A stretch of 64,000 nt of DNA from an uncultured Pelagibacteraceae bacterium (GTDB taxonomy: Bacteria > Pseudomonadota > Alphaproteobacteria > Pelagibacterales > AG-422-B15), in NCBI GenBank assembly GCA_902524795.1, contig CABZEU010000003.1, positions 4,730 to 68,729 of the forward strand, given 5' to 3'. The notes beneath the pieces were generated by a model. That model was not told the origin of the DNA. It worked only from the letters and a program-made list of their open reading frames with translations, and ran no database searches. This document shows positions 1 through 64,000 of this stretch, in pieces (the first letter of the stretch is position 1; each line of letters begins with the position of its first letter). The position numbers and the translations under genes are program-made.

Positions 1-1326
1 ATTATCAGGCACAAACAGATTTTTGAAGATCCAGATACAGGTATTTATGACATCGCAGAATACAAGATTATTGACCCTGAAGATGGGACAGAAGTAAGCC
101 TTCCCGATGGACTAAGATTAAAACAAAATAAGATTCATGGATCCATTAGTACACCTGGAGTTTATTCAATAACGATAAGAGCCATTGATGGTGAAGGGCT
201 TTATGCAGATCATACGTTCACAATTACAGTAAATCCTGCACCAGGAGAAATAGCTGAAAAAGAAACTATTGATGAAGAAATACCATCCACTTATGAAACA
301 GTTGTCATTAAACCAAAGAAAGATTATTTAGCTGCAATTAAAGAAACAGTTAATGAGGGTTCATTAGGCATCACTGATGAAGGTTTTAATTTAGATACTA
401 TATCAATTGCTGATACTGCATCCCTTTCAAAACCGCTAAAATTTAATGGAGGTTTGAGATTGATGGATGCCGTTGCAAATGAAGCAGCAGGCAATGAAGA
501 GTCTGATTTATCAGTGGGTGTTAAAATAAATGATGATAACCAAAAGAATGTTGAACTGTATTCAGGAAAATTATCTGACGGGGAAGCCTTACCAGATTGG
601 ATACAAGTTAATCCTGAAACGGGAGAAACAACGGCCGATATGCCCGAGGATATTCAAGAAGTTGAAGTCCAACTAGTTGCTCTAGACAAAGACGGCAATA
701 CAAGAGACATTAATATTGTTCTGGATAAAGCAAAAATTAAAAACGACCAAGACTTTACTAGGGGCACAGTTGGTCAAACTCAGGTTGTGGTTGATAATGA
801 TGCCAATGTAAATCTTATTCGTAAAACTGACGGAAAAACAAATCAAGTTGCGTCAAATAATTTAAATGCGGAAACTGATTTCCTAGGAACCATGAAACTA
901 AGTGATATTCAAGTTGATGCAGGCAAGTATACGTTGGATGTAATCGATGACAATCAATCGAATGTAAAATTCTATAAAGCTGAGATGAAAGATGGGAGCT
1001 CTTTGCCTGAATGGATTACCATTGATCCAGAAACAGGAGCTATTTCAGCAGACCCATCAATAGGTCGAACGGGTTCTGCAGCCCCAGCATTTTTAACAAA
1101 TAGTCTTCAAGTCCTTGAGTTAAAAATTATTGCTGAAGATGAAGATGGTAAAGAGAGAATAATTGAAGTTGATATTAATCTTGATGAAATCGCTGCTCCA
1201 TCTGAGACTGAAAAGCAAGCTGAGGAAACTGATGAAGTATCATTTATACCTCTTGATGAACAACTTAAGGTACAGTCTCAGAAAATAGATAATTATGGCG
1301 AAAAAATTATTAGTCTTGTAAGCTAA
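1..1326 (+). CDS. C-terminal end of a large secreted repeat protein (cadherin-like / putative-Ig repeat adhesin), 5' partial
   Basis: Frame 1 is open from nt 1 to the stop at 1324-1326, so the listed TTG start at 454 is internal. Three degenerate repeats share one signature: SLPDGLRLKQNKIHGSISTPGVYSITIRAIDGEG; ALPDWIQVNPETGETTADMP...VALDKDGN; SLPEWITIDPETGAISADPS...IAEDEDGKE. This pattern is typical of dystroglycan/cadherin-like Ig domains in giant bacterial surface proteins. The protein is acidic, and I saw no RTX GGxGxD repeats. Confidence 0.7.
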   Translation: MIRHKQIFEDPDTGIYDIAEYKIIDPEDGTEVSLPDGLRLKQNKIHGSISTPGVYSITIRAIDGEGLYADHTFTITVNPAPGEIAEKETIDEEIPSTYETVVIKPKKDYLAAIKETVNEGSLGITDEGFNLDTISIADTASLSKPLKFNGGLRLMDAVANEAAGNEESDLSVGVKINDDNQKNVELYSGKLSDGEALPDWIQVNPETGETTADMPEDIQEVEVQLVALDKDGNTRDINIVLDKAKIKNDQDFTRGTVGQTQVVVDNDANVNLIRKTDGKTNQVASNNLNAETDFLGTMKLSDIQVDAGKYTLDVIDDNQSNVKFYKAEMKDGSSLPEWITIDPETGAISADPSIGRTGSAAPAFLTNSLQVLELKIIAEDEDGKERIIEVDINLDEIAAPSETEKQAEETDEVSFIPLDEQLKVQSQKIDNYGEKIISLVS

Positions 1327-1338
1327 TTCTGTAAATAA

Positions 1339-2058
1339 ATGAATAAAGTTAAAACATCGTTAGCAACGTTTTGCTTTCTTTTTATATCTTTTGACGCACT
1401 AGCTGAAGAAAGATCAACACGTATTTTAGTTACTGCAACTGAAGAGGCGACTTTATCAAGTGAAATTTCAGCAAAAATAATCTCTATTCCTGTAAAAGCA
1501 GGAAATAACTTTAGTAAATCAGATATTTTAATTGAATTTGACTGTTCTTTTTTTGAAGCCCAAAAAGATGTTGTTCAAGCAGAACTTGATAGTGCTAGGG
1601 TAACTTTAAAAAGCAATCAAGAGCTTGCTGCGATGAGATCTATTGGAGAGTATGAAGTTCAACTATCTCAAATAGCAGTCGATCGAGCACAATCAGAATT
1701 AAATATTGCGGAACTCAACACTGATCGTTGTATTATTCGAGCACCCTATGACGGAGTCATGTCCAAAGTTTTTGTAAATGAGTACGAAAGTATTGAAAGG
1801 CAACAGCCATTGATTGAAATTATTGGGTCAGGCACATTGGAAGCAAAACTTATGATATCAAGTAAATGGCTATCATGGTTATCTGAAGGACATCCTCTAA
1901 GTATAGTTATTGATGAGAATGGCTTAGAGTATAGTGCACAAATACATTCTTTGGGTGCAGATATAGATCCGGTAAGTCAGACGATTGATGCTACCGCACA
2001 ATTTGATAAAAATTATAAGACATTACTTCCAGGAATGAGTGGGACAGCAACGTTTTGA
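1339..2058 (+). CDS. Periplasmic membrane-fusion (HlyD/RND-adaptor family) protein with signal peptide
   Basis: N-terminal signal peptide (MNKVKTSLATFCFLFISFDALA/EE). Short coiled-coil segment. MFP lipoyl/beta-barrel motif IIRAPYDGVMSKVFVNEYESIERQQPLIEII. Starts 12 nt after the repeat protein. Confidence 0.7.
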   Translation: MNKVKTSLATFCFLFISFDALAEERSTRILVTATEEATLSSEISAKIISIPVKAGNNFSKSDILIEFDCSFFEAQKDVVQAELDSARVTLKSNQELAAMRSIGEYEVQLSQIAVDRAQSELNIAELNTDRCIIRAPYDGVMSKVFVNEYESIERQQPLIEIIGSGTLEAKLMISSKWLSWLSEGHPLSIVIDENGLEYSAQIHSLGADIDPVSQTIDATAQFDKNYKTLLPGMSGTATF

Positions 2059-3398
2059 ATGATAATTCTTCAATAAAAATTGCACGACTAATTACACTTG
2101 AAAAAAAGTTTCGTAACGCTGAAAGTGAGACAGAACTTGGTTTTATTTGTGCAAACGAATTACGGAGTATAGTTGACTATAATTTCTTATTTCTTCTCAA
2201 CAGATCAAGCATAAACCGGCTTAAAGTGAATACTATTTCTGATTTATCAGTCATTGATAGAACTGCTCCAACCGTAACCTTTATTGAGGGATTGCTCAAT
2301 AAGAAAGGAATGATCAATAGTGATGAAGTATCTGCAATTAGTCTTCAAAGCCTTGATTTAGATAAAGTAAACCTAAGCATCCCTGAAAATTTTCCAAATC
2401 ATTTAGTTTTTGTTCCTTTGTCTTCTCGAATAGAAAAAAATATTGGTTACTTAGTTCTTGTAAGAACAGAATCAGTTACAAGTTCAGAAAAAGATTTATT
2501 ATTACACATCTCCGAAAGCTTTAGCCACGCACTCACTGCTTTTGGTTCAAAAAGAACGGTTTTAACAAGTATCAGTCGTATATTCACAGGGTGGGTAAAG
2601 TGGCTAGTGATTGCATCCATAACTGTGGTGATGTTCTTTCCTATTAGCATGTCAGCTTTGGCACCAGTAGAGGTGGTTGCAAAAGATCCAACCATTGTCA
2701 CATCACCTGTGAATGGTGTTATTGAAAAAGTCTTAATTAAGACCAACGAAAATGTAAAACCAGGTACGGAACTAGTTAAACTAGACGATTTAAATTTTAA
2801 AAATCAGTATGAAATTGCACTTCAAAAACTTGAAGTAGCTGAAGCTGAGCTGTTAAGAGCTAAGCAGTCATCATTTTCAAATGAAGATGATAAAGCACGC
2901 CTGGTTGAGCTTTCAACTGAAGTAGGGTTAAGGAAAAAAGAAGCCACTTATGCAGAAGAACAATTGAAGTATTCAATCATTTCTGCAGAGCGAGAAGGTA
3001 TAGCCGTAGTTGAAGACTTTACTGATTGGCAAGGGAGACCTGTTACCATTGGCGAAAAAATATTAACTATAGCTGATCCTCAACACGTTGAATTTCAAAT
3101 CTTTTTGCCCACAAAAGATTCTCTTTTGATTAAAAAAGAAGCCAGAGTAAAAATATTTTTAGATAGTGATCCCCTTAATTCTCTTGAAGGAGAAGTCTTG
3201 CGTACTTCATATAAGCCGGCTCTTACGGCTGAGAATATTTTAGCATATCAGATTTTTGCAAAATTAGATGAAAACCAAGGAGAAGTTCCGAGAATAGGAT
3301 TACGAGGTACAGCAAAAATTTACGGAGAAAAAACAAGTATCTTTTATTACATATTCCGCGTTCCTATAAATCTTACAAGACAATTTTTAGGTTTTTAG
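2055..3398 (+). CDS. HlyD-family membrane-fusion protein with a ~180 aa N-terminal cytoplasmic domain and one TM helix
   Basis: TTG start overlaps the upstream TGA (TTGA). TM segment WLVIASITVVMFFPISM. Then VVAKDPTIVTSPVNGVIEKVLIKTNENVKPGTELVKLDD, a coiled coil (LEVAEAELLRAKQ) and IISAEREGIAVVED, as in HlyD adaptors. The N-terminal domain looks GAF-like by eye only. Confidence 0.65.
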   Translation: MNDNSSIKIARLITLEKKFRNAESETELGFICANELRSIVDYNFLFLLNRSSINRLKVNTISDLSVIDRTAPTVTFIEGLLNKKGMINSDEVSAISLQSLDLDKVNLSIPENFPNHLVFVPLSSRIEKNIGYLVLVRTESVTSSEKDLLLHISESFSHALTAFGSKRTVLTSISRIFTGWVKWLVIASITVVMFFPISMSALAPVEVVAKDPTIVTSPVNGVIEKVLIKTNENVKPGTELVKLDDLNFKNQYEIALQKLEVAEAELLRAKQSSFSNEDDKARLVELSTEVGLRKKEATYAEEQLKYSIISAEREGIAVVEDFTDWQGRPVTIGEKILTIADPQHVEFQIFLPTKDSLLIKKEARVKIFLDSDPLNSLEGEVLRTSYKPALTAENILAYQIFAKLDENQGEVPRIGLRGTAKIYGEKTSIFYYIFRVPINLTRQFLGF

Positions 3399-5504
3399 AT
3401 GACTGTTCCATACTTAAGACAAGATTTGAAATTGAGTGAGGGTCCCAAAAAAGAGGACGGCTCTTCATCGTGGCTACTTTATGACTCTTTAAGAAATAAA
3501 TATTTTTCAATCAATAAAAATGCTTTTGATCTTTTAAAAAACTGGTCAAGTGGATCTCAATTAGATGATTTCATAAAAAAAATTAATGAAATTAACTTAT
3601 TAGTAAGTGAAGAAGAAATAAATGAGTTTATCAATTTTCTAGATCAAAATAATTTGACGATCAAAAAGACCAGTGAAGAAGTAAAGTCTTTGGTGGTTCA
3701 AAAAAACAAAACGAATAAACATTGGTTACTTAAACTCATTCACAATTATCTATTTTTCAAAATACCTTTATTAAGACCAGGCACCTGGCTCCAAAGAACC
3801 TTACCTATTGCCATGTTCTTAAGCTCATTAACAGTCAGACGAATTATTTATGGTTTAGGAATAATTGGAATATTTCTGACAATAACTAATTATGAGAAAT
3901 TTCTCTCAACTTTTTCATATTTTTATAATATTAATGGCTTGATCTTATTTGGAATCACGATCATTTTTGTGAAAGCTTTACATGAGTTAGGTCATGCCTA
4001 TGTAGCTACATATTATAAGTGTAAAGTTTCATCTATTGGCCTAGCTATGCTGGTGTTTTTTCCATTTTTATATACGGATACATCCGATGCCTGGAAACTC
4101 ACTGACCACAGAAAGCGTTTACTAATAAATTTTGCAGGTATGTTAACTGAACTGCACCTAGCCTTGATTGCTACATTTGCATGGGCTGTATTTCCAGATG
4201 GTATTATGAAAAGTGCAGCATTTTTCATTGCTACATCAAGTTGGATTTCATCTTTATTGATCAACATAAGTCCTTTTATGAGGTTTGATGGCTATTATGT
4301 GCTCTCTGATTTTCTCAAAGCTGAAAACTTGCAACCGCGTTCATTTGCTTTAGGTCGATGGCAGATAAGAGAGTGGCTCTTTGGTTTTAAATTTCAGCCA
4401 CCAGAACAGTTGATCGCTAACAGAAGGTGGACTTTTATAATTTATGCATGGGCTACGTGGATTTATCGTTTCTTTATTTTTATTGGTATTGCATTATTGG
4501 TTTATTATTTAACATTTAAAATATTAGGAATTATTTTATTTGTAATAGAAATTGTGTGGTTCATTTTATTGCCGATTGCTAGAGAAGTTATTCAATGGTG
4601 GAAGCTTAGAAGGTCAATGAAATTGAATAGATCTTCTATGAGGTCAATCGTCTTGTTCACAGCATTTATGTTTGCCATGCTTGTTCCATGGCGCACATCC
4701 CTAAGTTTGCCAGCTGTTATTGAAGAAGGTGTTGTTCTTGATATTTTTGCATCGGAAGACTCCAAGATAAGAAAGGTCAATGTTTCACATAATCAGTATG
4801 TAGCTGAGGGAGACTTGCTAGTTGTTATGACCAGTCCTTTGATCTCTAATAAAGTTGAAAAAGCAATAGATCGCGTAAAAATGATACAGCAAAAACTTGA
4901 TCGTAGAGTGGGATCAAAGCTTGATCTTAGTAACCTATTAATACTTGAGAATGAGTTACAAAAAGAGATTGAAATTTTGAATTCTTTGAAAGAAGAAAAT
5001 AAAGCTTTATCAATTTATGCACCATCAGATGGCATAATAAAAGATTTGATAAGTCTCAACGCTAATCAATGGGTAAATAAAAAAGATAAGCTATTTTCAA
5101 TCGTTCAGTCAGAAGAAGTACAAGTGATAGCCTTTGTTAGCGAGACGGATCTTGATAAAATAAAAAAAGTTTCAAGCGGCTATTTTCATGCAAAAAATAA
5201 CGAATTTGCGAAAGTCAAAGTCGAATTAGTATCATCAAATGAAACTTCAACCGAAGAATTGCTGTATTTGGCTTTGACCTCAACTTATGGAGGCACAATT
5301 GCATCAAGAGAAATACTTGGAAAGAAAAAAGTACAGAGACCTGAAAATGCTATTTATCAACTAAATTTCACTTCCTCAGAAAATCCAAAAGATTTACAAT
5401 GGCAGACAGCTGGATCTGTTAAAATAGATTCTGAAAATTATAATATTTTTCAAAATATATTTAATGCTACTACCTCAATACTCATTCAGGAAAGTGGATT
5501 TTAG
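3399..5504 (+). CDS. Polytopic M50 (site-2-protease-like) zinc metalloprotease fused to a C-terminal HlyD-like adaptor domain
   Basis: ATG directly abuts the upstream TAG. HExxH motif inside a TM region ([16 protein letters not shown]), with several further TM helices and [13 protein letters not shown]-terminal half has MFP-like motifs ([30 protein letters not shown]; coiled coil; [14 protein letters not shown]). N-terminal soluble domain: [14 protein letters not shown]...[25 protein letters not shown]. Confidence 0.75.
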
Positions 5505-6121
5505 TTAATTTCAAGACCGCCCTCAGTTTTGAGAAACTCAGCAACATTTTCTATACCCTTATTATTCTTCATTTCACCAAATATATAAGGCATGCCTGAT
5601 CGGGCAGTTTCAACATCTAATTTCATTTGATCTAAATCAACATTTACGTGATTTGCTAAATCGGTTTTATTGATGATTAGTAAATCAGATTTTTTTATTG
5701 CTGGTCCACCTTTACGAGGAATATCACCTCCCATTCCAACATCAATTACATAGATTGATAAATCTACCAACTCCGGACTAAAAGTTGCAGCTAAATTATC
5801 TCCACCTGACTCAATCAATAGCAACTGTAAATCAGGAAATTTTTGTTTCATTTCTTCTACAGCCAAGAGGTTAATTGAAGCATCTTCTCTAATTGCGGTA
5901 TGAGGGCATCCACCTGTTTCGACGCCTTTAATTCTCTCAATTGGTAAAACTTGAGCTCTCATTAAATACTCGGCATCCTCGATTGTATAAATATCATTGG
6001 ATATAACTGCCATTGAAATATTTTTAGATAAATTTTTGCACAAAGCCTCAGTAAGACTTGTTTTACCAGCACCTACAGGGCCGCCGATACCAATTTTTAA
6101 TGGACCTCGAAAATTATTCAT
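5501..6121 (-). CDS. ureG: Urease accessory GTPase UreG
   Basis: P-loop [13 protein letters not shown], plus ESGGDNL and NKTDL motifs. The likely start is the ATG at 6121 ([14 protein letters not shown]), which forms an ATGA overlap with the ureF stop. The ORF-track start at 6178 is an over-extension. Confidence 0.95.
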
Positions 6122-6777
6122 GTGACATAAATTCTGGATGTAAGATTTTCGTGTTTCATGCTGTAAATATCTGCACAAAACATTGAACTGCGTAAATCGT
6201 CTAAGCTATAGTCTTTCATCGTATTATGGAAACTTTTCATCATTCCAAGAAATGACACCATACAATCTTGGCCATCTTTCTGGCTTAAAGGTATATGTTT
6301 AACGCACATATTGATTAAGTTTGAGATGAATGATTGGATATAAAAGTCAACCAAATCATCAAAAGCAATATGAAATTTAATTCCTGCTTGAGCAATACAG
6401 ACTGGAAAAGCAGTCTCATTATTTATTGTATAGCCCCAACTCTCAGACATAATTTTTCGGAAGGCATCACCCATTTTGAGTGTTTCAAGTTGACGTTCCT
6501 TGGATGAGCAACTTGCAAGCACTAAATCATTCACATTAATTCCATCATAGGTAGCCTTGATAAAGATATACTCATTTCTGCATGTTCCCTCAAAGAGAAT
6601 ACTTTTAATAAATTCCAATACGTCATTTTTATTTTTGATTAGCTTATCATCAATTAAAGCCTCGAGACCATGCGAATATGCGTATGAACCAATAGGAAAT
6701 GAAGACGAGAACCAAAGATGTAAAATTTGATGAGATTTTAAATCCAATGAGTTTTTATCTTTAATGCTTGTGACCAT
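6118..6777 (-). CDS. ureF: Urease accessory protein UreF
   Basis: UreF N-terminal signature [22 protein letters not shown], and position between ureE and ureG. Start is uncertain: ATG at 6777 or 6795, TTG at 6825. Confidence 0.85.
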
Positions 6778-7204
6778 GCGTTCTCCCCAAACCATAAGCC
6801 CCTCCTTCAGGATTAAATTGTTCAATCACAGATTTTGTCTGCCCCCCAAGTCTTCTCACCATATCCTCAATTATATGGTCACTTTGTATTAGAATTCTTG
6901 TAGCTTCAATCTGACAGGGGATATGTCTATTCCCAATATGCCATATTAATTTATTTAAACTTTCTGACTTGATCTCAATTAAATTTTCTTTTTTTGATTT
7001 TATAGTAATTAATTTTCCACTCTTAAGTTTGAACGCTTGATTACTCAAGACTGATTTCATCTCTTCAAGATCAACAAGAAATTCATGACCTTTGTCAGAA
7101 ACTAATTTTTTGCGTCGCATGAATCTCTCCTCATAAGATAGCGAAATTGTATCAACAACTTCGGAGGAATCACAGTTACTTAATATTGAATTACAAATTT
7201 CCAT
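6761..7204 (-). CDS. ureE: Urease accessory metallochaperone UreE
   Basis: Position between ureC and ureF. Size 147 aa. His-rich C-terminal tail GRTHGHKH, typical of Ni-binding UreE. Confidence 0.85.
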   Translation of the reverse strand: MEICNSILSNCDSSEVVDTISLSYEERFMRRKKLVSDKGHEFLVDLEEMKSVLSNQAFKLKSGKLITIKSKKENLIEIKSESLNKLIWHIGNRHIPCQIEATRILIQSDHIIEDMVRRLGGQTKSVIEQFNPEGGAYGLGRTHGHKH

Positions 7205-7206
7205 AA

Positions 7207-8913
7207 TCAGTACATAAAATATCTTTGTGCCATTGGCAGTTCTTCTGCAGGTTCACATGTTATAATTTCTCCATTTGCTCTAACCTCATATGTTTCAGGA
7301 TTTACATCTATAGATGGACAAACATCATTTAAAACCATATCTTTTTTTGAAATTGACCTTGTATTGCTTACCGGCAGCATATTTTTTTGTATATTGAGAT
7401 GATCAAGGCTGCCTGCCTCCAGAGAACTCTTGCTGACAAAAGTTACCGATGAGTTTTCAAGCGATCTTCCATAACTTCCAAACATTGGGCGGGTATATAC
7501 AGGTTGGGGAGTTGGAATCGATGCGTTTGGATCGCCCATTTGAGCGCAGGCAATACTCCCACCCATTATTACAATCTCAGGCTTAACACCAAAGAAAGCT
7601 GGGTCCCAGATAACGATATCTGCTCTTTTATTTTTTTCGAGACTGCCAACATAGGAAGAAATTCCATGAGCAATTGACGGATTTATTGTATATTTTGCAA
7701 GGTATCGTTTGACTCTTAAATTATCATTATCGCCTTGCTCTTCAGACAGTCTTCCTCGTTGGACTTTCATTTTATGGGCTGTTTGCCATGTTCTAATAAT
7801 AACCTCACCAACGCGTCCCATAGCTTGACTGTCAGATGCGATGATTGAGAAAGCACCCATATCGTGCAAAATGTCTTCAGCAGCCATCGTCTCTCTCCGT
7901 ATTCTACTCTCAGCAAATGCTACGTCTTCAGGTATTGATTTATCAAGGTGATGGCAAACCATCAGCATATCTAAATGCTCTTCAACAGTGTTAACAGTAA
8001 ATGGTCGTGTTGGATTAGTTGAAGATGGCAAAACATATGGTTCACCACAAATTTTTATTATATCAGGCGCGTGTCCACCACCTGCACCCTCAGTATGAAA
8101 TGTATGAATGGTTCTTTTATTAATTGCATTAATTGTATTTTCTACAAAACCGCTTTCATTGAGCGTATCAGTATGTATCATGACCTGAACGTCGAATTTA
8201 TCAGCAACATTTAAACAATTATCAATTGCACCAGGAGTAGACCCCCAGTCCTCATGAAGTTTGAGAGCAGCTGCTCCACCAAGAACTTGTTCCTCTAAAC
8301 CAGAAGGCATCGAAGAATTTCCTTTGCCTGCATAAGCTAAATTCATCGAGAAAGCATCAGATGATTGAAGCATCCTGCCGATGTGCCATGGCCCTGGCGT
8401 GCAAGTAGTTGCTAATGTTCCATGTGCTGGTCCAGTACCTCCACCCAGCATCGTAGTAATGCCAGAATGTAAGGCGTCATCAATTTGCTGAGGACATATG
8501 AAATGTATATGACTATCAAAGCCGCCCGCCGTTACAATTTTACCTTCACCTGCAATAACTTCAGTACCTGGACCAATTATAATATCCACATCGGGTTGTG
8601 TATCAGGGTTACCAGCTTTTCCAATATGGTCAATATTTCCGTTCTTTAGTCCAATATCTGCTTTATATATTCCGGTGACATCTAGAATCAGAGCATTTGT
8701 AATAACTGTGTCTACGGCTCCATCACTTCTTGAAACCTGAGACTGTCCCATGCCATCGCGAATAACTTTGCCGCCACCAAACTTAACTTCCTCACCGTAG
8801 ACTGTGAGGTCTTTTTCAACCTCTATGAAAAGTTCAGTATCAGCTAACCTTACTTTATCCCCTGTTGTGGGGCCATACATAGCTACATAAGATTGTCTTG
8901 GAATTTTTTTCAT
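7207..8913 (-). CDS. ureC: Urease alpha subunit
   Basis: 568 aa with hallmark motifs [35 protein letters not shown] and KLHEDWG. Confidence 0.97.
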
Positions 8914-9218
8914 TTAATTTTTCCCATAACTTTTTTATTAAACCCAAATATTTTTTTTAGTCCCTGTATTTCGATAAGCTCAACATCTCTTGTTTGTCCA
9001 GGTTCAAACCTTACTGCGGTTCCAGATGAAATGTTTAGTCTCATGCCTAAAGATTTCTTTCTATCAAATTCAAGACTTTCATTTACTTCAGCAAAATGAT
9101 AGTGGCTACCGACTTGAATTGGACGATCACCAGTGTTGGAGACTTTCATTGTCAAACTCACTAAATCTTTATTTAAAATTATTTCACTGTCACTTGTAAT
9201 TATTTCTCCTGGAATCAT
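8910..9218 (-). CDS. ureB: Urease beta subunit
   Basis: 102 aa. MIPGEI...[19 protein letters not shown] is the conserved UreB core. ATGA overlap with ureC. Confidence 0.95.
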
Positions 9219-9225
9219 ATAATTC

Positions 9226-9528
9226 TTACCTTATGGGTTTATGTACTGTGACCAACTTTGTTCCATCTGGAAAAGTTGCTTCTGTCTGCACTTCGGCAAT
9301 CATTTCAGCAACTCCTTCCATACAGTCATCTTTTTTTAATACATGTGCTGCGCTTTCCATAAGTTCAGCTACAGATTTGCCATCCCTTGCACCCTCAACA
9401 ACATAATCCGAAATAATTGATACAGCTTCAGGATAATTTAATTTAACACCACGGTCTAACCTCTTTCGAGCGACTATTGCAGCCATGCTGACCATCATTT
9501 TATCAATCTCTCTTGGGGAAAGCTTCAC
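9226..9528 (-). CDS. ureA: Urease gamma subunit
   Basis: (M)[35 protein letters not shown] matches the UreA N-terminus. The GTG at 9528 gives the canonical 100 aa length and overlaps the ureD TGA (GTGA). The ORF-track start at 9540 is also GTG. Confidence 0.93.
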
Positions 9529-10322
9529 GCAGCACCCCACATGTAAGGAATTTTATCATTCATCATGATTGATACGATATTTTTTGTAAATTTTTTTAAA
9601 TAATAGTTATTAGATGAAATACTTCTTATTACTATCTTACCATCCCACTCTGAAATACCAGTAGTTATACTTTTTTCATCATGTATATTATCTTTTAATA
9701 CAGTATAAAATTTATTCATTTCTGAACCTAGTATTATTATTGTATTAATTGCAATACTATCATTAAGCATAAATTTACTATTCCGCATTCTTTTTATATT
9801 ATCTGCAAAGCCATTGATTTCAAGGTGAGCAATTTTATTATCATTAAATATTTTCCATCGATCAGAGTAGTAACCTTTTTCAATCGTTTCATTCATTGCT
9901 GATCTTCCATAAACAACTGTTTCGCAAAAAAATAAATTTGAATTATTCAAAAGATTGACATCAATTTGACGTCTTAGGTTGCAGTTATCAAAGAGGATTG
10001 TTTCATTTGGTATCCAAAAAAGAGTACTGTTATCAATGTTAATTGTGTATTTAAGTTCAGCCGCGTCTCCATATCCACTATACACCTTCTCAGCAGCCTG
10101 ACTTGTAGTAAGCATATGTGTATTGTGTAAGTCTATATTGGAATTAAACTTATCCCCACTCGTTACGCCTCCAGATGTATTAACTAAAACTAGTTGAGAT
10201 AAACTAGAGTAGGATTGAGGTAGTAAAGCTTTAAGGCATCCTTGCTGATATAATTTTTTAACATCATTATTTATAAACTCGACATCAATTTTTCCTAAAG
10301 ATTTTTGTAGATTTACTTTCAT
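9525..10322 (-). CDS. ureD: Urease accessory protein UreD
   Basis: First gene of the ureDABCEFG array, ~265 aa. The ATG at 10322 ([16 protein letters not shown]) is preferred over the TTG at 10349. Confidence 0.85.
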
Positions 10323-10349
10323 AAAATTATCATAGTGTTTTAATTTCAA

Positions 10350-10508
10350 GTTGACAAATAATTGTCATTTATTTTTATCACTAAAATTACAGATACTAAT
10401 TAGTAATATAAAAATTACGTTTAATTTTTTTTTTTGAAGATGTCATGTTGGCAAGTGTAAAGATTCGTATCACTAATTTTTTTAAGAAATTATGTATCAG
10501 TTAAAAAA
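10350..10508. promoter_or_regulatory. Divergent ure/urt intergenic control region with two perfect palindromes
   Basis: 159 nt between divergent ureD and urtA. TGACAAATAATTGTCA at 10352-10367 (5-bp arms, 6-nt spacer). TACTAATTAGTA at 10394-10405. AAAATTAC occurs twice (10383-10390 and 10411-10418). No confident -35/-10 assignment. Confidence 0.3.
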
Positions 10509-11789
10509 ATGAAAGGACGAATAATGATCAAGAAAATTATAGTTGTTATGTCATTTTTCTTTTTTAGTATCACTGCGTATGCAGATACTATCAAAGTTGG
10601 CATATTACACTCGCTGTCGGGTACGATGGCAATCTCAGAGACAACGTTAAAAGATACAATGTTAATGTTGATCGATGAACAAAATGAAAAGGGCGGTATT
10701 CTCGGAAAAAAACTGGAGGCAGTAGTTGTTGATCCTGCTTCAGATTGGCCACTTTTTGCGGAAAAAGCTCGAGAACTAATAACTGTCAATGATGTTGATG
10801 TAATGTTTGGCTGCTGGACTTCTGTGTCTAGAAAGTCTGTATTACCCGTAATTGAAGAACTTAACGGATTACTTTTTTATCCAGTTCAATATGAAGGTGA
10901 AGAAAGCTCAAAAAATGTATTTTATACCGGAGCTGCTCCAAACCAACAAGCCATACCAGCTACTGATTACTATCTAGAAGAACTAGGTATTGAAAAGTTC
11001 GCATTACTCGGAACTGACTACGTTTATCCTAGAACGACAAACAAAATTCTAAATCAATATTTAATTGATAAAGGAATACCTGAGTCTGATATTTTTGTAA
11101 ATTATACACCTTTTGGTCACTCGGATTGGTCGAAAATTGTTGCTGATGTTGTAGCACTTGGGGCTGATGGAAAGAAGGTAGGTGTTATTTCAACTATTAA
11201 CGGTGATGCAAACATTGGATTTTATAAAGAACTTGCAGCTGCAGGTGTGAACGCTGAAGACATACCAGTTGTCGCATTCTCGGTTGGTGAAGAGGAATTA
11301 TCCGGACTTGATACAACAAATTTGGTTGGCCACCTAGCTGCGTGGAATTATTTTCAATCAGCTGAGTCTGACTTAAATACAGCATTTATCAAAAACTGGA
11401 AAAGCACTATGGGATCAGAAAGAGTTACCAATGACCCAATGGAAGCACACGTGATTGGATTTAACATGTATGTAAAAGCAGTGGAAAAAGCTGGAACTAC
11501 TGACGTAGATGCAGTAAGAGAAGCAATGTATGGAATTACAGTTCCAAATCTCACGGGTGGAACTGCTGAAATGCTCCCAAATCATCATCTCTCTAAACCT
11601 GTTTTAATTGGTGAGATCCTTGAAGATGGTCAGTTTGATATAATTAGCCAAACGACGGAGGTTCCAGGAGATGCGTGGACTGATCACTTAGTAGAGTCAG
11701 CTGTTTTAACATCAGATTGGCAAAGCTTAGGTTGTGGGATGTATAATACTTCGACCAGCAGTTGTGTTCAGTTAAAGTCTAACTACTAA
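10509..11789 (+). CDS. urtA: Urea ABC transporter substrate-binding protein UrtA
   Basis: Signal peptide followed by the highly conserved UrtA N-terminus TIKVGILHSLSGTMAISE. 426 aa, LivJ-type fold. Precedes urtBCDE. Confidence 0.9.
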   Translation: MKGRIMIKKIIVVMSFFFFSITAYADTIKVGILHSLSGTMAISETTLKDTMLMLIDEQNEKGGILGKKLEAVVVDPASDWPLFAEKARELITVNDVDVMFGCWTSVSRKSVLPVIEELNGLLFYPVQYEGEESSKNVFYTGAAPNQQAIPATDYYLEELGIEKFALLGTDYVYPRTTNKILNQYLIDKGIPESDIFVNYTPFGHSDWSKIVADVVALGADGKKVGVISTINGDANIGFYKELAAAGVNAEDIPVVAFSVGEEELSGLDTTNLVGHLAAWNYFQSAESDLNTAFIKNWKSTMGSERVTNDPMEAHVIGFNMYVKAVEKAGTTDVDAVREAMYGITVPNLTGGTAEMLPNHHLSKPVLIGEILEDGQFDIISQTTEVPGDAWTDHLVESAVLTSDWQSLGCGMYNTSTSSCVQLKSNY

Positions 11790-11802
11790 TTTTAACCCAA
11801 AT

Positions 11803-11845
11803 AAAACGCTGTAAAGAATAGTTTATATTCTTTATGGCGTTTTTA
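11803..11845 (+). terminator. Intrinsic terminator/attenuator hairpin between urtA and urtB
   Basis: 15-bp stem (11806-11820 pairs with 11826-11840, including two G-U wobbles), 5-nt loop GTTTA, followed by TTTTT (11841-11845) and preceded by an A-run. Confidence 0.65.
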
Positions 11846-11849
11846 AATT

Positions 11850-13862
11850 ATGAAAATAAAATTTTATATAATTCTTCTGTATGCTTTTTTTATAAATCTA
11901 CCAGCAGTTGCTCACCATGATGAATTTAACATATTCTTAATAGAAAATTCAGAAAATATAATTAAGAGTTCAGCAAAAACTGTTGACTCTATATTAAGAG
12001 ACATACAAAGCTTTGATGATGAAATTGTCTCAAGATTTTTAGAACTGTGGAAATCGAAGAGTCTCTACTATATAAAAGATACTAAACAAGTAGTTATAAT
12101 TAATGAAAATAACGAGTCATTTGATGCCTTAGAAATAGATGGCCTTACTAAGATTGGCAATTACAGCAAAAAAGAAATTAAAAAAATTAAACCCAATAGT
12201 GGAGTAAGAGCAAAAATAGATTCTCTTTTAGTAAAATACCAAATTTCTAATTCAGATATTAATGTAAGAAGAAAAAGCTTAGATAGCTTAAAAAGAAACA
12301 TCCAGCTTGAACATTTGGCAGTGTTACAAGATGCTTACATAAATGAGTCAGATGCAGAACTAAAAACTGCTATTGATCGATTGCTAAAGTTTGCAATTAT
12401 TAAGTACTCTGACTCGAATGATAAAAAATTAGAAATAATCGAATCTTTTAAAGGCGATACTGCGATCGAGATAAGGGCCTCTCTAAATCAACTCCTAAAT
12501 TCTTCTGAAGTGAAAATTAGCATTTCTCTTCCTAATAACAAAAATATTGCTAGGATAATTGTGCCTGGTTTTACAATCAAAAATAGTAATGGAACATCGG
12601 GTACAACTAATTTTTTTAATGAGGACGTTGAGATATCAATTAATGATGCATATGACAAATTATATGCTGATAATCTAGTTTTTAAAAAAAGGATTACCCC
12701 AGAAGAATTAAAGAAAATATTAGAACAAAATATTATCGAAGATACCATTGGAGGATATTCTATTAGTTCACTAGACAATGAACAATCTCGAATTGCTGCG
12801 TATAATAAATTAGTTGTAAATAATTTAGCACCTCCTTTTATTTCTGAAAAAAAAATTAATGAAGAAGTAAACAAATTTATATTTTATTCGGTTTACAATG
12901 AAACTTCTTCTGAAGTAACAAATGCCGCCCTAAATACTCTAGCTAGTATAAATTTTAAAGTTCAGATCTACAAATATATTGACTTATTTATTGACGGTTT
13001 AAGTCTTGCGTCAATCTATTTTCTTGGAGCAATTGGTTTAGCGATTACTTTTGGTGTAATGAGAGTAATAAATATGGCTCATGGTGAATTTATCATGATG
13101 GGGGCCTATACGGGGTATGTTGTTCAACAATTTATAAGTAACCATACACTATCACTTTTAGTTGCACTTCCCCTCGCATTTATAATTACATTTATTGCTG
13201 GTGTGATTATGGAAAGACTCGTTATACGTCATTTGTATCGTAAACCACTTGATACATTGCTGGCTACTTTCGGGATCAGTATTGCATTACAACAAATTGC
13301 AAAGAATATTTTTGGAACGCAAGCAAGACCACTTACGTCTCCATCGTGGCTTGATGGATCACTCAGTCTTAGCGACGATCTATCGATCAGTTATATAAGA
13401 ATTGCGATATTTATTTTGAGTTTAATATTTCTTGGTTTGCTGCTCTTTGTAATGAATCGTACCAGACTTGGATTGGAGACGCGTGCAGTGACCCAAAATC
13501 CAGTGATGGCCTCCAATATGGGAATTAATCCTGAAAGAATAAATATGTTAACTTTTGGCTTTGGTTCAGGAATTGCGGGAATTGCAGGAATTGCTATTGG
13601 ACTTTTTTCCAAAGTTACATCTGAGCTTGGGTCTGAATATATAGTTCAGAGTTTTATGACAGTGGTTGTTGGAGGAGTGGGCAACATATGGGGCACATTA
13701 GCGGGAGCCTCACTAATCGGGTTCCTTCAAAAATTTATAGAATGGTTCAATCCATCTAATACTCTCGCAGCGCAAACTTATATGATCATCTTTATTATTT
13801 TATTTATACAATTTAGACCAAAAGGGATAGTAGCCCTTAAAGGGAGAGCAGCTGATGACTAA
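11850..13862 (+). CDS. urtB: Urea ABC transporter permease UrtB with a ~375 aa N-terminal extension
   Basis: The C-terminal ~295 aa is a LivH-type permease (LAITFGVMRVINMAHGEF). The N-terminus has a signal-like segment (MKIKFYIILLYAFFINLPAVA) followed by a long hydrophilic domain. Confidence 0.9.
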   Translation: MKIKFYIILLYAFFINLPAVAHHDEFNIFLIENSENIIKSSAKTVDSILRDIQSFDDEIVSRFLELWKSKSLYYIKDTKQVVIINENNESFDALEIDGLTKIGNYSKKEIKKIKPNSGVRAKIDSLLVKYQISNSDINVRRKSLDSLKRNIQLEHLAVLQDAYINESDAELKTAIDRLLKFAIIKYSDSNDKKLEIIESFKGDTAIEIRASLNQLLNSSEVKISISLPNNKNIARIIVPGFTIKNSNGTSGTTNFFNEDVEISINDAYDKLYADNLVFKKRITPEELKKILEQNIIEDTIGGYSISSLDNEQSRIAAYNKLVVNNLAPPFISEKKINEEVNKFIFYSVYNETSSEVTNAALNTLASINFKVQIYKYIDLFIDGLSLASIYFLGAIGLAITFGVMRVINMAHGEFIMMGAYTGYVVQQFISNHTLSLLVALPLAFIITFIAGVIMERLVIRHLYRKPLDTLLATFGISIALQQIAKNIFGTQARPLTSPSWLDGSLSLSDDLSISYIRIAIFILSLIFLGLLLFVMNRTRLGLETRAVTQNPVMASNMGINPERINMLTFGFGSGIAGIAGIAIGLFSKVTSELGSEYIVQSFMTVVVGGVGNIWGTLAGASLIGFLQKFIEWFNPSNTLAAQTYMIIFIILFIQFRPKGIVALKGRAADD

Positions 13863-15024
13863 TTCAATAAATGATTTACTAGCTCGACACACATTAATTT
13901 TTACAATAGTTGTTGTTATATTTTCTCTGTTTATAACTTTTTTTAGTGAACCTTACGGAAACGGATTAATATCTACTAGTTTTGTCAAAACTTTAGGCAA
14001 AACTGTTTGTCTATGCATAATTGCTCTGGCGATGGATGTGGTATGGGGTTATTGCGGAATTCTATCTCTAGGGCATTTCGCCTTTTTTGGACTTGGTGGT
14101 TACATGATTGGAATGTGGCTAATGTATGAGCGAACAGCCATTATTGTTCAGGAGGCTGCCACTAATGAGTTGCTTCCATTAACCGAAACTGAATTATCAA
14201 ATGCAATTGGAAACCAGATTTTTGGAGTTGTCGGCGGCTATGACATACCATCCATATGGATGTTTGCAGATAGTCTTGGTTTACAATTGATTTTAGTTAT
14301 TGCAGTACCTGGTATTCTTGCATTTATATTTGGGTGGCTTGCATTCAGGTCGAGAGTAACTGGAGTTTATCTCTCAATTTTAACTCAAGCATTAACTTTA
14401 GCTCTGTCACTATATTTATTTCAAAATGACAGTGGTCTGAGGGGTAATAACGGCCTCTCCGGTTTGCAGAACATTCCTGGCATTGAGTATTTAGGGCAAG
14501 AGGTCATATCTATAGGGTTTTTTTGGGCAAGTTGTATTTTTTTAATATCTATTTTTTTACTTTTTCATTCACTCATGAAAAGTAAGTTTGGATTAATTAT
14601 TACATCAATAAGAGATAATGAAACACGAGTAAGGTTCTTAGGCTACAATGTCGAAATATATAAATTATTTATATTTGTGTTAACCGCAATAATCTCAAGC
14701 ATTGCTGGTGCTCTTTATTACCCTCAAGCAGGTATAATTAATCCTGCAGAGCTTGCGCCTATTGCATCGATCTATCTCGCTGTATGGGTTGCAATTGGAG
14801 GAAGAGGAAAATTGTATGGAGCAATCATTGGTGCCGCTTTTGTTTCATTATTTTCGTCATGGTTTACTGGTGGACAGGCACCCGATATTCCTTTGGGCAT
14901 ATTTACTATAGAATGGGTTAATTGGTGGACAGTTTTGTTAGGCTTTGGATTTGTAATAATCACAATTTTTAGTGAAAATGGAATAATTGGTTTTTTAAGA
15001 AATATATTTGTTAAGGAAAAATGA
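13855..15024 (+). CDS. urtC: Urea ABC transporter permease UrtC
   Basis: LivM-type permease (GILSLGHFAFFGLGGYM; IRDNETRVRFLGY). Overlaps urtB by 8 nt. Confidence 0.9.
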   Translation: MTNSINDLLARHTLIFTIVVVIFSLFITFFSEPYGNGLISTSFVKTLGKTVCLCIIALAMDVVWGYCGILSLGHFAFFGLGGYMIGMWLMYERTAIIVQEAATNELLPLTETELSNAIGNQIFGVVGGYDIPSIWMFADSLGLQLILVIAVPGILAFIFGWLAFRSRVTGVYLSILTQALTLALSLYLFQNDSGLRGNNGLSGLQNIPGIEYLGQEVISIGFFWASCIFLISIFLLFHSLMKSKFGLIITSIRDNETRVRFLGYNVEIYKLFIFVLTAIISSIAGALYYPQAGIINPAELAPIASIYLAVWVAIGGRGKLYGAIIGAAFVSLFSSWFTGGQAPDIPLGIFTIEWVNWWTVLLGFGFVIITIFSENGIIGFLRNIFVKEK

Positions 15025-15803
15025 ATACTTTATTGAAAGTTGAAAAAATTTCGGTTTCATTTGATGGCTTTAAAGCTATTAATAGTTTGAGTTACAGCAT
15101 TGGTAAAAATGAACTCAAAGCGATTATTGGACCAAATGGAGCTGGAAAAACTACCTTTATGGATATAATTACGGGCCAAACTAAACCAGATGAAGGTAAA
15201 GTATTATTTGGTGAACGAAGCGTATGGCTTGAAAGTGATCAAAAATATCAAGTCGTTTGGGATGAAAATCTTCTAATGAAAAGTGAGTCTCAAATAGCAT
15301 TACTGGGTATAGGAAGAAAATTTCAACGTCCTACTGTATTTGAGCTAAAAACAGTATTCGAAAATTTATTTATATCCATGAAGAAAAATAGAAATCCTTT
15401 TAGTGTTTTATTCCAAAAATTAAATAGAGATGAAAAAAATCTGATAGAAAAAATACTAGGTGAAATTAGCCTTAAAAATGAACAAGATAGAATTGCTGGT
15501 GAGTTATCACACGGTCAAAAGCAGTGGTTAGAAATAGGAATGCTATTAACTCAAGAACCAAAGCTATTATTAATTGATGAACCAGCAGCTGGAATGACTT
15601 CTAATGAAAGAAGACAGACAGTTGAGATCCTTAAAAAATTATCTGCAGATAAGTCAGTTATTGTTGTTGAGCATGATATGGAATTTGTAAAAGATCTTGA
15701 ATGTGAGGTTACTGTATTGCATGAGGGTTCAATTCTTTCAGAGGGTTCTATAGAACACGTATCCTCTAATAATGAAGTAATTGAAGTATATCTGGGAAGA
15801 TAG
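15021..15803 (+). CDS. urtD: Urea ABC transporter ATP-binding protein UrtD
   Basis: Walker A GPNGAGKTT, UrtD-typical GIGRKFQRPTVFE, signature LSHGQKQWLEIG and Walker B LLLIDEP. ATGA overlap with urtC. Confidence 0.9.
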   Translation: MNTLLKVEKISVSFDGFKAINSLSYSIGKNELKAIIGPNGAGKTTFMDIITGQTKPDEGKVLFGERSVWLESDQKYQVVWDENLLMKSESQIALLGIGRKFQRPTVFELKTVFENLFISMKKNRNPFSVLFQKLNRDEKNLIEKILGEISLKNEQDRIAGELSHGQKQWLEIGMLLTQEPKLLLIDEPAAGMTSNERRQTVEILKKLSADKSVIVVEHDMEFVKDLECEVTVLHEGSILSEGSIEHVSSNNEVIEVYLGR

Positions 15804-15805
15804 TT

Positions 15806-16501
15806 ATGATTGATATAAGTAATTTGAATTTTTACTATGGTTCTTCTCAGATATTATTTGACGTTTCACTCAAAGCGAAAAATAAAGAAATTACTTGTTT
15901 AATGGGTTCAAATGGAGTTGGTAAAACATCTTTATTAAAGTTTTTATCAGGAATTTACCCTTCAAAGTCAGGAAATTATCTTTTTGAAGGGGATAATGTA
16001 ACTAACTTTAGCTCGCACCAACTTGCTAAAAGAGGAGTTGGGTATGTTCCTCAAGGGCGTTTTATATTTCCATTATTATCTGTAAAAGAAAATTTAGAAA
16101 CTGGTTTTGCATGTTTAAAACGTGATGAACATTTCATACCTGATGAAATTTTTGACCTTTTTCCAGTATTGAAACAGATGATAAATAGAAGAGGTGGAGA
16201 TTTATCAGGAGGTCAACAACAGCAATTAGCAATCGCAAGAGCAATGATTTCAAAACCAAAACTACTACTTATGGATGAACCAACCGAGGGGATACAGCCA
16301 AACATCATCCAACAAATTGGAGAAGTCATAAAATATTTAAAAGATGAGCAGGGAATGACCATACTATTGGTTGAGCAATATTTTGATTTTGCATTTGATT
16401 TAGCAGATTATATCTATGTCATGAAAAGAGGAAAAATTATTACTGAATCAAAGAAAGAGAGCCTGGATAAATTATCGTTTAAAAATGAAGTATCAATTTG
16501 A
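15806..16501 (+). CDS. urtE: Urea ABC transporter ATP-binding protein UrtE
   Basis: Walker A GSNGVGKTS, LSGGQQQQLAIARA, LLLMDEPTEGIQP. Last gene of the urt array. Confidence 0.9.
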   Translation: MIDISNLNFYYGSSQILFDVSLKAKNKEITCLMGSNGVGKTSLLKFLSGIYPSKSGNYLFEGDNVTNFSSHQLAKRGVGYVPQGRFIFPLLSVKENLETGFACLKRDEHFIPDEIFDLFPVLKQMINRRGGDLSGGQQQQLAIARAMISKPKLLLMDEPTEGIQPNIIQQIGEVIKYLKDEQGMTILLVEQYFDFAFDLADYIYVMKRGKIITESKKESLDKLSFKNEVSI

Positions 16502-18532
16502 ATTTTTAGTCAAGCAAAGTAAAAAGGCATTATCGAGAGCACTTTCTTCTAAAGCATTTAATCGTCCACTTTTACCAGCATGACCGCCTACCAAATTCAT
16601 TTTCATTAATATTGGATTATCTGAAGTACTATTTTCTCTTAGTTTTGGAACATATTTTGCTGGTTCGTAATACTGAACTTGAGAGTCATAAAGGCTGGAT
16701 GTGACTAATACAGCGGGATAATTTGAAGGCTTAATGTTATCGTAGGGCGAATAACTTTTAATATATTTATACTCATCTTTATTCGCTGGATTACCCCATT
16801 CTTTATACTCAAAAGTTGTTAGAGGAATTGTTTCATCTGACATTGTAGTCACTACATCCACAAAAGGAACTGCTGAAATAATACCTGTATATAATTCTGG
16901 CTCCATATTAATGATTGCTCCCATTAAAAGACCGCCAGCACTTCCACCCATTGCATATACATTTTTAGAATTACCACACCCTTGATTGATTAGTGATTTT
17001 GTTGCATCAATAAAATCATAAAATGTATTCTTTTTATTAAAGATTTTGCCATCGTCGTACCACTGTCGACCCATCTCAGAGCCACCTCTGATGTTGGCGA
17101 CAGCAAAAACGAAACCCCGATTGAGTAGGGGTAAGATGGACGTCCTAAAAGCTGCATCAATTATAATGCCATAAGAACCATAGCCATAAATAAGGATAGG
17201 AGCTTGAGATAAGTCAGTTCCTTTTTTATATACTAGTGATACAGGAACTTTTGTATCATCACGGGCAGTAATTTTAAGTCTTTCCACCTCATATAGATTT
17301 TCATCGTAATTGTTTACAGGTTGTTGCCATGCTAATTCACTCTTACCTGACTCAATATCCTCTTTGAATATTGAACTAGGTTTCTTTGGACTCGAATACC
17401 CATAGTAAAATTCAGTATCAAGGTAATAATTATTGGTTGCTAAATAACAAGAAAAGGCAGGGTCACTAAATTCAATATAATTCCTATCGAGAGTTTCTCT
17501 GTTAATTTTTACTATCTTGGGCAGCCCGTCTTCTCTTATCTCTAAATAAAGATATTGTGGAAAAGTGACAAAATCTTCAATTAAAACGGCATCATTATGC
17601 TCAATGACAGTTTCCCAATTATCAAAATTATTAATTTGATCTATGGTAAATTTTAAAATTGAGAAGTTTTTTTTATTTTCGGCATTACTGCTGACATAGA
17701 AACACTCTGGTGTGTCTTCAATGGAATAAAGATGCTTATCGGAACGTTTGAGTACACAAAAAGGTTGATCAAGTTCATCATCTAGATCAAGTAGCCATGT
17801 CTCTGAAGACTCAGTTTTACTAGTATAGATATTTAAATATTTTTTTGTACGTGATTCATAAATATGAAGATGAAACTCTGAGTCATTTTCTTCATAGACT
17901 AAAACATCCTCTTTAGGATCAGTTCCAATCTTATGCTTAAAAACTTTATTTTCTATTAAAGTCACAGAATCTTTTTGAGCATAATAAAATGAAGTATTTT
18001 TCTTATCCCATACAATACTTCCAGAACTTCTCTCAATACTACTATCTATGATTTTTCCCGTTTCTAGTTCTTTTATTTTTATATTATATTCGCGGCGACC
18101 TGATAAATCTTCGGCATACGCAATGAAAAGATTATTTGGTGAGGGAGTTATTGAAGTAACATTTATATAATCCAAACCCTCGCTCAGTGCATTTACATCT
18201 ATAACTAATTCTTTATTACCATTTTGTTCGCGGTAGTATGTTTTGTATTGTTGCTCAGAGTTAATTTCAGAGTAATAGAGATAATCTCCGTATTTAATTT
18301 TCATTGAAACTTCTTTTGGTGGTATGAAGCTAACTAGTTCTTCATAAATTTCTTTACGACAATCATTATTTTTTCCAAACCAATCTTCTAGGTAATGATT
18401 TTCTTCCTCCAAATAAGAAATAATTTCTGGATTTTTACGAGTATCGTCCCTCAACCAATAATAATCATCAATTCGTTCATCGCCATGTGCAATATGAATT
18501 TTAGGAATTTTTTTTGGCTGAGGAGGTTTCAT
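16493..18532 (-). CDS. ptrB: Oligopeptidase B / S9A prolyl-oligopeptidase family serine protease
   Basis: N-terminus HGDERIDDYYWLRD. Catalytic GGSAGGLLMG (GxSxGG). C-terminal HAGKSGR. The ATG at 18532 (MKPPQPKK) is chosen because the longer ORF-track version would run through a tRNA gene. Confidence 0.85.
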   Translation of the reverse strand: MKPPQPKKIPKIHIAHGDERIDDYYWLRDDTRKNPEIISYLEEENHYLEDWFGKNNDCRKEIYEELVSFIPPKEVSMKIKYGDYLYYSEINSEQQYKTYYREQNGNKELVIDVNALSEGLDYINVTSITPSPNNLFIAYAEDLSGRREYNIKIKELETGKIIDSSIERSSGSIVWDKKNTSFYYAQKDSVTLIENKVFKHKIGTDPKEDVLVYEENDSEFHLHIYESRTKKYLNIYTSKTESSETWLLDLDDELDQPFCVLKRSDKHLYSIEDTPECFYVSSNAENKKNFSILKFTIDQINNFDNWETVIEHNDAVLIEDFVTFPQYLYLEIREDGLPKIVKINRETLDRNYIEFSDPAFSCYLATNNYYLDTEFYYGYSSPKKPSSIFKEDIESGKSELAWQQPVNNYDENLYEVERLKITARDDTKVPVSLVYKKGTDLSQAPILIYGYGSYGIIIDAAFRTSILPLLNRGFVFAVANIRGGSEMGRQWYDDGKIFNKKNTFYDFIDATKSLINQGCGNSKNVYAMGGSAGGLLMGAIINMEPELYTGIISAVPFVDVVTTMSDETIPLTTFEYKEWGNPANKDEYKYIKSYSPYDNIKPSNYPAVLVTSSLYDSQVQYYEPAKYVPKLRENSTSDNPILMKMNLVGGHAGKSGRLNALEESALDNAFLLCLTKNSN

Positions 18533-18560
18533 TTTTTTTATGCTATTAATATTTTTTTTA

Positions 18561-18634
18561 TGGTGCCCCCAACCTGTACTGACCAGGTATCTACGCATTA
18601 CCAATGCGTTGCACTACCATTGTGCTATGGGGGC
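18561..18634 (-). tRNA. tRNA-Thr (anticodon GGU), 74 nt with encoded CCA
   Basis: Read on the minus strand: GCCCCCA TA GCAC AATGGTA GTGC A ACGCA TTGGTAA TGCGT AGAT ACCTG GTCAGTA CAGGT TGGGGGC A CCA. Perfect 7-bp acceptor stem, 4-bp D stem, 5-bp anticodon stem and 5-bp T stem. A14, G18G19, A21, U33, A37 and G53:C61 are present. The T-loop is atypical (G54/G58). Confidence 0.75.
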
Positions 18635-18649
18635 AAATTTAATTGTTAA

Positions 18650-19540
18650 TCAGATTTGTCCCTTTAAAACAGACTTTATAGTATCCCCAATTACTGATGG
18701 GTTTTTTGATATAGTAACACCAGACTCCTTTAAGAGTTCGACTTTTTCAACTGCACTTTCTCCATATGCAGAAACAATAGCGCCAGCATGACCCATTACT
18801 CTACCTTTTGGAGCAGTTAGTCCTGCAATATATGCGACTACTGGTTTTTTCATATTTTCTTTTGCAAATTTACCTGCGTCTACTTCTTGAGGTCCACCAA
18901 TTTCTCCAATCATTAATATAATATCTGTATCAGGATCTTCTTCAAACCGAGCTAGTACATCTCTAAAAGAACTTCCATTAATCGGATCTCCGCCAATGCC
19001 TACGCTAGTTGAAACACCAATATCTAGCTCCTTCATTTGTGATGCAGCTTCATAGCCCAGTGTTCCTGATCGGCCAACAATGCCAACATTTCCTTTTTTA
19101 TAAATATGTCCTGGCATTATGCCCAGCATTGATTTACCGGGGCTAATTATGCCTGCACAGTTGGGTCCAATCATCGTCATTTTTTCAGATTTTGCATATC
19201 TTCGCATATATCTCTTCACTTTAATCATGTCGTGAGAGGGTATTCCGTCAGTTATCGCAACACATACTTTGATACCAGCATCAGCTGCTTCCATAGCAGA
19301 GTCGGCAGCATAACTTGGTGGAACAAATAAGATACTTGCTTCAGCATCTGTTTCTTTTACTGCATCTTTAACGGTATTGAAAACTGGAAGCCCAAGATGT
19401 GTTGATCCCCCTTTGCCAGGAGTAACACCTCCCACAACGTTAGATCCGTAATCAATCATTTCTTGCGCATGAAAACTTCCTATTTTACCAGTGAAGCCCT
19501 GGACAATTATTTTAGTATGTTCATCAATCAATATAGACAT
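18650..19540 (-). CDS. sucD: Succinyl-CoA synthetase alpha subunit
   Basis: [28 protein letters not shown] and the HAGA phosphohistidine loop (MGHAGAIV). Confidence 0.97.
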
Positions 19541-20715
19541 TATTTTACTTCAATCTTTTTTAACGCCTCTACAGCCTTAGAAGCAGCTTCTTTAAGAGAA
19601 TGGGCTTCAATGTAATTAATATTGCTTTCTTTTAAAATTTTATTGCCCTTTTCAACATTTGTGCCAGCCAACCTAATTACAAGGGGCATGTCTATTTTTA
19701 TTGTTTGAAGTGCTTGGACTATTCCCTCCGCAACCCAATCACATCTGTTAATGCCAGCGAATATATTCACTAAAATAACTTTTACTTTTTCATCAGATGA
19801 AACAAGCTTGAAAGCTTTTACAATTTTTTCTGGCGTTGCTCCTCCCCCAATATCAAGAAAATTTGCAGGCTCTCCTCCAGCAGACTTAATCATATCCATT
19901 GACGCCATTGCCAATCCTGCTCCGTTAATAATATTTCCTATATTTCCATCAAGTCCTACGTAATTTAGACCTCTATCACTTGCATATACCTCACTTGGGT
20001 TTTCTTGAGACTTATCTCTTAATTCTGAAACATCATTTCTTCTAAATAATGCATTATTATCAAAACTCATTTTACAATCTAAAGCTAAGACATGTTTATC
20101 TTTCGTGATGACCAAAGGGTTAACTTCTACCATAGTTGCATCTAGTTCGCTGAAAGCTCTATAACAACCCTCAATAACCTCAGCGGTTCTTGAGATAAGA
20201 CCTGTTTCAATGCCAAGGTTAAATGCGATCTCTCTTGCTTGAAATTCCTGAATCCCAACAGCAGCTTCTATTTTTGACCTGATTATTGTTTCAGGTTTTT
20301 TATTTGATATTTCTTCAACACTCATTCCACCTTCAGTAGAAGCCACAACCATAATACATTCAGAGCCTCTATCAAAAACAAGACCTAAATAAAGTTCTCT
20401 TTCTATATCAGAGGCTTCCTCTATATAAACTCTATTGATAATTTTTCCTGATGGGCCTGTTTGATTGGTGACCAGTTTTTTCCCAAGTAGCTTATCTGCA
20501 GCACGTGCAACTTCTAAAGCATCGTTGCAAATGATTATCCCGCCAGCTTTACCTCTTGCGCCTGAATGAACCTGTGCCTTTACAACCCAACGCGAACCAC
20601 CAATTTCCTTTGCTTTATATTCTGCATTTTCAGGACTATAGGCAATACCTCCCCTTGGGATTCCAATTCCAAAGTCAGATAAAATTTTTTTTGCTTGGTA
20701 TTCATGTATATCCAT
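19540..20715 (-). CDS. sucC: Succinyl-CoA synthetase beta subunit
   Basis: [13 protein letters not shown]-terminus and ATP-grasp motifs. TAATG junction with sucD (1-nt overlap). Confidence 0.97.
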
Positions 20716-20782
20716 CTTATCCCCTCAAAAAATTCTACTATAATAAAAAAGTAATGTCCTGAGATTAATATTATTTTATTTA

Positions 20783-22573
20783 TTACCCTCCAATTGCAAT
20801 CCCTTCTCTTCGAGGATCTGATCCCCCCTCAAGATTATCGCCGATATATATGGTATTTATTCCTGAAAAGTATTTTTTTAATTGTGTTTCGTAGCCCATT
20901 GATGAAAGCGCTTCTTTTAGAGTGTTAGCATTTGGACCATCTTCAATGTCATATCTACCCCATCGATTGATTGCATGAGGTAAAGATACAGATTGTTGTA
21001 CATTCATACCCCAATCAATAAGAGAAATAAGAGAGTTTGCAACGAACCCAATAATGTTGCTGCCCCCAGGAGATCCAGTAATGTATATTGGCTTTCCTTC
21101 CTTTAAGACAATTGTTGGTGACATAGAGGATCGTGGACGTTTACCTGGTTCTAGTCTATTGGAAATTAATTTCCCATCAATTTCATCGCGAAAAGAAAAA
21201 TCTGTAAGTTGGTTGTTTAATAGAAACCCACTTTCTGTTAACAATCTTGACCCAAAAGCATTTTCTATTGAAGAAGTCATAGACAACGCGTTCCCATATT
21301 TATCATAAATTGATATATGAGTTGTTGATTTTAGCTCAAGTGAATTATCATCTCCATAATTGTATGTAACTTCTTGAGAAGGATTTCCAGCTTCAATATT
21401 TTCTGTTCTTGTTCCTAATTCTATTTTCTTAGATCTTTTTTTTAAATATTCATGATCAAGTAAACCTTTCATGGGAACATCAACAAAATCACTGTCTGCT
21501 AAATATCTATCTCGATCAGCAAATGCTAATCGGCTTGCATCACCGATCACCTGCCATGATTTAGGATCTTCGTAGCCGAGTGATTTTAAGTTAAATTCTT
21601 CAAGAATTTTTAATATTTGTGCAACTGCGATACCCCCTGATGAAGGTGGACCCATACCACAAACATTATGTTCTCTATAACTTATGCACACTGGATCGCG
21701 TTCTATTACAGCATAATTTTCTAAATCACTATTTTCTAGAAACCCAGGATTTTCAGAATAGTTTTGAACTGTATTTACAATGTCATCAGCAATTTCTCCT
21801 TTATAGAAATTTTCAATACCGTCTTTAGAAATTTTTTTTAACGTTTCAGCATAAGCTCTATTCGTTACTAATTGTTTATATTTAAGATTATTTCCATCTG
21901 GTAAAAAGTAATCAGATGTTTGACTACTTTTTTTTAATCTATCCGAATCTCTTTCAATTGATGACGCCAACTTCTTAGATACGGGAAAACCATTTTCCCC
22001 AAGATTTATTGCAGCGGTAAATAGACTTGACCACTTTGTTTTTCCCCATTTTTTATGTGCTTTGAACATTAATGCAGGTGTACCTGGCGTACCTACAGAA
22101 AGACCACCAATGACAGCGTCAAAAAATTTTTTAGTCTCTCCACTTTTGTTTTGAAACTGAGTTGCAAAAGAAGCTCTTGGCGCAGTCTCTCGCCCGTCTA
22201 ATGTAGTAACTTTATTGGTTTTGTTATCGTACCAAATTAAGAAACTTCCACCACCCAGACCAGACGACTCTGGCTCTACTAATCCTAAAACTGCTTGTGC
22301 GGCTATCATTGCATCTGCAGCAGTTCCACCTTCCTCAAGAATTTTAGCTCCTGCTGCAGAAGCGTAAGAATTTGCTGTCACAATCATCCAGTCTTTCCCT
22401 AAAACTGGAACCACATCGTTTTTGGCCTGCATTGAAGCATTTATTTGTTCAGTATTTAAATCCTCATAATCAATAATAAATGTTTCAGGGCTAATTTGAT
22501 CAGAGAGATCCTCTGCATACGAATTGAGGGCAAGTAGGAAAGTTAATATAATAATAGAAATAAGTTTCTTCAT
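20783..22573 (-). CDS. ggt: Gamma-glutamyltranspeptidase
   Basis: Autoprocessing nucleophile region KSTTHISIYDKYGNALSMTSSIE, plus GGSFLIWY and PGGSNII. The ATG at 22573 gives a clean signal peptide (MKKLISIIILTFLLALNSYA) and lies 1 nt after the nuclease stop. Confidence 0.9.
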   Translation of the reverse strand: MKKLISIIILTFLLALNSYAEDLSDQISPETFIIDYEDLNTEQINASMQAKNDVVPVLGKDWMIVTANSYASAAGAKILEEGGTAADAMIAAQAVLGLVEPESSGLGGGSFLIWYDNKTNKVTTLDGRETAPRASFATQFQNKSGETKKFFDAVIGGLSVGTPGTPALMFKAHKKWGKTKWSSLFTAAINLGENGFPVSKKLASSIERDSDRLKKSSQTSDYFLPDGNNLKYKQLVTNRAYAETLKKISKDGIENFYKGEIADDIVNTVQNYSENPGFLENSDLENYAVIERDPVCISYREHNVCGMGPPSSGGIAVAQILKILEEFNLKSLGYEDPKSWQVIGDASRLAFADRDRYLADSDFVDVPMKGLLDHEYLKKRSKKIELGTRTENIEAGNPSQEVTYNYGDDNSLELKSTTHISIYDKYGNALSMTSSIENAFGSRLLTESGFLLNNQLTDFSFRDEIDGKLISNRLEPGKRPRSSMSPTIVLKEGKPIYITGSPGGSNIIGFVANSLISLIDWGMNVQQSVSLPHAINRWGRYDIEDGPNANTLKEALSSMGYETQLKKYFSGINTIYIGDNLEGGSDPRREGIAIGG

Positions 22574-22574
22574 T

Positions 22575-23012
22575 TTATTCTGTATAGATAATAGTTTCAT
22601 TGACGTTCAAATCCTGACACCAATCATATTTCTGATTGCGGTTATAAACAACGCCTAGTTGGTTTTCGATAATTTTACTCGATGCATCTTCACCATCAAT
22701 TATTAGATATGATAAAACTCTTCCAAAATAATCTTCCAGATATTCAGTTTTAAATTCAATTGTTGAAGCATTTGCAATAAGATCATTTAAGTAATCTCTT
22801 GCCTTTATACCCAATTCTAGTTCAGCATTGCATTTTGGCTTTGATATTTCAGGGGTATCTAACTCAAGTAATCTAATTTTCTTCTTCATACCATTCATTG
22901 TGATGTAGCAAGTATCTCCATCATAGCAGTATTGACCGTTGTACTGCCGAAGACTGATTTCAGCTTGAGCCGTTGTAATCATGCTAACAAATATCACGAG
23001 AATATATTTCAT
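22575..23012 (-). CDS. Secreted thermonuclease (SNase-like) family protein
   Basis: Signal peptide MKYILVIFVSMITTAQA. SNase motif KIRLLELDTPE...GRVLSYLIIDG. The ATG at 23012 is preferred to the ORF-track start. Confidence 0.75.
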   Translation of the reverse strand: MKYILVIFVSMITTAQAEISLRQYNGQYCYDGDTCYITMNGMKKKIRLLELDTPEISKPKCNAELELGIKARDYLNDLIANASTIEFKTEYLEDYFGRVLSYLIIDGEDASSKIIENQLGVVYNRNQKYDWCQDLNVNETIIYTE

Positions 23013-23086
23013 CTTAATAACTATAAATCTTGTTTTTATATGATAAAGCAATTAGAAGACATTCAACAATATTTTAAACTCCACTA

Positions 23087-24907
23087 ATGACATTAAAGTT
23101 AAGAAACATTGCTATTATTGCTCATGTTGATCATGGGAAAACGACATTAATAGACTCTTTAATGAAACAAACAGGCATGTTTCGTGAAAATCAAAACATA
23201 GATGAACGTCTAATGGATTCTGGCGATCTCGAAAAGGAAAGAGGGATTACTATTCTAGCAAAACCAACTTCAATTGTTTGGAAAGATGTCCGTATTAATA
23301 TAATCGATACTCCTGGGCATGCTGATTTTGGCGGTGAAGTAGAACGAGTTCTTGGAATGGCAGATGGCGTAATAATATTAGCAGATGCTGCAGAAGGACC
23401 AATGCCGCAAACAAAGTTTGTTTTAGGTAAAGCTCTCGCTCAGAATTTAAAGCCCATTGTTGTAATTAATAAAGTAGATCGGCACGATGCTAGATCTGAC
23501 GAGGTTGTTAATGAAGTTTTTGATTTATTTGTTGCATTAGATGCAAGTGAAGAACAGTTGGACTTTCCAATTTTATATGCAGCAGGTAGAGAGGGATGGT
23601 GTATCGAAAATTTAGATGATCCCAGAGAAAATTTATATCCCTTATTAGATCTAATATTAAATCACGTTGAAGAACCAACAGTAGATCTATTAAAGCCTTT
23701 TGCAATGCTAGCAACTCTTCTTGATGCAGATCCTTATCTAGGACGATGCCTGATCGGAAGAGTTATAAATGGATCTGCAAAAGTAAATGACCAAGTGAAG
23801 TCTATTAATCTAAGTGGTCGTCAAATAGAAACGGGAAGACTGACAAAACTATTTACATTTAGAGGGACAGACAGAGTGCCAGTTGATCAAGTAACAGCTG
23901 GTGATATAATTTGTATCGCTGGTTTAGCTGTCACATCAGTAGCAGATACAATTTGTAACCCAGAGGTTACAGAACCACTCGTTTCAACACCCATTGATCC
24001 TCCAACAATGTCAGTGACGATTACAGTCAATGACTCACCTTTTGCTGGTACAGATGGAAATAGAGTAACCTCAACTTTAATTCGTGAGAGACTTTTAGCT
24101 GAAGCTGAAACCAATGTTGCAATTACTTTTGAAGAAAATGATCAAAAAGATGCTTTTGAAATCGGTGGGCGAGGTGAGCTGCAAATTGGTGTCCTAATAG
24201 AACAAATGAGAAGAGAAGGATTTGAACTATCAGTTTCAAGACCACGTGTTCTATACAAAGTTGGTGAAAATGGAGCAAGAACAGAGCCTATTGAGGAGGT
24301 TATTATTGACGTTGACGACGAATATACAAGCACTGTGGTTGATGGAATGAATCAAAGAAAAGGTGAAATGCAAGACATGCGAGCATCTGGAGCAGGTAAG
24401 ACGAGACTAACATTTTTAGCTCCATCAAGAGGCTTAATAGGATACCAAAATAAATTTTTAACAGATACAAAAGGAACAGGCGTTCTCAATAGGCTCTTCA
24501 ACAAATATGATAATTATAAAGGGAGTATTGTTGGACGAAAATATGGAGCATTAATATCAACTGATACTGGCAGCGCAGTAGCGTATGCAATTTTTAACTT
24601 ACAAGATCGTGGTACAATGTTTATTGACCACCAAACTAAGGTTTATGGAGGTATGGTGGTTGGTGAGCACAGTCGTGATAATGATCTTGAAATAAATGTT
24701 TTAAAAGGTAAGCAGCTTACTAATGTAAGGGCTTCTGGAACAGATGAAGCAGTTAAATTAACTCCACCAAGAAGAATGTCACTAGAAGAAATGATGGCTT
24801 ATATCAATGAGGATGAGCTATTAGAGGTCACTCCAAAAAATTTAAGATTAAGAAAACGCTATCTATCAGCCATTGATCGTAAAAGAGACAGAAAATCAAA
24901 ATCCTAA
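23087..24907 (+). CDS. typA: Translational GTPase TypA/BipA
   Basis: 606 aa. NIAIIAHVDHGKTTL, DTPGHADFGGEVER, NKVD. BipA-specific C-terminal domain. Confidence 0.95.
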   Translation: MTLKLRNIAIIAHVDHGKTTLIDSLMKQTGMFRENQNIDERLMDSGDLEKERGITILAKPTSIVWKDVRINIIDTPGHADFGGEVERVLGMADGVIILADAAEGPMPQTKFVLGKALAQNLKPIVVINKVDRHDARSDEVVNEVFDLFVALDASEEQLDFPILYAAGREGWCIENLDDPRENLYPLLDLILNHVEEPTVDLLKPFAMLATLLDADPYLGRCLIGRVINGSAKVNDQVKSINLSGRQIETGRLTKLFTFRGTDRVPVDQVTAGDIICIAGLAVTSVADTICNPEVTEPLVSTPIDPPTMSVTITVNDSPFAGTDGNRVTSTLIRERLLAEAETNVAITFEENDQKDAFEIGGRGELQIGVLIEQMRREGFELSVSRPRVLYKVGENGARTEPIEEVIIDVDDEYTSTVVDGMNQRKGEMQDMRASGAGKTRLTFLAPSRGLIGYQNKFLTDTKGTGVLNRLFNKYDNYKGSIVGRKYGALISTDTGSAVAYAIFNLQDRGTMFIDHQTKVYGGMVVGEHSRDNDLEINVLKGKQLTNVRASGTDEAVKLTPPRRMSLEEMMAYINEDELLEVTPKNLRLRKRYLSAIDRKRDRKSKS

Positions 24908-24911
24908 TTAC

Positions 24912-25673
24912 TTAATTTTTTACACCGTATCCTTTTGAAATTACAATAGCTACCCCAACAATACAAGCCACTAAAAAGCCTACAAGCGATACAACACTTA
25001 TAAAGATATTAATATCTGAAGCGCCATAAAATGACCATCGCATACCATTTATAAGGTATACCACAGGATTAAAGTATGAAACTTTCTGCCAGAACTCGGG
25101 TAACATCTCGATTGTATATAAACTGCCCCCTAAAAAAACTAATGGAGTAATAATTATGAGAGGAACAACTTGCAATTGCTCAAAGTTATTGCTGAGCAAT
25201 CCAATTAAAAATCCAAATAAACTAAATGTAAGACAAGTTAAAATTAGGAGAAAAAGCATCAACAAGGGATATTGAATTTTTAGTTCAACAAAAAAACTTG
25301 CAGTAAGTAAAATTATTATACCAACAATTAAAGACTTTGTTGCACTGGCTCCAACAAATCCAATTATGATTTCCAAAGATGATACCGGCGCAGCCAACAC
25401 CTCATAAATAGAACCTGTAAATTTTGGGAAAAATATTCCAAATGCTGAGTTTGAAATACTTTGTGTTAAAAGAGTAAGCATGAGCAAGCCAGGTACTATA
25501 AATGATCCATAACTCACACCATCAAGCTCTGGTATCATGCTTCCTATTACGGATCCGAATACAATAAAATATAAAGAAGTTGAAATTACTGGTGAAAGTA
25601 TGCTTTGACCTATTGTTCTTCGCATTCTATCCATCTCGTGTAAATATATTGCTCTTATTGCGTAAAAGTTCAT
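24912..25673 (-). CDS. ABC-2 type transporter permease (YadH-like)
   Basis: 253 aa with six predicted TM segments. 1-nt overlap with the upstream ABC ATPase gene. Confidence 0.8.
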   Translation of the reverse strand: MNFYAIRAIYLHEMDRMRRTIGQSILSPVISTSLYFIVFGSVIGSMIPELDGVSYGSFIVPGLLMLTLLTQSISNSAFGIFFPKFTGSIYEVLAAPVSSLEIIIGFVGASATKSLIVGIIILLTASFFVELKIQYPLLMLFLLILTCLTFSLFGFLIGLLSNNFEQLQVVPLIIITPLVFLGGSLYTIEMLPEFWQKVSYFNPVVYLINGMRWSFYGASDINIFISVVSLVGFLVACIVGVAIVISKGYGVKN

Positions 25674-26596
25674 TAATTTTCCCTTACCAATTCGACAAAA
25701 ATATTTTCCAAAGAGCTTTGTTCAGTTTTTAAGTCTTTCAACTTCAATCCAGTTTCTTTCATATCTTGTAACAATGATGTAATTCCCGTTTGTTTACTTG
25801 ACGAGTCGTAATTGTAGCTGATTGATAATCCATTGTTCAAGACTGTTAGATTGTAACTTTCTAATTGAGCGGGAAGCGTTTGAATAGCTTCGTGCAATTC
25901 AATAACAAGTGTTTTCTGACCCATGCTACGTACTAAGTCGGATGTGTTATCAACTACCAGAAGTTCTCCTTTATTAATAACAGCAACTCGGTCAGCGATT
26001 GCCTCTGCTTCTTCAATGTAATGGGTTGTAAGAATAATAGTGACACCGCTATTTCTAAGATCCTTAATTACTTGCCACATTTCTTGCCTTAATTCAACAT
26101 CTACGCCAGCGCTGGGCTCATCAAGGAATAATACGGAAGGTTCATGTGAAAGAGCTTTTGCTATTAATACCCTTCTTTTCATACCACCAGATAATTCATT
26201 AATTCTAGAGTTTCTTTTATCCCACAAGCTTAAATCTTTTAAAATTTTTTCAATTAAAGATGGATTGGGAGCCTTTCCATATAACCCACGTGTGTAAGAA
26301 ACATTATTAAAAACATATTCAAATTGTTCTAATGACAATTCTTGTGGAACTAAACCAATTAGCGACCTAGTACGTCTATAGTCTTTTAAAATGTCAAAAT
26401 TATCTACAGTTACTGAGCCAGATGATGGAATAACAATTCCACAGATAATACTAATCATCGTTGTTTTTCCAGCACCATTAGGACCCAATAAAGCAATTAT
26501 TTCATTTTTCTTTATATCTAGAGTGATGTTATTGAGTGCTTGAAAATTATTATCATATATTTTTGATAGTTTTTTTATTGAAACGATATTTTGCAT
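25673..26596 (-). CDS. ABC transporter ATP-binding protein (ABC-2 exporter, YadG-like)
   Basis: Walker A GPNGAGKTT, signature LSGGMKRRVLIAKA, Walker B LFLDEPSAGVD. Confidence 0.9.
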   Translation of the reverse strand: MQNIVSIKKLSKIYDNNFQALNNITLDIKKNEIIALLGPNGAGKTTMISIICGIVIPSSGSVTVDNFDILKDYRRTRSLIGLVPQELSLEQFEYVFNNVSYTRGLYGKAPNPSLIEKILKDLSLWDKRNSRINELSGGMKRRVLIAKALSHEPSVLFLDEPSAGVDVELRQEMWQVIKDLRNSGVTIILTTHYIEEAEAIADRVAVINKGELLVVDNTSDLVRSMGQKTLVIELHEAIQTLPAQLESYNLTVLNNGLSISYNYDSSSKQTGITSLLQDMKETGLKLKDLKTEQSSLENIFVELVREN

Positions 26597-26656
26597 CGCT
26601 ACCTTATATCATCAAAAATAAAGAAGTCTTTTATTCTTTTAAATAAATTATTTAAA

Positions 26657-27280
26657 CTAAATTGGCTGAAAGATACTTGATGCAAAATCAAGTACATGAA
26701 TTTTACCCGATCCAATATCTATCCATGAGCCATAAATATTGATTTCTTTACGATCTAATCTTTCACGAATAAAAGGATAGCTCTCTAGATTTTTTATAGA
26801 TGTTTTAATACTTACCTTCTCCAAATCTTTTATTGACTCATTTTCGTTCAAGTTAGCAATCTTGTTAAAGGAGGGCTTAAGAAGATTTAACCAGTTTGAA
26901 ATCGATGAGTTAGCATCGAAGGCATTTTCTTTACACATACTATAGCCATTTTTAATGCCACCACAGCTTGAATGACCCATAACAATTATATTTTTAATAT
27001 TCAAGACCGTAATACCAAACTCAATAGCTGCAATTGTTCCGCTATGTTCCGTTATATAATTATAGGGTGGGACAATATTTGCTATATTTCTATGTACCAG
27101 CATCTCACCCGGTTCAGATTTAAATATTGAATTTGGATCTACTCTAGAGTCGACGCAAGAAATGATAATATATTTTGGAGACTGGCCTTCTTTGGCAAGA
27201 CTCTGAAAAAGATTTTTCTTTTTTAAGTATGTATCATTATGCCAATCTTTATATTTTTCTTTAAGATCTTGTGGAAACAT
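26657..27280 (-). CDS. Beta-class carbonic anhydrase
   Basis: Zn ligand motifs SCVDSRV and GHSSCGG. 207 aa. Confidence 0.9.
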   Translation of the reverse strand: MFPQDLKEKYKDWHNDTYLKKKNLFQSLAKEGQSPKYIIISCVDSRVDPNSIFKSEPGEMLVHRNIANIVPPYNYITEHSGTIAAIEFGITVLNIKNIIVMGHSSCGGIKNGYSMCKENAFDANSSISNWLNLLKPSFNKIANLNENESIKDLEKVSIKTSIKNLESYPFIRERLDRKEINIYGSWIDIGSGKIHVLDFASSIFQPI

Positions 27281-27284
27281 ATCT

Positions 27285-29212
27285 TTAATTATTTTTTATC
27301 CAAATCGGTGATGACCACGCCATTTCACGCATAATTTTTGGATAGTTTTTAGAGGGTTTTTCATCTATTCTGATACTATCATAAGTTGACCATCTACATG
27401 TAGGGTTTTCAATAGCTCTAACGTAGTAAAAAGCATTTTGCTCAAATGAATATTTCTCATCGGTCCAGAGAATCTCTAATCGATCGGCTCCAAAGTTTTC
27501 GTTAAACGAACAATCGTCAAAATCTACTTTTGCTTTTGTTGGTTTGCACCTATTTTTTTTATTATTAATTTCCCTATCATCACTACAGATTACATCGTAA
27601 ACAACTTCTTTTTCATTTCCATCTTCAGTCCAACCTTTTACTATTTGAATTTTGTCTAATGGCGCACTCAATGAGTCTCGTTCAGCAGTGATATAAAATT
27701 TGGGTATTTGCATAGAGCTATTTATAACAGTACTACCCATAGTATAACCGTTTTCATAGGATTCGGCTATTGGATCAACAGACGTATAGATTTCTTCTGT
27801 ACTATTAAAATTGAGAAAAAATCTCAACCTAATTCTTGTTCCGCTAGTTGCATACACCTCTTTTTTTTGCATAGCTTCAAATAGAGTATTTCTATTATTT
27901 TCTTCAGCCCAAACTGCCGCTAGACCACCTGGATTATTTATAAGTTGGGTCATTAATAATCCTTCTTTTACTCTTCTTTTAGACGGTCCAACGAAGCTGG
28001 TTCTGCCTCTGTAATCCCATTCTTCTGTATCTCCTGGATTAGAATTATGAGAGTCAGAACTTCCTATCATTCCAAAATTAAGGGGATTAAATCCAAATTC
28101 GTTCTCCAAAGAAAGGCCTTTTTTTAGACCATCACGCACCATAGAAGTTTCTTGAATGCATAATGTATCATCATCATTTTCACATTTTGGATAGAATTGC
28201 TCAATATCACATTCTTCGTCAGTGCTTCCAAAAATGTACTGCACTCTGAGTTTCCTTTATCCTGAAATATTTCAACTAATGGCTCATTGTTGTTCCGTAG
28301 TTTCCAATCTTCAAGTGTATATTGTTCATTATCGATAGTATGGTTTGCAAATGCATATCCCCAGGAGCGATTACCATTATGTGGTATCGTCATAAATTCA
28401 CAGGGATAGTTACAACTTTCTAATAACTTTTTCCATAAATCAATAGCTGTGTGAGCATCGAAAAGTGAGAAAGCTTTTTCAGGGACCGTATTATTTTTAA
28501 ATATAACATTTCTGTGGTTGTAGCCGCCATCAGGTAATGTGGGCGAGTATTCATAAGCAACAAATGTTGTAAATTTTCCAGGTTCATTATGATTATCTGC
28601 AACTTTTATAATTTTGTCCCATGTAGATTTTATAAATCGTTCTTCCTTTTCTTTATCACCAATAGCTGCTGACATGATGCTTACAGGCGGCCTTGCAACA
28701 GATGTCTCGCGAAGATCAAAAAAAAATCTATAACTAGGGGACTCCAATCTTGTACAAGTAATTTTTGACTCCTCTGTAATCTCTGGATCAGCACAGCTTT
28801 CCTGTAGTCCAAATGTTTCTGCATGATCAGTTACTGCAGCAAAGTCTAGAGGTCTTGAAATTTGCATTTGTTCACCAAACATATTCAGCATAGGCTCTCC
28901 CTTCGCAAACTTATATGTATCATCTAGGCCATAGCGATTACCAAAAATATAGGAGTCAAATGACAAGCTTGAATGAACATGGAGATCACCAAAATATACA
29001 TTCTTATTTTTGTTAGGTTTTTTAAATTCAAAAGGTTCAAAAACAGTTTGTCTTGTAATATTTTCTCTTTGTTCTTTTGCTTCTTCAGAAAGTTTTAAAA
29101 TTTCTTCTTTTGATAGGACAGGTACGTTGTATAAGTTATATAAATACAGAGAACCAATTAAAATTAAAAAACTTAGGGTACTAAATAGAATAATCCAATG
29201 AATTTTTCTCAT
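27285..29212 (-). pseudogene. DUF3604-family metal-dependent hydrolase-like gene interrupted by a 1-nt frameshift
   Basis: Two same-strand ORFs (28124-29212 and 27285-28244) overlap in different frames. The N-terminal part has a signal/TM segment, DLHVHSSLSFDSY and VEIFQDKGNSEC. The C-terminal part continues with FGSTDEECD...FGMIGSSDSHNSNPG. Adding one T to the sense T5 run (plus-strand A5 at 28230-28234) restores a single ~640 aa reading frame. Confidence 0.7.
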
Positions 29213-29257
29213 AATATCTAGTCATAGACAATATAAGGGTATAAAATTTTTACAAGC

Positions 29258-30400
29258 ATGAGTGAGGGATATATTTTAAAAAAAACGGAAAAATCTCTAC
29301 CATTAAATTGGTATTTCAATCAAAATCAATTTGATAAAGAACTAAAGAAAGTTTTATCAAAGGAATGGCTATACATTTGCCATGAACACGCTTTATCACA
29401 GCCGTTATCTTTTCATACTGTTGAAATAAGTAAATTTAATATTCTTCTTGTTCGTGACAAAGAAGGAAATATGAATGCATATTATAATTCTTGTAGCCAT
29501 CGAGGATCTATTTTAAAAAAAGAAAAAAATGGGAAGCTAAAGTCTAATTTATTAATTTGCCCTTATCACCAATGGTCCTATAACGCAAGTAATGGAAATC
29601 TTATAAAAACTTCCTCAATAACCGATCCAAAAAATTTTAGTAAAGATAAAAATTGTTTAATCAAAGTAAAATTTAAAATTTGGAATGGACTAATCTTTAT
29701 TAACCTGAATAATAATGCTAAATGGAATTCTAAAAAAGTATTCCCAGATTATAGTGATGCTTTTTCGCAATTGAATGTGAGTAATTATCAAATTGGTCAC
29801 ACATGGAAAAAAAAAATAAAATGCAACTGGAAAATTTTTTGGGAAAATTATAGTGAGTGTCTACATTGTCCAAACCTTCATCCAGAACTATCTAATCTTG
29901 TTCCTATCTACGGCCGAAGACTTGTAGACATAAAAGATGATCCTAACTGGAAAAGGTTCATTAATCATGATGATCCAAAGTATAAAGGCGGCATGAAAAA
30001 AGGAACTGAAACGTGGTCAATGGATGGCAGTGCGCAAGGCCATCGTGTAGAATACTTAGAAAATCAGACAAACTTTCCTGGATATATTTATATGACAAGC
30101 TGGCCTTCTATGTTTTTAGCGATTTTTACTGACCATATCAGAATGGTTCGCATTCTTCCTTTATCTAATGAGCTCACAGAAGTAACTGCTGAGTGGATTT
30201 TTCGAAAAGAAACACTTAAAGACAAAAAATATTCAATGAAAAATGTTATTGATTTTGCAGTACTCGTAATGAAACAGGATGCTGAGGCTTGTGAACTTAA
30301 TCAAAAAGGCATACATAATCCAATACGTAAAAATGGAACCTTAATGCCTGAAGAGTATGAAATAAAAAGGTTTCATAATTGGCTTAGAAAGAAATTATAA
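29258..30400 (+). CDS. Rieske [2Fe-2S] non-haem-iron oxygenase, alpha-subunit type
   Basis: Rieske motif CSHRGS...CPYHQW. Catalytic-domain motif WENYSECLHCPNLHPEL, resembling GbcA/CntA/choline-monooxygenase-type enzymes. No reductase gene is adjacent. Confidence 0.8.
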   Translation: MSEGYILKKTEKSLPLNWYFNQNQFDKELKKVLSKEWLYICHEHALSQPLSFHTVEISKFNILLVRDKEGNMNAYYNSCSHRGSILKKEKNGKLKSNLLICPYHQWSYNASNGNLIKTSSITDPKNFSKDKNCLIKVKFKIWNGLIFINLNNNAKWNSKKVFPDYSDAFSQLNVSNYQIGHTWKKKIKCNWKIFWENYSECLHCPNLHPELSNLVPIYGRRLVDIKDDPNWKRFINHDDPKYKGGMKKGTETWSMDGSAQGHRVEYLENQTNFPGYIYMTSWPSMFLAIFTDHIRMVRILPLSNELTEVTAEWIFRKETLKDKKYSMKNVIDFAVLVMKQDAEACELNQKGIHNPIRKNGTLMPEEYEIKRFHNWLRKKL

Positions 30401-30410
30401 ACATTAAAAG

Positions 30411-31571
30411 ATGGATGTAGTTACAGAAAATTTTGAAAAAGAAATGATTGCTTGGAGACATGACTTTCACGCTCATCCTGAACTAAATTTTGATTTAGAT
30501 ATCACATCAGCAAAAGTTGCTGAAATTTTAAAAAGTTTTGGATTAGAGGTTTTTGAGGGTATTGGGAAAAAAGGTATCGTTGCAGTGCTCAAAAATGGCA
30601 ATAGTAATAAAAGTATAGGTATACGTGCTGACATGGATGCTTTACCAGTAAAAGAAGAGAGTGACTGTGAATACAAATCCATTCATGAAGGAAAAATGCA
30701 TGCGTGTGGTCACGATGGCCATACAGCAATGGCTCTCGGTGCTGCCAAATATCTTTCTGCAACAAAAAATTTTAATGGTACGGTATATTTTATTTTCCAA
30801 CCTGATGAAGAAAAAACGCAAGGTGCACAAGCAATGATTGATGACGGTCTTTTTGAAAATTTCTCCATAGATGAAGTTTATGCATTTCATAATTTGCCAG
30901 GAATGGAAGTTGGCTCTTTCGCTACACGTTCAGGCACAATAACAGCTAGTGAGAGTCTCTTTAATATTAAGCTTTGGGGTCAAGGTGGACATTCTGCATT
31001 GCCGCACATGGGAGTTGATACTATAACAGTAGGAACACAAATTATAACTTCACTACAATCAATAGTTTCAAGAAAATTAAATCCCGCAATGAATGGTGTT
31101 GTATCTGTTACTAAATTTGAGTCTGATGGAAATGAAAATATTTTACCTGGTCATTCTATAATTTCTGGAGATGCTCGAGCACTTTCGCCTGAGGCCAATA
31201 AAATTATTGAAGATAGTATGCGAAACATTGTTGAGGGAATTGCCAAGGCTCACGGTATAAAATTTGAATTTACATACGATACTCGAACAAACATGACAAT
31301 TAATACAACTGAACAAGCAGCTTTTGCGTCTAAGGTCGCTGCAGATCTTGTTGGAACTAAAAATGTTGATGGAAATTGTGATCCAAAATTATTTTCTGAG
31401 GATTTTGCTCAAATGTTAATGGTTAAACCAGGTTGTTACATTCTTATTGGCAATGGAACAGAGGGAACACACGGCCAATCGTTACATTCTTCTAAATACG
31501 ACTTTAATGACAAACTTCTTGTGATCGGGTCCTCTTTCTGGACCAAACTTGTTTGTGAACGGCTATCCTAG
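30411..31571 (+). CDS. M20D amidohydrolase (hippurate hydrolase / N-acyl-amino-acid amidohydrolase family)
   Basis: FHAHPEL, MHACGHDGH, FQPDEE and GGHSALPH motifs. Confidence 0.85.
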   Translation: MDVVTENFEKEMIAWRHDFHAHPELNFDLDITSAKVAEILKSFGLEVFEGIGKKGIVAVLKNGNSNKSIGIRADMDALPVKEESDCEYKSIHEGKMHACGHDGHTAMALGAAKYLSATKNFNGTVYFIFQPDEEKTQGAQAMIDDGLFENFSIDEVYAFHNLPGMEVGSFATRSGTITASESLFNIKLWGQGGHSALPHMGVDTITVGTQIITSLQSIVSRKLNPAMNGVVSVTKFESDGNENILPGHSIISGDARALSPEANKIIEDSMRNIVEGIAKAHGIKFEFTYDTRTNMTINTTEQAAFASKVAADLVGTKNVDGNCDPKLFSEDFAQMLMVKPGCYILIGNGTEGTHGQSLHSSKYDFNDKLLVIGSSFWTKLVCERLS

Positions 31572-31575
31572 ATTC

Positions 31576-32745
31576 ATGAATTTCCCTAAAAGCGAATATA
31601 TAGACAGACTTGCTAAAGTTAAGAAGTCGATGCAAGAAAAAAAGATAGATCTGTTAATATCTCAAGATACGGCAAATATGAATTATCTCACAGGATATGA
31701 TGCATGGTCATTTTATTATGCACAATGTGTTTTAGTTCATGTTGATTTAGACGAGCCATTTTTATTTATGAGAGATCAAGACGCTGGTGGTGCATTTTTA
31801 CAGAGCTGTTGGTCTCAAGAAAATATTATTGTATATGCAGAAAAATATATCCATACATGGCCCAATCATCCTTATGATTATCTTATCGAGATCATTAAAA
31901 GCAAAAAATGGGATAATCAATCAATTGGTCTTGAAATGGATAGTCATTATTTTACAGCTTATTGTTATCAGAAACTTATTGACGGACTGCCTGATGCATC
32001 ACTTAAAGATTCTGAAAGGCTTGTGAATTGGGTGAGATTTATAAAATCAGATAATGAAATTGAATTAATGAAAAAAGCTGCATTGATTACCGATCAGGCT
32101 ATGCAAACTGCAATTGACATAATAAATCCAGGAATTAGGCAATGTGATGCGGTAGGAGAAATTCAAAAAGCAATGTTTTATGGTACACCTGAAATTGGTG
32201 GTGAGTACTCAAGTATCGCCACCTTACTACCTACTGGCGCAGGGACATCTGCGTCTCATTTAACAGCAACACAAGAGAAGTTTGTTAAGGGCGAAGCTAC
32301 AATTGTTGAACTAGCTGGTGTTCATAAGAGATATCATGCTCCACTAGCGAGAACAGTATTGCTTGGTAAGGCAGAGCAAAAAAAAATTGACGCTATTAAG
32401 GCTACCAATGAAGCCTTAGATGAAGGCATTTCAGCCGTTAAACCTGGAAATACAGCTGATGATGTGGCACAAAAATTTTGGGCTATTCTTGATAAGCATG
32501 ACATTAAAAAAGAGTCTCGAACAGGATATTCAATTGGCATAGGTTACCCTCCGGATTGGGGCGAGCATACAATAAATATCTCTAAAGGAGACCAAACTAT
32601 TCTTTATCCAAATGTTACATTTCACATGATTGCAGTAATGCAATTCGGTAGCTGGGGTGTAGAGGCGAGTCATTCATTGAGAGTTACAGAAAATGGATCA
32701 GAAAAGTTTTCTGATTTTTCAAGCGATCTGTTCATTAAAGACTAA
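31576..32745 (+). CDS. M24 family metallohydrolase (creatinase / ectoine-hydrolase / Xaa-Pro dipeptidase-like)
   Basis: Creatinase/prolidase-type N-terminal domain plus a pita-bread C-terminal domain (HKRYHAPLARTV, GYSIGIGYPPDWGE). The ATG at 31576 lies 4 nt after the M20 stop and is preferred to the 31549 start. Confidence 0.8.
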   Translation: MNFPKSEYIDRLAKVKKSMQEKKIDLLISQDTANMNYLTGYDAWSFYYAQCVLVHVDLDEPFLFMRDQDAGGAFLQSCWSQENIIVYAEKYIHTWPNHPYDYLIEIIKSKKWDNQSIGLEMDSHYFTAYCYQKLIDGLPDASLKDSERLVNWVRFIKSDNEIELMKKAALITDQAMQTAIDIINPGIRQCDAVGEIQKAMFYGTPEIGGEYSSIATLLPTGAGTSASHLTATQEKFVKGEATIVELAGVHKRYHAPLARTVLLGKAEQKKIDAIKATNEALDEGISAVKPGNTADDVAQKFWAILDKHDIKKESRTGYSIGIGYPPDWGEHTINISKGDQTILYPNVTFHMIAVMQFGSWGVEASHSLRVTENGSEKFSDFSSDLFIKD

Positions 32746-32832
32746 CCATAAGCTTAGAAAATAATCCTTCTATAGCATTCCTTGTTTTTACTAGAGAATC
32801 CTATAAAAAAATTGTATAAAGTAGCGCAATTC

Positions 32833-33033
32833 ATGGAGATTATTATGGGCATTCATCACGATTACAAGTCTAAACGCGGAGAGCGCGCGATGGCAAAACA
32901 GCAGAAAAGAGAGTCCAAACAAGCTGATAATACAGATAAAAAAGAAGAAGAAAAACTAGTAAAAGAGCTTAAAAAGGCAGGGTTGAATAAAGATGAAATC
33001 AAACAGTTCCTCGAAGGACGAGCAAAAGAATAA
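32833..33033 (+). CDS. Hypothetical small Lys/Glu-rich protein (66 aa)
   Basis: In-frame ATG within the 83-aa TTG-started ORF. MEIIMGIHHDYKSKRGERAMAKQQKRE...[14 protein letters not shown]. No recognisable family. The low-complexity charged sequence could be non-coding. Confidence 0.25.
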   Translation: MEIIMGIHHDYKSKRGERAMAKQQKRESKQADNTDKKEEEKLVKELKKAGLNKDEIKQFLEGRAKE

Positions 33034-33124
33034 AAAGCTAAATGATACTAAAAGACTATCTGAAGCTTTGAGACAGAATTTAAGAAAAAGAAAAGAATAT
33101 CAACGAAAGAAAGAAGAGAAATAA
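32993..33124 (+). CDS. Hypothetical small basic protein (43 aa), not in the ORF track
   Basis: ATG at 32993 to TAA at 33122-33124: [43 protein letters not shown]. Ends 1 nt before the dcd ATG and overlaps the preceding small ORF by 41 nt in another frame. Confidence 0.3.
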
Positions 33125-33125
33125 G

Positions 33126-33680
33126 ATGACCATCATGTCTGATAACTGGATTAAAAAAATGTCCTTAGAACAAGGCATGATTGAACCCTTTGTGGACGGA
33201 CAAAAAAAAGATGGGACTATCTCCTTTGGATTGTCTTCTTACGGATATGATGCAAGAGTATCTGAAGATTTTAAAATATTTACAAACGTAGACTCAGCCT
33301 TAGTTGATCCTAAAAATTTTGATGACAAAGGCTTTGTTGATAGACCAGGCAAAGAATGCATCATACCACCCAATTCATTTGCACTGGCACGCACTGTAGA
33401 ATATTTCAGAATTCCAAGAGATGTATTGGTTGTTTGTTTAGGAAAATCAACATATGCAAGATGTGGGATAATAGTCAATGTAACTCCTTTAGAGCCTGAG
33501 TGGGAAGGTCATGTAACTTTAGAGTTTTCAAACACAACACCACTTCCAGCAAAAATTTATGCAAATGAAGGAGGCTGCCAATTCCTATTCTATAAAGGTG
33601 AGGCTCCGCCTGAGATTTCTTATAAGGATAGAAAAGGGAAATACATGAAACAAACCGGCGTTACTCTTCCCAAGCTATAA
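33126..33680 (+). CDS. dcd: dCTP deaminase
   Basis: 184 aa. [26 protein letters not shown] and [12 protein letters not shown] motifs. Confidence 0.93.
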
Positions 33681-33686
33681 AATTCA

Positions 33687-34946
33687 ATGCAGAAAATTGT
33701 TATAAATGGAGGACAACCTCTAAGGGGTGTGATTCCTGTCAGTGGATCAAAAAATGCTGCTCTACCAATTATGGCTGCTAGTATTTTAACAAATGAAAAA
33801 TTAGAACTTTCAAATGTTCCAGATCTAGTTGATGTAAAAACTATGAGTATGGTTTTATCATCTCTAGGAGTTAATGTTACAAAAAGTATAAATAATAAAA
33901 ATTCTATTGCACTTCAATATACAGATACAGAGAAAACTATCGCAGAATATGATTTAGTGAGAAAGATGCGAGCAAGTATCTTAGTGCTTGGACCATTACT
34001 TGCAAGAAAGCGTGAGGCCAGTGTATCGCTTCCTGGAGGATGTGCCATAGGTGCGCGGCCAATTGATATTCATATAGACGCACTTACAAAACTTGGTGCA
34101 ACTTTTGAATTGGAAAAAGGATATATTCAATGTAGTGCACCAAAAGGACTGACTGGAAATAAGATCGAACTTCCTAAAGTATCTGTTGGTGCTACTGAAA
34201 ATATCATAATGGCTGCGACATTGGCTAAAGGTGAGACTAAAATTTCAAACATTGCTCTAGAACCTGAGGTAATTGATTTAATTAACTGTCTAAATACTAT
34301 GGGAGCAAAAATTGAACTTGATGATAACAGATCTGTCGTAGTCCAAGGGGTAACAACTTTGAATGGTTCAAATTATTATATTATTCCTGACCGTATCGAG
34401 GCTATGACCTATATTATAGCTGGAGCACTAGTTGGAGATGGACTTAAAATAGAAAATTTAAATATTGAACACATTAGTAATGTTCTAGAAACTTTAAAAA
34501 CATTGCCAGTAGATATAATTTTTGATGAAAATACTGTAACAGTAAATAAATCCAATATTAGTGAAGGTATTGAAATTAAAACAAAGGAATATCCTGGCTT
34601 TCCCACAGACGTTCAAGCTCAAATGATGGTTTTAATGTCCACGGCGAAAACAAAGTCAGTTATTGACGAGAACATATTTGAAAATAGATTCATGCATGTA
34701 CCTGAATTGAATAGAATGGGAGCAAATATTGAAATTAATGGCAAAAGAGCAATTATTAATCCTTGCTCAGGATTCATAGGAGCTCCAGTGATGGCAACAG
34801 ATCTGAGAGCCTCTGTAAGTTTAATTTTAGCAGGATTAGCAGCTGAAGGTGAAACAACGCTAAATCGCATCTATCACTTGGATAGAGGGTATGAACAAAT
34901 TGAGGTAAAATTAGAAGCATGTGGCGCAGAGATTAAGCGGGTTTAG
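33687..34946 (+). CDS. murA: UDP-N-acetylglucosamine 1-carboxyvinyltransferase
   Basis: 419 aa. GSKNAALPIMAA. Active-site loop LPGGCAIGARPID. RMGANI. Confidence 0.97.
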   Translation: MQKIVINGGQPLRGVIPVSGSKNAALPIMAASILTNEKLELSNVPDLVDVKTMSMVLSSLGVNVTKSINNKNSIALQYTDTEKTIAEYDLVRKMRASILVLGPLLARKREASVSLPGGCAIGARPIDIHIDALTKLGATFELEKGYIQCSAPKGLTGNKIELPKVSVGATENIIMAATLAKGETKISNIALEPEVIDLINCLNTMGAKIELDDNRSVVVQGVTTLNGSNYYIIPDRIEAMTYIIAGALVGDGLKIENLNIEHISNVLETLKTLPVDIIFDENTVTVNKSNISEGIEIKTKEYPGFPTDVQAQMMVLMSTAKTKSVIDENIFENRFMHVPELNRMGANIEINGKRAIINPCSGFIGAPVMATDLRASVSLILAGLAAEGETTLNRIYHLDRGYEQIEVKLEACGAEIKRV

Positions 34947-34951
34947 AAATT

Positions 34952-35374
34952 ATGAATTTAAATGCAATTGATACTGATGAATTAAAAATTATTGGGACTA
35001 TATTGCAGGACGGACTCATTGAAGTAAGTGATATTAAATACCTACCTTCAATAAGATCATTTTTCCTAATGATTACACGATTTATGTGGGAAGAAAAAAT
35101 AGTAAATAAAGTCAATCAGCGTATTAAGGCCGTTCTATGCTTTGAGGACGTCATATCAGTTTATTCAAAAAATATTGACCAATTGAATAAATCAAAGAAA
35201 TTAGAACTTTTGACTTTTAACTATTATCCCAATAACTCAAAAAATATTGAAATTGAATTGCTTTTCAAAAATGATGCAATTATAAAACTCGAAACTGAAA
35301 TTATTCGGTGCAAATTAGATGATCAAGGAAAGCCTTGGGGTACAGAAGAAAAAGTGAATGAACAAGATAATTAA
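34952..35374 (+). CDS. Conserved hypothetical protein (DUF2948-like by position and size)
   Basis: 140 aa ORF between murA and hisD, where alphaproteobacteria commonly carry a DUF2948 gene. The assignment rests on synteny and size, not on a verified motif. Confidence 0.55.
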   Translation: MNLNAIDTDELKIIGTILQDGLIEVSDIKYLPSIRSFFLMITRFMWEEKIVNKVNQRIKAVLCFEDVISVYSKNIDQLNKSKKLELLTFNYYPNNSKNIEIELLFKNDAIIKLETEIIRCKLDDQGKPWGTEEKVNEQDN

Positions 35375-36653
35375 TACAAGCAATTCAGACTTTTCACAGG
35401 AATTTGAAAATTTAGTAAATACTAATAGCTCAGATGAAGAAGATGTAAAAGATGTTGTAGCTAATATAATTAATGATGTAAGAACCAAAGGTGATGGTGC
35501 TCTTATAGAGTATACTAACCAACTTGATCGCAATGAACTTTCAAAATCAAACTTCATTATAGATGAAACTGCAATCAACAATCAGACAGATGAATTGCCT
35601 GAAAAGATATGCAAGGCTATTCAAACAGCAGCAGATCGAGTTAGGGTATACCATGAAAAACAATTACCACAGGATCTAAGTTTTAATGATGATCTAAAAT
35701 CTACTCTTGGATATATGTGGAAGCCTTTAGAAACGGTAGGGATTTATGTACCAGGTGGAACAGCAAGCTACCCTAGTACAGTTCTTATGAATGCAATACC
35801 GGCTACGGTTGCAGGAGTAAAAGACATAGTAATGGCTTCACCATTAACTGATGGACAGATTAATCCATCTGTTTTATATGCCGCAAAAATTGTAGGCATT
35901 AAAAAAATATATTGCATGGGTGGCTCTCAGGCAGTCGCTGCAATGGCATATGGGACTGAAAGTGTGGCACCTGTAAATAAAATTGTTGGACCCGGTAATA
36001 TTTACGTCGCTGAAGCAAAACGGCAAGTCTCAGGACTTGTAGGGATTGATATGTTTGCGGGCCCTTCTGAAATAGTTATAATTTCTGATCAGAATAGTGA
36101 TCCAAAAATTATCTCTGCTGATCTCATAGCTCAATCTGAGCATGATAAAAGTGCTCAAAGCATCTTGATTACAACTGATCAAGCATTAGCTGAAGCGGTT
36201 GAAAAAGAAGTACTCAGTCAATTAGAATCACTTCCGCGAAAAGAAATTGCGTCTGCAAGCTGGGATAAAAATGGCAAAATCATTGTTGTACGTGATCTCA
36301 AAGAGGGTTTTGATATCTCAAATCAATTAGCCCCTGAACATCTCGAGCTTGCCATTGATAATGCGAGAGATTTTCTTAAATATATTATCAATGCAGGTGC
36401 AGTATTTCTCGGTAGGAATACACCCGAAGCATTAGGTGACTATGTTGCTGGTCCAAGCCATGTATTGCCTACATCAAGGAGTGCAAAATTTTCATCAGGA
36501 CTATCAGTATTTGACTTTCTAAAAAAAATATCGCTTGTTGAGTTTACAAAAGAAGGTATTGAAGAAATTGGAAATAGTGCTATGACAATCGCTGATAATG
36601 AAGGTCTTGACGGACATTCAAGGTCAATAGAATATAGGCTTACAAAAAAATAA
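35358..36653 (+). CDS. hisD: Histidinol dehydrogenase
   Basis: 431 aa. YVPGGTASYPSTVLM, GGSQAVAAMAYGT, QSEHD and GDYVAGPSHVLPT. Confidence 0.95.
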   Translation: MNKIINTSNSDFSQEFENLVNTNSSDEEDVKDVVANIINDVRTKGDGALIEYTNQLDRNELSKSNFIIDETAINNQTDELPEKICKAIQTAADRVRVYHEKQLPQDLSFNDDLKSTLGYMWKPLETVGIYVPGGTASYPSTVLMNAIPATVAGVKDIVMASPLTDGQINPSVLYAAKIVGIKKIYCMGGSQAVAAMAYGTESVAPVNKIVGPGNIYVAEAKRQVSGLVGIDMFAGPSEIVIISDQNSDPKIISADLIAQSEHDKSAQSILITTDQALAEAVEKEVLSQLESLPRKEIASASWDKNGKIIVVRDLKEGFDISNQLAPEHLELAIDNARDFLKYIINAGAVFLGRNTPEALGDYVAGPSHVLPTSRSAKFSSGLSVFDFLKKISLVEFTKEGIEEIGNSAMTIADNEGLDGHSRSIEYRLTKK

Positions 36654-36656
36654 TAT

Positions 36657-36875
36657 ATGTCAAAAGAAGAGATTTTAGAATTTAAGGGTAAAGTTACTGA
36701 TATACTTCCAAATGCAATGTTTAAAGTTGCACTAGAAAACGGCCATGAAGTTCTAGCACATACAGCTGGTAGAATGAGAAAAAATAGAATTAGAGTCTTA
36801 GCAGGTGACGAAGTTCTTGTACAGATTACACCTTATGACCTTACTAAAGGTAGAATAATATTTAGATATAAATAA
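36657..36875 (+). CDS. infA: Translation initiation factor IF-1
   Basis: 72 aa. [51 protein letters not shown]. Confidence 0.97.
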
Positions 36876-36888
36876 CCAAGAGAATATA

Positions 36889-37461
36889 TTGAAATTTATT
36901 TTAGGCAGCTCATCTCCTAGAAGATTAGAATTGCTATCAATTCTTGGGATCAAACCCGATGAAATAATCTCACCAAATATTGACGAGACGATCAACAAAA
37001 AGGAATTGCCCTTAGATTATTGTAAACGAATAGCTACTCAAAAGATGAAGCACTTTGATGGGAAGCATGAAAATGCTGTGATTCTTACTGCAGATACTAT
37101 TGCCTATAGTGGAAGAAGAATAATTGATAAAACAAATGATAAAGTTATTGCTAGGAAAAATCTCAATAAATTATCGGGTCGAAGACATCGCGTTTCAACC
37201 GTATTGAGCCTAAGAGATACTAAGAATAAAGTTATAAGTAGGAGTGTCACAACTACAGTCAATTTTAAACTGCTTAATAAAAAAGATATTGATAATTACA
37301 TCGAAACAAATGAATGGAAAAATGTTGCAGGATCATACAAAATTCAAGGCTTTGCTGAAGTTTTTATCAAGTCAATAAACGGTTCGTATTCAAATGTAGT
37401 TGGATTACCATTGTTTCAAACTAATAACTTATTGGGTTCGGTTGGTTTAATTAAATCATGA
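36889..37461 (+). CDS. maf: Maf-like nucleoside triphosphate pyrophosphatase
   Basis: TTG start. ILGSSSPRRLELL N-terminus, GKA/AGSYKIQG and VVGLP motifs. Confidence 0.85.
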   Translation: MKFILGSSSPRRLELLSILGIKPDEIISPNIDETINKKELPLDYCKRIATQKMKHFDGKHENAVILTADTIAYSGRRIIDKTNDKVIARKNLNKLSGRRHRVSTVLSLRDTKNKVISRSVTTTVNFKLLNKKDIDNYIETNEWKNVAGSYKIQGFAEVFIKSINGSYSNVVGLPLFQTNNLLGSVGLIKS

Positions 37462-37814
37462 GAGAATTAATTTTTATTTACAATGCAAAAAGTGGCATTT
37501 TCAATGCCCTCATAGATTGGGGTCATAAAATAATTTCACCAAGTACGTATGAATGTCATTTGTGCTCTATCACATATAACAATCGAGGTAAGGAAAAGAT
37601 TTGGGGTAATTATCTTAAGTCGCTAAAAATAAAGAGTAGATTTTATTATATTGACCATCTCGAAGAATTAGAGTTTGTACCTAAGCAAATCAACCTACCA
37701 TGCGTTTATATTAAAAATGATGATAATTATCAGCTTATGATTGATGCTGATGAATTAAATTCATTAAAAAGTGTGCAGGATTTGATAAGCAGGCTAAATG
37801 AAAAGCTTAATTAA
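37458..37814 (+). CDS. Conserved hypothetical protein with CxxC motif
   Basis: 118 aa. ATGA overlap with maf. LIFIYNAKSGIFNALIDWGHKIISPSTYECHLCSITYN resembles an uncharacterised family I cannot name. Confidence 0.5.
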   Translation: MRELIFIYNAKSGIFNALIDWGHKIISPSTYECHLCSITYNNRGKEKIWGNYLKSLKIKSRFYYIDHLEELEFVPKQINLPCVYIKNDDNYQLMIDADELNSLKSVQDLISRLNEKLN

Positions 37815-37883
37815 TTAGCAATAAGAATATTTTCTTTGCACGAATACTTCTTATAGAATAAAAGACTTACATTACTAACTTGA

Positions 37884-37959
37884 GGCTCGATAGCTCAGTT
37901 GGTAGAGCAAAGGACTGAAAATCCTTGTGTCGGTGGTTCAAATCCACCTCGAGCCACCA
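37884..37959 (+). tRNA. tRNA-Phe (anticodon GAA), 76 nt with encoded CCA
   Basis: GGCTCGA TA GCTC AGTTGGTA GAGC A AAGGA CTGAAAA TCCTT GTGTC GGTGG TTCAAAT CCACC TCGAGCC A CCA. Canonical cloverleaf. Confidence 0.95.
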
Positions 37960-37964
37960 CTTGT

Positions 37965-38041
37965 GCAGCTGTAGCTCAGTTGGTTAGAGCGCCTGGTTGT
38001 GGACCAGGAGGTCGGTAGTTCAAGTCTACCCAGCTGTACCA
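37965..38041 (+). tRNA. tRNA-His (anticodon GUG), no encoded G-1, G1:U72, A73, encoded CCA
   Basis: GCAGCTG TA GCTC AGTTGGTTA GAGC G CCTGG TTGTGGA CCAGG AGGTC GGTAG TTCAAGT CTACC CAGCTGT A CCA. The base at -1 (37964) is T. Lies 5 nt after tRNA-Phe. Confidence 0.93.
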
Positions 38042-39225
38042 ACTAATGATTTTTTTACAGGAAGAGTTAGTACGATCAAAAAGAGCAGAATCATTACAAA
38101 TCCAAAAAGTAAATAAAGAAATGCAAACTCACCGCTTATTTCATAGCTTCTAGAAATTAGGATTAAGGCTATTGGCCCTACAGAGAATGAAACAATGAAT
38201 TTTATACCATATACAAGACTTTGATATTTTTCTGGCGAGAATTTAGCCAATAATAAATTTTCTGCTGGAAGTATACTTGAATTAAAAGCAACAATCATAA
38301 GACTGATAACAATTAACCAATAATTTGATAGACTAACAATGAATAAAAGAAGAGTGCCTTGTCCGATGATGCCAATAGCATAGATTACTTTCTCAGAATA
38401 TCTATCTGTTAAAATGCCACCTATGTAGTTCATTAAACCGCTTACAATATAAATGGCGGCTACAATATATCCAATCTCAGACGTTGAGAGGTTTAAGCTG
38501 TTTGACAGTCTGATATCAATTGCTTTAGGCAAACTTGTTTGAAGAATTTGATATACAAAACTCAAACATGTAATACTTACAAGCATTATAATCGCAATTT
38601 TTAGCATTTGATTTTTTTCTGGATTATCTCGAAATTGTTCTGATTTAATATTAGTCAATGAAATTTTTCCTGATTTCAAGTGATATGAGAGACATAAGCC
38701 TGTTAGAATAGAAATTATTCCAGGGAATATAAACGCAGCTTGCCAATTAATTTGATCAATTAAAATACCAGCAAAAAAAGCTCCCAATCCAATTCCTACG
38801 CCTCCAAATATATTATTGAAGCCAAGTGCACGTCCTGTTTCTTTTGATGTATTAACTATCCATGATATTCCAGCAGGGTGATATATTGAGCAAAATAAGC
38901 CAAGTAAGGATAGACTAATAAAAAGAGATAATTTATTTCCGCTCAGACCACAAAGAACCGAACTAATGCCAAGACCTAAAAACATTACTGCAATCATTCC
39001 TGAACGGCTCCATCGATCACTAATCCATCCAGCTGGCAAAGATCCTATGCCAACAAGAAGAGACCCAAGAAACCATAGATTTAAAAGCTCGTCATATGAA
39101 AATTTCCACTCATCTTCAATCGCAAGAACAATTACAAAGTAAAATGCAGCAAACATATGCATCAGTAGATGGCCAAGCGCAGCATAAATAACAGTTAATT
39201 TTCTAGCGTTTTCAGTGATAACCAT
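38026..39225 (-). CDS. MFS transporter
   Basis: 399 aa with about 12 hydrophobic segments. MFS loop motif GWISDRWSRSG. The last five codons plus the stop overlap the 3' end of tRNA-His on the opposite strand. Confidence 0.8.
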   Translation of the reverse strand: MVITENARKLTVIYAALGHLLMHMFAAFYFVIVLAIEDEWKFSYDELLNLWFLGSLLVGIGSLPAGWISDRWSRSGMIAVMFLGLGISSVLCGLSGNKLSLFISLSLLGLFCSIYHPAGISWIVNTSKETGRALGFNNIFGGVGIGLGAFFAGILIDQINWQAAFIFPGIISILTGLCLSYHLKSGKISLTNIKSEQFRDNPEKNQMLKIAIIMLVSITCLSFVYQILQTSLPKAIDIRLSNSLNLSTSEIGYIVAAIYIVSGLMNYIGGILTDRYSEKVIYAIGIIGQGTLLLFIVSLSNYWLIVISLMIVAFNSSILPAENLLLAKFSPEKYQSLVYGIKFIVSFSVGPIALILISRSYEISGEFAFLYLLFGFVMILLFLIVLTLPVKKSLVGTAG

Positions 39226-39313
39226 TTAATAAAAATAGAGTATTTCTACTTCACTTAATAATAAAAATTATAAAAATTTGACTTTTTTGAATAAATAAGG
39301 CATTTCACTGATC

Positions 39314-39349
39314 ATGATTGTTTTTACACATCATCATATTCATGTCTAA
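39314..39349 (+). promoter_or_regulatory. Candidate His-rich leader peptide (MIVFTHHHIHV) upstream of hisS-hisZ-hisG
   Basis: ATG ATT GTT TTT ACA CAT CAT CAT ATT CAT GTC TAA. 4 of the 11 sense codons are His (CAT). A 9-bp hairpin (39350-39358 pairs with 39369-39377) follows immediately, and a CCCC-TTTTT tract lies at 39383-39391. Located 90 nt upstream of the hisS ATG. Confidence 0.4.
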
Positions 39350-39439
39350 GTTTGCTGAACAAAAAGCGTCAGCGAACAACAACCCCTTTTTATATTAAAT
39401 AAACTAACTTTGTAGTATCGTACTAACGATTGGAATCGT

Positions 39440-40831
39440 ATGACTAAGAATAACAATAAACCCAAGGCCATTTTACCTAGAGGGTTTAAAGACAGTGAGA
39501 AACAACTCCTGACTCTCAGAAAAATAGTTACTGAGGTAATAGAGGAAGAGTGTCAAAAATTTGGATTTGTTGAATTAGAAACCTCATCCATTGAATACAC
39601 TGATAGTCTGGGCAAGTTTTTGCCTGATATAGATCGACCAAGTGGAGGAGTTTTTTCGTTACAAGACGAAGATGGTCAATGGCTATCATTACGATATGAC
39701 CTTACAGCTCCTTTAGCACGATATGTTGCACAGAATTATCAAAATTTAGTGAAGCCATTTAAAAGATATCAATCAGGAATAGTATGGAGAAATGAAAAGC
39801 CAGGGCCAGGAAGATTCAGAGAATTCTTACAATTTGATGCAGATGTTATCGGAATTCAGTCAAATCTAATCGATGCTGAATTATGCATCATTGTTGTAAA
39901 TATTTTGAGAAGGCTTGGTTTAAATGATTCTCAATTTAAAATTAAATATTCAAATAGAAAAATTTGGACAAGTCTTTTTGAGAAAATAAATGCTTCGAAA
40001 GAAGTTGAGTCAAAAATTCTTAGAGCAGTAGATAAAAAAGATCGTCTAGGTGATGAAGGTGTTAAAGAGTTATTATGTGAGGGTAGAAAAGATAAATCTG
40101 GTGATTTTATGGAAGGCGTAGGTCTTGATAATGAACAAGCACTAATGATTTTAGACTTTATGAACGATCAAAAGCAAACGAGTGATGATATTGATGAATT
40201 TAACTCTTATTTAGGGAATTTTGCAGATTATCCAATTTCATTTGACCCATCCATTGTAAGAGGATTGGATTACTACACAGGTATGATCTTTGAAGCTGAA
40301 TTATTAATTGATGTAAAAAATACAAAAGGTGAAACTATAGTTTTTGGATCAGTGGCGGGAGGAGGAAGATATGACAAACTGATATCAAGATTTGGGAAAG
40401 AGAACGTTCCTGCTACTGGAATTTCTGTTGGTGTTGACAGGCTTATTGTCGCTCTAGAGCAGTTGGATCTCATTAAAGCTAAATCGAGACCTTTAGTAAT
40501 TGTAGCAAATTTAGGAGATAATAACTTATCCGAGTATATAAGAATGGCATCTGAAATTAGAGATGCAGGCATGGCCTGCGAGATTTCTTTTGGCTCAAAA
40601 AACTTAGCTAAGCAACTTAAATATTGCGATCGCAAGCAAGCTGATGCAGTTGTAATTGCAGGTGATGATGAAATTAAAAATAATAAAATATCACTTAAAG
40701 ATCTAAAAAAGGGAAGTGAGATTTCAAAAAATATAACTGGGCGTGAAGAATGGAAAGAAACTAAAGCAGGTCAAAAAGAAGTAATTAGAGAGAATTTAGT
40801 AAGCACTCTAAAGGAAATACTAAATTTTTGA
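39440..40831 (+). CDS. hisS: Histidyl-tRNA synthetase
   Basis: 463 aa class II aaRS. LRYDLTAPLARYV, WRNEKPGPGRFREFLQFDADVIG, GGGRYDKLISRFG. C-terminal anticodon-binding domain. Confidence 0.93.
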   Translation: MTKNNNKPKAILPRGFKDSEKQLLTLRKIVTEVIEEECQKFGFVELETSSIEYTDSLGKFLPDIDRPSGGVFSLQDEDGQWLSLRYDLTAPLARYVAQNYQNLVKPFKRYQSGIVWRNEKPGPGRFREFLQFDADVIGIQSNLIDAELCIIVVNILRRLGLNDSQFKIKYSNRKIWTSLFEKINASKEVESKILRAVDKKDRLGDEGVKELLCEGRKDKSGDFMEGVGLDNEQALMILDFMNDQKQTSDDIDEFNSYLGNFADYPISFDPSIVRGLDYYTGMIFEAELLIDVKNTKGETIVFGSVAGGGRYDKLISRFGKENVPATGISVGVDRLIVALEQLDLIKAKSRPLVIVANLGDNNLSEYIRMASEIRDAGMACEISFGSKNLAKQLKYCDRKQADAVVIAGDDEIKNNKISLKDLKKGSEISKNITGREEWKETKAGQKEVIRENLVSTLKEILNF

Positions 40832-40834
40832 GCT

Positions 40835-41962
40835 ATGTCGCTGCAGGAATTAAATATTAGATTAAAAGATTATTTTATTGATTTAGGATTTCAATATATA
40901 GAGCTTCCTTTGGTTCATGACTCCGAAATTTTTTATGAAACATCGGGTGAAGAAATCAGAAGTCAGATGTATTCTTTTATAGACGGTTCAGGCAAGGAAA
41001 AATGTCTGAGACCAGATATGACGATCCCTACGTGTCAAAGTTTTATTAAAAGTAATGATAAAAAAAGTGACGCTAATTTATGCTATAGTGGACCAGTATT
41101 TAGGTCAACCAATGGAATAAATGATGCATCAATTGAATTAAACCAATCAGGGGTTGAAATTATTTTTACAGAAAAAAAGCTAAAAACTATTTATGAAAAA
41201 GATATTTATACGCTTAAAACGGCAGTCAAAATTTTAGAAAAATTAAATATTAATGAATATCAAATTAAAATAGGCAGTCTAAACCTCTTTAATAGTTTTA
41301 TAAGTTATTTAGATTTACCGATCAGGTGGAAACAGAGAATTGTCAGGCATTTTTTTAGAAGAACATATTTTGATAGTTTGTTAAATCGATTAGGGCAAGG
41401 CGTCGGTTATGACGAATTGAAAAAAGGTAAAATTATCAATGAAAAACTTGGTTTGAATGCCAATTCAAGTGCAAATTTGGTTGATCTGATTAATTCCAAT
41501 AGTAATACTGGTTTAGGCTCAAGGACAGTTGAAGAAATCGTCAACCGATTTCAGGAGAAAAGTGAGATCATCGTCTCTGAAAGCAATGGAAAACAAATTG
41601 TAAATCTGATTAAGAATTTTTTAGGTTTAAACGCTTCTCTTGATACTTTTCCAAATATTTTAAAAGAGTTTGTAAGTTATCAAAAGCTTGATTTTTTTAA
41701 AAAAGAGATTGATGGCATTGAAGAATTCAAGAACGCCGTCTCGTCTGAAATGGATATATCTAAATTTAATTTCAACAATGATTTTGGACATTCAATTGAA
41801 TTTTATGATGGAGTCATGTTCGAAATCTATGATCAATCAGGCAATTTAAAGTTAATAACTGGTGGAAGATACGATAAGTTACTTAATATATTAGGGTCCA
41901 AAAACAATCTGTCAGCTATAGGGTTTGCAACAAATAATAATAACTTAAGTAAAATTATATAG
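40835..41962 (+). CDS. hisZ: ATP phosphoribosyltransferase regulatory subunit (HisRS paralogue)
   Basis: 375 aa. HisRS-like catalytic core (CLRPDMTIPTCQSF, ITGGRYDKLL) without an anticodon-binding domain. Sits between hisS and a short-form hisG. Confidence 0.85.
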   Translation: MSLQELNIRLKDYFIDLGFQYIELPLVHDSEIFYETSGEEIRSQMYSFIDGSGKEKCLRPDMTIPTCQSFIKSNDKKSDANLCYSGPVFRSTNGINDASIELNQSGVEIIFTEKKLKTIYEKDIYTLKTAVKILEKLNINEYQIKIGSLNLFNSFISYLDLPIRWKQRIVRHFFRRTYFDSLLNRLGQGVGYDELKKGKIINEKLGLNANSSANLVDLINSNSNTGLGSRTVEEIVNRFQEKSEIIVSESNGKQIVNLIKNFLGLNASLDTFPNILKEFVSYQKLDFFKKEIDGIEEFKNAVSSEMDISKFNFNNDFGHSIEFYDGVMFEIYDQSGNLKLITGGRYDKLLNILGSKNNLSAIGFATNNNNLSKII

Positions 41963-41964
41963 TC

Positions 41965-42666
41965 ATGAAATTTGAAAATAAATTAAGGATAGGACTACCT
42001 AGCAAAGGCAGGTTAAGAAAAGATATGGAGAAACTTTTTCTAGATAAAAATATTGCTTTTGAAAATCTTGTAAATGATAGAGATTATATTGGTACAATAA
42101 GGGGACAAAAAGATACAGTTCTATATTTTTTAAGCGCTAAAGAAATTACCAATAGACTTGATGAGGGATCAATCCATGCAGGCTTAACCGGTGATGACCT
42201 GATACAAGAAAAAATTTTCAATTTTAATTCAAAAATAACAAAAGATCTGGAGTTAGATTTTGGAAAAGCGGATCTGGTTGTTGCCGTACCGGATATTTGG
42301 ATTGATGTAATGACGATGGCTGATTTGGAAGAAGTGAGCAATAATCACAGAGATAAATATTCAAAAAGGTTGCGTGTAGCAACTAAATATAAGAATTTAA
42401 CAAATAATTTCTTTTCTAAATGTGGAGTTGTTGATTATAGAACTGTTGAAAGTGACGGTTCTACCGAAAGTGCGCCTTTCAATGGTTTTTCAGAAATCAT
42501 CACTGATATAACATCAACAGGTGAAACACTAAGGGCTAACAACTTAAGAGTTCTTGATGATGGCATAATCCTGAAATCATCAGCTAATATCTTTTCTTCA
42601 AAAGTTGCGGAGTGGGATAAAGAAATAGAAAATAATTATAAAAATTTTATCAATAAGTTTGAATAA
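41965..42666 (+). CDS. hisG: ATP phosphoribosyltransferase, short form
   Basis: 233 aa. LRIGLPSKGRL N-terminus and DITSTGETLRANNL motif. Confidence 0.9.
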   Translation: MKFENKLRIGLPSKGRLRKDMEKLFLDKNIAFENLVNDRDYIGTIRGQKDTVLYFLSAKEITNRLDEGSIHAGLTGDDLIQEKIFNFNSKITKDLELDFGKADLVVAVPDIWIDVMTMADLEEVSNNHRDKYSKRLRVATKYKNLTNNFFSKCGVVDYRTVESDGSTESAPFNGFSEIITDITSTGETLRANNLRVLDDGIILKSSANIFSSKVAEWDKEIENNYKNFINKFE

Positions 42667-42693
42667 AAAAAACCCGGCGAGGCCGGGTTTTTT
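42665..42693. terminator. Bidirectional intrinsic terminator between hisG (+) and groEL (-)
   Basis: A8-CCCGGC-GAG-GCCGGG-T6. GC-only 6-bp stem (42673-42678 pairs with 42682-42687) flanked by an A-run and a T-run, so it is usable from both strands. Confidence 0.8.
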
Positions 42694-42714
42694 AGTGTTT
42701 ATCGTAAATGATTA

Positions 42715-44367
<1,653 letters not shown>

Positions 44368-44388
44368 TTATTCTCCTTGATTTAAGAT

Positions 44389-44709
44389 TTATTTCTTCTT
44401 TTTTGATTTTGATTTTGATTTCTTTTCAATTACACCCATGATGTCAGACTCTTTCATGATGCATAGTTCTTCTCCGTCAATTTTGACCTCGGTGCCAGAC
44501 CATTTTCCAAATAAGACAATATCTCCAGCTTTTAAATCTAATGGTGTGACTTTTCCATCTTCAGATTTTGTTCCTGACCCGACAGCAACTATCTGTCCTT
44601 CTTGCGGCTTTTCTTGAGCTGTGTCAGGAATGATAATCCCCCCAGCAGTTTTTTCTTCAGTATCTAATCTCCTTACGAGAACACGATCATGTAAAGGTCG
44701 AAAATCCAT
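44389..44709 (-). CDS. groES: Co-chaperonin GroES with Lys/Ser-rich C-terminal extension
   Basis: [12 protein letters not shown]...[24 protein letters not shown] core. Strong AGGAG Shine-Dalgarno sequence upstream. Extra tail [11 protein letters not shown]. Confidence 0.95.
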
Positions 44710-44756
44710 TTTTTAATCTCCTAAATATTTAAAGTCTATTGCTTAATTACCTAGGC

Positions 44757-44785
44757 ATATAGTGATCTCGTGCGTATGTGTCAAG
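44757..44785 (-). promoter_or_regulatory. Candidate sigma-32 (RpoH)-type heat-shock promoter of groESL
   Basis: On the minus strand: CCCTCTTGAC, a 15-nt spacer, then CACTATAT. Compare the E. coli sigma-32 consensus CCCTTGAA-N13-17-CCCCATNT. This is a locally GC-rich island about 47 nt upstream of the groES ATG. No CIRCE inverted repeat is present. Confidence 0.45.
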
Positions 44786-44848
44786 AGGGTCCTCAAAAAC
44801 GAATAATTATAAAAGATGATAAAAAATGCTTATTTTACAACATTTTTA

Positions 44849-45619
44849 CTACTGTTCAGACTCTCCACCGTCTATAACTATATTTTGTCCAGTCATGAAC
44901 GAGCCTGCCTCAGAGGCAAGATAAACAGCGGCTCCTGCGATTTCATCAGGCATGCCAATTCTTTTGAGCGCTGATTTCGCTGTTGTTACCCTCAAAATGT
45001 CTTCATTTTCCCAAAGTGCACGTGCAAAATCAGTCTTGATTAGCCCTGGAGATATACAATTTGCTCTAATATTATTTCTGCCATATTCCACAGAAATATT
45101 CCTTGCTAACTGAGAGTCAGCGGCCTTGCTAATAGCATAAGCGCCTAACATGCTGCTTCCATGCAGACCTGCTATTGATGAAATTATAATAATAGAACCA
45201 CTTTTTATTTTTACCATATCGGGCAATATTTCGTTACATAGCCAAAAATTACTCTGTACATTTGATTTCATTATTTTTTCAAATGCTTCATCTGGTATGT
45301 TGTTAGATGGCCCAAAATATGGATTTACAGCCGCGTTGCATACTAAAGTTGTTATACTTCCACAAAACTCCTTTGATTTAACATACAAGTTTTTTAATTG
45401 TTCTTTGTCAGAAATATTACATGATATTGCTGTAGCGGTATCCTTACCAAACGTACTATTAATTTCTTCAGCAACGTTCTCGCATGCATCAATTTTGCGA
45501 CTTGTTATTATTACTTTGGCGCCATGCTCCGCCATTCGATATGCAATAGCCTTACCAATGCCACGTGAAGATCCAGTGATAATTGCATTTTTATCTTTTA
45601 AATCAAAAAGTGATGTCAT
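44849..45619 (-). CDS. Short-chain dehydrogenase/reductase (SDR) family oxidoreductase
   Basis: TGSSRGIGKAIA cofactor motif and YAISKAA catalytic motif. 256 aa. Confidence 0.85.
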   Translation of the reverse strand: MTSLFDLKDKNAIITGSSRGIGKAIAYRMAEHGAKVIITSRKIDACENVAEEINSTFGKDTATAISCNISDKEQLKNLYVKSKEFCGSITTLVCNAAVNPYFGPSNNIPDEAFEKIMKSNVQSNFWLCNEILPDMVKIKSGSIIIISSIAGLHGSSMLGAYAISKAADSQLARNISVEYGRNNIRANCISPGLIKTDFARALWENEDILRVTTAKSALKRIGMPDEIAGAAVYLASEAGSFMTGQNIVIDGGESEQ

Positions 45620-45680
45620 TTAATTACGAACTGATTTAAAAAAAAGATTATAAGTTAATAAAATAATTTCAATATAAAAT

Positions 45681-46547
45681 ATGAATATTAATAAAATTAA
45701 TAGTGTTGAGAGTTATTCACTATCCTATAAAGCAATTTTATGTGATCTCTGGGGAGTAATTCATAATGGTGTTGAAATTTATGCTGGCGCTCTCACTTAT
45801 CTTGAACGCATGAAGGAGCATGGAATTGATGTTTATTTGATTTCTAATGCCCCGCGTCCTAATTATGTTGTTCAGGAGGGTTTGACAAATAAACTTGGAC
45901 TTAATCCCGATCTTTATAAACATATTTATACCTCTGGAGATATAGGAACGAAGTTTGTTAATAAAAAAATTCATGGTGAAAGTTATTTTCATCTAGGCCC
46001 AACTAAGGACTATGATCTATTAGAAAATATAAATATTAGTAAGGTAGATAGTATTAATGAGGCAGATTTCATTTTAACAACAGGACTTTACGATGACAGT
46101 TTTGAAACTCCTAAAGATTATAATGATTTATTTAATGACTTCATGGAGAAAGAAAAACCTATTGTATGTGTAAATCCTGATGAAATTGTTTATCGAGGAG
46201 TAAACTCTATTTTTTGTGCTGGAGCTTTATGCAAATATTATGAAAAACTTGGTGGTAAAGTAGTATATTATGGAAAACCATACGTTGAAATTTATGACCA
46301 AGCTTTTCAAGATTTGAAAAATATGAATAATATTGAAAATAAGTCAGATATCCTTGCAATCGGGGACAGTATCAAAACCGACTGTCTTGGCGCACAAAAC
46401 TTTAATTTGGATTTTGTCTTTATCATGAATGGTATACATAAGGATCAAATATCAGGTAAAAATAACATTGAAGATATTAGCAATCTTGTGGAAAATATTC
46501 TTTCAAGAGATACAAAAGAAATCACAGTTTCTGATTTTCTAAAGTGA
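45681..46547 (+). CDS. HAD-superfamily subfamily IIA hydrolase
   Basis: AILCDLWGVIHNG (DxxG nucleophile motif), SNAPR and GDSIKTD. Positioned upstream of ribF, as in many alphaproteobacteria. Confidence 0.75.
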   Translation: MNINKINSVESYSLSYKAILCDLWGVIHNGVEIYAGALTYLERMKEHGIDVYLISNAPRPNYVVQEGLTNKLGLNPDLYKHIYTSGDIGTKFVNKKIHGESYFHLGPTKDYDLLENINISKVDSINEADFILTTGLYDDSFETPKDYNDLFNDFMEKEKPIVCVNPDEIVYRGVNSIFCAGALCKYYEKLGGKVVYYGKPYVEIYDQAFQDLKNMNNIENKSDILAIGDSIKTDCLGAQNFNLDFVFIMNGIHKDQISGKNNIEDISNLVENILSRDTKEITVSDFLK

Positions 46548-46553
46548 AATAAA

Positions 46554-47513
46554 GTGAAAATATTTAAAGATCTTAAAAAGACGCATAATTTTACGAAAGA
46601 CTCTATCCTAATAATTGGTAACCTTGATGGTGTTCATAAAGGTCACCAATCAATTATATCGTTAGCCAAGAAACTTAGTAAAAAAAAAGATGCAAAAGTT
46701 GGAGTATTGCTTTTTGATCCTCATCCTAGGAGGTATTTTGAAAAAGATATTAAAGGTTTTTTATTAACACAGGTTGATACGCGTCTAGAAATTTTTAAAT
46801 CCTATAAAATTGATTATGCGATTGTCTTAAAGTTTAATAAGAGCATTGCAACAATGACGCCTAAATTATTTTGTAAGAAAATTCTTTTTTCAGGCATAGC
46901 TATGAAGAATATTTTTGTTGGTAAAAATTTTAGGTTTGGCAATAAAAGATCTGGCGACTATCGGTTTCTATCAAATTTTGGAAAAGAACATTCATTTAAT
47001 GTGACACCCATAAATTTAGTGAAAACAAATAAAATCCTTCACAAAAAAACAAAAATGAAAATTTACTCTTCATCAAACATAAGAGCTTTAATTCAAAAAG
47101 GAGAGGTGAAACTTGCCAACAAATTTCTTGGGGTGCCGTTTACAATTGTCTCTAGAGTAATGAAAGGTGATCAAAGGGGGCGAACAATAGGAGTTCCAAC
47201 AGCAAACCTTAAAATTGATGAATATATTCAGCCTAACCATGGGGTTTATGCTGTTCGTGCAAAAGTAATGAATAAGAGTGCAAAGGGAAAGAATTATAAG
47301 GGAATTGCCAATTTTGGAGTCAGACCGACTTTTGATAAAAATAAGCCCTTATTAGAGGTTCACTTGTTTAATTTTAATTTGAATATTTATAATTCTTCAT
47401 TAAAAGTAGAATTTATTGACTTTATAAGGAAAGAAAAAAAGTTTTCTGGAATAGATTCATTAAAAAATCAATTGATAATAGATATATCCAAAGCTAAGAA
47501 AATCTTAAATTAA
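46554..47513 (+). CDS. ribF: Bifunctional riboflavin kinase / FAD synthetase
   Basis: GTG start. GNLDGVHKGHQ, GDQRGRTIGVPTAN, and GVRPTF with LEVHLFNF. Confidence 0.9.
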   Translation: MKIFKDLKKTHNFTKDSILIIGNLDGVHKGHQSIISLAKKLSKKKDAKVGVLLFDPHPRRYFEKDIKGFLLTQVDTRLEIFKSYKIDYAIVLKFNKSIATMTPKLFCKKILFSGIAMKNIFVGKNFRFGNKRSGDYRFLSNFGKEHSFNVTPINLVKTNKILHKKTKMKIYSSSNIRALIQKGEVKLANKFLGVPFTIVSRVMKGDQRGRTIGVPTANLKIDEYIQPNHGVYAVRAKVMNKSAKGKNYKGIANFGVRPTFDKNKPLLEVHLFNFNLNIYNSSLKVEFIDFIRKEKKFSGIDSLKNQLIIDISKAKKILN

Positions 47514-47517
47514 TAAA

Positions 47518-50328
47518 ATGACCGCTAAAAATGATAAAATAGATTTTAGTGAAACTTTGTTTTTACCTAAAACTTCCTTTGCTATGCGGGCGGGGCTGCC
47601 TGAACAAGAGCCAAGCATATTAGAGAATTGGGATAAAAATAATCTTTATCAAAAATTAAGAAACAATTCGAAAGACAGAAAGAAATTTGTACTTCATGAT
47701 GGCCCACCATATGCAAATGGCCATCTTCATATGGGGCACGCTTTAAATAAAGTTTTAAAAGATTTTGTTGTTCGGTCACAGCAAATGCTTGGGCACAATA
47801 GTTCATATATTCCTGGCTGGGACTGTCATGGTCTCCCGATAGAGTGGAAGATTGAAGAACAATATCGAGAAAAAGGAAAAGATAAAGATGAAGTAGATAT
47901 CATTCAGTTTAGAAAAGAATGCAGGGAATTTGCTAAAAAGTGGATTGATATTCAGAGATCGGAATTTATTAGGCTAGGAGTAACTGGAGATTGGTTCAAT
48001 CCCTACACTACAATGTCTTACGAAGCTGAGTCTACAATTGTGAAGGAGTTTTTCAAATTTTTGGAGAATGAGAGTTTATATCGTGGCTCTAAACCAGTTA
48101 TGTGGTCAACAGTTGAAAAGACCGCATTAGCTGAAGCTGAAATAGAATATAAAGAACATAAATCGATAACAATTTTTGTAAAATTTCCAGTTATTTCTTC
48201 ACTAGAAAATAATGAAGTAAATACGTCGGTTATTATTTGGACTACAACTCCATGGACTATACCAGCAAATCGAGCCATAGCCTTCAGTAAAAATATAAGT
48301 TATTCAATTTATTCTGTTAATGGATTAGAAGAAAACAGTCTACTAAATGAAGGAGATCAAATTATTATTGCTGATGAATTGATAGACAATGTAAGAATTC
48401 AGTGCAAAGTAAAAGAGCTTACAAAAATTAGAGCAATTAAAGACTTAGATCAAATAATCTGTGGGCATCCTTTTAGAGATTCAGGGTATGATTTTGAAGT
48501 TAAATTATTTGATGCTGATTTTGTAACTTTAGAACAAGGAAGTGGATTTGTTCATATAGCCCCAGGTCACGGAGCGGATGATTATAATTTAGGCATTGCA
48601 AATAATGTGGAAGTTCCGGAAACGGTGGATGAGAATGGTCAATATTTTGACCATGTTCCCCTTTTTAAAGGCAAAAAAGTATTTAATGATGATGGCTCTG
48701 ATGCAGATGCAAATGTAGCAGTGATCGTTGAGCTTAAAAATCATAATAACCTTGCAGGCAAAGGATCACTCAGGCACAGCTATCCTCATTCGTGGAGATC
48801 TAAAGCTCCTGTCATATTTAGAAATACTCCTCAGTGGTTTATTAGTATGGAAAAGAATGGATTAAGGTCAACGGCACTTAATGAAATAGATAAAGTTAAT
48901 TGGTTCCCTAAACAAGGTAAGAATAGAATATATTCGATGATTGAAGATAGACCTGATTGGGTTGTTTCAAGGCAAAGAGCTTGGGGTGTTCCGTTATCTA
49001 TATTTTACCATATAGAAACAGGACAACCTTTAATGGATAAAGAAATTAATCAAAAAATAATTGATTTGTATAGAGAAGAAGGATCAGACGCTTGGTTTAA
49101 ATACTCAAAAGAAAAATTGTTGGGAGATAAGTACGATCCAAATGATTATAAAAAAGTTAATGATATTCTTGATGTTTGGTTTGATTCTGGCTGTACTCAT
49201 TCCTTTGTTTTAGATGAAAAGGAAGATCAAATGTGGCCTGCATCTCTTTATTTAGAAGGCACTGATCAACATAGAGGATGGTTTCACTCCTCACTTTTGG
49301 AGTCATGTGGTACCAGAGGGATTGCCCCTTATGAGTCGGTCTTGACGCATGGCTTTGTTCTTCACGAAGATGGATTAAAAATGAGCAAGTCTTCAGCTAA
49401 TATAGTTTCACCTGATGAAATTATAAATAAATCTGGGGCAGATATTTTAAGGTTATGGGTTGCAAGCAGCGATTATTCTGAAGACCTAAAAATAGGGCCA
49501 GAGATAATGAAGAGTAATGTAGATAGCTACAGGAGACTGAGGAATACATTACGTTTCATTCTTGGAAACTTATCCGAATTTAGTGATAATGAAAAAATTT
49601 CACATGCAGAACTTAGTGAGCTTGATCAATATGTATTATCTCAGTTAGAGGAGTTAAAAAAAGAAGTATTAGAAAATTATAAAATATTTGAATATCAAAA
49701 AGTATTTTCAGCAATATTTAATTTTTGTACAAATGATCTATCTTCATTTTATTTTGATATAAAAAAAGATGCTTTGTATTGCGAGGCACAGGACAGTCAT
49801 ATCAGAAAGTCCACTCGAACAGTATTAGATAAGTTATTCTATAATTTGCTTAGTTTACTAGCACCCATCCTTTGCTTCACTGCTGAAGAGGCTTGGCAAA
49901 GTAGGCTTGGAAAAGAATCGAGTGTTCATGAGGTTGATTTTCCGGCTTTAGAGAGCAATTTGATAAATGAAGATTTAACAAAAAAATGGGAATTATATAA
50001 GCAACTGCGTAAAGCAATAAATGGTGCAATTGAGGTAAAGAGAAAAGAAAAAGTTATTGGTTCAAGTCTTGAAGCGTCTGTAATGCTTTACTCAATTAAA
50101 AGTTTTAATGAAATTGATAGTGATACACTTAAAAATATATCAATAATTAGTGAATTAATAATTTTAAATGAATCACCACCAGAAAACTCATACATATCTG
50201 ATTCAGATAAGGATGTAGGTATTGTAGTTGAGAAAGTTGATGGCAATAAGTGTGAGAGATGCTGGAAATATTATCCAAATTTATTTAAAGATATGTGTGC
50301 ACGATGTGAGCAAGTTGTTTGTAAATAA
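47518..50328 (+). CDS. ileS: Isoleucyl-tRNA synthetase
   Basis: 936 aa. HIGH-type PYANGHLHMGHA, KMSKS. C-terminal Zn-finger CERCWKY...CARCEQV. Confidence 0.97.
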   Translation: MTAKNDKIDFSETLFLPKTSFAMRAGLPEQEPSILENWDKNNLYQKLRNNSKDRKKFVLHDGPPYANGHLHMGHALNKVLKDFVVRSQQMLGHNSSYIPGWDCHGLPIEWKIEEQYREKGKDKDEVDIIQFRKECREFAKKWIDIQRSEFIRLGVTGDWFNPYTTMSYEAESTIVKEFFKFLENESLYRGSKPVMWSTVEKTALAEAEIEYKEHKSITIFVKFPVISSLENNEVNTSVIIWTTTPWTIPANRAIAFSKNISYSIYSVNGLEENSLLNEGDQIIIADELIDNVRIQCKVKELTKIRAIKDLDQIICGHPFRDSGYDFEVKLFDADFVTLEQGSGFVHIAPGHGADDYNLGIANNVEVPETVDENGQYFDHVPLFKGKKVFNDDGSDADANVAVIVELKNHNNLAGKGSLRHSYPHSWRSKAPVIFRNTPQWFISMEKNGLRSTALNEIDKVNWFPKQGKNRIYSMIEDRPDWVVSRQRAWGVPLSIFYHIETGQPLMDKEINQKIIDLYREEGSDAWFKYSKEKLLGDKYDPNDYKKVNDILDVWFDSGCTHSFVLDEKEDQMWPASLYLEGTDQHRGWFHSSLLESCGTRGIAPYESVLTHGFVLHEDGLKMSKSSANIVSPDEIINKSGADILRLWVASSDYSEDLKIGPEIMKSNVDSYRRLRNTLRFILGNLSEFSDNEKISHAELSELDQYVLSQLEELKKEVLENYKIFEYQKVFSAIFNFCTNDLSSFYFDIKKDALYCEAQDSHIRKSTRTVLDKLFYNLLSLLAPILCFTAEEAWQSRLGKESSVHEVDFPALESNLINEDLTKKWELYKQLRKAINGAIEVKRKEKVIGSSLEASVMLYSIKSFNEIDSDTLKNISIISELIILNESPPENSYISDSDKDVGIVVEKVDGNKCERCWKYYPNLFKDMCARCEQVVCK

Positions 50329-50832
50329 ATGATTTATAAACTTTCTAAATTTTTTTTATTGATTTTATTTTTTTTTTCTCTTGATCAAATAAGTAAAAAT
50401 ATAATTATACATCTTTACAACATTGATGTTGAAAACCTTAGTTCTCAATATTTAACTTCAATCAATGAATACTTAAACTTATATTTAATTTGGAATAAAG
50501 GCTTCGCCTTTGGCTTATTTCAAAATGACATAACGACTGTAAATAATATTTATATGATTTTAATGGCTGTAATTATTATTGTGGTGTTCATTTACGCCTT
50601 AACTATTAATAGCAAAGTTTATTATTATGGATTTAGTTTAATAATTGGAGGTGCATTAGGCAATCTTTTTGATCGTTATCAGTATGCAGCAGTATTGGAT
50701 TTTATTGACGTGCATTATAATAATTTCCATTGGTATGTATTTAATATTGCTGATATAAATATAACTCTTGGATGTATCCTAATAATAATTTTAGAATTGT
50801 TTTCAAATAGAAAGAAAAAAAATGAAATATAA
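50329..50832 (+). CDS. lspA: Lipoprotein signal peptidase (signal peptidase II)
   Basis: 167 aa. NKGFAFG, GGALGNLFDR and VLDFID...FNIAD motifs. Abuts the ileS stop. Confidence 0.9.
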   Translation: MIYKLSKFFLLILFFFSLDQISKNIIIHLYNIDVENLSSQYLTSINEYLNLYLIWNKGFAFGLFQNDITTVNNIYMILMAVIIIVVFIYALTINSKVYYYGFSLIIGGALGNLFDRYQYAAVLDFIDVHYNNFHWYVFNIADINITLGCILIIILELFSNRKKKNEI

Positions 50833-51484
50833 AATAACCAGTCGATACTTTCTATTGATAGTTTTTTTTATATTTATTTCTTGTTCTAATAATACGGTAA
50901 GAGATTATACTTCACTTAAGCAAAAAGCACTAGAAATACCCCCTGACTTTGAGCTATCACCTCCAGTTGTAAATGATGACTCTGCAAGTGAAGAGCTGCC
51001 AAATGAAGAAGTGGTAGAAGATATTGAAGAAATATTAACAAGTGATAATAGTGCAACAACTAGTGAAAAGACTGAGAGTTCATCTTTAGAAGACTTCATT
51101 GATAGTAATTTTGTTAATGATGAAAAAGAAGAAGTATCAAATGAAGTAAACACAAATGACGATACTGAATCCCTGGATGGCTTGGTAAATGACGACTTAC
51201 CTGATCAGCCTACTGATGTCGAAAATACAAATGATACTGAAGAGATGATCCAAGATGATCAAGTCCAAAATAATGAGTCTCAAGAAACCAATTTTACTGA
51301 AGCAAAGTTGCTAGATGAGTTATCAAATGTAGATGATATAACATCGCTTCCAGAAGAAGAGCAGTTGAAGCCTGAGATTATTGAAGAAGAGGTTTATGAC
51401 GATCCTACAGTTTACGATGATGATCAAGATTTAAATGATCTATTGAACAGAGTGGATGATTTGCTCAACTCATATTCAAATTAA
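50822..51484 (+). CDS. Highly acidic putative lipoprotein (DUF3035-like N-terminus?)
   Basis: Signal peptide with a lipobox-like IFISC/S. N-terminal LEIPPDFELSPP, then ~170 aa of D/E/N/S-rich low-complexity sequence. Overlaps lspA by 11 nt. Confidence 0.55.
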   Translation: MKYKITSRYFLLIVFFIFISCSNNTVRDYTSLKQKALEIPPDFELSPPVVNDDSASEELPNEEVVEDIEEILTSDNSATTSEKTESSSLEDFIDSNFVNDEKEEVSNEVNTNDDTESLDGLVNDDLPDQPTDVENTNDTEEMIQDDQVQNNESQETNFTEAKLLDELSNVDDITSLPEEEQLKPEIIEEEVYDDPTVYDDDQDLNDLLNRVDDLLNSYSN

Positions 51485-51495
51485 ATATTCTATAA

Positions 51496-52491
51496 ATGTT
51501 TAAGTTTTTTAGAGATCCAAAATGGTTTTACTGGGCGTATATTGGTTCAGCAATTATTTTATCGTCATTATGGATTCAGGTACAAATTGACGTAAAAATT
51601 AATGAATGGTTCGGTGAATTTTATGACATGATACAAGAGGCGCTGTCAGCTCCTAACGTAATTACTATAGAAGAATATTGGGCAAGTCTTTTATCATTTA
51701 TAACGTTAGCTGGCATGTATGTGGCTGTTGCAGTTCTTGTAAGTTATTTTACTAATCATTTTTTATTTAGGTGGAGAACCGCAATGGTAGAATGGTATCA
51801 TTCTGTTTATGACAAAGCTCGCAAAATTGAAGGGGCCTCACAGAGAGTTCAAGAAGACACAATTAAATTCTCAAGAATCATGGAGTCTCTCGGAACAAGT
51901 TTGATTGAAGCATTAATGATACTGGTTGAATTTATGCCAATTTTATTTGGCCTTAGCATTGGAATTCCAATATTTTTCTTTGGTGAATGGGAATATGGTT
52001 TAGTTGTCGGGGCGTTGGTGTGGTCAATTGGCGGTACATTATTTTTAATTATTCTTGGTTTGATTTTAAGACTAGTGGGAATTGAATATGATCTTCAAAA
52101 ACAGGAAGCTGCATATAGAAAAATGTTAGTAATTGCTGAGGATGATGAGACTGTTAGGCCAAAAACTCTTGAGGAATTGTTTGATGATGTAAGGCAGATA
52201 CATTTTTTAAGTTATATAAGATACCTTTACTTTGACATTGGACGTGTTGCATTTTTACAGGCAAATGTTTTATCAGCATATGTATTTTTAGCACCCGCAA
52301 TTGTTGCAGGCGTTGTTACTCTTGGTGTTATGCAGCAGATAATTAGGGCATTTGGAAGAGTTGAGGGATCAATGCAGTATCTGCTAAAAGCATGGCCTAC
52401 TATAATTGAGCTCGCAAGTGTTTATAAGAGGCTAAGAGAGTTTGAAAGACAAATTGATGAAGTTTTAATTGAAGAGGAAACTCCAGTATAA
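51496..52491 (+). CDS. SbmA/BacA-like inner-membrane transporter
   Basis: VKINEWFGEFYDMIQEAL closely parallels E. coli SbmA VNAWYAPFYDLIQTAL. 331 aa, multi-TM. Confidence 0.75.
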   Translation: MFKFFRDPKWFYWAYIGSAIILSSLWIQVQIDVKINEWFGEFYDMIQEALSAPNVITIEEYWASLLSFITLAGMYVAVAVLVSYFTNHFLFRWRTAMVEWYHSVYDKARKIEGASQRVQEDTIKFSRIMESLGTSLIEALMILVEFMPILFGLSIGIPIFFFGEWEYGLVVGALVWSIGGTLFLIILGLILRLVGIEYDLQKQEAAYRKMLVIAEDDETVRPKTLEELFDDVRQIHFLSYIRYLYFDIGRVAFLQANVLSAYVFLAPAIVAGVVTLGVMQQIIRAFGRVEGSMQYLLKAWPTIIELASVYKRLREFERQIDEVLIEEETPV

Positions 52492-52493
52492 AA

Positions 52494-53516
52494 ATGAATT
52501 ATTCATTCTTAGATTTTGAGAAACTTGAAAAAAAATTCCTTTCATCTAGTGAAATCATTTCTCAAAAATTTGAAAATATTGTTGTTATTGGCTTTGGAGG
52601 ATCAACGCAAGGCTCAAAAGCTATTAATTCCTTTTTAAATGAAATACGAGTAATTTATATTGATCATTTACATTCTGATATTATTGATAAATTAGTCGTA
52701 ACTTTGAATTTAGAAAAAACAGGGTTCATTTTCATCTCTAAATCTGGCAAAACTTCTGAAACATTATCTATTTTTGAGTACTTGATAGACAAATGCAAAA
52801 ATAAAACAAATATCTCAAATCACTTTTTTTCTTTAACCGAAGATAAACAATCTCAACTTCACGACTTTTCTTTACAGCACTCAATGAAATCTATTGAGCA
52901 TGATCCAGATATAGGAGGAAGATTTTCTATATTCAGCAATACATCTCTTATCCCTGGTTTTTATTTTAATTCTGATTTGTGCAAAAATTTTCTTGAGGGC
53001 GGCAGAGAAGCTATGGAAGAAAAAGGTTTAGCTGAAGATTTGGCTGATCAGTTAAGTCAGTCTATGAAAAATAATAAAAATATCGCAGCATATCTTATTT
53101 ATGGGCATGAATTACTGGAAGTAGGTAATTGGAAAAAACAACTTTTTGCTGAATCGCTAGGCAAAAATGGAAAAGGATTTATGCCAGTTGTTTCTGAGAT
53201 GACAAAAGACCAGCATAGTATTCTTCAATTATTTCTAGACGGGCCAAGGAATGTATTCTTTGAAATTATGAGTATGGAGAGTGATAAAGTGAATTTAATA
53301 AATATGACACTTTCTAACCATATGAGTGCAATGAACGAGACACTTATAAAACAAGGCCTTAAACCCAGAATTTCAATATTTAAGGAGAATGATGTTAATA
53401 AGCTGGGTTTTTATTTTTGTATCGAAATATTAACAGTTATTTACTTGGCAAAGCTTCTTAATGTAGATCCTTTTGTTCAGGAAGCCGTTGAACTTCAAAA
53501 AAATAATTTAAGTTAG
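52494..53516 (+). CDS. pgi: Glucose-6-phosphate isomerase-like SIS-domain protein (short form)
   Basis: IGFGGSTQGSKA and the PGI signature DIGGRFSIFS, with SKSGKTSET. At 340 aa it is shorter than canonical PGI. Confidence 0.65.
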   Translation: MNYSFLDFEKLEKKFLSSSEIISQKFENIVVIGFGGSTQGSKAINSFLNEIRVIYIDHLHSDIIDKLVVTLNLEKTGFIFISKSGKTSETLSIFEYLIDKCKNKTNISNHFFSLTEDKQSQLHDFSLQHSMKSIEHDPDIGGRFSIFSNTSLIPGFYFNSDLCKNFLEGGREAMEEKGLAEDLADQLSQSMKNNKNIAAYLIYGHELLEVGNWKKQLFAESLGKNGKGFMPVVSEMTKDQHSILQLFLDGPRNVFFEIMSMESDKVNLINMTLSNHMSAMNETLIKQGLKPRISIFKENDVNKLGFYFCIEILTVIYLAKLLNVDPFVQEAVELQKNNLS

Positions 53517-54077
53517 TCTATAGAAAGAAAATTTTGATATACCCAACTCTTTAACTCTTTCTATTTTTAGCTCTGGGATTAATATATCTTTTGATTTTCT
53601 CTCCTCTTCAATAACCAGTATAGAGCCTTTGTTTATAAGTTTTTTCTTTAGGATATTTTTTATAGATCTGGCAACTAAGTTTTTATTATAGGGGGGATCT
53701 ATATACACCAAGTTAAATTTTGGCTTATCAGAAATAGATTCAAATGAGCATGCATTTTCGTTTTGAACAGATATTTGATCAGTCAAGCCTAATTTATTTG
53801 CACTCTTATAAATTAGATTAATTATTTGATCATTGTTTTCAACCATTGTGGCACTGTTGGCACCTCTTGATAAAGCTTCAAAACTAAATGAACCTGTTCC
53901 TGCAAATAAATCTAGAACATTTGATTTTTCAATTTGAAATCCAGTATTAATTATTTCTTTACCATGCGTAAGAATATTAAATATTGTTTCTCTATTTTTA
54001 TCAGATAATGGTCGAACATCTTTATCTTTATGACTAAAAATAGAATGTCCTTTTTTTGACCCGCTAATTATTCTCAT
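53508..54077 (-). CDS. rsmD: 16S rRNA (guanine966-N2)-methyltransferase
   Basis: MRIISGSKKG, DLFAGTGSFSFEALSRGA and the DPPY motif. 189 aa. Confidence 0.85.
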   Translation of the reverse strand: MRIISGSKKGHSIFSHKDKDVRPLSDKNRETIFNILTHGKEIINTGFQIEKSNVLDLFAGTGSFSFEALSRGANSATMVENNDQIINLIYKSANKLGLTDQISVQNENACSFESISDKPKFNLVYIDPPYNKNLVARSIKNILKKKLINKGSILVIEEERKSKDILIPELKIERVKELGISKFSFYRLT

Positions 54078-54765
54078 ATATTTTGACTTTTTTTAATTTA
54101 CTTCTCTCTAACGATCCTAATTTATAAGCTCCATAAGATATTCGGATGAGCCGAGTAACAGTTATATTTAATGATTCGAAGATATTTCTTATTTCTCTGT
54201 TCTTACCTTCGAGTAATGACATTTTAATCCAAGAGTAAGTCTTAGTCTTGCCAATGAGGCTTACTTTTATAGGCTTATACTTAATATGCTTTATTCTAAG
54301 TCCTTTTGATAATCTATCTATGAAATTTTTGTCAATAAATCCTTGTACTCTTACCTTGTACACTCTTTCAAAATTATTTTTGGGTAATTCCATTTTTCTT
54401 TTAAATTCTCCGTTATCTGTAAATAGTAATAAACCCTCAGTGTTATAATCTAATCTTCCAATTGATAATAAATTTTTTTGTTTAGGTCCTAAAAAATCAT
54501 AAACCGTTTTTCTATTTTTATCATCAGATTTGGTAACTAAGCATCCTCTAGGTTTATGAAAAATATAGAGTGAATTTAGTTCAGTAATTTTCTTAATTTT
54601 AATTATAGTTTCATCAATGCTAATTTTATTACTTGAAGAAACTTTTATTCCTTGTGTAGTCAGTAATTTCCCATCTACTTTAATACGACCTTCCATAATG
54701 AATTTTTCAATCTCTCTTCGAGAAAAATCAGTTGATCTTGCGAGAACTTTATTTATTCTTTCCAT
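54064..54765 (-). CDS. RsuA/RluB-family rRNA pseudouridine synthase
   Basis: S4 domain (RINKVLARSTDFSRREIEKFIMEGRIKVDG) and catalytic GRLDYNTEGLLLFTDNG. Confidence 0.85.
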   Translation of the reverse strand: MERINKVLARSTDFSRREIEKFIMEGRIKVDGKLLTTQGIKVSSSNKISIDETIIKIKKITELNSLYIFHKPRGCLVTKSDDKNRKTVYDFLGPKQKNLLSIGRLDYNTEGLLLFTDNGEFKRKMELPKNNFERVYKVRVQGFIDKNFIDRLSKGLRIKHIKYKPIKVSLIGKTKTYSWIKMSLLEGKNREIRNIFESLNITVTRLIRISYGAYKLGSLERSKLKKVKIYENN

Positions 54766-54814
54766 TATTATTGTTAAGTTTTTTGAGCAATATTTAAGTT
54801 ACAATTAAATATTT

Positions 54815-55267
54815 ATGACACAAAATACATTTATGGAACAGGCAATAATAAATGCTTACAAAGGACTAGATTTGGGAGAGGTACCAGTCGGTTGTGTGAT
54901 TGTAAATCAAGATAATAAGATAATCTCCCAATCATATAATAAAGTTATAGCGGATAACGATCCCACTGCTCATGCTGAGATTAATGCCATAAGGCAGGCA
55001 TGCGCAACCTTAAAATCTGAGCGATTAATCGACTGTAGTATTTATGTTACTTTAGAGCCTTGTATAATGTGTGCCGCCGCAATATCGAAATCTAAGTTAA
55101 AAAGACTATATTATGGAGCAGATGATATGAATTTTGGTTCTATCAACGGTGGATTTAATTTTTTTCAAACAAAAAATTGCAATCATGTGCCAGAGATTTA
55201 TGATAGTATTTCGAAAATTCAATGTGAGAATTTAATAAACGATTTTTTTAAAGGTAAAAGAACATGA
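54815..55267 (+). CDS. tadA: tRNA-specific adenosine deaminase
   Basis: HAEINAI and PCIMCAAAI zinc motifs. 150 aa. Confidence 0.9.
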
Positions 55268-56469
55268 CAATTTCAGCTAAGGCACAGCAAACAACAGATC
55301 GACTAAACACATTTATGGAAAAAAACGTGTATCCAAATAATGATACATACCATAAGCAAATTGAAGACTTCGGAAATGATCGTTGGCAGGTTGTCCCGAT
55401 AGTTGAAGATTTAAAAAAAGAAGCTAAAAAAGAGGATCTCTGGAATTTGTTTTTACCAGACAGCGATTTAGGACATGGACTTTCAAATGCTGAATATGCT
55501 CCCATGTGTGAAATAATGGGAAGAGCTATGTGGTCTGCAGAAGTATTTAACTGCTCTGCGCCTGATACAGGTAACATGGAGGTTCTAGTCAGATACGGAA
55601 CTGATGAACAGAAAGATAAATATCTTAAACCTCTTCTTAATGGGGAAATTCGATCTGCATTTGCAATGACAGAACCAGCCGTTGCATCTTCAGATGCAAC
55701 CAATATTGAAAGTGAGATAAAAAAAGAGGGTAATCAATATGTCCTAAATGGGACAAAATGGTGGACGTCGGGAGCAATGGATCCAAGATGCCAGTTTTAC
55801 ATTTTTATGGGCAAAACTGATCCAGAGAATGAAAATATTCATAAACAACAGTCCATGATTTTAGTGGATAAGGATACACCAGGTATTAAAATTAAAAGAC
55901 ATTTGCCAGTTTTTGGATTTGACGATGCTCCACACGGGCATGCGGAGGTAGAGTTTAAGGACGTAAAGGTGCCACCTGAAAATATGTTGTTGGGAGAGGG
56001 TAGAGGATTTGAAATCGCTCAAGGCAGACTTGGTCCGGGACGAATTCATCATTGCATGAGAACAATTGGACTTGCAGAAGTTGCACTGGAGGCCATGTGC
56101 AAAAGATTGATGAGCCGTAAAGCTTTTGGAAAAGAGGTAGTTAGGCATTCTGTGTGGCAAGAGAGAATTGCTGATGCTCGAATTAATATAGAGATGACAA
56201 GACTTTTGACCCTAAAAGCAGCATCAATGATGGATGAGGTAGGCAATAAAGTTGCTAAAAATGAGATAGCTATGATTAAGGTTGCAGCACCTAATATGGC
56301 ACTTAAGATAATAGATGATGCGATTCAAGCTTTTGGAGGCGCAGGAGTCACTACTGATCCAAGATTAGCCCAAGCTTATGCCGGCATGAGAACGCTACGT
56401 TTAGCAGATGGGCCAGATGAAGTTCATAGACTCTCAATTGCTAGAAATGAATTAAAAAAATATCTCTAA
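55264..56469 (+). CDS. Acyl-CoA dehydrogenase, FadE2 / ACAD10-11 type
   Basis: 401 aa. N-terminus [16 protein letters not shown]...EDLWNLFLP, then [22 protein letters not shown] and GGAGVT. ATGA overlap with tadA. Confidence 0.88.
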
Positions 56470-56628
56470 CATTGATAAAAAAAAAGAAGACATTCCAAAA
56501 AGACAAGTATGGACGTTACATAAAGTCTAAAGAGTTTGATGTATACTGGGATGAATACCATGAGCTTGAGGATATCTCAATGAAAGAGTCAGTCAGACAA
56601 AAGATTGAAAGAACAAAAAAAATCGAAA

Positions 56629-57873
56629 CTAAAGAATAGTATCTAAAAAATCTATTAGTCGATTTACTTCCTCAACATTATTATAATGAACCATTGAAAC
56701 TCTAACCACACCATCATTTGGTTCAATTCCTAATCCCTCCAAACACCTCCATGCATAAAACTCACCATTGCGAATTCCAATTTGATTTTTACCTGCAGCT
56801 TTTGCAATTTCTAGTGAACTTTTGTCTTTCACAGTAAATGAGACAGTAGGCATTCGTTCACTTCTAAAGTGAGCAGATTTGCCAATTAATCTTACATTTT
56901 TTTTGAGCTTTAAAAATTCGATAAGTGTTTTAATTAGCGTTTCTTCGTGGTTATAAATTAGCTCAAAAACTTTTTTTCCTTTTTCATGAAGGTTCAATCC
57001 TTGTTCTGTAAAATGATGACTGTAAAGTGTTTCATAGTAGTCAGTGACTCCCGATAAGCATGCCAATTCCTCATGGTTTGGGCCGCCTGGGTTCATTGTG
57101 TATGGTATCTCTGATGCTAGAAATTCGTGATTCAAGTTTTTAGTTTGATCAAGAAGTTCTTTTTTTCCATATAAGAGGGCTAAATGTGGACCATAAGTTT
57201 TGTATAGACTGAATCCGTAGAAATCTATGTCTAATTCTTTTAGATCAATTATATCATGTGCCATGTACGCTACTCCATCACCAACTACTTTTATGTCATG
57301 ACTATGAGCTATTGAGATTATTTCTTTTAAGTTATTTATTGAAGCTACAACATTTGATGTGTGGCAGACACAAATAAATTTAGTTCTATTTGTTATTAAA
57401 TTTTTTAAATCTTCAACTTCAAGTTCAGCACTTTTTGGATTAAACTTCCATTCCTTAATATTAATTCCTTTTTCTGCAAGTTTCCTCCACGACCCAATAT
57501 TTGCTTCATGGTCTTGATTGGTTACAATTATTTCATCATCAGTTTTAAGCCAATCTTTGATTGCATTAGACAGCAAAAACATATTCATAGTCGTTGATGG
57601 ACCTATAATAAATTCATTTTTTGAAATATTTAATAGTTCTGCAATTTTCTCTAAGCTGTTATCCATTTCATTTCCTGCTTCAATTGATGGACCAAAGTCT
57701 CCATAAGGTTGAACTTTCTTAGTAATCATAAAATCATTAAGTTTTTCAATTACATGCTTAGGAACATATGTGCCCCCTGCATTCTCAAAGAATGCAAAAT
57801 GAGCAGTTTTTGGATTTTGAAAAACAGGAAATTGTTTTCTCACAAATTCTATATCTAGTATATTTCTACTCAA
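56629..57873 (-). CDS. Class V aminotransferase-fold PLP enzyme (cysteine desulfurase / SufS-CsdA-like)
   Basis: 414 aa. The call rests on overall length and general resemblance to class V aminotransferase-fold enzymes, with SLYKTYGPH as the putative PLP-Lys region. The specific function was not resolved. Confidence 0.7.
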   Translation of the reverse strand: MSRNILDIEFVRKQFPVFQNPKTAHFAFFENAGGTYVPKHVIEKLNDFMITKKVQPYGDFGPSIEAGNEMDNSLEKIAELLNISKNEFIIGPSTTMNMFLLSNAIKDWLKTDDEIIVTNQDHEANIGSWRKLAEKGINIKEWKFNPKSAELEVEDLKNLITNRTKFICVCHTSNVVASINNLKEIISIAHSHDIKVVGDGVAYMAHDIIDLKELDIDFYGFSLYKTYGPHLALLYGKKELLDQTKNLNHEFLASEIPYTMNPGGPNHEELACLSGVTDYYETLYSHHFTEQGLNLHEKGKKVFELIYNHEETLIKTLIEFLKLKKNVRLIGKSAHFRSERMPTVSFTVKDKSSLEIAKAAGKNQIGIRNGEFYAWRCLEGLGIEPNDGVVRVSMVHYNNVEEVNRLIDFLDTIL

Positions 57874-57874
57874 A

Positions 57875-58939
57875 TCATTTAATTCCTTCTACAATACTCC
57901 AACCGAGCTTACCTAATATTGGAACAAAAGCTTCATAATTTTTAGCTTCTGAGCTTGAAGCAGTTCCATCTCTTACGCGACCAACTATGCCTTGCGCTAT
58001 TCCTGCAAGTCTAAATATATTATATGCCATATAGAAATCCCAATTATCAATTTTTTCTCTTCCTGTTTTTTTGTAATAAAGTTCAGCATACTCACTTTCT
58101 GATGGAATATTAAGTGACTTAAGGTCCGATCCCATCATTCCTAATCCTTTTGCGCCCGCTGGTAATCTCCATGACATCATATGATAAGTAAAATCTGCTA
58201 TTGGGTTTCCTAAAGTAGACAATTCCCAGTCTAATATTGCTTTTACTTCATGAGTTATAGGGTCAAATATCATATTGTCCAATCTGAAATCCCCATGAAC
58301 GATCGAGGTCTCTTGATCAGAAGGTATATTTTTAGGTAACCATTCTATCAATTCATTAATCTCAGGTATCATTTGGGTTTCAGAATCTTTATACTGTTTT
58401 GTCCATCTATGAATTTGTCTGCCCATGTAGTTTTCGTGTTTACCATAATCAGCTAAATTAACTTTATTAAAATCAACGTTATGTAACTTTGCAATAGTAT
58501 CATTCATAGATAGGTAAATTTCCCTTCTTTGATTTGGATCGCATCCTGGTAAAAGAAGTTCCCAATAAATGTTACCAACAACATGATCCATAACAAAAAA
58601 AGGTGTACCAATTACTGTTTCATCATCACAATAACCAAATGTCTTGGGAACAGGAACATCAGTATCATTAAGAGCTGTCATTACCTTACATTCTCTATCC
58701 ACTGCATGAGCTGATTTAAGAAGTTTACCTGGTGGCTTTCTTCTAAGTACAAAATTATTAATATTTGTTTCAACTAGATAAGTCGGATTTGACTGTCCAC
58801 CCTTAAATTGTGTTATCTGACTTATTTGAACATTGTTACCAATTAGTTTTTTTAGATAATCATTTAAAGATTCTTTATTAATTTTGAGTTTATCATCAAC
58901 TTGCTTTGTGCCTGAAAAAATTTCATTTCTATCACTCAT
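57875..58939 (-). CDS. APH-type phosphotransferase (ACAD10/11 N-terminal kinase-domain homologue)
   Basis: QFKGGQSNPTYLV, VLRRKPPGKLLKSAHAVDRE, catalytic VHGDFRLDNMIF and ILDWELSTLGNP. ATGA overlap with purD. Confidence 0.85.
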   Translation of the reverse strand: MSDRNEIFSGTKQVDDKLKINKESLNDYLKKLIGNNVQISQITQFKGGQSNPTYLVETNINNFVLRRKPPGKLLKSAHAVDRECKVMTALNDTDVPVPKTFGYCDDETVIGTPFFVMDHVVGNIYWELLLPGCDPNQRREIYLSMNDTIAKLHNVDFNKVNLADYGKHENYMGRQIHRWTKQYKDSETQMIPEINELIEWLPKNIPSDQETSIVHGDFRLDNMIFDPITHEVKAILDWELSTLGNPIADFTYHMMSWRLPAGAKGLGMMGSDLKSLNIPSESEYAELYYKKTGREKIDNWDFYMAYNIFRLAGIAQGIVGRVRDGTASSSEAKNYEAFVPILGKLGWSIVEGIK

Positions 58940-60198
58940 GTTAAAGCTTTCTTCCCAATATCTTTTCTATAGTACCCCTCGGGCCAGTCTATCAAGTGAA
59001 TTGAATCATAAATTTTACTTAAAGCTTTACTAAGCGATGCATTTTTTGACGTTACAGAGAGGACTCTTCCACCAGTAGCAATAATTTTTTTATCTTTAAT
59101 AGCTGTTGCAGCGTGAAATACTTGAAAAGCGTCAGTATTTTCTAAATTATCTATTCCATTAATCACTGTTTCTTTCTCAAATGATCCTGGGTATCCATTC
59201 GATGCCATTACAACTGTTGCACAATGATCATCTTCCCACTTTAATTCATAATTTTGTAAATCCTTATCAATACAGCTCAGCATAAGTTGAACTATATCAC
59301 TTTTCATTCTTAACATTAAAACTTGGCATTCAGGATCTCCAAATCTAATATTATATTCAACAAGTTTTGCCTTCCCATTTTTAATCATCAGTCCTGCATA
59401 CAGAATACCTTGATATGGGTGACCTAACTCTCTCATGGCATTTAGTGTGGGACATATAATCTCATCATCAACTTGTTTTTTAATTTCGTCGGTAAAGATA
59501 GGAGCAGGTGAGTAGGCTCCCATCCCACCTGTGTTAGGGCCAGTATCATTTTCTCCTATGCGTTTATGGTCCTGCGCACTTTCAAGAGAAATAAACTCAG
59601 TACCATCAGTGCATACGAAGTAACTTGCTTCTTCACCTTCCATAAATTCTTCAATGACTGCGGTCATATTTGTTCCAAATTTATTTTCAAAAATCTCCTT
59701 TAGTGCTTTTTCAGCCATTTCAAAACTATCTGCGACAGTCACTCCTTTGCCAGCAGCTAATCCATTTGCTTTTACTACAATTGGCAAACTTTGTTTTTTT
59801 AGGTATTTAACTGCCTCCTCGTAGTTATCAAAAGTAGAATAGGCAGCTGTTGGAATGGAATAATTATTGCAAAGATCTTTCATAAAGCTCTTTGATCCTT
59901 CAAGTTGGGATGCGTATTTATTTGGACCAAATATTTTAATACCTTTTGATACAAAATAATCCACTATTCCTGCAACTAATGGAACCTCAGGTCCAACTAC
60001 AATTAAATCAATAGATTTTTCGACACAATATGAATGAATAGAGTTAAAATCATCAAGATCTAAATCTTTACATTCTGCTAGTAGACTTATTCCATAATTC
60101 CCAGGAACACAAAATAGTGATGTAGCCAAAGGACTTCTTGATATTGCATAGCATAGAGAATGCTCCCTAGCTCCATTTCCAAGTACAAGAATTTTCAT
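58936..60198 (-). CDS. purD: Phosphoribosylamine-glycine ligase
   Basis: MKILVLGNGAREH N-terminus, ATP-grasp core and GGRVL. 420 aa. Confidence 0.95.
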   Translation of the reverse strand: MKILVLGNGAREHSLCYAISRSPLATSLFCVPGNYGISLLAECKDLDLDDFNSIHSYCVEKSIDLIVVGPEVPLVAGIVDYFVSKGIKIFGPNKYASQLEGSKSFMKDLCNNYSIPTAAYSTFDNYEEAVKYLKKQSLPIVVKANGLAAGKGVTVADSFEMAEKALKEIFENKFGTNMTAVIEEFMEGEEASYFVCTDGTEFISLESAQDHKRIGENDTGPNTGGMGAYSPAPIFTDEIKKQVDDEIICPTLNAMRELGHPYQGILYAGLMIKNGKAKLVEYNIRFGDPECQVLMLRMKSDIVQLMLSCIDKDLQNYELKWEDDHCATVVMASNGYPGSFEKETVINGIDNLENTDAFQVFHAATAIKDKKIIATGGRVLSVTSKNASLSKALSKIYDSIHLIDWPEGYYRKDIGKKALT

Positions 60199-60249
60199 AA
60201 AGTAAAATTTAAATTAATTGATATATTAGCATATAAGGAATTAAATTAA

Positions 60250-61551
60250 ATGCTTAGAGAAAATATCCAAGAGTACTCAGTTTCAGAAATTTCAGACTCT
60301 ATCAAGGGAACTCTTGAAAACAGTTTTGGCTACGTAAAAGTTAGAGGGGAAGTCTCGGGTTTAAGTAAGCCGGCGTCAGGCCACATATATTTAAACTTAA
60401 AAGATGATAAGGCCGTTATAAAAGCAATAATTTGGCGAAGTGCAGCAGCAAGAATTAGTTTTGTGCCCGAAGATGGATTAGAAGTTATTTGTTCAGGTAA
60501 GCTCACAACAGGATATTCTGATCGATACCCGGGAAGATCAGATTATTCAATTATAGTTGATTCAATAGCTCCTGCAGGAGAGGGAGCTTTAATGGCTCTT
60601 TTAGAGCAACGTAAGAAAAAGCTTGCAGCAGAGGGTTTATTTGAGGAGCAAAATAAGAAAAGTCTACCAAAGTATCCTGAAACGATTGGCATAGTCACAT
60701 CTCCAACAGGTGCAGTTATAAAAGATATACTTCATAGATTAGATGAGAGGTTTCCTTGTAATGTCGTTCTATGGCCTGTTCCAGTTCAGGGCCAAGATGC
60801 TGCTCAATTAATTTCTGATGCAGTAGATGGATTTAATAATTTATCGAGTAAAGACGAAGTAAATATACCAGAACTTATTATCATAGCACGTGGTGGGGGC
60901 AGTATAGAAGACCTTTGGCCTTTCAATGAGGAAATTTTAATCAGATCTGTCTTTAAAAGTAATATTCCTATTGTATCTGCAATTGGTCATGAGACAGATA
61001 CCACACTAATTGATTATGTTTCTGACTTAAGAGCTCCAACGCCTACGGCTGCAGCAGAAATTTCTACCCCAGATAAAGAAGAGCTTTTGAGAGACATCAA
61101 CGAAAAACATAATCGTTTAAATTATTCAATAAATCTATACCTTGATAACCTTAAAGATAATTTCATTTCAATAAAAGATAAATTGCCTGTTTCACTAAAA
61201 CTTTTTCTAAATAACCTTACTTCTTATTTTCAAAATATTTCTCAATTACTTAATTTTAGTGTTCTCGGTGAGCAATTAAAGAGTAGTAAAGTGGAACTTA
61301 TTTCTTTAGAGGAGTCTTTGTTAAAGGCTAAAAATATTTTGGTAGAGAGACTTCAAAAAGAATTAGACCATAAAAGTATGCTTCTTGAAAGCCTCAGTTA
61401 TAAATCTGTTTTAAAAAGAGGATACTCAGTTACAAGAAGTTCAAACAAAATAATCAAATCAAAAAAAGATTTAAAAGATGAAAGTGAGTTGATCATAGAA
61501 ACTAATTTTGCTACTTTAAAAGCCAAACTTAGAGAAATTAATGACAAATAG
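60250..61551 (+). CDS. xseA: Exodeoxyribonuclease VII large subunit
   Basis: VRGEVSGLSKPASGHIYLNLKD OB-fold, ARGGGSIEDLWPFNEE and GHETDTTLIDYVSDLRAPTPTAAAE. Confidence 0.9.
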   Translation: MLRENIQEYSVSEISDSIKGTLENSFGYVKVRGEVSGLSKPASGHIYLNLKDDKAVIKAIIWRSAAARISFVPEDGLEVICSGKLTTGYSDRYPGRSDYSIIVDSIAPAGEGALMALLEQRKKKLAAEGLFEEQNKKSLPKYPETIGIVTSPTGAVIKDILHRLDERFPCNVVLWPVPVQGQDAAQLISDAVDGFNNLSSKDEVNIPELIIIARGGGSIEDLWPFNEEILIRSVFKSNIPIVSAIGHETDTTLIDYVSDLRAPTPTAAAEISTPDKEELLRDINEKHNRLNYSINLYLDNLKDNFISIKDKLPVSLKLFLNNLTSYFQNISQLLNFSVLGEQLKSSKVELISLEESLLKAKNILVERLQKELDHKSMLLESLSYKSVLKRGYSVTRSSNKIIKSKKDLKDESELIIETNFATLKAKLREINDK

Positions 61552-61753
61552 TTTTACTACGAAGGCAGAAATAAGATTGCATCATGGCCAGTTTCAAATA
61601 ACAAAGTCTGGGGATTATGTAGAATGCTCAATCACAAAAGAAAAGATCTCACTAGATAATTTGAAGTATTGGAATGTTGATTTGCAGGAAATATATGCAA
61701 ATCCAGAAGTTGCACTGAGGAGATATAAAGAAATAAATGAAAATAAAGATTAA
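61541..61753 (+). CDS. Small conserved hypothetical protein (DUF2093-like by size and position)
   Basis: 70 aa ORF overlapping xseA by 11 nt and the M23 gene by 17 nt. The assignment is tentative. Confidence 0.45.
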   Translation: MTNSFTTKAEIRLHHGQFQITKSGDYVECSITKEKISLDNLKYWNVDLQEIYANPEVALRRYKEINENKD

Positions 61754-62537
61754 ATTAATAGCAATCTTTTTTTTTATTTTTCAACCAGCCATAGCAGCTG
61801 ATTTACCAAAAGAAATACCTCAAGGAAGTCTGATTGTTGGCCAGTCATCCGATGCAGATGAAATTATAGTAGATAATAATTCTATAAAAGTTAGCAAAAA
61901 AGGTCACTTTGTATTTGCAGTCGGAAGAGACCATGTGGAGCCAATAAGTGTGACATATTTAAAAAATGGATCATTAATAAAAATTCATCAAATAAATATA
62001 ATCGAACAAGACTACGACATACAAAGGATTGATGGCTTACCAGAACAAATGGTTACACCACTTGATGATGAAATAATAGAGAGAATAATCAGTGAAAACG
62101 ATTTGATAAAAGAGAAGAAAAAAATAAATTTAGATCTAACTTATTTTAAAGATGGTTTTATTCAACCAACAGAAGGTATTGTCAGCGGCGTTTTCGGTAG
62201 TCAAAGAATATTAAATGGAAAAGCTAAAAGTCCCCATCGAGGTTTAGATATTGCAGCTGAAACTGGAACCCCAATTTATGCATGTAACGAAGGACTTGTC
62301 ATACATGCCGAGGATGATCTTTATTACACAGGTGGAACTATAATTCTTGATCATGGGCATGGAGTAAAATCAATTTATGCTCATTTATCTGATGTGAAAG
62401 TAACCGAAAATCAAACGGTATCAAAGGATGATGTTATTGGTGAAGTAGGTTCTACAGGACGATCAACCGGCCCTCACCTTCACTGGGGAGTAATGGTGTT
62501 TAATACCTATGTAGACCCACAATTGCTTTTAGATTAA
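61737..62537 (+). CDS. M23 family (LytM-type) metallopeptidase
   Basis: Signal peptide. HRGLDIAAETGTPIYA and GPHLHWGV zinc-binding motifs. Confidence 0.85.
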   Translation: MKIKIKLIAIFFFIFQPAIAADLPKEIPQGSLIVGQSSDADEIIVDNNSIKVSKKGHFVFAVGRDHVEPISVTYLKNGSLIKIHQINIIEQDYDIQRIDGLPEQMVTPLDDEIIERIISENDLIKEKKKINLDLTYFKDGFIQPTEGIVSGVFGSQRILNGKAKSPHRGLDIAAETGTPIYACNEGLVIHAEDDLYYTGGTIILDHGHGVKSIYAHLSDVKVTENQTVSKDDVIGEVGSTGRSTGPHLHWGVMVFNTYVDPQLLLD

Positions 62538-62559
62538 TTTTTTTCAAAAAAAAATAGAC

Positions 62560-63435
62560 TTATATTTTCCATCTATTGTGAAACCAAAAGTATTGTTCAG
62601 GATACTTAGTAATCATTTTTTGATAAAATGAGGATATTTGATCTGAAATTTTATCAATGTTTTCTTCACTACTTTCTTTATCTTTTGTATCAATGCACTC
62701 AACAACCTCAAATTTAAAATTATTATCATTTGTTCGTATTGGCCAGGCTAAAAATATTTTACATTTTGCTTTTAAAGCAATTTGAGCAGGAAGTGTTGAT
62801 ATATTCATTTCCTTATTAAAAAATTTAACCTTTGTTCCTGAAGACAATTGTTGATCTGCCAATAGGGCAATAGAACTTCCTTTATTGAATTGATTTAATA
62901 GCTGTTTAGTCCCCGATCTGTTTTTACTATAACATTGTACGCTATATTTGCGTCTTAGTTGTTTTACGACAAAATTTATTAGAGGATTATTTGGTTCTCT
63001 AACTATCGCTGAGACCCTATTCATCTTACTACGAAGCGCCATTCCAGGTATTTCCCAATTTGAACTATGGCCTGAAACAATTACACTATTTTCATTTTCA
63101 TCAAATACATCATCTGAAAATTCATTATTAATAACTTCAATCTCACTCTCGAGTATACTGTTCATATGAGCATATTCTGAGATTGTATAGCCAAGATTTT
63201 TCCAAACTCTATTAGCTATATCATCAATCCATTTTTTATCTTTATTTTGAAATGCAATAGATAAATTACTTATTAAAAGTTTATGTATTGGAAGAAATGG
63301 TCCAACAGAAGTAGTAATCAATATTCCAAGAGTACGCGATATTCTAAGAGGTAGAATTTTAAAGACCGTAAAGAAGATAATAAAAAATAAAAACTCCAGT
63401 GGGTACTTTACCAAGATCTTGAATAATGATTTCAT
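62560..63435 (-). CDS. Lipid A biosynthesis (lauroyl/myristoyl) acyltransferase family protein
   Basis: N-terminal TM segment. HSSNWE (HX4E/D acyltransferase motif). 291 aa. Lies next to lpxK. Confidence 0.75.
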   Translation of the reverse strand: MKSLFKILVKYPLEFLFFIIFFTVFKILPLRISRTLGILITTSVGPFLPIHKLLISNLSIAFQNKDKKWIDDIANRVWKNLGYTISEYAHMNSILESEIEVINNEFSDDVFDENENSVIVSGHSSNWEIPGMALRSKMNRVSAIVREPNNPLINFVVKQLRRKYSVQCYSKNRSGTKQLLNQFNKGSSIALLADQQLSSGTKVKFFNKEMNISTLPAQIALKAKCKIFLAWPIRTNDNNFKFEVVECIDTKDKESSEENIDKISDQISSFYQKMITKYPEQYFWFHNRWKI

Positions 63436-63439
63436 TATT

Positions 63440-64000
63440 TTAATTAATTAATTTTCTTATTAGTTTTTCAATATTCGGTATTTCAAGCTTAATCTTGAAA
63501 CAATCAATATTATTCCTATAATCTTCGGGAATGCGAACATAGTCCTTCTCTGTCGTGATAAGTGATAAATTTTCTATCTTTGCCTTATCTAATAAGCTTT
63601 CTAAATCTTTTCTAGTGAACTGATAATGATCGGGAAAACTTTTCTTTTTTTTAACGTCATATCCTTTGTTCATCAAGGTATCAAAGAAGCCATCATTATT
63701 TCCAATGCCGCTAAATGCGAAATAACGTTTCTTATCTAATACATCTACGACTTTAATATTAGCATTGTAAAATTCTAGGTTATCATAATCATATTTCTTT
63801 GTAATATGATGTAGGTCATCTCCAATAATGACTACAAATTGTGCAGATTTTAGAGCAGGTCTTATAAGCTCCCTCAGTGGTCCTGCAGGTAAGCACATTT
63901 TATTTCCAAAACCTCTCTTGCCATTAACTGTTAGTAAACTTTTATCTTTATGAAATGATCGATCTTGAAATCCATCATCCAACAATAAGATGTCTGTTTG
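63440..64000 (-). CDS. lpxK: Tetraacyldisaccharide 4'-kinase, N-terminus beyond window end
   Basis: The frame is open to nt 64000 (QTDILLLDDGFQD is the LpxK motif). The C-terminal part has FPDHYQFT and TTEKDYVR. Confidence 0.85.
   Translation of the reverse strand, partial: QTDILLLDDGFQDRSFHKDKSLLTVNGKRGFGNKMCLPAGPLRELIRPALKSAQFVVIIGDDLHHITKKYDYDNLEFYNANIKVVDVLDKKRYFAFSGIGNNDGFFDTLMNKGYDVKKKKSFPDHYQFTRKDLESLLDKAKIENLSLITTEKDYVRIPEDYRNNIDCFKIKLEIPNIEKLIRKLIN

Follow-up and report, generated by a model that had tools for sequence, protein, structure and literature searches.

The first 5504 nt of the window (the whole 64,000-nt stretch of DNA analysed, which comes from a SAR11 relative) are read here, on sequence grounds and with a probability of about 0.6, as the distal four-fifths of a T1SS-like but ABC-less module whose five genes would build an envelope-spanning machine dedicated to one large surface protein, exporting, processing or anchoring this cargo. 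The segment holds four genes on the same (+) strand: the 3' end of the cargo gene and genes for three adaptor proteins, MFP-A, MFP-B and an M50-MFP fusion (Table 1). When ORF positions and junctions were re-checked, the four genes of a preliminary description were recovered with their coordinates and their 12-nt, -4-nt and 0-nt junctions. The cargo stop (1324-1326) is separated from the MFP-A start (1339) by a 12-nt gap, the last 4 nt of MFP-A (TTGA) also contain the TTG start of MFP-B, and the ATG of the M50-MFP gene directly abuts the TAG stop of MFP-B (3398/3399). The 4-nt convergent overlap of the M50-MFP end with a ureG-like ORF was likewise found as described. Pelagibacter contigs whose M50-MFP is 48% identical retain the tight arrangement with 4-nt overlaps at this level of identity, so the juxtaposition is not due to chance; in these contigs a gene for a giant protein (6339-9101 aa) is always followed by A, B and C in that order, and the downstream genes vary. 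The cargo ORF is open from nt 1, and a related SAG contig (L086) ends where the left edge of the window lies, so the truncation is probably an assembly break.

Table 1. Features of the adaptor locus at the start of the window.
Feature	Position (nt)	Strand	Description
Cargo gene, 3' end	1-1326	+	Last 441 codons plus stop; cadherin/Ig-repeat surface protein; Pfam He_PIG
Cargo extreme C-terminal motif	1240-1323	+	SFIPLDEQLKVQSQKIDNYGEKIISLVS; pattern [FY]xPLxxQL(x8-12)YGxxL
MFP-A	1339-2058	+	239 aa, small periplasmic adaptor; RND_mfp + HlyD_3
MFP-A probable signal peptide	1339-1404		MNKVKTSLATFCFLFISFDALA/EE
MFP-B	2055-3398	+	TTG start; GAF-like domain, one TM helix, adaptor with alpha-hairpin
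MFP-B cytoplasmic GAF-like domain	2061-2543	+	
MFP-B TM helix	about 2580-2648	+	
MFP-B periplasmic adaptor	2649-3395	+	With alpha-hairpin
M50-MFP fusion	3399-5504	+	701 aa; PqqD/RRE-like N-domain, M50 core, MFP
M50-MFP PqqD/RRE-like N-domain	3399-3668	+	
M50 metalloprotease core	3780-4682	+	Polytopic
HExxH motif of M50-MFP	3981-3995	+	Intact
NxxPxxxxDG motif of M50-MFP	4263-4292	+	Intact
M50-MFP adaptor part	4686-5501	+	
ureG-like ORF	5501-6178	-	ORF call

Profile searches (Pfam and NCBIfam) bore out the domain identities first proposed: He_PIG in the cargo tail (4e-14; Cadherin and RibLong below cutoff), HlyD_3 and HlyD_D23 in all three adaptor proteins, and Peptidase_M50 in the last. MFP-A matched TIGR01730 RND_mfp at 101.5 bits (cutoff 94.9) and HlyD_3 at 5e-15; its signal peptide was assigned by eye from the sequence. 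MFP-B matched Pfam HlyD_3 (8e-13) and has a hydrophobic stretch at residues 176-209. Its AF2 model (pLDDT 81.8) gave an N-domain topology of a-a-b-b-a-b-b-b-a and a hairpin (H246-305), with MacA, MexA and AcrA as top Foldseek matches at 7e-17, and Pfam GAF was found in 7 of 34 MFP-B orthologues (best 2.5e-5).

The M50-MFP protein scored 36.5 bits with Peptidase_M50 (cutoff 27.2) and 5e-12 with HlyD_3 (both Pfam), and residues H195, E196, H199, N289, P292, D297 and G298 were invariant among 30 diverse homologues. In the AF2 model (pLDDT 85.5) the N-domain is b-b-b-a-a-a, and Foldseek matched MacA, MexA and EmrA at 1e-12. The isolated N-domain matched the PqqD-related WgkC at 4.9e-5; PqqD/RRE matches were sparse (E-values between 5e-5 and 1e-2), and PDB held no sequence match, so that its assignment as PqqD/RRE is a weak one. 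The family comprises 2572 clusters (50% identity) at E ≤ 1e-30, of which the best 150 are mostly about 700 aa with near-full-length matches. The JGI name for a protein of this type is 'putative peptide zinc metalloprotease'.

The module, comprising an OMF, MFP-A, GAF-MFP, M50-MFP and a LEPR/DUF4347 large protein, recurs in Gamma-, Alpha-, Epsilon- and Zetaproteobacteria and in Nitrospira. Plasmids of E. coli and Citrobacter also carry all five genes between IS elements, a cassette present in 24 of 5426 complete E. coli genomes. On E. coli pABWA45_1 the order is ISKpn26, then Ig-like protein > TolC > MFP > MFP > M50-MFP, then IS1; the Ig-like protein (4457 aa) begins with ALESRQLFDGAA and carries DUF4347 (9e-47). 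Across 80 genome loci, MFP-A was found in 54 and MFP-B in 72. A LEPR/DUF4347 ORF was present in 34, another 21 had a large ORF with its N-terminus beyond the locus edge, and no cargo was visible in 25, many of them short contigs. In loci that extend 9 kb or more to each side, a large ORF adjoins the triad in 11/11 SAR11 and 19/20 non-SAR11 cases, counting LEPR/DUF4347-type ORFs and ORFs cut by the locus edge (ORFs of the compared loci were called by a simple in-house script). The triad and a large ORF co-occur in this neighbourhood survey, and these counts, with the joint travel on the plasmid cassette, support the earlier proposal of a machine dedicated to the adjacent large protein.

This synteny across several proteobacterial classes, Nitrospira and a mobile five-gene cassette speaks against a triad for small-molecule or peptide efflux, or for RiPP-like peptide maturation and export, beside which the large protein would lie incidentally. 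We regard that explanation as very improbable, although the adaptors resemble drug-efflux MFPs and the M50 core and N-domain are most similar to RiPP leader peptidases (daptide protease and YydH-type). Residues 23-390, spanning both domains, align with NF041824, the daptide intramembrane metalloprotease, at 4e-38 (score 131, far below the equivalog cutoff of 300), the JGI name points the same way, and the weak PqqD-family matches recall PqqD-bearing leader peptidases. Unlike in those systems, the protease is fused to an MFP and no RiPP gene cluster surrounds it: the clusters contain no conserved small precursor ORF, radical-SAM or other tailoring gene, and the window no small LEPR-bearing ORF.

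The cargo tail in the window is 93% identical to residues 1932-2371 of the protein L006:813-7925 and 75% identical to the L009 orthologue. The term "giant" used for it in the preliminary description suits Pelagibacter proper, where the complete protein has 6339-9101 aa, but less so the nearest relatives, where it has about 2371-2375 aa. Close relatives carry an N-terminal ALEPRxMLDGAA motif (NCBIfam "LEPR-XLL") followed by DUF4347, both of which lie off-window for the gene studied here; the L009 orthologue scored 18.2 bits with NF012209 LEPR-XLL (cutoff 17) and 1e-47 with DUF4347, and has 11 Cadherin_4 and Big_9 domains. The alignment of 29 sequences gave the N-terminal consensus l.ALEPRimFDGAAvATa, then DUF4347. 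DUF4347 proteins without a nearby M50-MFP exist, for example on Phaeobacter plasmids, and there the LEPR leader is absent. No RTX GGxGxD arrays were found in the complete cargo proteins. A Vibrio LEPR-XLL giant has been reported with C-terminal RTX and serralysin-type domains (PMC10868602), which hints that some family members use a classical T1SS.

The C-terminal motif, which has a single match when the window is translated in six frames, is retained at cargo ends in SAR11, Colwellia, Marinobacter, Arcobacter and Marinobacterium, and a looser [FL]xxQ[LV] element is present in the Azospirillum and E. coli plasmid cargo proteins. It may be a recognition or secretion signal. As a real export signal it could count against the LEPR leader in that role, and the leader would then have another one.

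The preliminary description saw no outer-membrane partner, a view that does not hold beyond the window edge. Every SAR11 locus showing the upstream end of the cargo gene has a TolC-family (OEP) gene there, close by and divergent, which indicates that the partner exists off-window, just past the left edge. The layout <C<B<A<cargo OEP> was found in 8/8 SAR11 metagenome loci (at least 7 kb) spanning the whole module, and in the remaining loci of this size the cargo N-module is beside the OEP gene wherever the OEP-proximal end is visible. In most other taxa the OEP gene directly precedes MFP-A, and the ~500-aa gene at that position was an OEP in 6/6 tested; the divergent SAR11 OEP is 29-37% identical to the cluster OEPs of other phyla over about 470 aa.

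The upstream search for a T1SS ABC exporter and TolC, made in relatives, found the second and not the first. No T1SS-type ABC exporter was linked in about 100 loci, in agreement with the preliminary description; the ABC-motif scan of 80 loci returned just 8 small stand-alone ATPases, in 6 loci and none of T1SS type, and SAR11 OEP loci contained no ABC ATPase motif. No SecA-like gene or SecA-like Walker A was seen in 85 loci. Transport of a 2000-9000-aa chain through both membranes with no energy-transducing component has no known precedent, a point against the ABC-less reading. Less probably, the system is T1SS-like with a motor encoded in trans (housekeeping SecA, a secondary SecA_DEAD protein, or an ABC/ABC-2 transporter). 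An ABC-2 permease and ATPase pair is present at window positions 24912-26596, and in relatives without the ure island (L008, L017) it directly follows the M50-MFP gene, but it is convergent, not co-transcribed, and unlinked in Pelagibacter proper and every other taxon. The IS-bounded E. coli cassette has no ATPase, and the K-12 chromosome, to our knowledge, no secondary SecA_DEAD gene; these points and the 85 loci lacking a SecA-like gene weigh against a trans-encoded motor. On its side, SecA_DEAD proteins are encoded together with related GAF-HlyD/M50-HlyD/HlyD modules (PMC4452313).

The conserved extreme C-terminal motif, the folded, conserved domain after the leader and the GAF sensor domain on MFP-B would also fit a retention-and-release device resembling LapA/LapG/LapD. 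The cargo would exit C-terminus first, through this conduit or an unlinked T1SS, and its N-terminus would tether the fibre; the DUF4347 module and LEPR leader would remain in the TolC/MFP tunnel or at the inner membrane, the RRE-like domain holding the leader until GAF-gated M50 cleavage freed the adhesin. In T1SS adhesins such as LapA, an N-terminal plug holds the protein back until regulated proteolysis sets it free, LapG being a periplasmic cysteine protease and LapD a c-di-GMP receptor. The likeness would lie in a T1SS-type adhesin cut close to its N-terminus, with the cleavage coupled to a cytoplasmic sensor domain. We judge such a device improbable: the C-terminal motif is clear in a marine subset only, the clusters showed no LapG- or LapD-like genes, the cargo has no RTX repeats, and the roughly 100 loci show no linked ABC exporter.

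For the preferred reading, a dedicated ABC-less export, processing or anchoring module, we infer physical assembly, cargo specificity, cleavage, threading direction and energy source as follows. The three adaptors (periplasmic MFP-A, GAF-TM-MFP-B in the inner membrane, and the M50-MFP fusion) would form a periplasmic tube docked on a TolC-like channel, by analogy with type I secretion and tripartite efflux pumps, with the polytopic M50 zinc metalloprotease as inner-membrane platform replacing the ABC transporter. The cytoplasmic PqqD/RRE-like domain would bind a conserved terminal signal of the cargo, for which the N-terminal ALEPRxMFDGAA 'LEPR-XLL' leader is the preferred candidate. The protease may clip the cargo during or after threading, so that export and processing would be coupled, and the GAF domain of MFP-B may gate or sense. 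The known M50 proteases cut membrane-spanning segments or small peptides rather than giant soluble proteins, which speaks against this reading. Energy might come from PMF, from an extracellular folding ratchet, from housekeeping SecA or from an unlinked ATPase.

Like the classical T1SS of giant adhesins (LapA-LapBCE, SiiE-SiiCDF, HlyA-HlyBD-TolC), the module combines a TolC-family OMF with an MFP that is anchored in the inner membrane and has a cytoplasmic N-domain; encoded alongside is a very large, repeat-rich cargo without a Sec signal peptide. It differs in the missing ABC exporter (about 100 loci), in having three adaptor paralogues instead of one, with an M50 protease fused to one of them, and in a cargo with a conserved N-terminal LEPR motif and DUF4347 and no RTX repeats. 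PCATs (e.g. CvaAB-TolC for colicin V) would be similar in concept, as an analogy only: their exporter contains its own protease, which cuts off an N-terminal leader while the cargo passes out through an MFP/TolC conduit. They rely on a C39 cysteine peptidase in the cytoplasm and on an ABC motor, and export small peptides with double-glycine leaders, whereas here the enzyme is an intramembrane M50 protease, no motor is present and the cargo exceeds 2000 aa.

The preliminary description knew of no characterised system of this composition. This stands for experiment, as no experimental characterisation was found in the literature, but not for bioinformatics: Kamneva, Poudel & Ward (2015) described a GAF-HlyD / Peptidase_M50-HlyD / HlyD (+OEP) module beside secondary SecA_DEAD genes, predicted a relation to T1SS in which M50 serves as inner-membrane component, named no substrate and stated its biological role to be unknown (PMC4452313). 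The 2015 module shares all three adaptor architectures with the present one and in some cases includes an OEP, but SecA_DEAD genes are absent here and from the 85 loci examined, and that paper does not mention a link to LEPR-XLL/DUF4347 large proteins (PMC4452313). No paper tying the adaptor triad to LEPR/DUF4347 cargo was found. The module looks like an uncharacterised route for the export or anchoring of giant proteins, with a range from SAR11 to E. coli plasmids.

The four same-strand reading frames at the start of the window, and the junctions of 12, -4 and 0 nt between them, were found as the preliminary description had placed them, and their coordinates were confirmed. Profile-HMM annotation (Pfam, NCBIfam) likewise bore out the identities proposed there: a cadherin/He_PIG tail of a large repeat protein (the cargo), HlyD families in each of three adaptors (MFP-A, MFP-B and M50-MFP, or A, B and C; together the triad) and Peptidase_M50 in the last of them. 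From the junctions alone we infer that the four genes are co-transcribed; a promoter and terminator scan of window 1-6500 gave matches at or below chance and was uninformative.

Features of the window, with the evidence used to name them
Feature	Position	Strand	Remarks
Cargo tail ORF	open from nt 1, stop 1324-1326	+	He_PIG, Cadherin, RibLong (Pfam/NCBIfam)
Cargo C-terminal motif	1240-1323		nowhere else in the window
MFP-A	1339-2058	+	HlyD_3, HlyD_D23, TIGR01730 above cutoff
MFP-B	2055-3398	+	TTG start, 4-nt overlap with MFP-A; HlyD_3, HlyD_D23
M50-MFP	3399-5504	+	ATG directly after preceding TAG; HlyD_3, HlyD_D23, Peptidase_M50 above cutoff
ureG-like ORF	5501-6178	-	convergent 4-nt overlap with M50-MFP
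Urease operon ureDABCEFG (complete), then urea/branched-chain-type ABC importer	5501-16501	-, then +	importer: Peripla_BP_5/6 binding protein, BPD_transp_2 permeases
Urease alpha-subunit gene	7207-8913	-	
Rfam RF02514 '5_ureB_sRNA'	8475-8760	+	104 bits (gathering score 40)
Prolyl oligopeptidase S9 ORF	16493-18634	-	703 aa, listed TTG start
tRNA-Thr	18561-18634	-	
ABC-2 permease and ABC ATPase pair	24912-26596	-	

The best named homologues were from Candidatus Pelagibacter (48% identity), and single-cell genomes of uncultured Pelagibacteraceae gave 92-97% identity; an exact-sequence look-up of the window M50-MFP matched no record. Because a related contig (L086) starts no more than 4 nt from the first base of the window, the window probably begins at an assembly break that falls within the repeats. 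At the other end of the block, a Wzy_C (O-antigen-ligase-like) gene stands between M50-MFP and ureG in loci L001/L007 (3037-4305, plus strand). This insertion was seen in the 92%-identical relative AG-430-F17, and the same junction in the window is the 4-nt stop overlap. The urease and importer block is absent at this position in some close relatives (L006, L008, L017) and thus behaves as an insertion/deletion beside the module. The RF02514 match lies antisense inside the urease alpha-subunit gene and may reflect only conserved urease coding sequence, since the family is a cis-antisense RNA of Helicobacter ureB. Further on, the S9 ORF overlaps the tRNA-Thr on the same strand, which places its real start downstream of the listed TTG.

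The AF2 model of the 701-aa M50-MFP (pLDDT 85.5) comprised a b-b-b-a-a-a domain at residues 11-83, a polytopic helical core at 128-428 with HELGH at 195-199 and NxxPxxxxDG at 289-298, a Lys/Arg-rich loop with a final TM helix, and then a complete adaptor (430-700) that matched MacA, MexA and EmrA in Foldseek. By its HExxH and NxxPxxxxDG motifs and a PF02163 score of 36.5 (cutoff 27.2) the protein falls in peptidase family M50, and its zinc-ligand and catalytic residues were invariant in 30 homologues of 32-48% identity. NF041824, the daptide RiPP leader peptidase, aligned with both the N-domain and the protease core (4e-38, 131.4 bits); because the curated cutoff is 300, M50-MFP is judged to be related to this metalloprotease equivalog and not a member of it. 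The isolated N-domain gave weak matches (WgkC, 4.9e-5), among which PqqD-type families were the most recurrent, though seen in no more than 3, 2 and 1 of the 28 members. A PDB sequence search returned nothing but a chance match for the full M50-MFP and no match for the N-domain profile. Since the PqqD-type matches were weak and no PDB sequence matched, the assignment of the N-domain as a PqqD-like RRE is plausible and not established.

MFP-A (239 aa) begins with a hydrophobic segment that reads, as judged by eye, as a signal peptide. MFP-B (447 aa) consists of an N-domain of 165 residues, a single TM helix (176-198) and then a periplasmic adaptor. AF2 modelled it at pLDDT 81.8, with the topology a-a-b-b-a-b-b-b-a in the N-domain and an alpha-hairpin at 246-305, and Foldseek matched it to MacA and MexA (7e-17) and to AcrA and EmrA; the TM helix, the modelled hairpin and the MacA/MexA matches place it among the HlyD-type MFPs. 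Whole-model Foldseek results were dominated by the MFP part and so gave no classification of the RRE-like or GAF-like domains. Pfam GAF was found in 7 of 34 MFP-B orthologues, for which reason the N-domain is treated here as a divergent GAF domain, the window copy being below Pfam detection. The positive-inside rule would put the domains that resemble RRE and GAF in the cytoplasm and all three adaptor parts in the periplasm.

The window copy belongs to a large family as yet uncharacterised by experiment. M50-MFP fusions are very common, with 2572 clusters (50% identity) at E<=1e-30, and the best 150 of these were mostly ~700 aa and matched over nearly full length. Loci were recovered by genome scan from SAR11, Colwellia, Marinomonas, Marinobacter, Pseudomonas nitroreducens and Stutzerimonas stutzeri, and further from Azospirillum, Neorhizobium, Hyphomicrobium, Arcobacter, Zetaproteobacteria and Nitrospira. 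Their ORFs were called with our own script (longest ORF, greedy overlap removal), which is a limitation. The usual layout was a ~500-aa gene, A, B and C in that order, with a very large ORF just up- or downstream; the ~500-aa gene encoded a TolC-family outer-membrane factor (OEP) in 6/6 tested. Among 80 loci, A was present in 54, B in 72 and an ORF with the LEPR leader (an N-terminal LEPR-XLL motif before DUF4347) or DUF4347 in 34, and a further 21 had a large ORF whose N-terminus was cut by the locus edge. When the count was confined to loci whose two flanks each reached at least 9 kb, a LEPR/DUF4347 or edge-cut large neighbour was found in 11/11 from SAR11 and 19/20 others. The reverse association was incomplete: DUF4347 modules were found on 112 plasmids, among them 40 from Phaeobacter that lack a nearby M50-MFP. 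One Phaeobacter locus was inspected, and there DUF4347 starts right at the N-terminus with no LEPR leader ahead of it. This locus (L091, P. inhibens pPGA1_262, 122258-127435) encodes a 1725-aa protein and has no M50-MFP, OMF or MFP within 15 kb. We consider it likely that the module is dedicated to its adjacent cargo, and very improbable that the triad serves efflux or acts on an unrelated peptide.

Among complete loci, the closest (L006, L008, L009, L017) encode a cargo of 2346-2375 aa, and the window tail was 93% identical to the last 441 residues of the closest-relative cargo. The window copy's N-terminus lies off-window, and the LEPR motif (~24 aa) was read in orthologues. The orthologous N-terminus reads MSNKLIQALEPRLMLDGAAVATAI and is followed by DUF4347 (1e-47), eleven Cadherin_4/Big_9 repeats, Cadherin_5 and He_PIG. 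Orthologues passed NF012209 'LEPR-XLL domain-containing protein' (L009 18.2 bits, L018 17.1; cutoff 17), and an alignment of 29 sequences gave the leader consensus l.ALEPRimFDGAAvATa ahead of DUF4347. A jackhmmer profile built from residues 1-260 of the SAR11 cargo matched the N-termini of large neighbour ORFs in ~30 loci. Across SAR11 lineages (L002-L005, L078, L094-L148) cargo length ranged from 930 to 9101 aa with A, B and C constant in length, a variation that fits a hypervariable surface protein. DUF4347 carries DVAASxDxTG..GxWxLE and also a pair, HxxxHG ... YGC, spaced by 43 residues and almost unchanged among the cargo N-termini (27/29, L009:803-7930 included). It may be an autoprocessing protease, since the pair recalls the His/Cys dyad of clan CD cysteine peptidases.

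At the other end of the protein, no RTX GGxGxD arrays were present in complete cargo proteins. An extreme C-terminal motif, [FY]xPLxxQL...YGxxL, was common to the SAR11, Colwellia, Marinobacter, Arcobacter and Marinobacterium cargo, and in these taxa, too, the genes run cargo>(A)>B>C; weaker echoes occurred in Azospirillum and E. coli cargo. A rival reading gives the N-terminal module a role in retention and release, with export proceeding C-terminus first. Both the leader with DUF4347 and the C-terminal motif bear on it, and we regard it as unlikely.

The preliminary description had seen neither an energising nor an outer-membrane partner. The first absence, that of an ABC exporter, stood in the window and its relatives; the second did not, since in relatives and in SAR11 metagenome loci an OEP gene lies divergent and immediately upstream of the cargo, which in the window is off the left edge (L009 OEP 1e-14, L078 OEP 7e-29). 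Scanning metagenomes with the SAR11 OEP protein gave 23 loci of at least 7 kb. All eight that span the whole module (8/8) read <C <B <A <cargo[LEPR] OEP>, and in the others the cargo N-module adjoined the OEP wherever the OEP-proximal end was visible. The SAR11 OEP gene stands alone and is followed in most loci by convergent genes. Only matches of 200-900 aa were kept in counting OEPs; the jackhmmer OEP profile drifted onto giant proteins. The SAR11 OEP was 29-37% identical over ~470 residues to cluster OEPs of other phyla, a divergence that resembles that of M50-MFP and is consistent with co-inheritance. Typical TolC proteins are ~480 aa, and the cluster OEPs (L078:267-2798, minus strand; L094-L148; L087:7783-9702; L032:2317-4293) were unusually long, at 700-916 aa in SAR11 and 639 aa on E. 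coli plasmids. The Arcobacter protein (658 aa) ends in an SH3_3 domain, and the extra C-terminal region of the SAR11 OEPs had no Pfam match.

No ABC exporter (TMD+NBD, ~580-720 aa) was present in window 1-12000. An ABC motif scan of 80 loci gave 8 small stand-alone ATPase ORFs in 6 loci, none same-strand adjacent; no ORF in the 23 SAR11 OEP loci had ABC motifs, and the E. coli cassette held no ABC exporter. Recurrent downstream genes of some Alphaproteobacteria (~362, 384 and 636 aa) were considered as ABC transporters and rejected, having no Pfam match or matching AAA. Nor did 85 loci contain an ORF with a SecA-type Walker A (GEGKT) that could be a secondary SecA_DEAD, the single GEGKT ORF being formate-tetrahydrofolate ligase. 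The nearest ATPase-driven exporter in the window is the ABC-2 pair. It stands convergent right after the M50-MFP gene in L008 and L017, relatives without the urease/urea-transport block, and its position near the module is probably only synteny. In all, nothing in ~100 loci supplies ATP hydrolysis. A motor encoded in trans, for example SecA, may be needed, which would be compatible both with our main reading and with the retention-and-release one; we think such a requirement possible but somewhat unlikely.

In common with a canonical type I secretion system (T1SS), the module has an HlyD-type MFP and a TolC-family OMF; it differs in lacking the ABC exporter. The cargo of such a system would be expected to carry an uncleaved C-terminal secretion signal or RTX nonapeptide repeats; complete cargo proteins had no GGxGxD arrays, and the conserved C-terminal motif of a subset may be a signal of this kind. 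The closest precedent is the set of clusters described by Kamneva, Poudel & Ward in 2015, in which GAF-HlyD, Peptidase_M50-HlyD and HlyD/biotin-lipoyl genes, sometimes with an OEP, lie beside a secondary SecA_DEAD in PVC bacteria, Proteobacteria, Nitrospirae and Chlorobi (PMC4452313). The same GAF-HlyD, Peptidase_M50-HlyD and separate HlyD/biotin-lipoyl proteins are present here, whereas the co-encoded SecA_DEAD is not. Those authors proposed a T1SS-related machine with SecA_DEAD as ATPase and M50 as membrane pore, named no substrate and called its biological role 'completely unknown' (PMC4452313). The earlier view that no characterised system has this composition therefore needs qualifying: the triad had been described in its SecA_DEAD-linked form, and no functional study came up when the literature was searched for SAR11 giant genes, DUF4347, LEPR-XLL and M50+HlyD. 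Searches on LEPR-XLL or DUF4347 found no link to a secretion system, and an Omnitrophota giant-protein preprint proved unrelated. Not found in the literature were the SecA_DEAD-less form, its occurrence in SAR11 and, as a mobile cassette, in E. coli, and its systematic linkage to LEPR-XLL/DUF4347 large proteins and a dedicated long OMF.

A tblastn search of plasmids placed the fusion on Azospirillum, Cupriavidus, Burkholderia, Kosakonia, Citrobacter and E. coli replicons, where PGAP names are generic ('HlyD family...', 'site-2 protease family protein', 'TolC family protein', 'Ig-like/DUF4347 domain-containing protein'). On E. coli pABWA45_1 (L090, NZ_CP022155.1 118682-138427) five genes and no ATPase lie between ISKpn26 and IS1: Ig-like (4457 aa), TolC (639 aa), MFP, MFP and M50-MFP. 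The cargo start reads ...RFALESRQLFDGAALAETA, with DUF4347 at 9e-47. This block was present at >=99% identity in 24 of 5426 complete E. coli genomes, four times on chromosomes. Citrobacter pB18196_2 (L087, IncHI1B/IncP) also carries the five-gene module between IS elements, near a ter operon. Identity of the E. coli/Citrobacter gene with the published IncHI Ig-like protein 'RSP' was rejected: RSP and RSP2 differ, are smaller and are encoded in Tra regions, and are reported to need a T4SS (PMC6764697, PMC8730810).

Our main reading, to which we give a probability of about 0.6, is that the five genes form a conduit dedicated to the large protein encoded beside them, T1SS-like but with no ABC exporter, and that one terminus of this protein is recognised and cleaved. 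In such a conduit A, B and the C-terminal half of C would form a periplasmic tube docked on the TolC-like channel that the cluster itself encodes. An inner-membrane reception platform, made up of the M50 core, the cytoplasmic RRE-like domain and the GAF domain of B, would recognise the conserved cargo terminus and then cleave it. The preferred signal would be the N-terminal LEPR leader, on the model of RiPP leader peptidases and of bacteriocin exporters that contain a peptidase, with IQALEPRLMLDGAAVATAI as the candidate leader peptide to partner M50-MFP residues 1-90. Cleavage of the leader during export is tentative. Doubtful, too, is the wider proposal of a widespread and hitherto unrecognised two-membrane secretion class, in which an RRE-bearing M50-MFP replaces the ABC exporter and an N-terminal leader directs the export of LEPR-XLL/DUF4347 giants, perhaps during translation and with the N-terminus leading, with no dedicated ATPase.

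SAR11 bacteria are among the most abundant in the ocean and have highly streamlined genomes. They keep this five-gene block, with a cargo of 930 to >9000 aa. Protein clusters with this machinery number in the thousands and come from Nitrospira and several classes of Proteobacteria, and it is also carried on IS-flanked cassettes of clinical and environmental E. coli and Citrobacter plasmids. Export of proteins of several thousand residues with no ABC motor would, if true, extend the accepted Gram-negative routes across two membranes, and it would be the first function assigned to DUF4347, to the LEPR-XLL motif and to the family of M50-HlyD fusions; the E. coli cassette opens the question to ordinary genetics.
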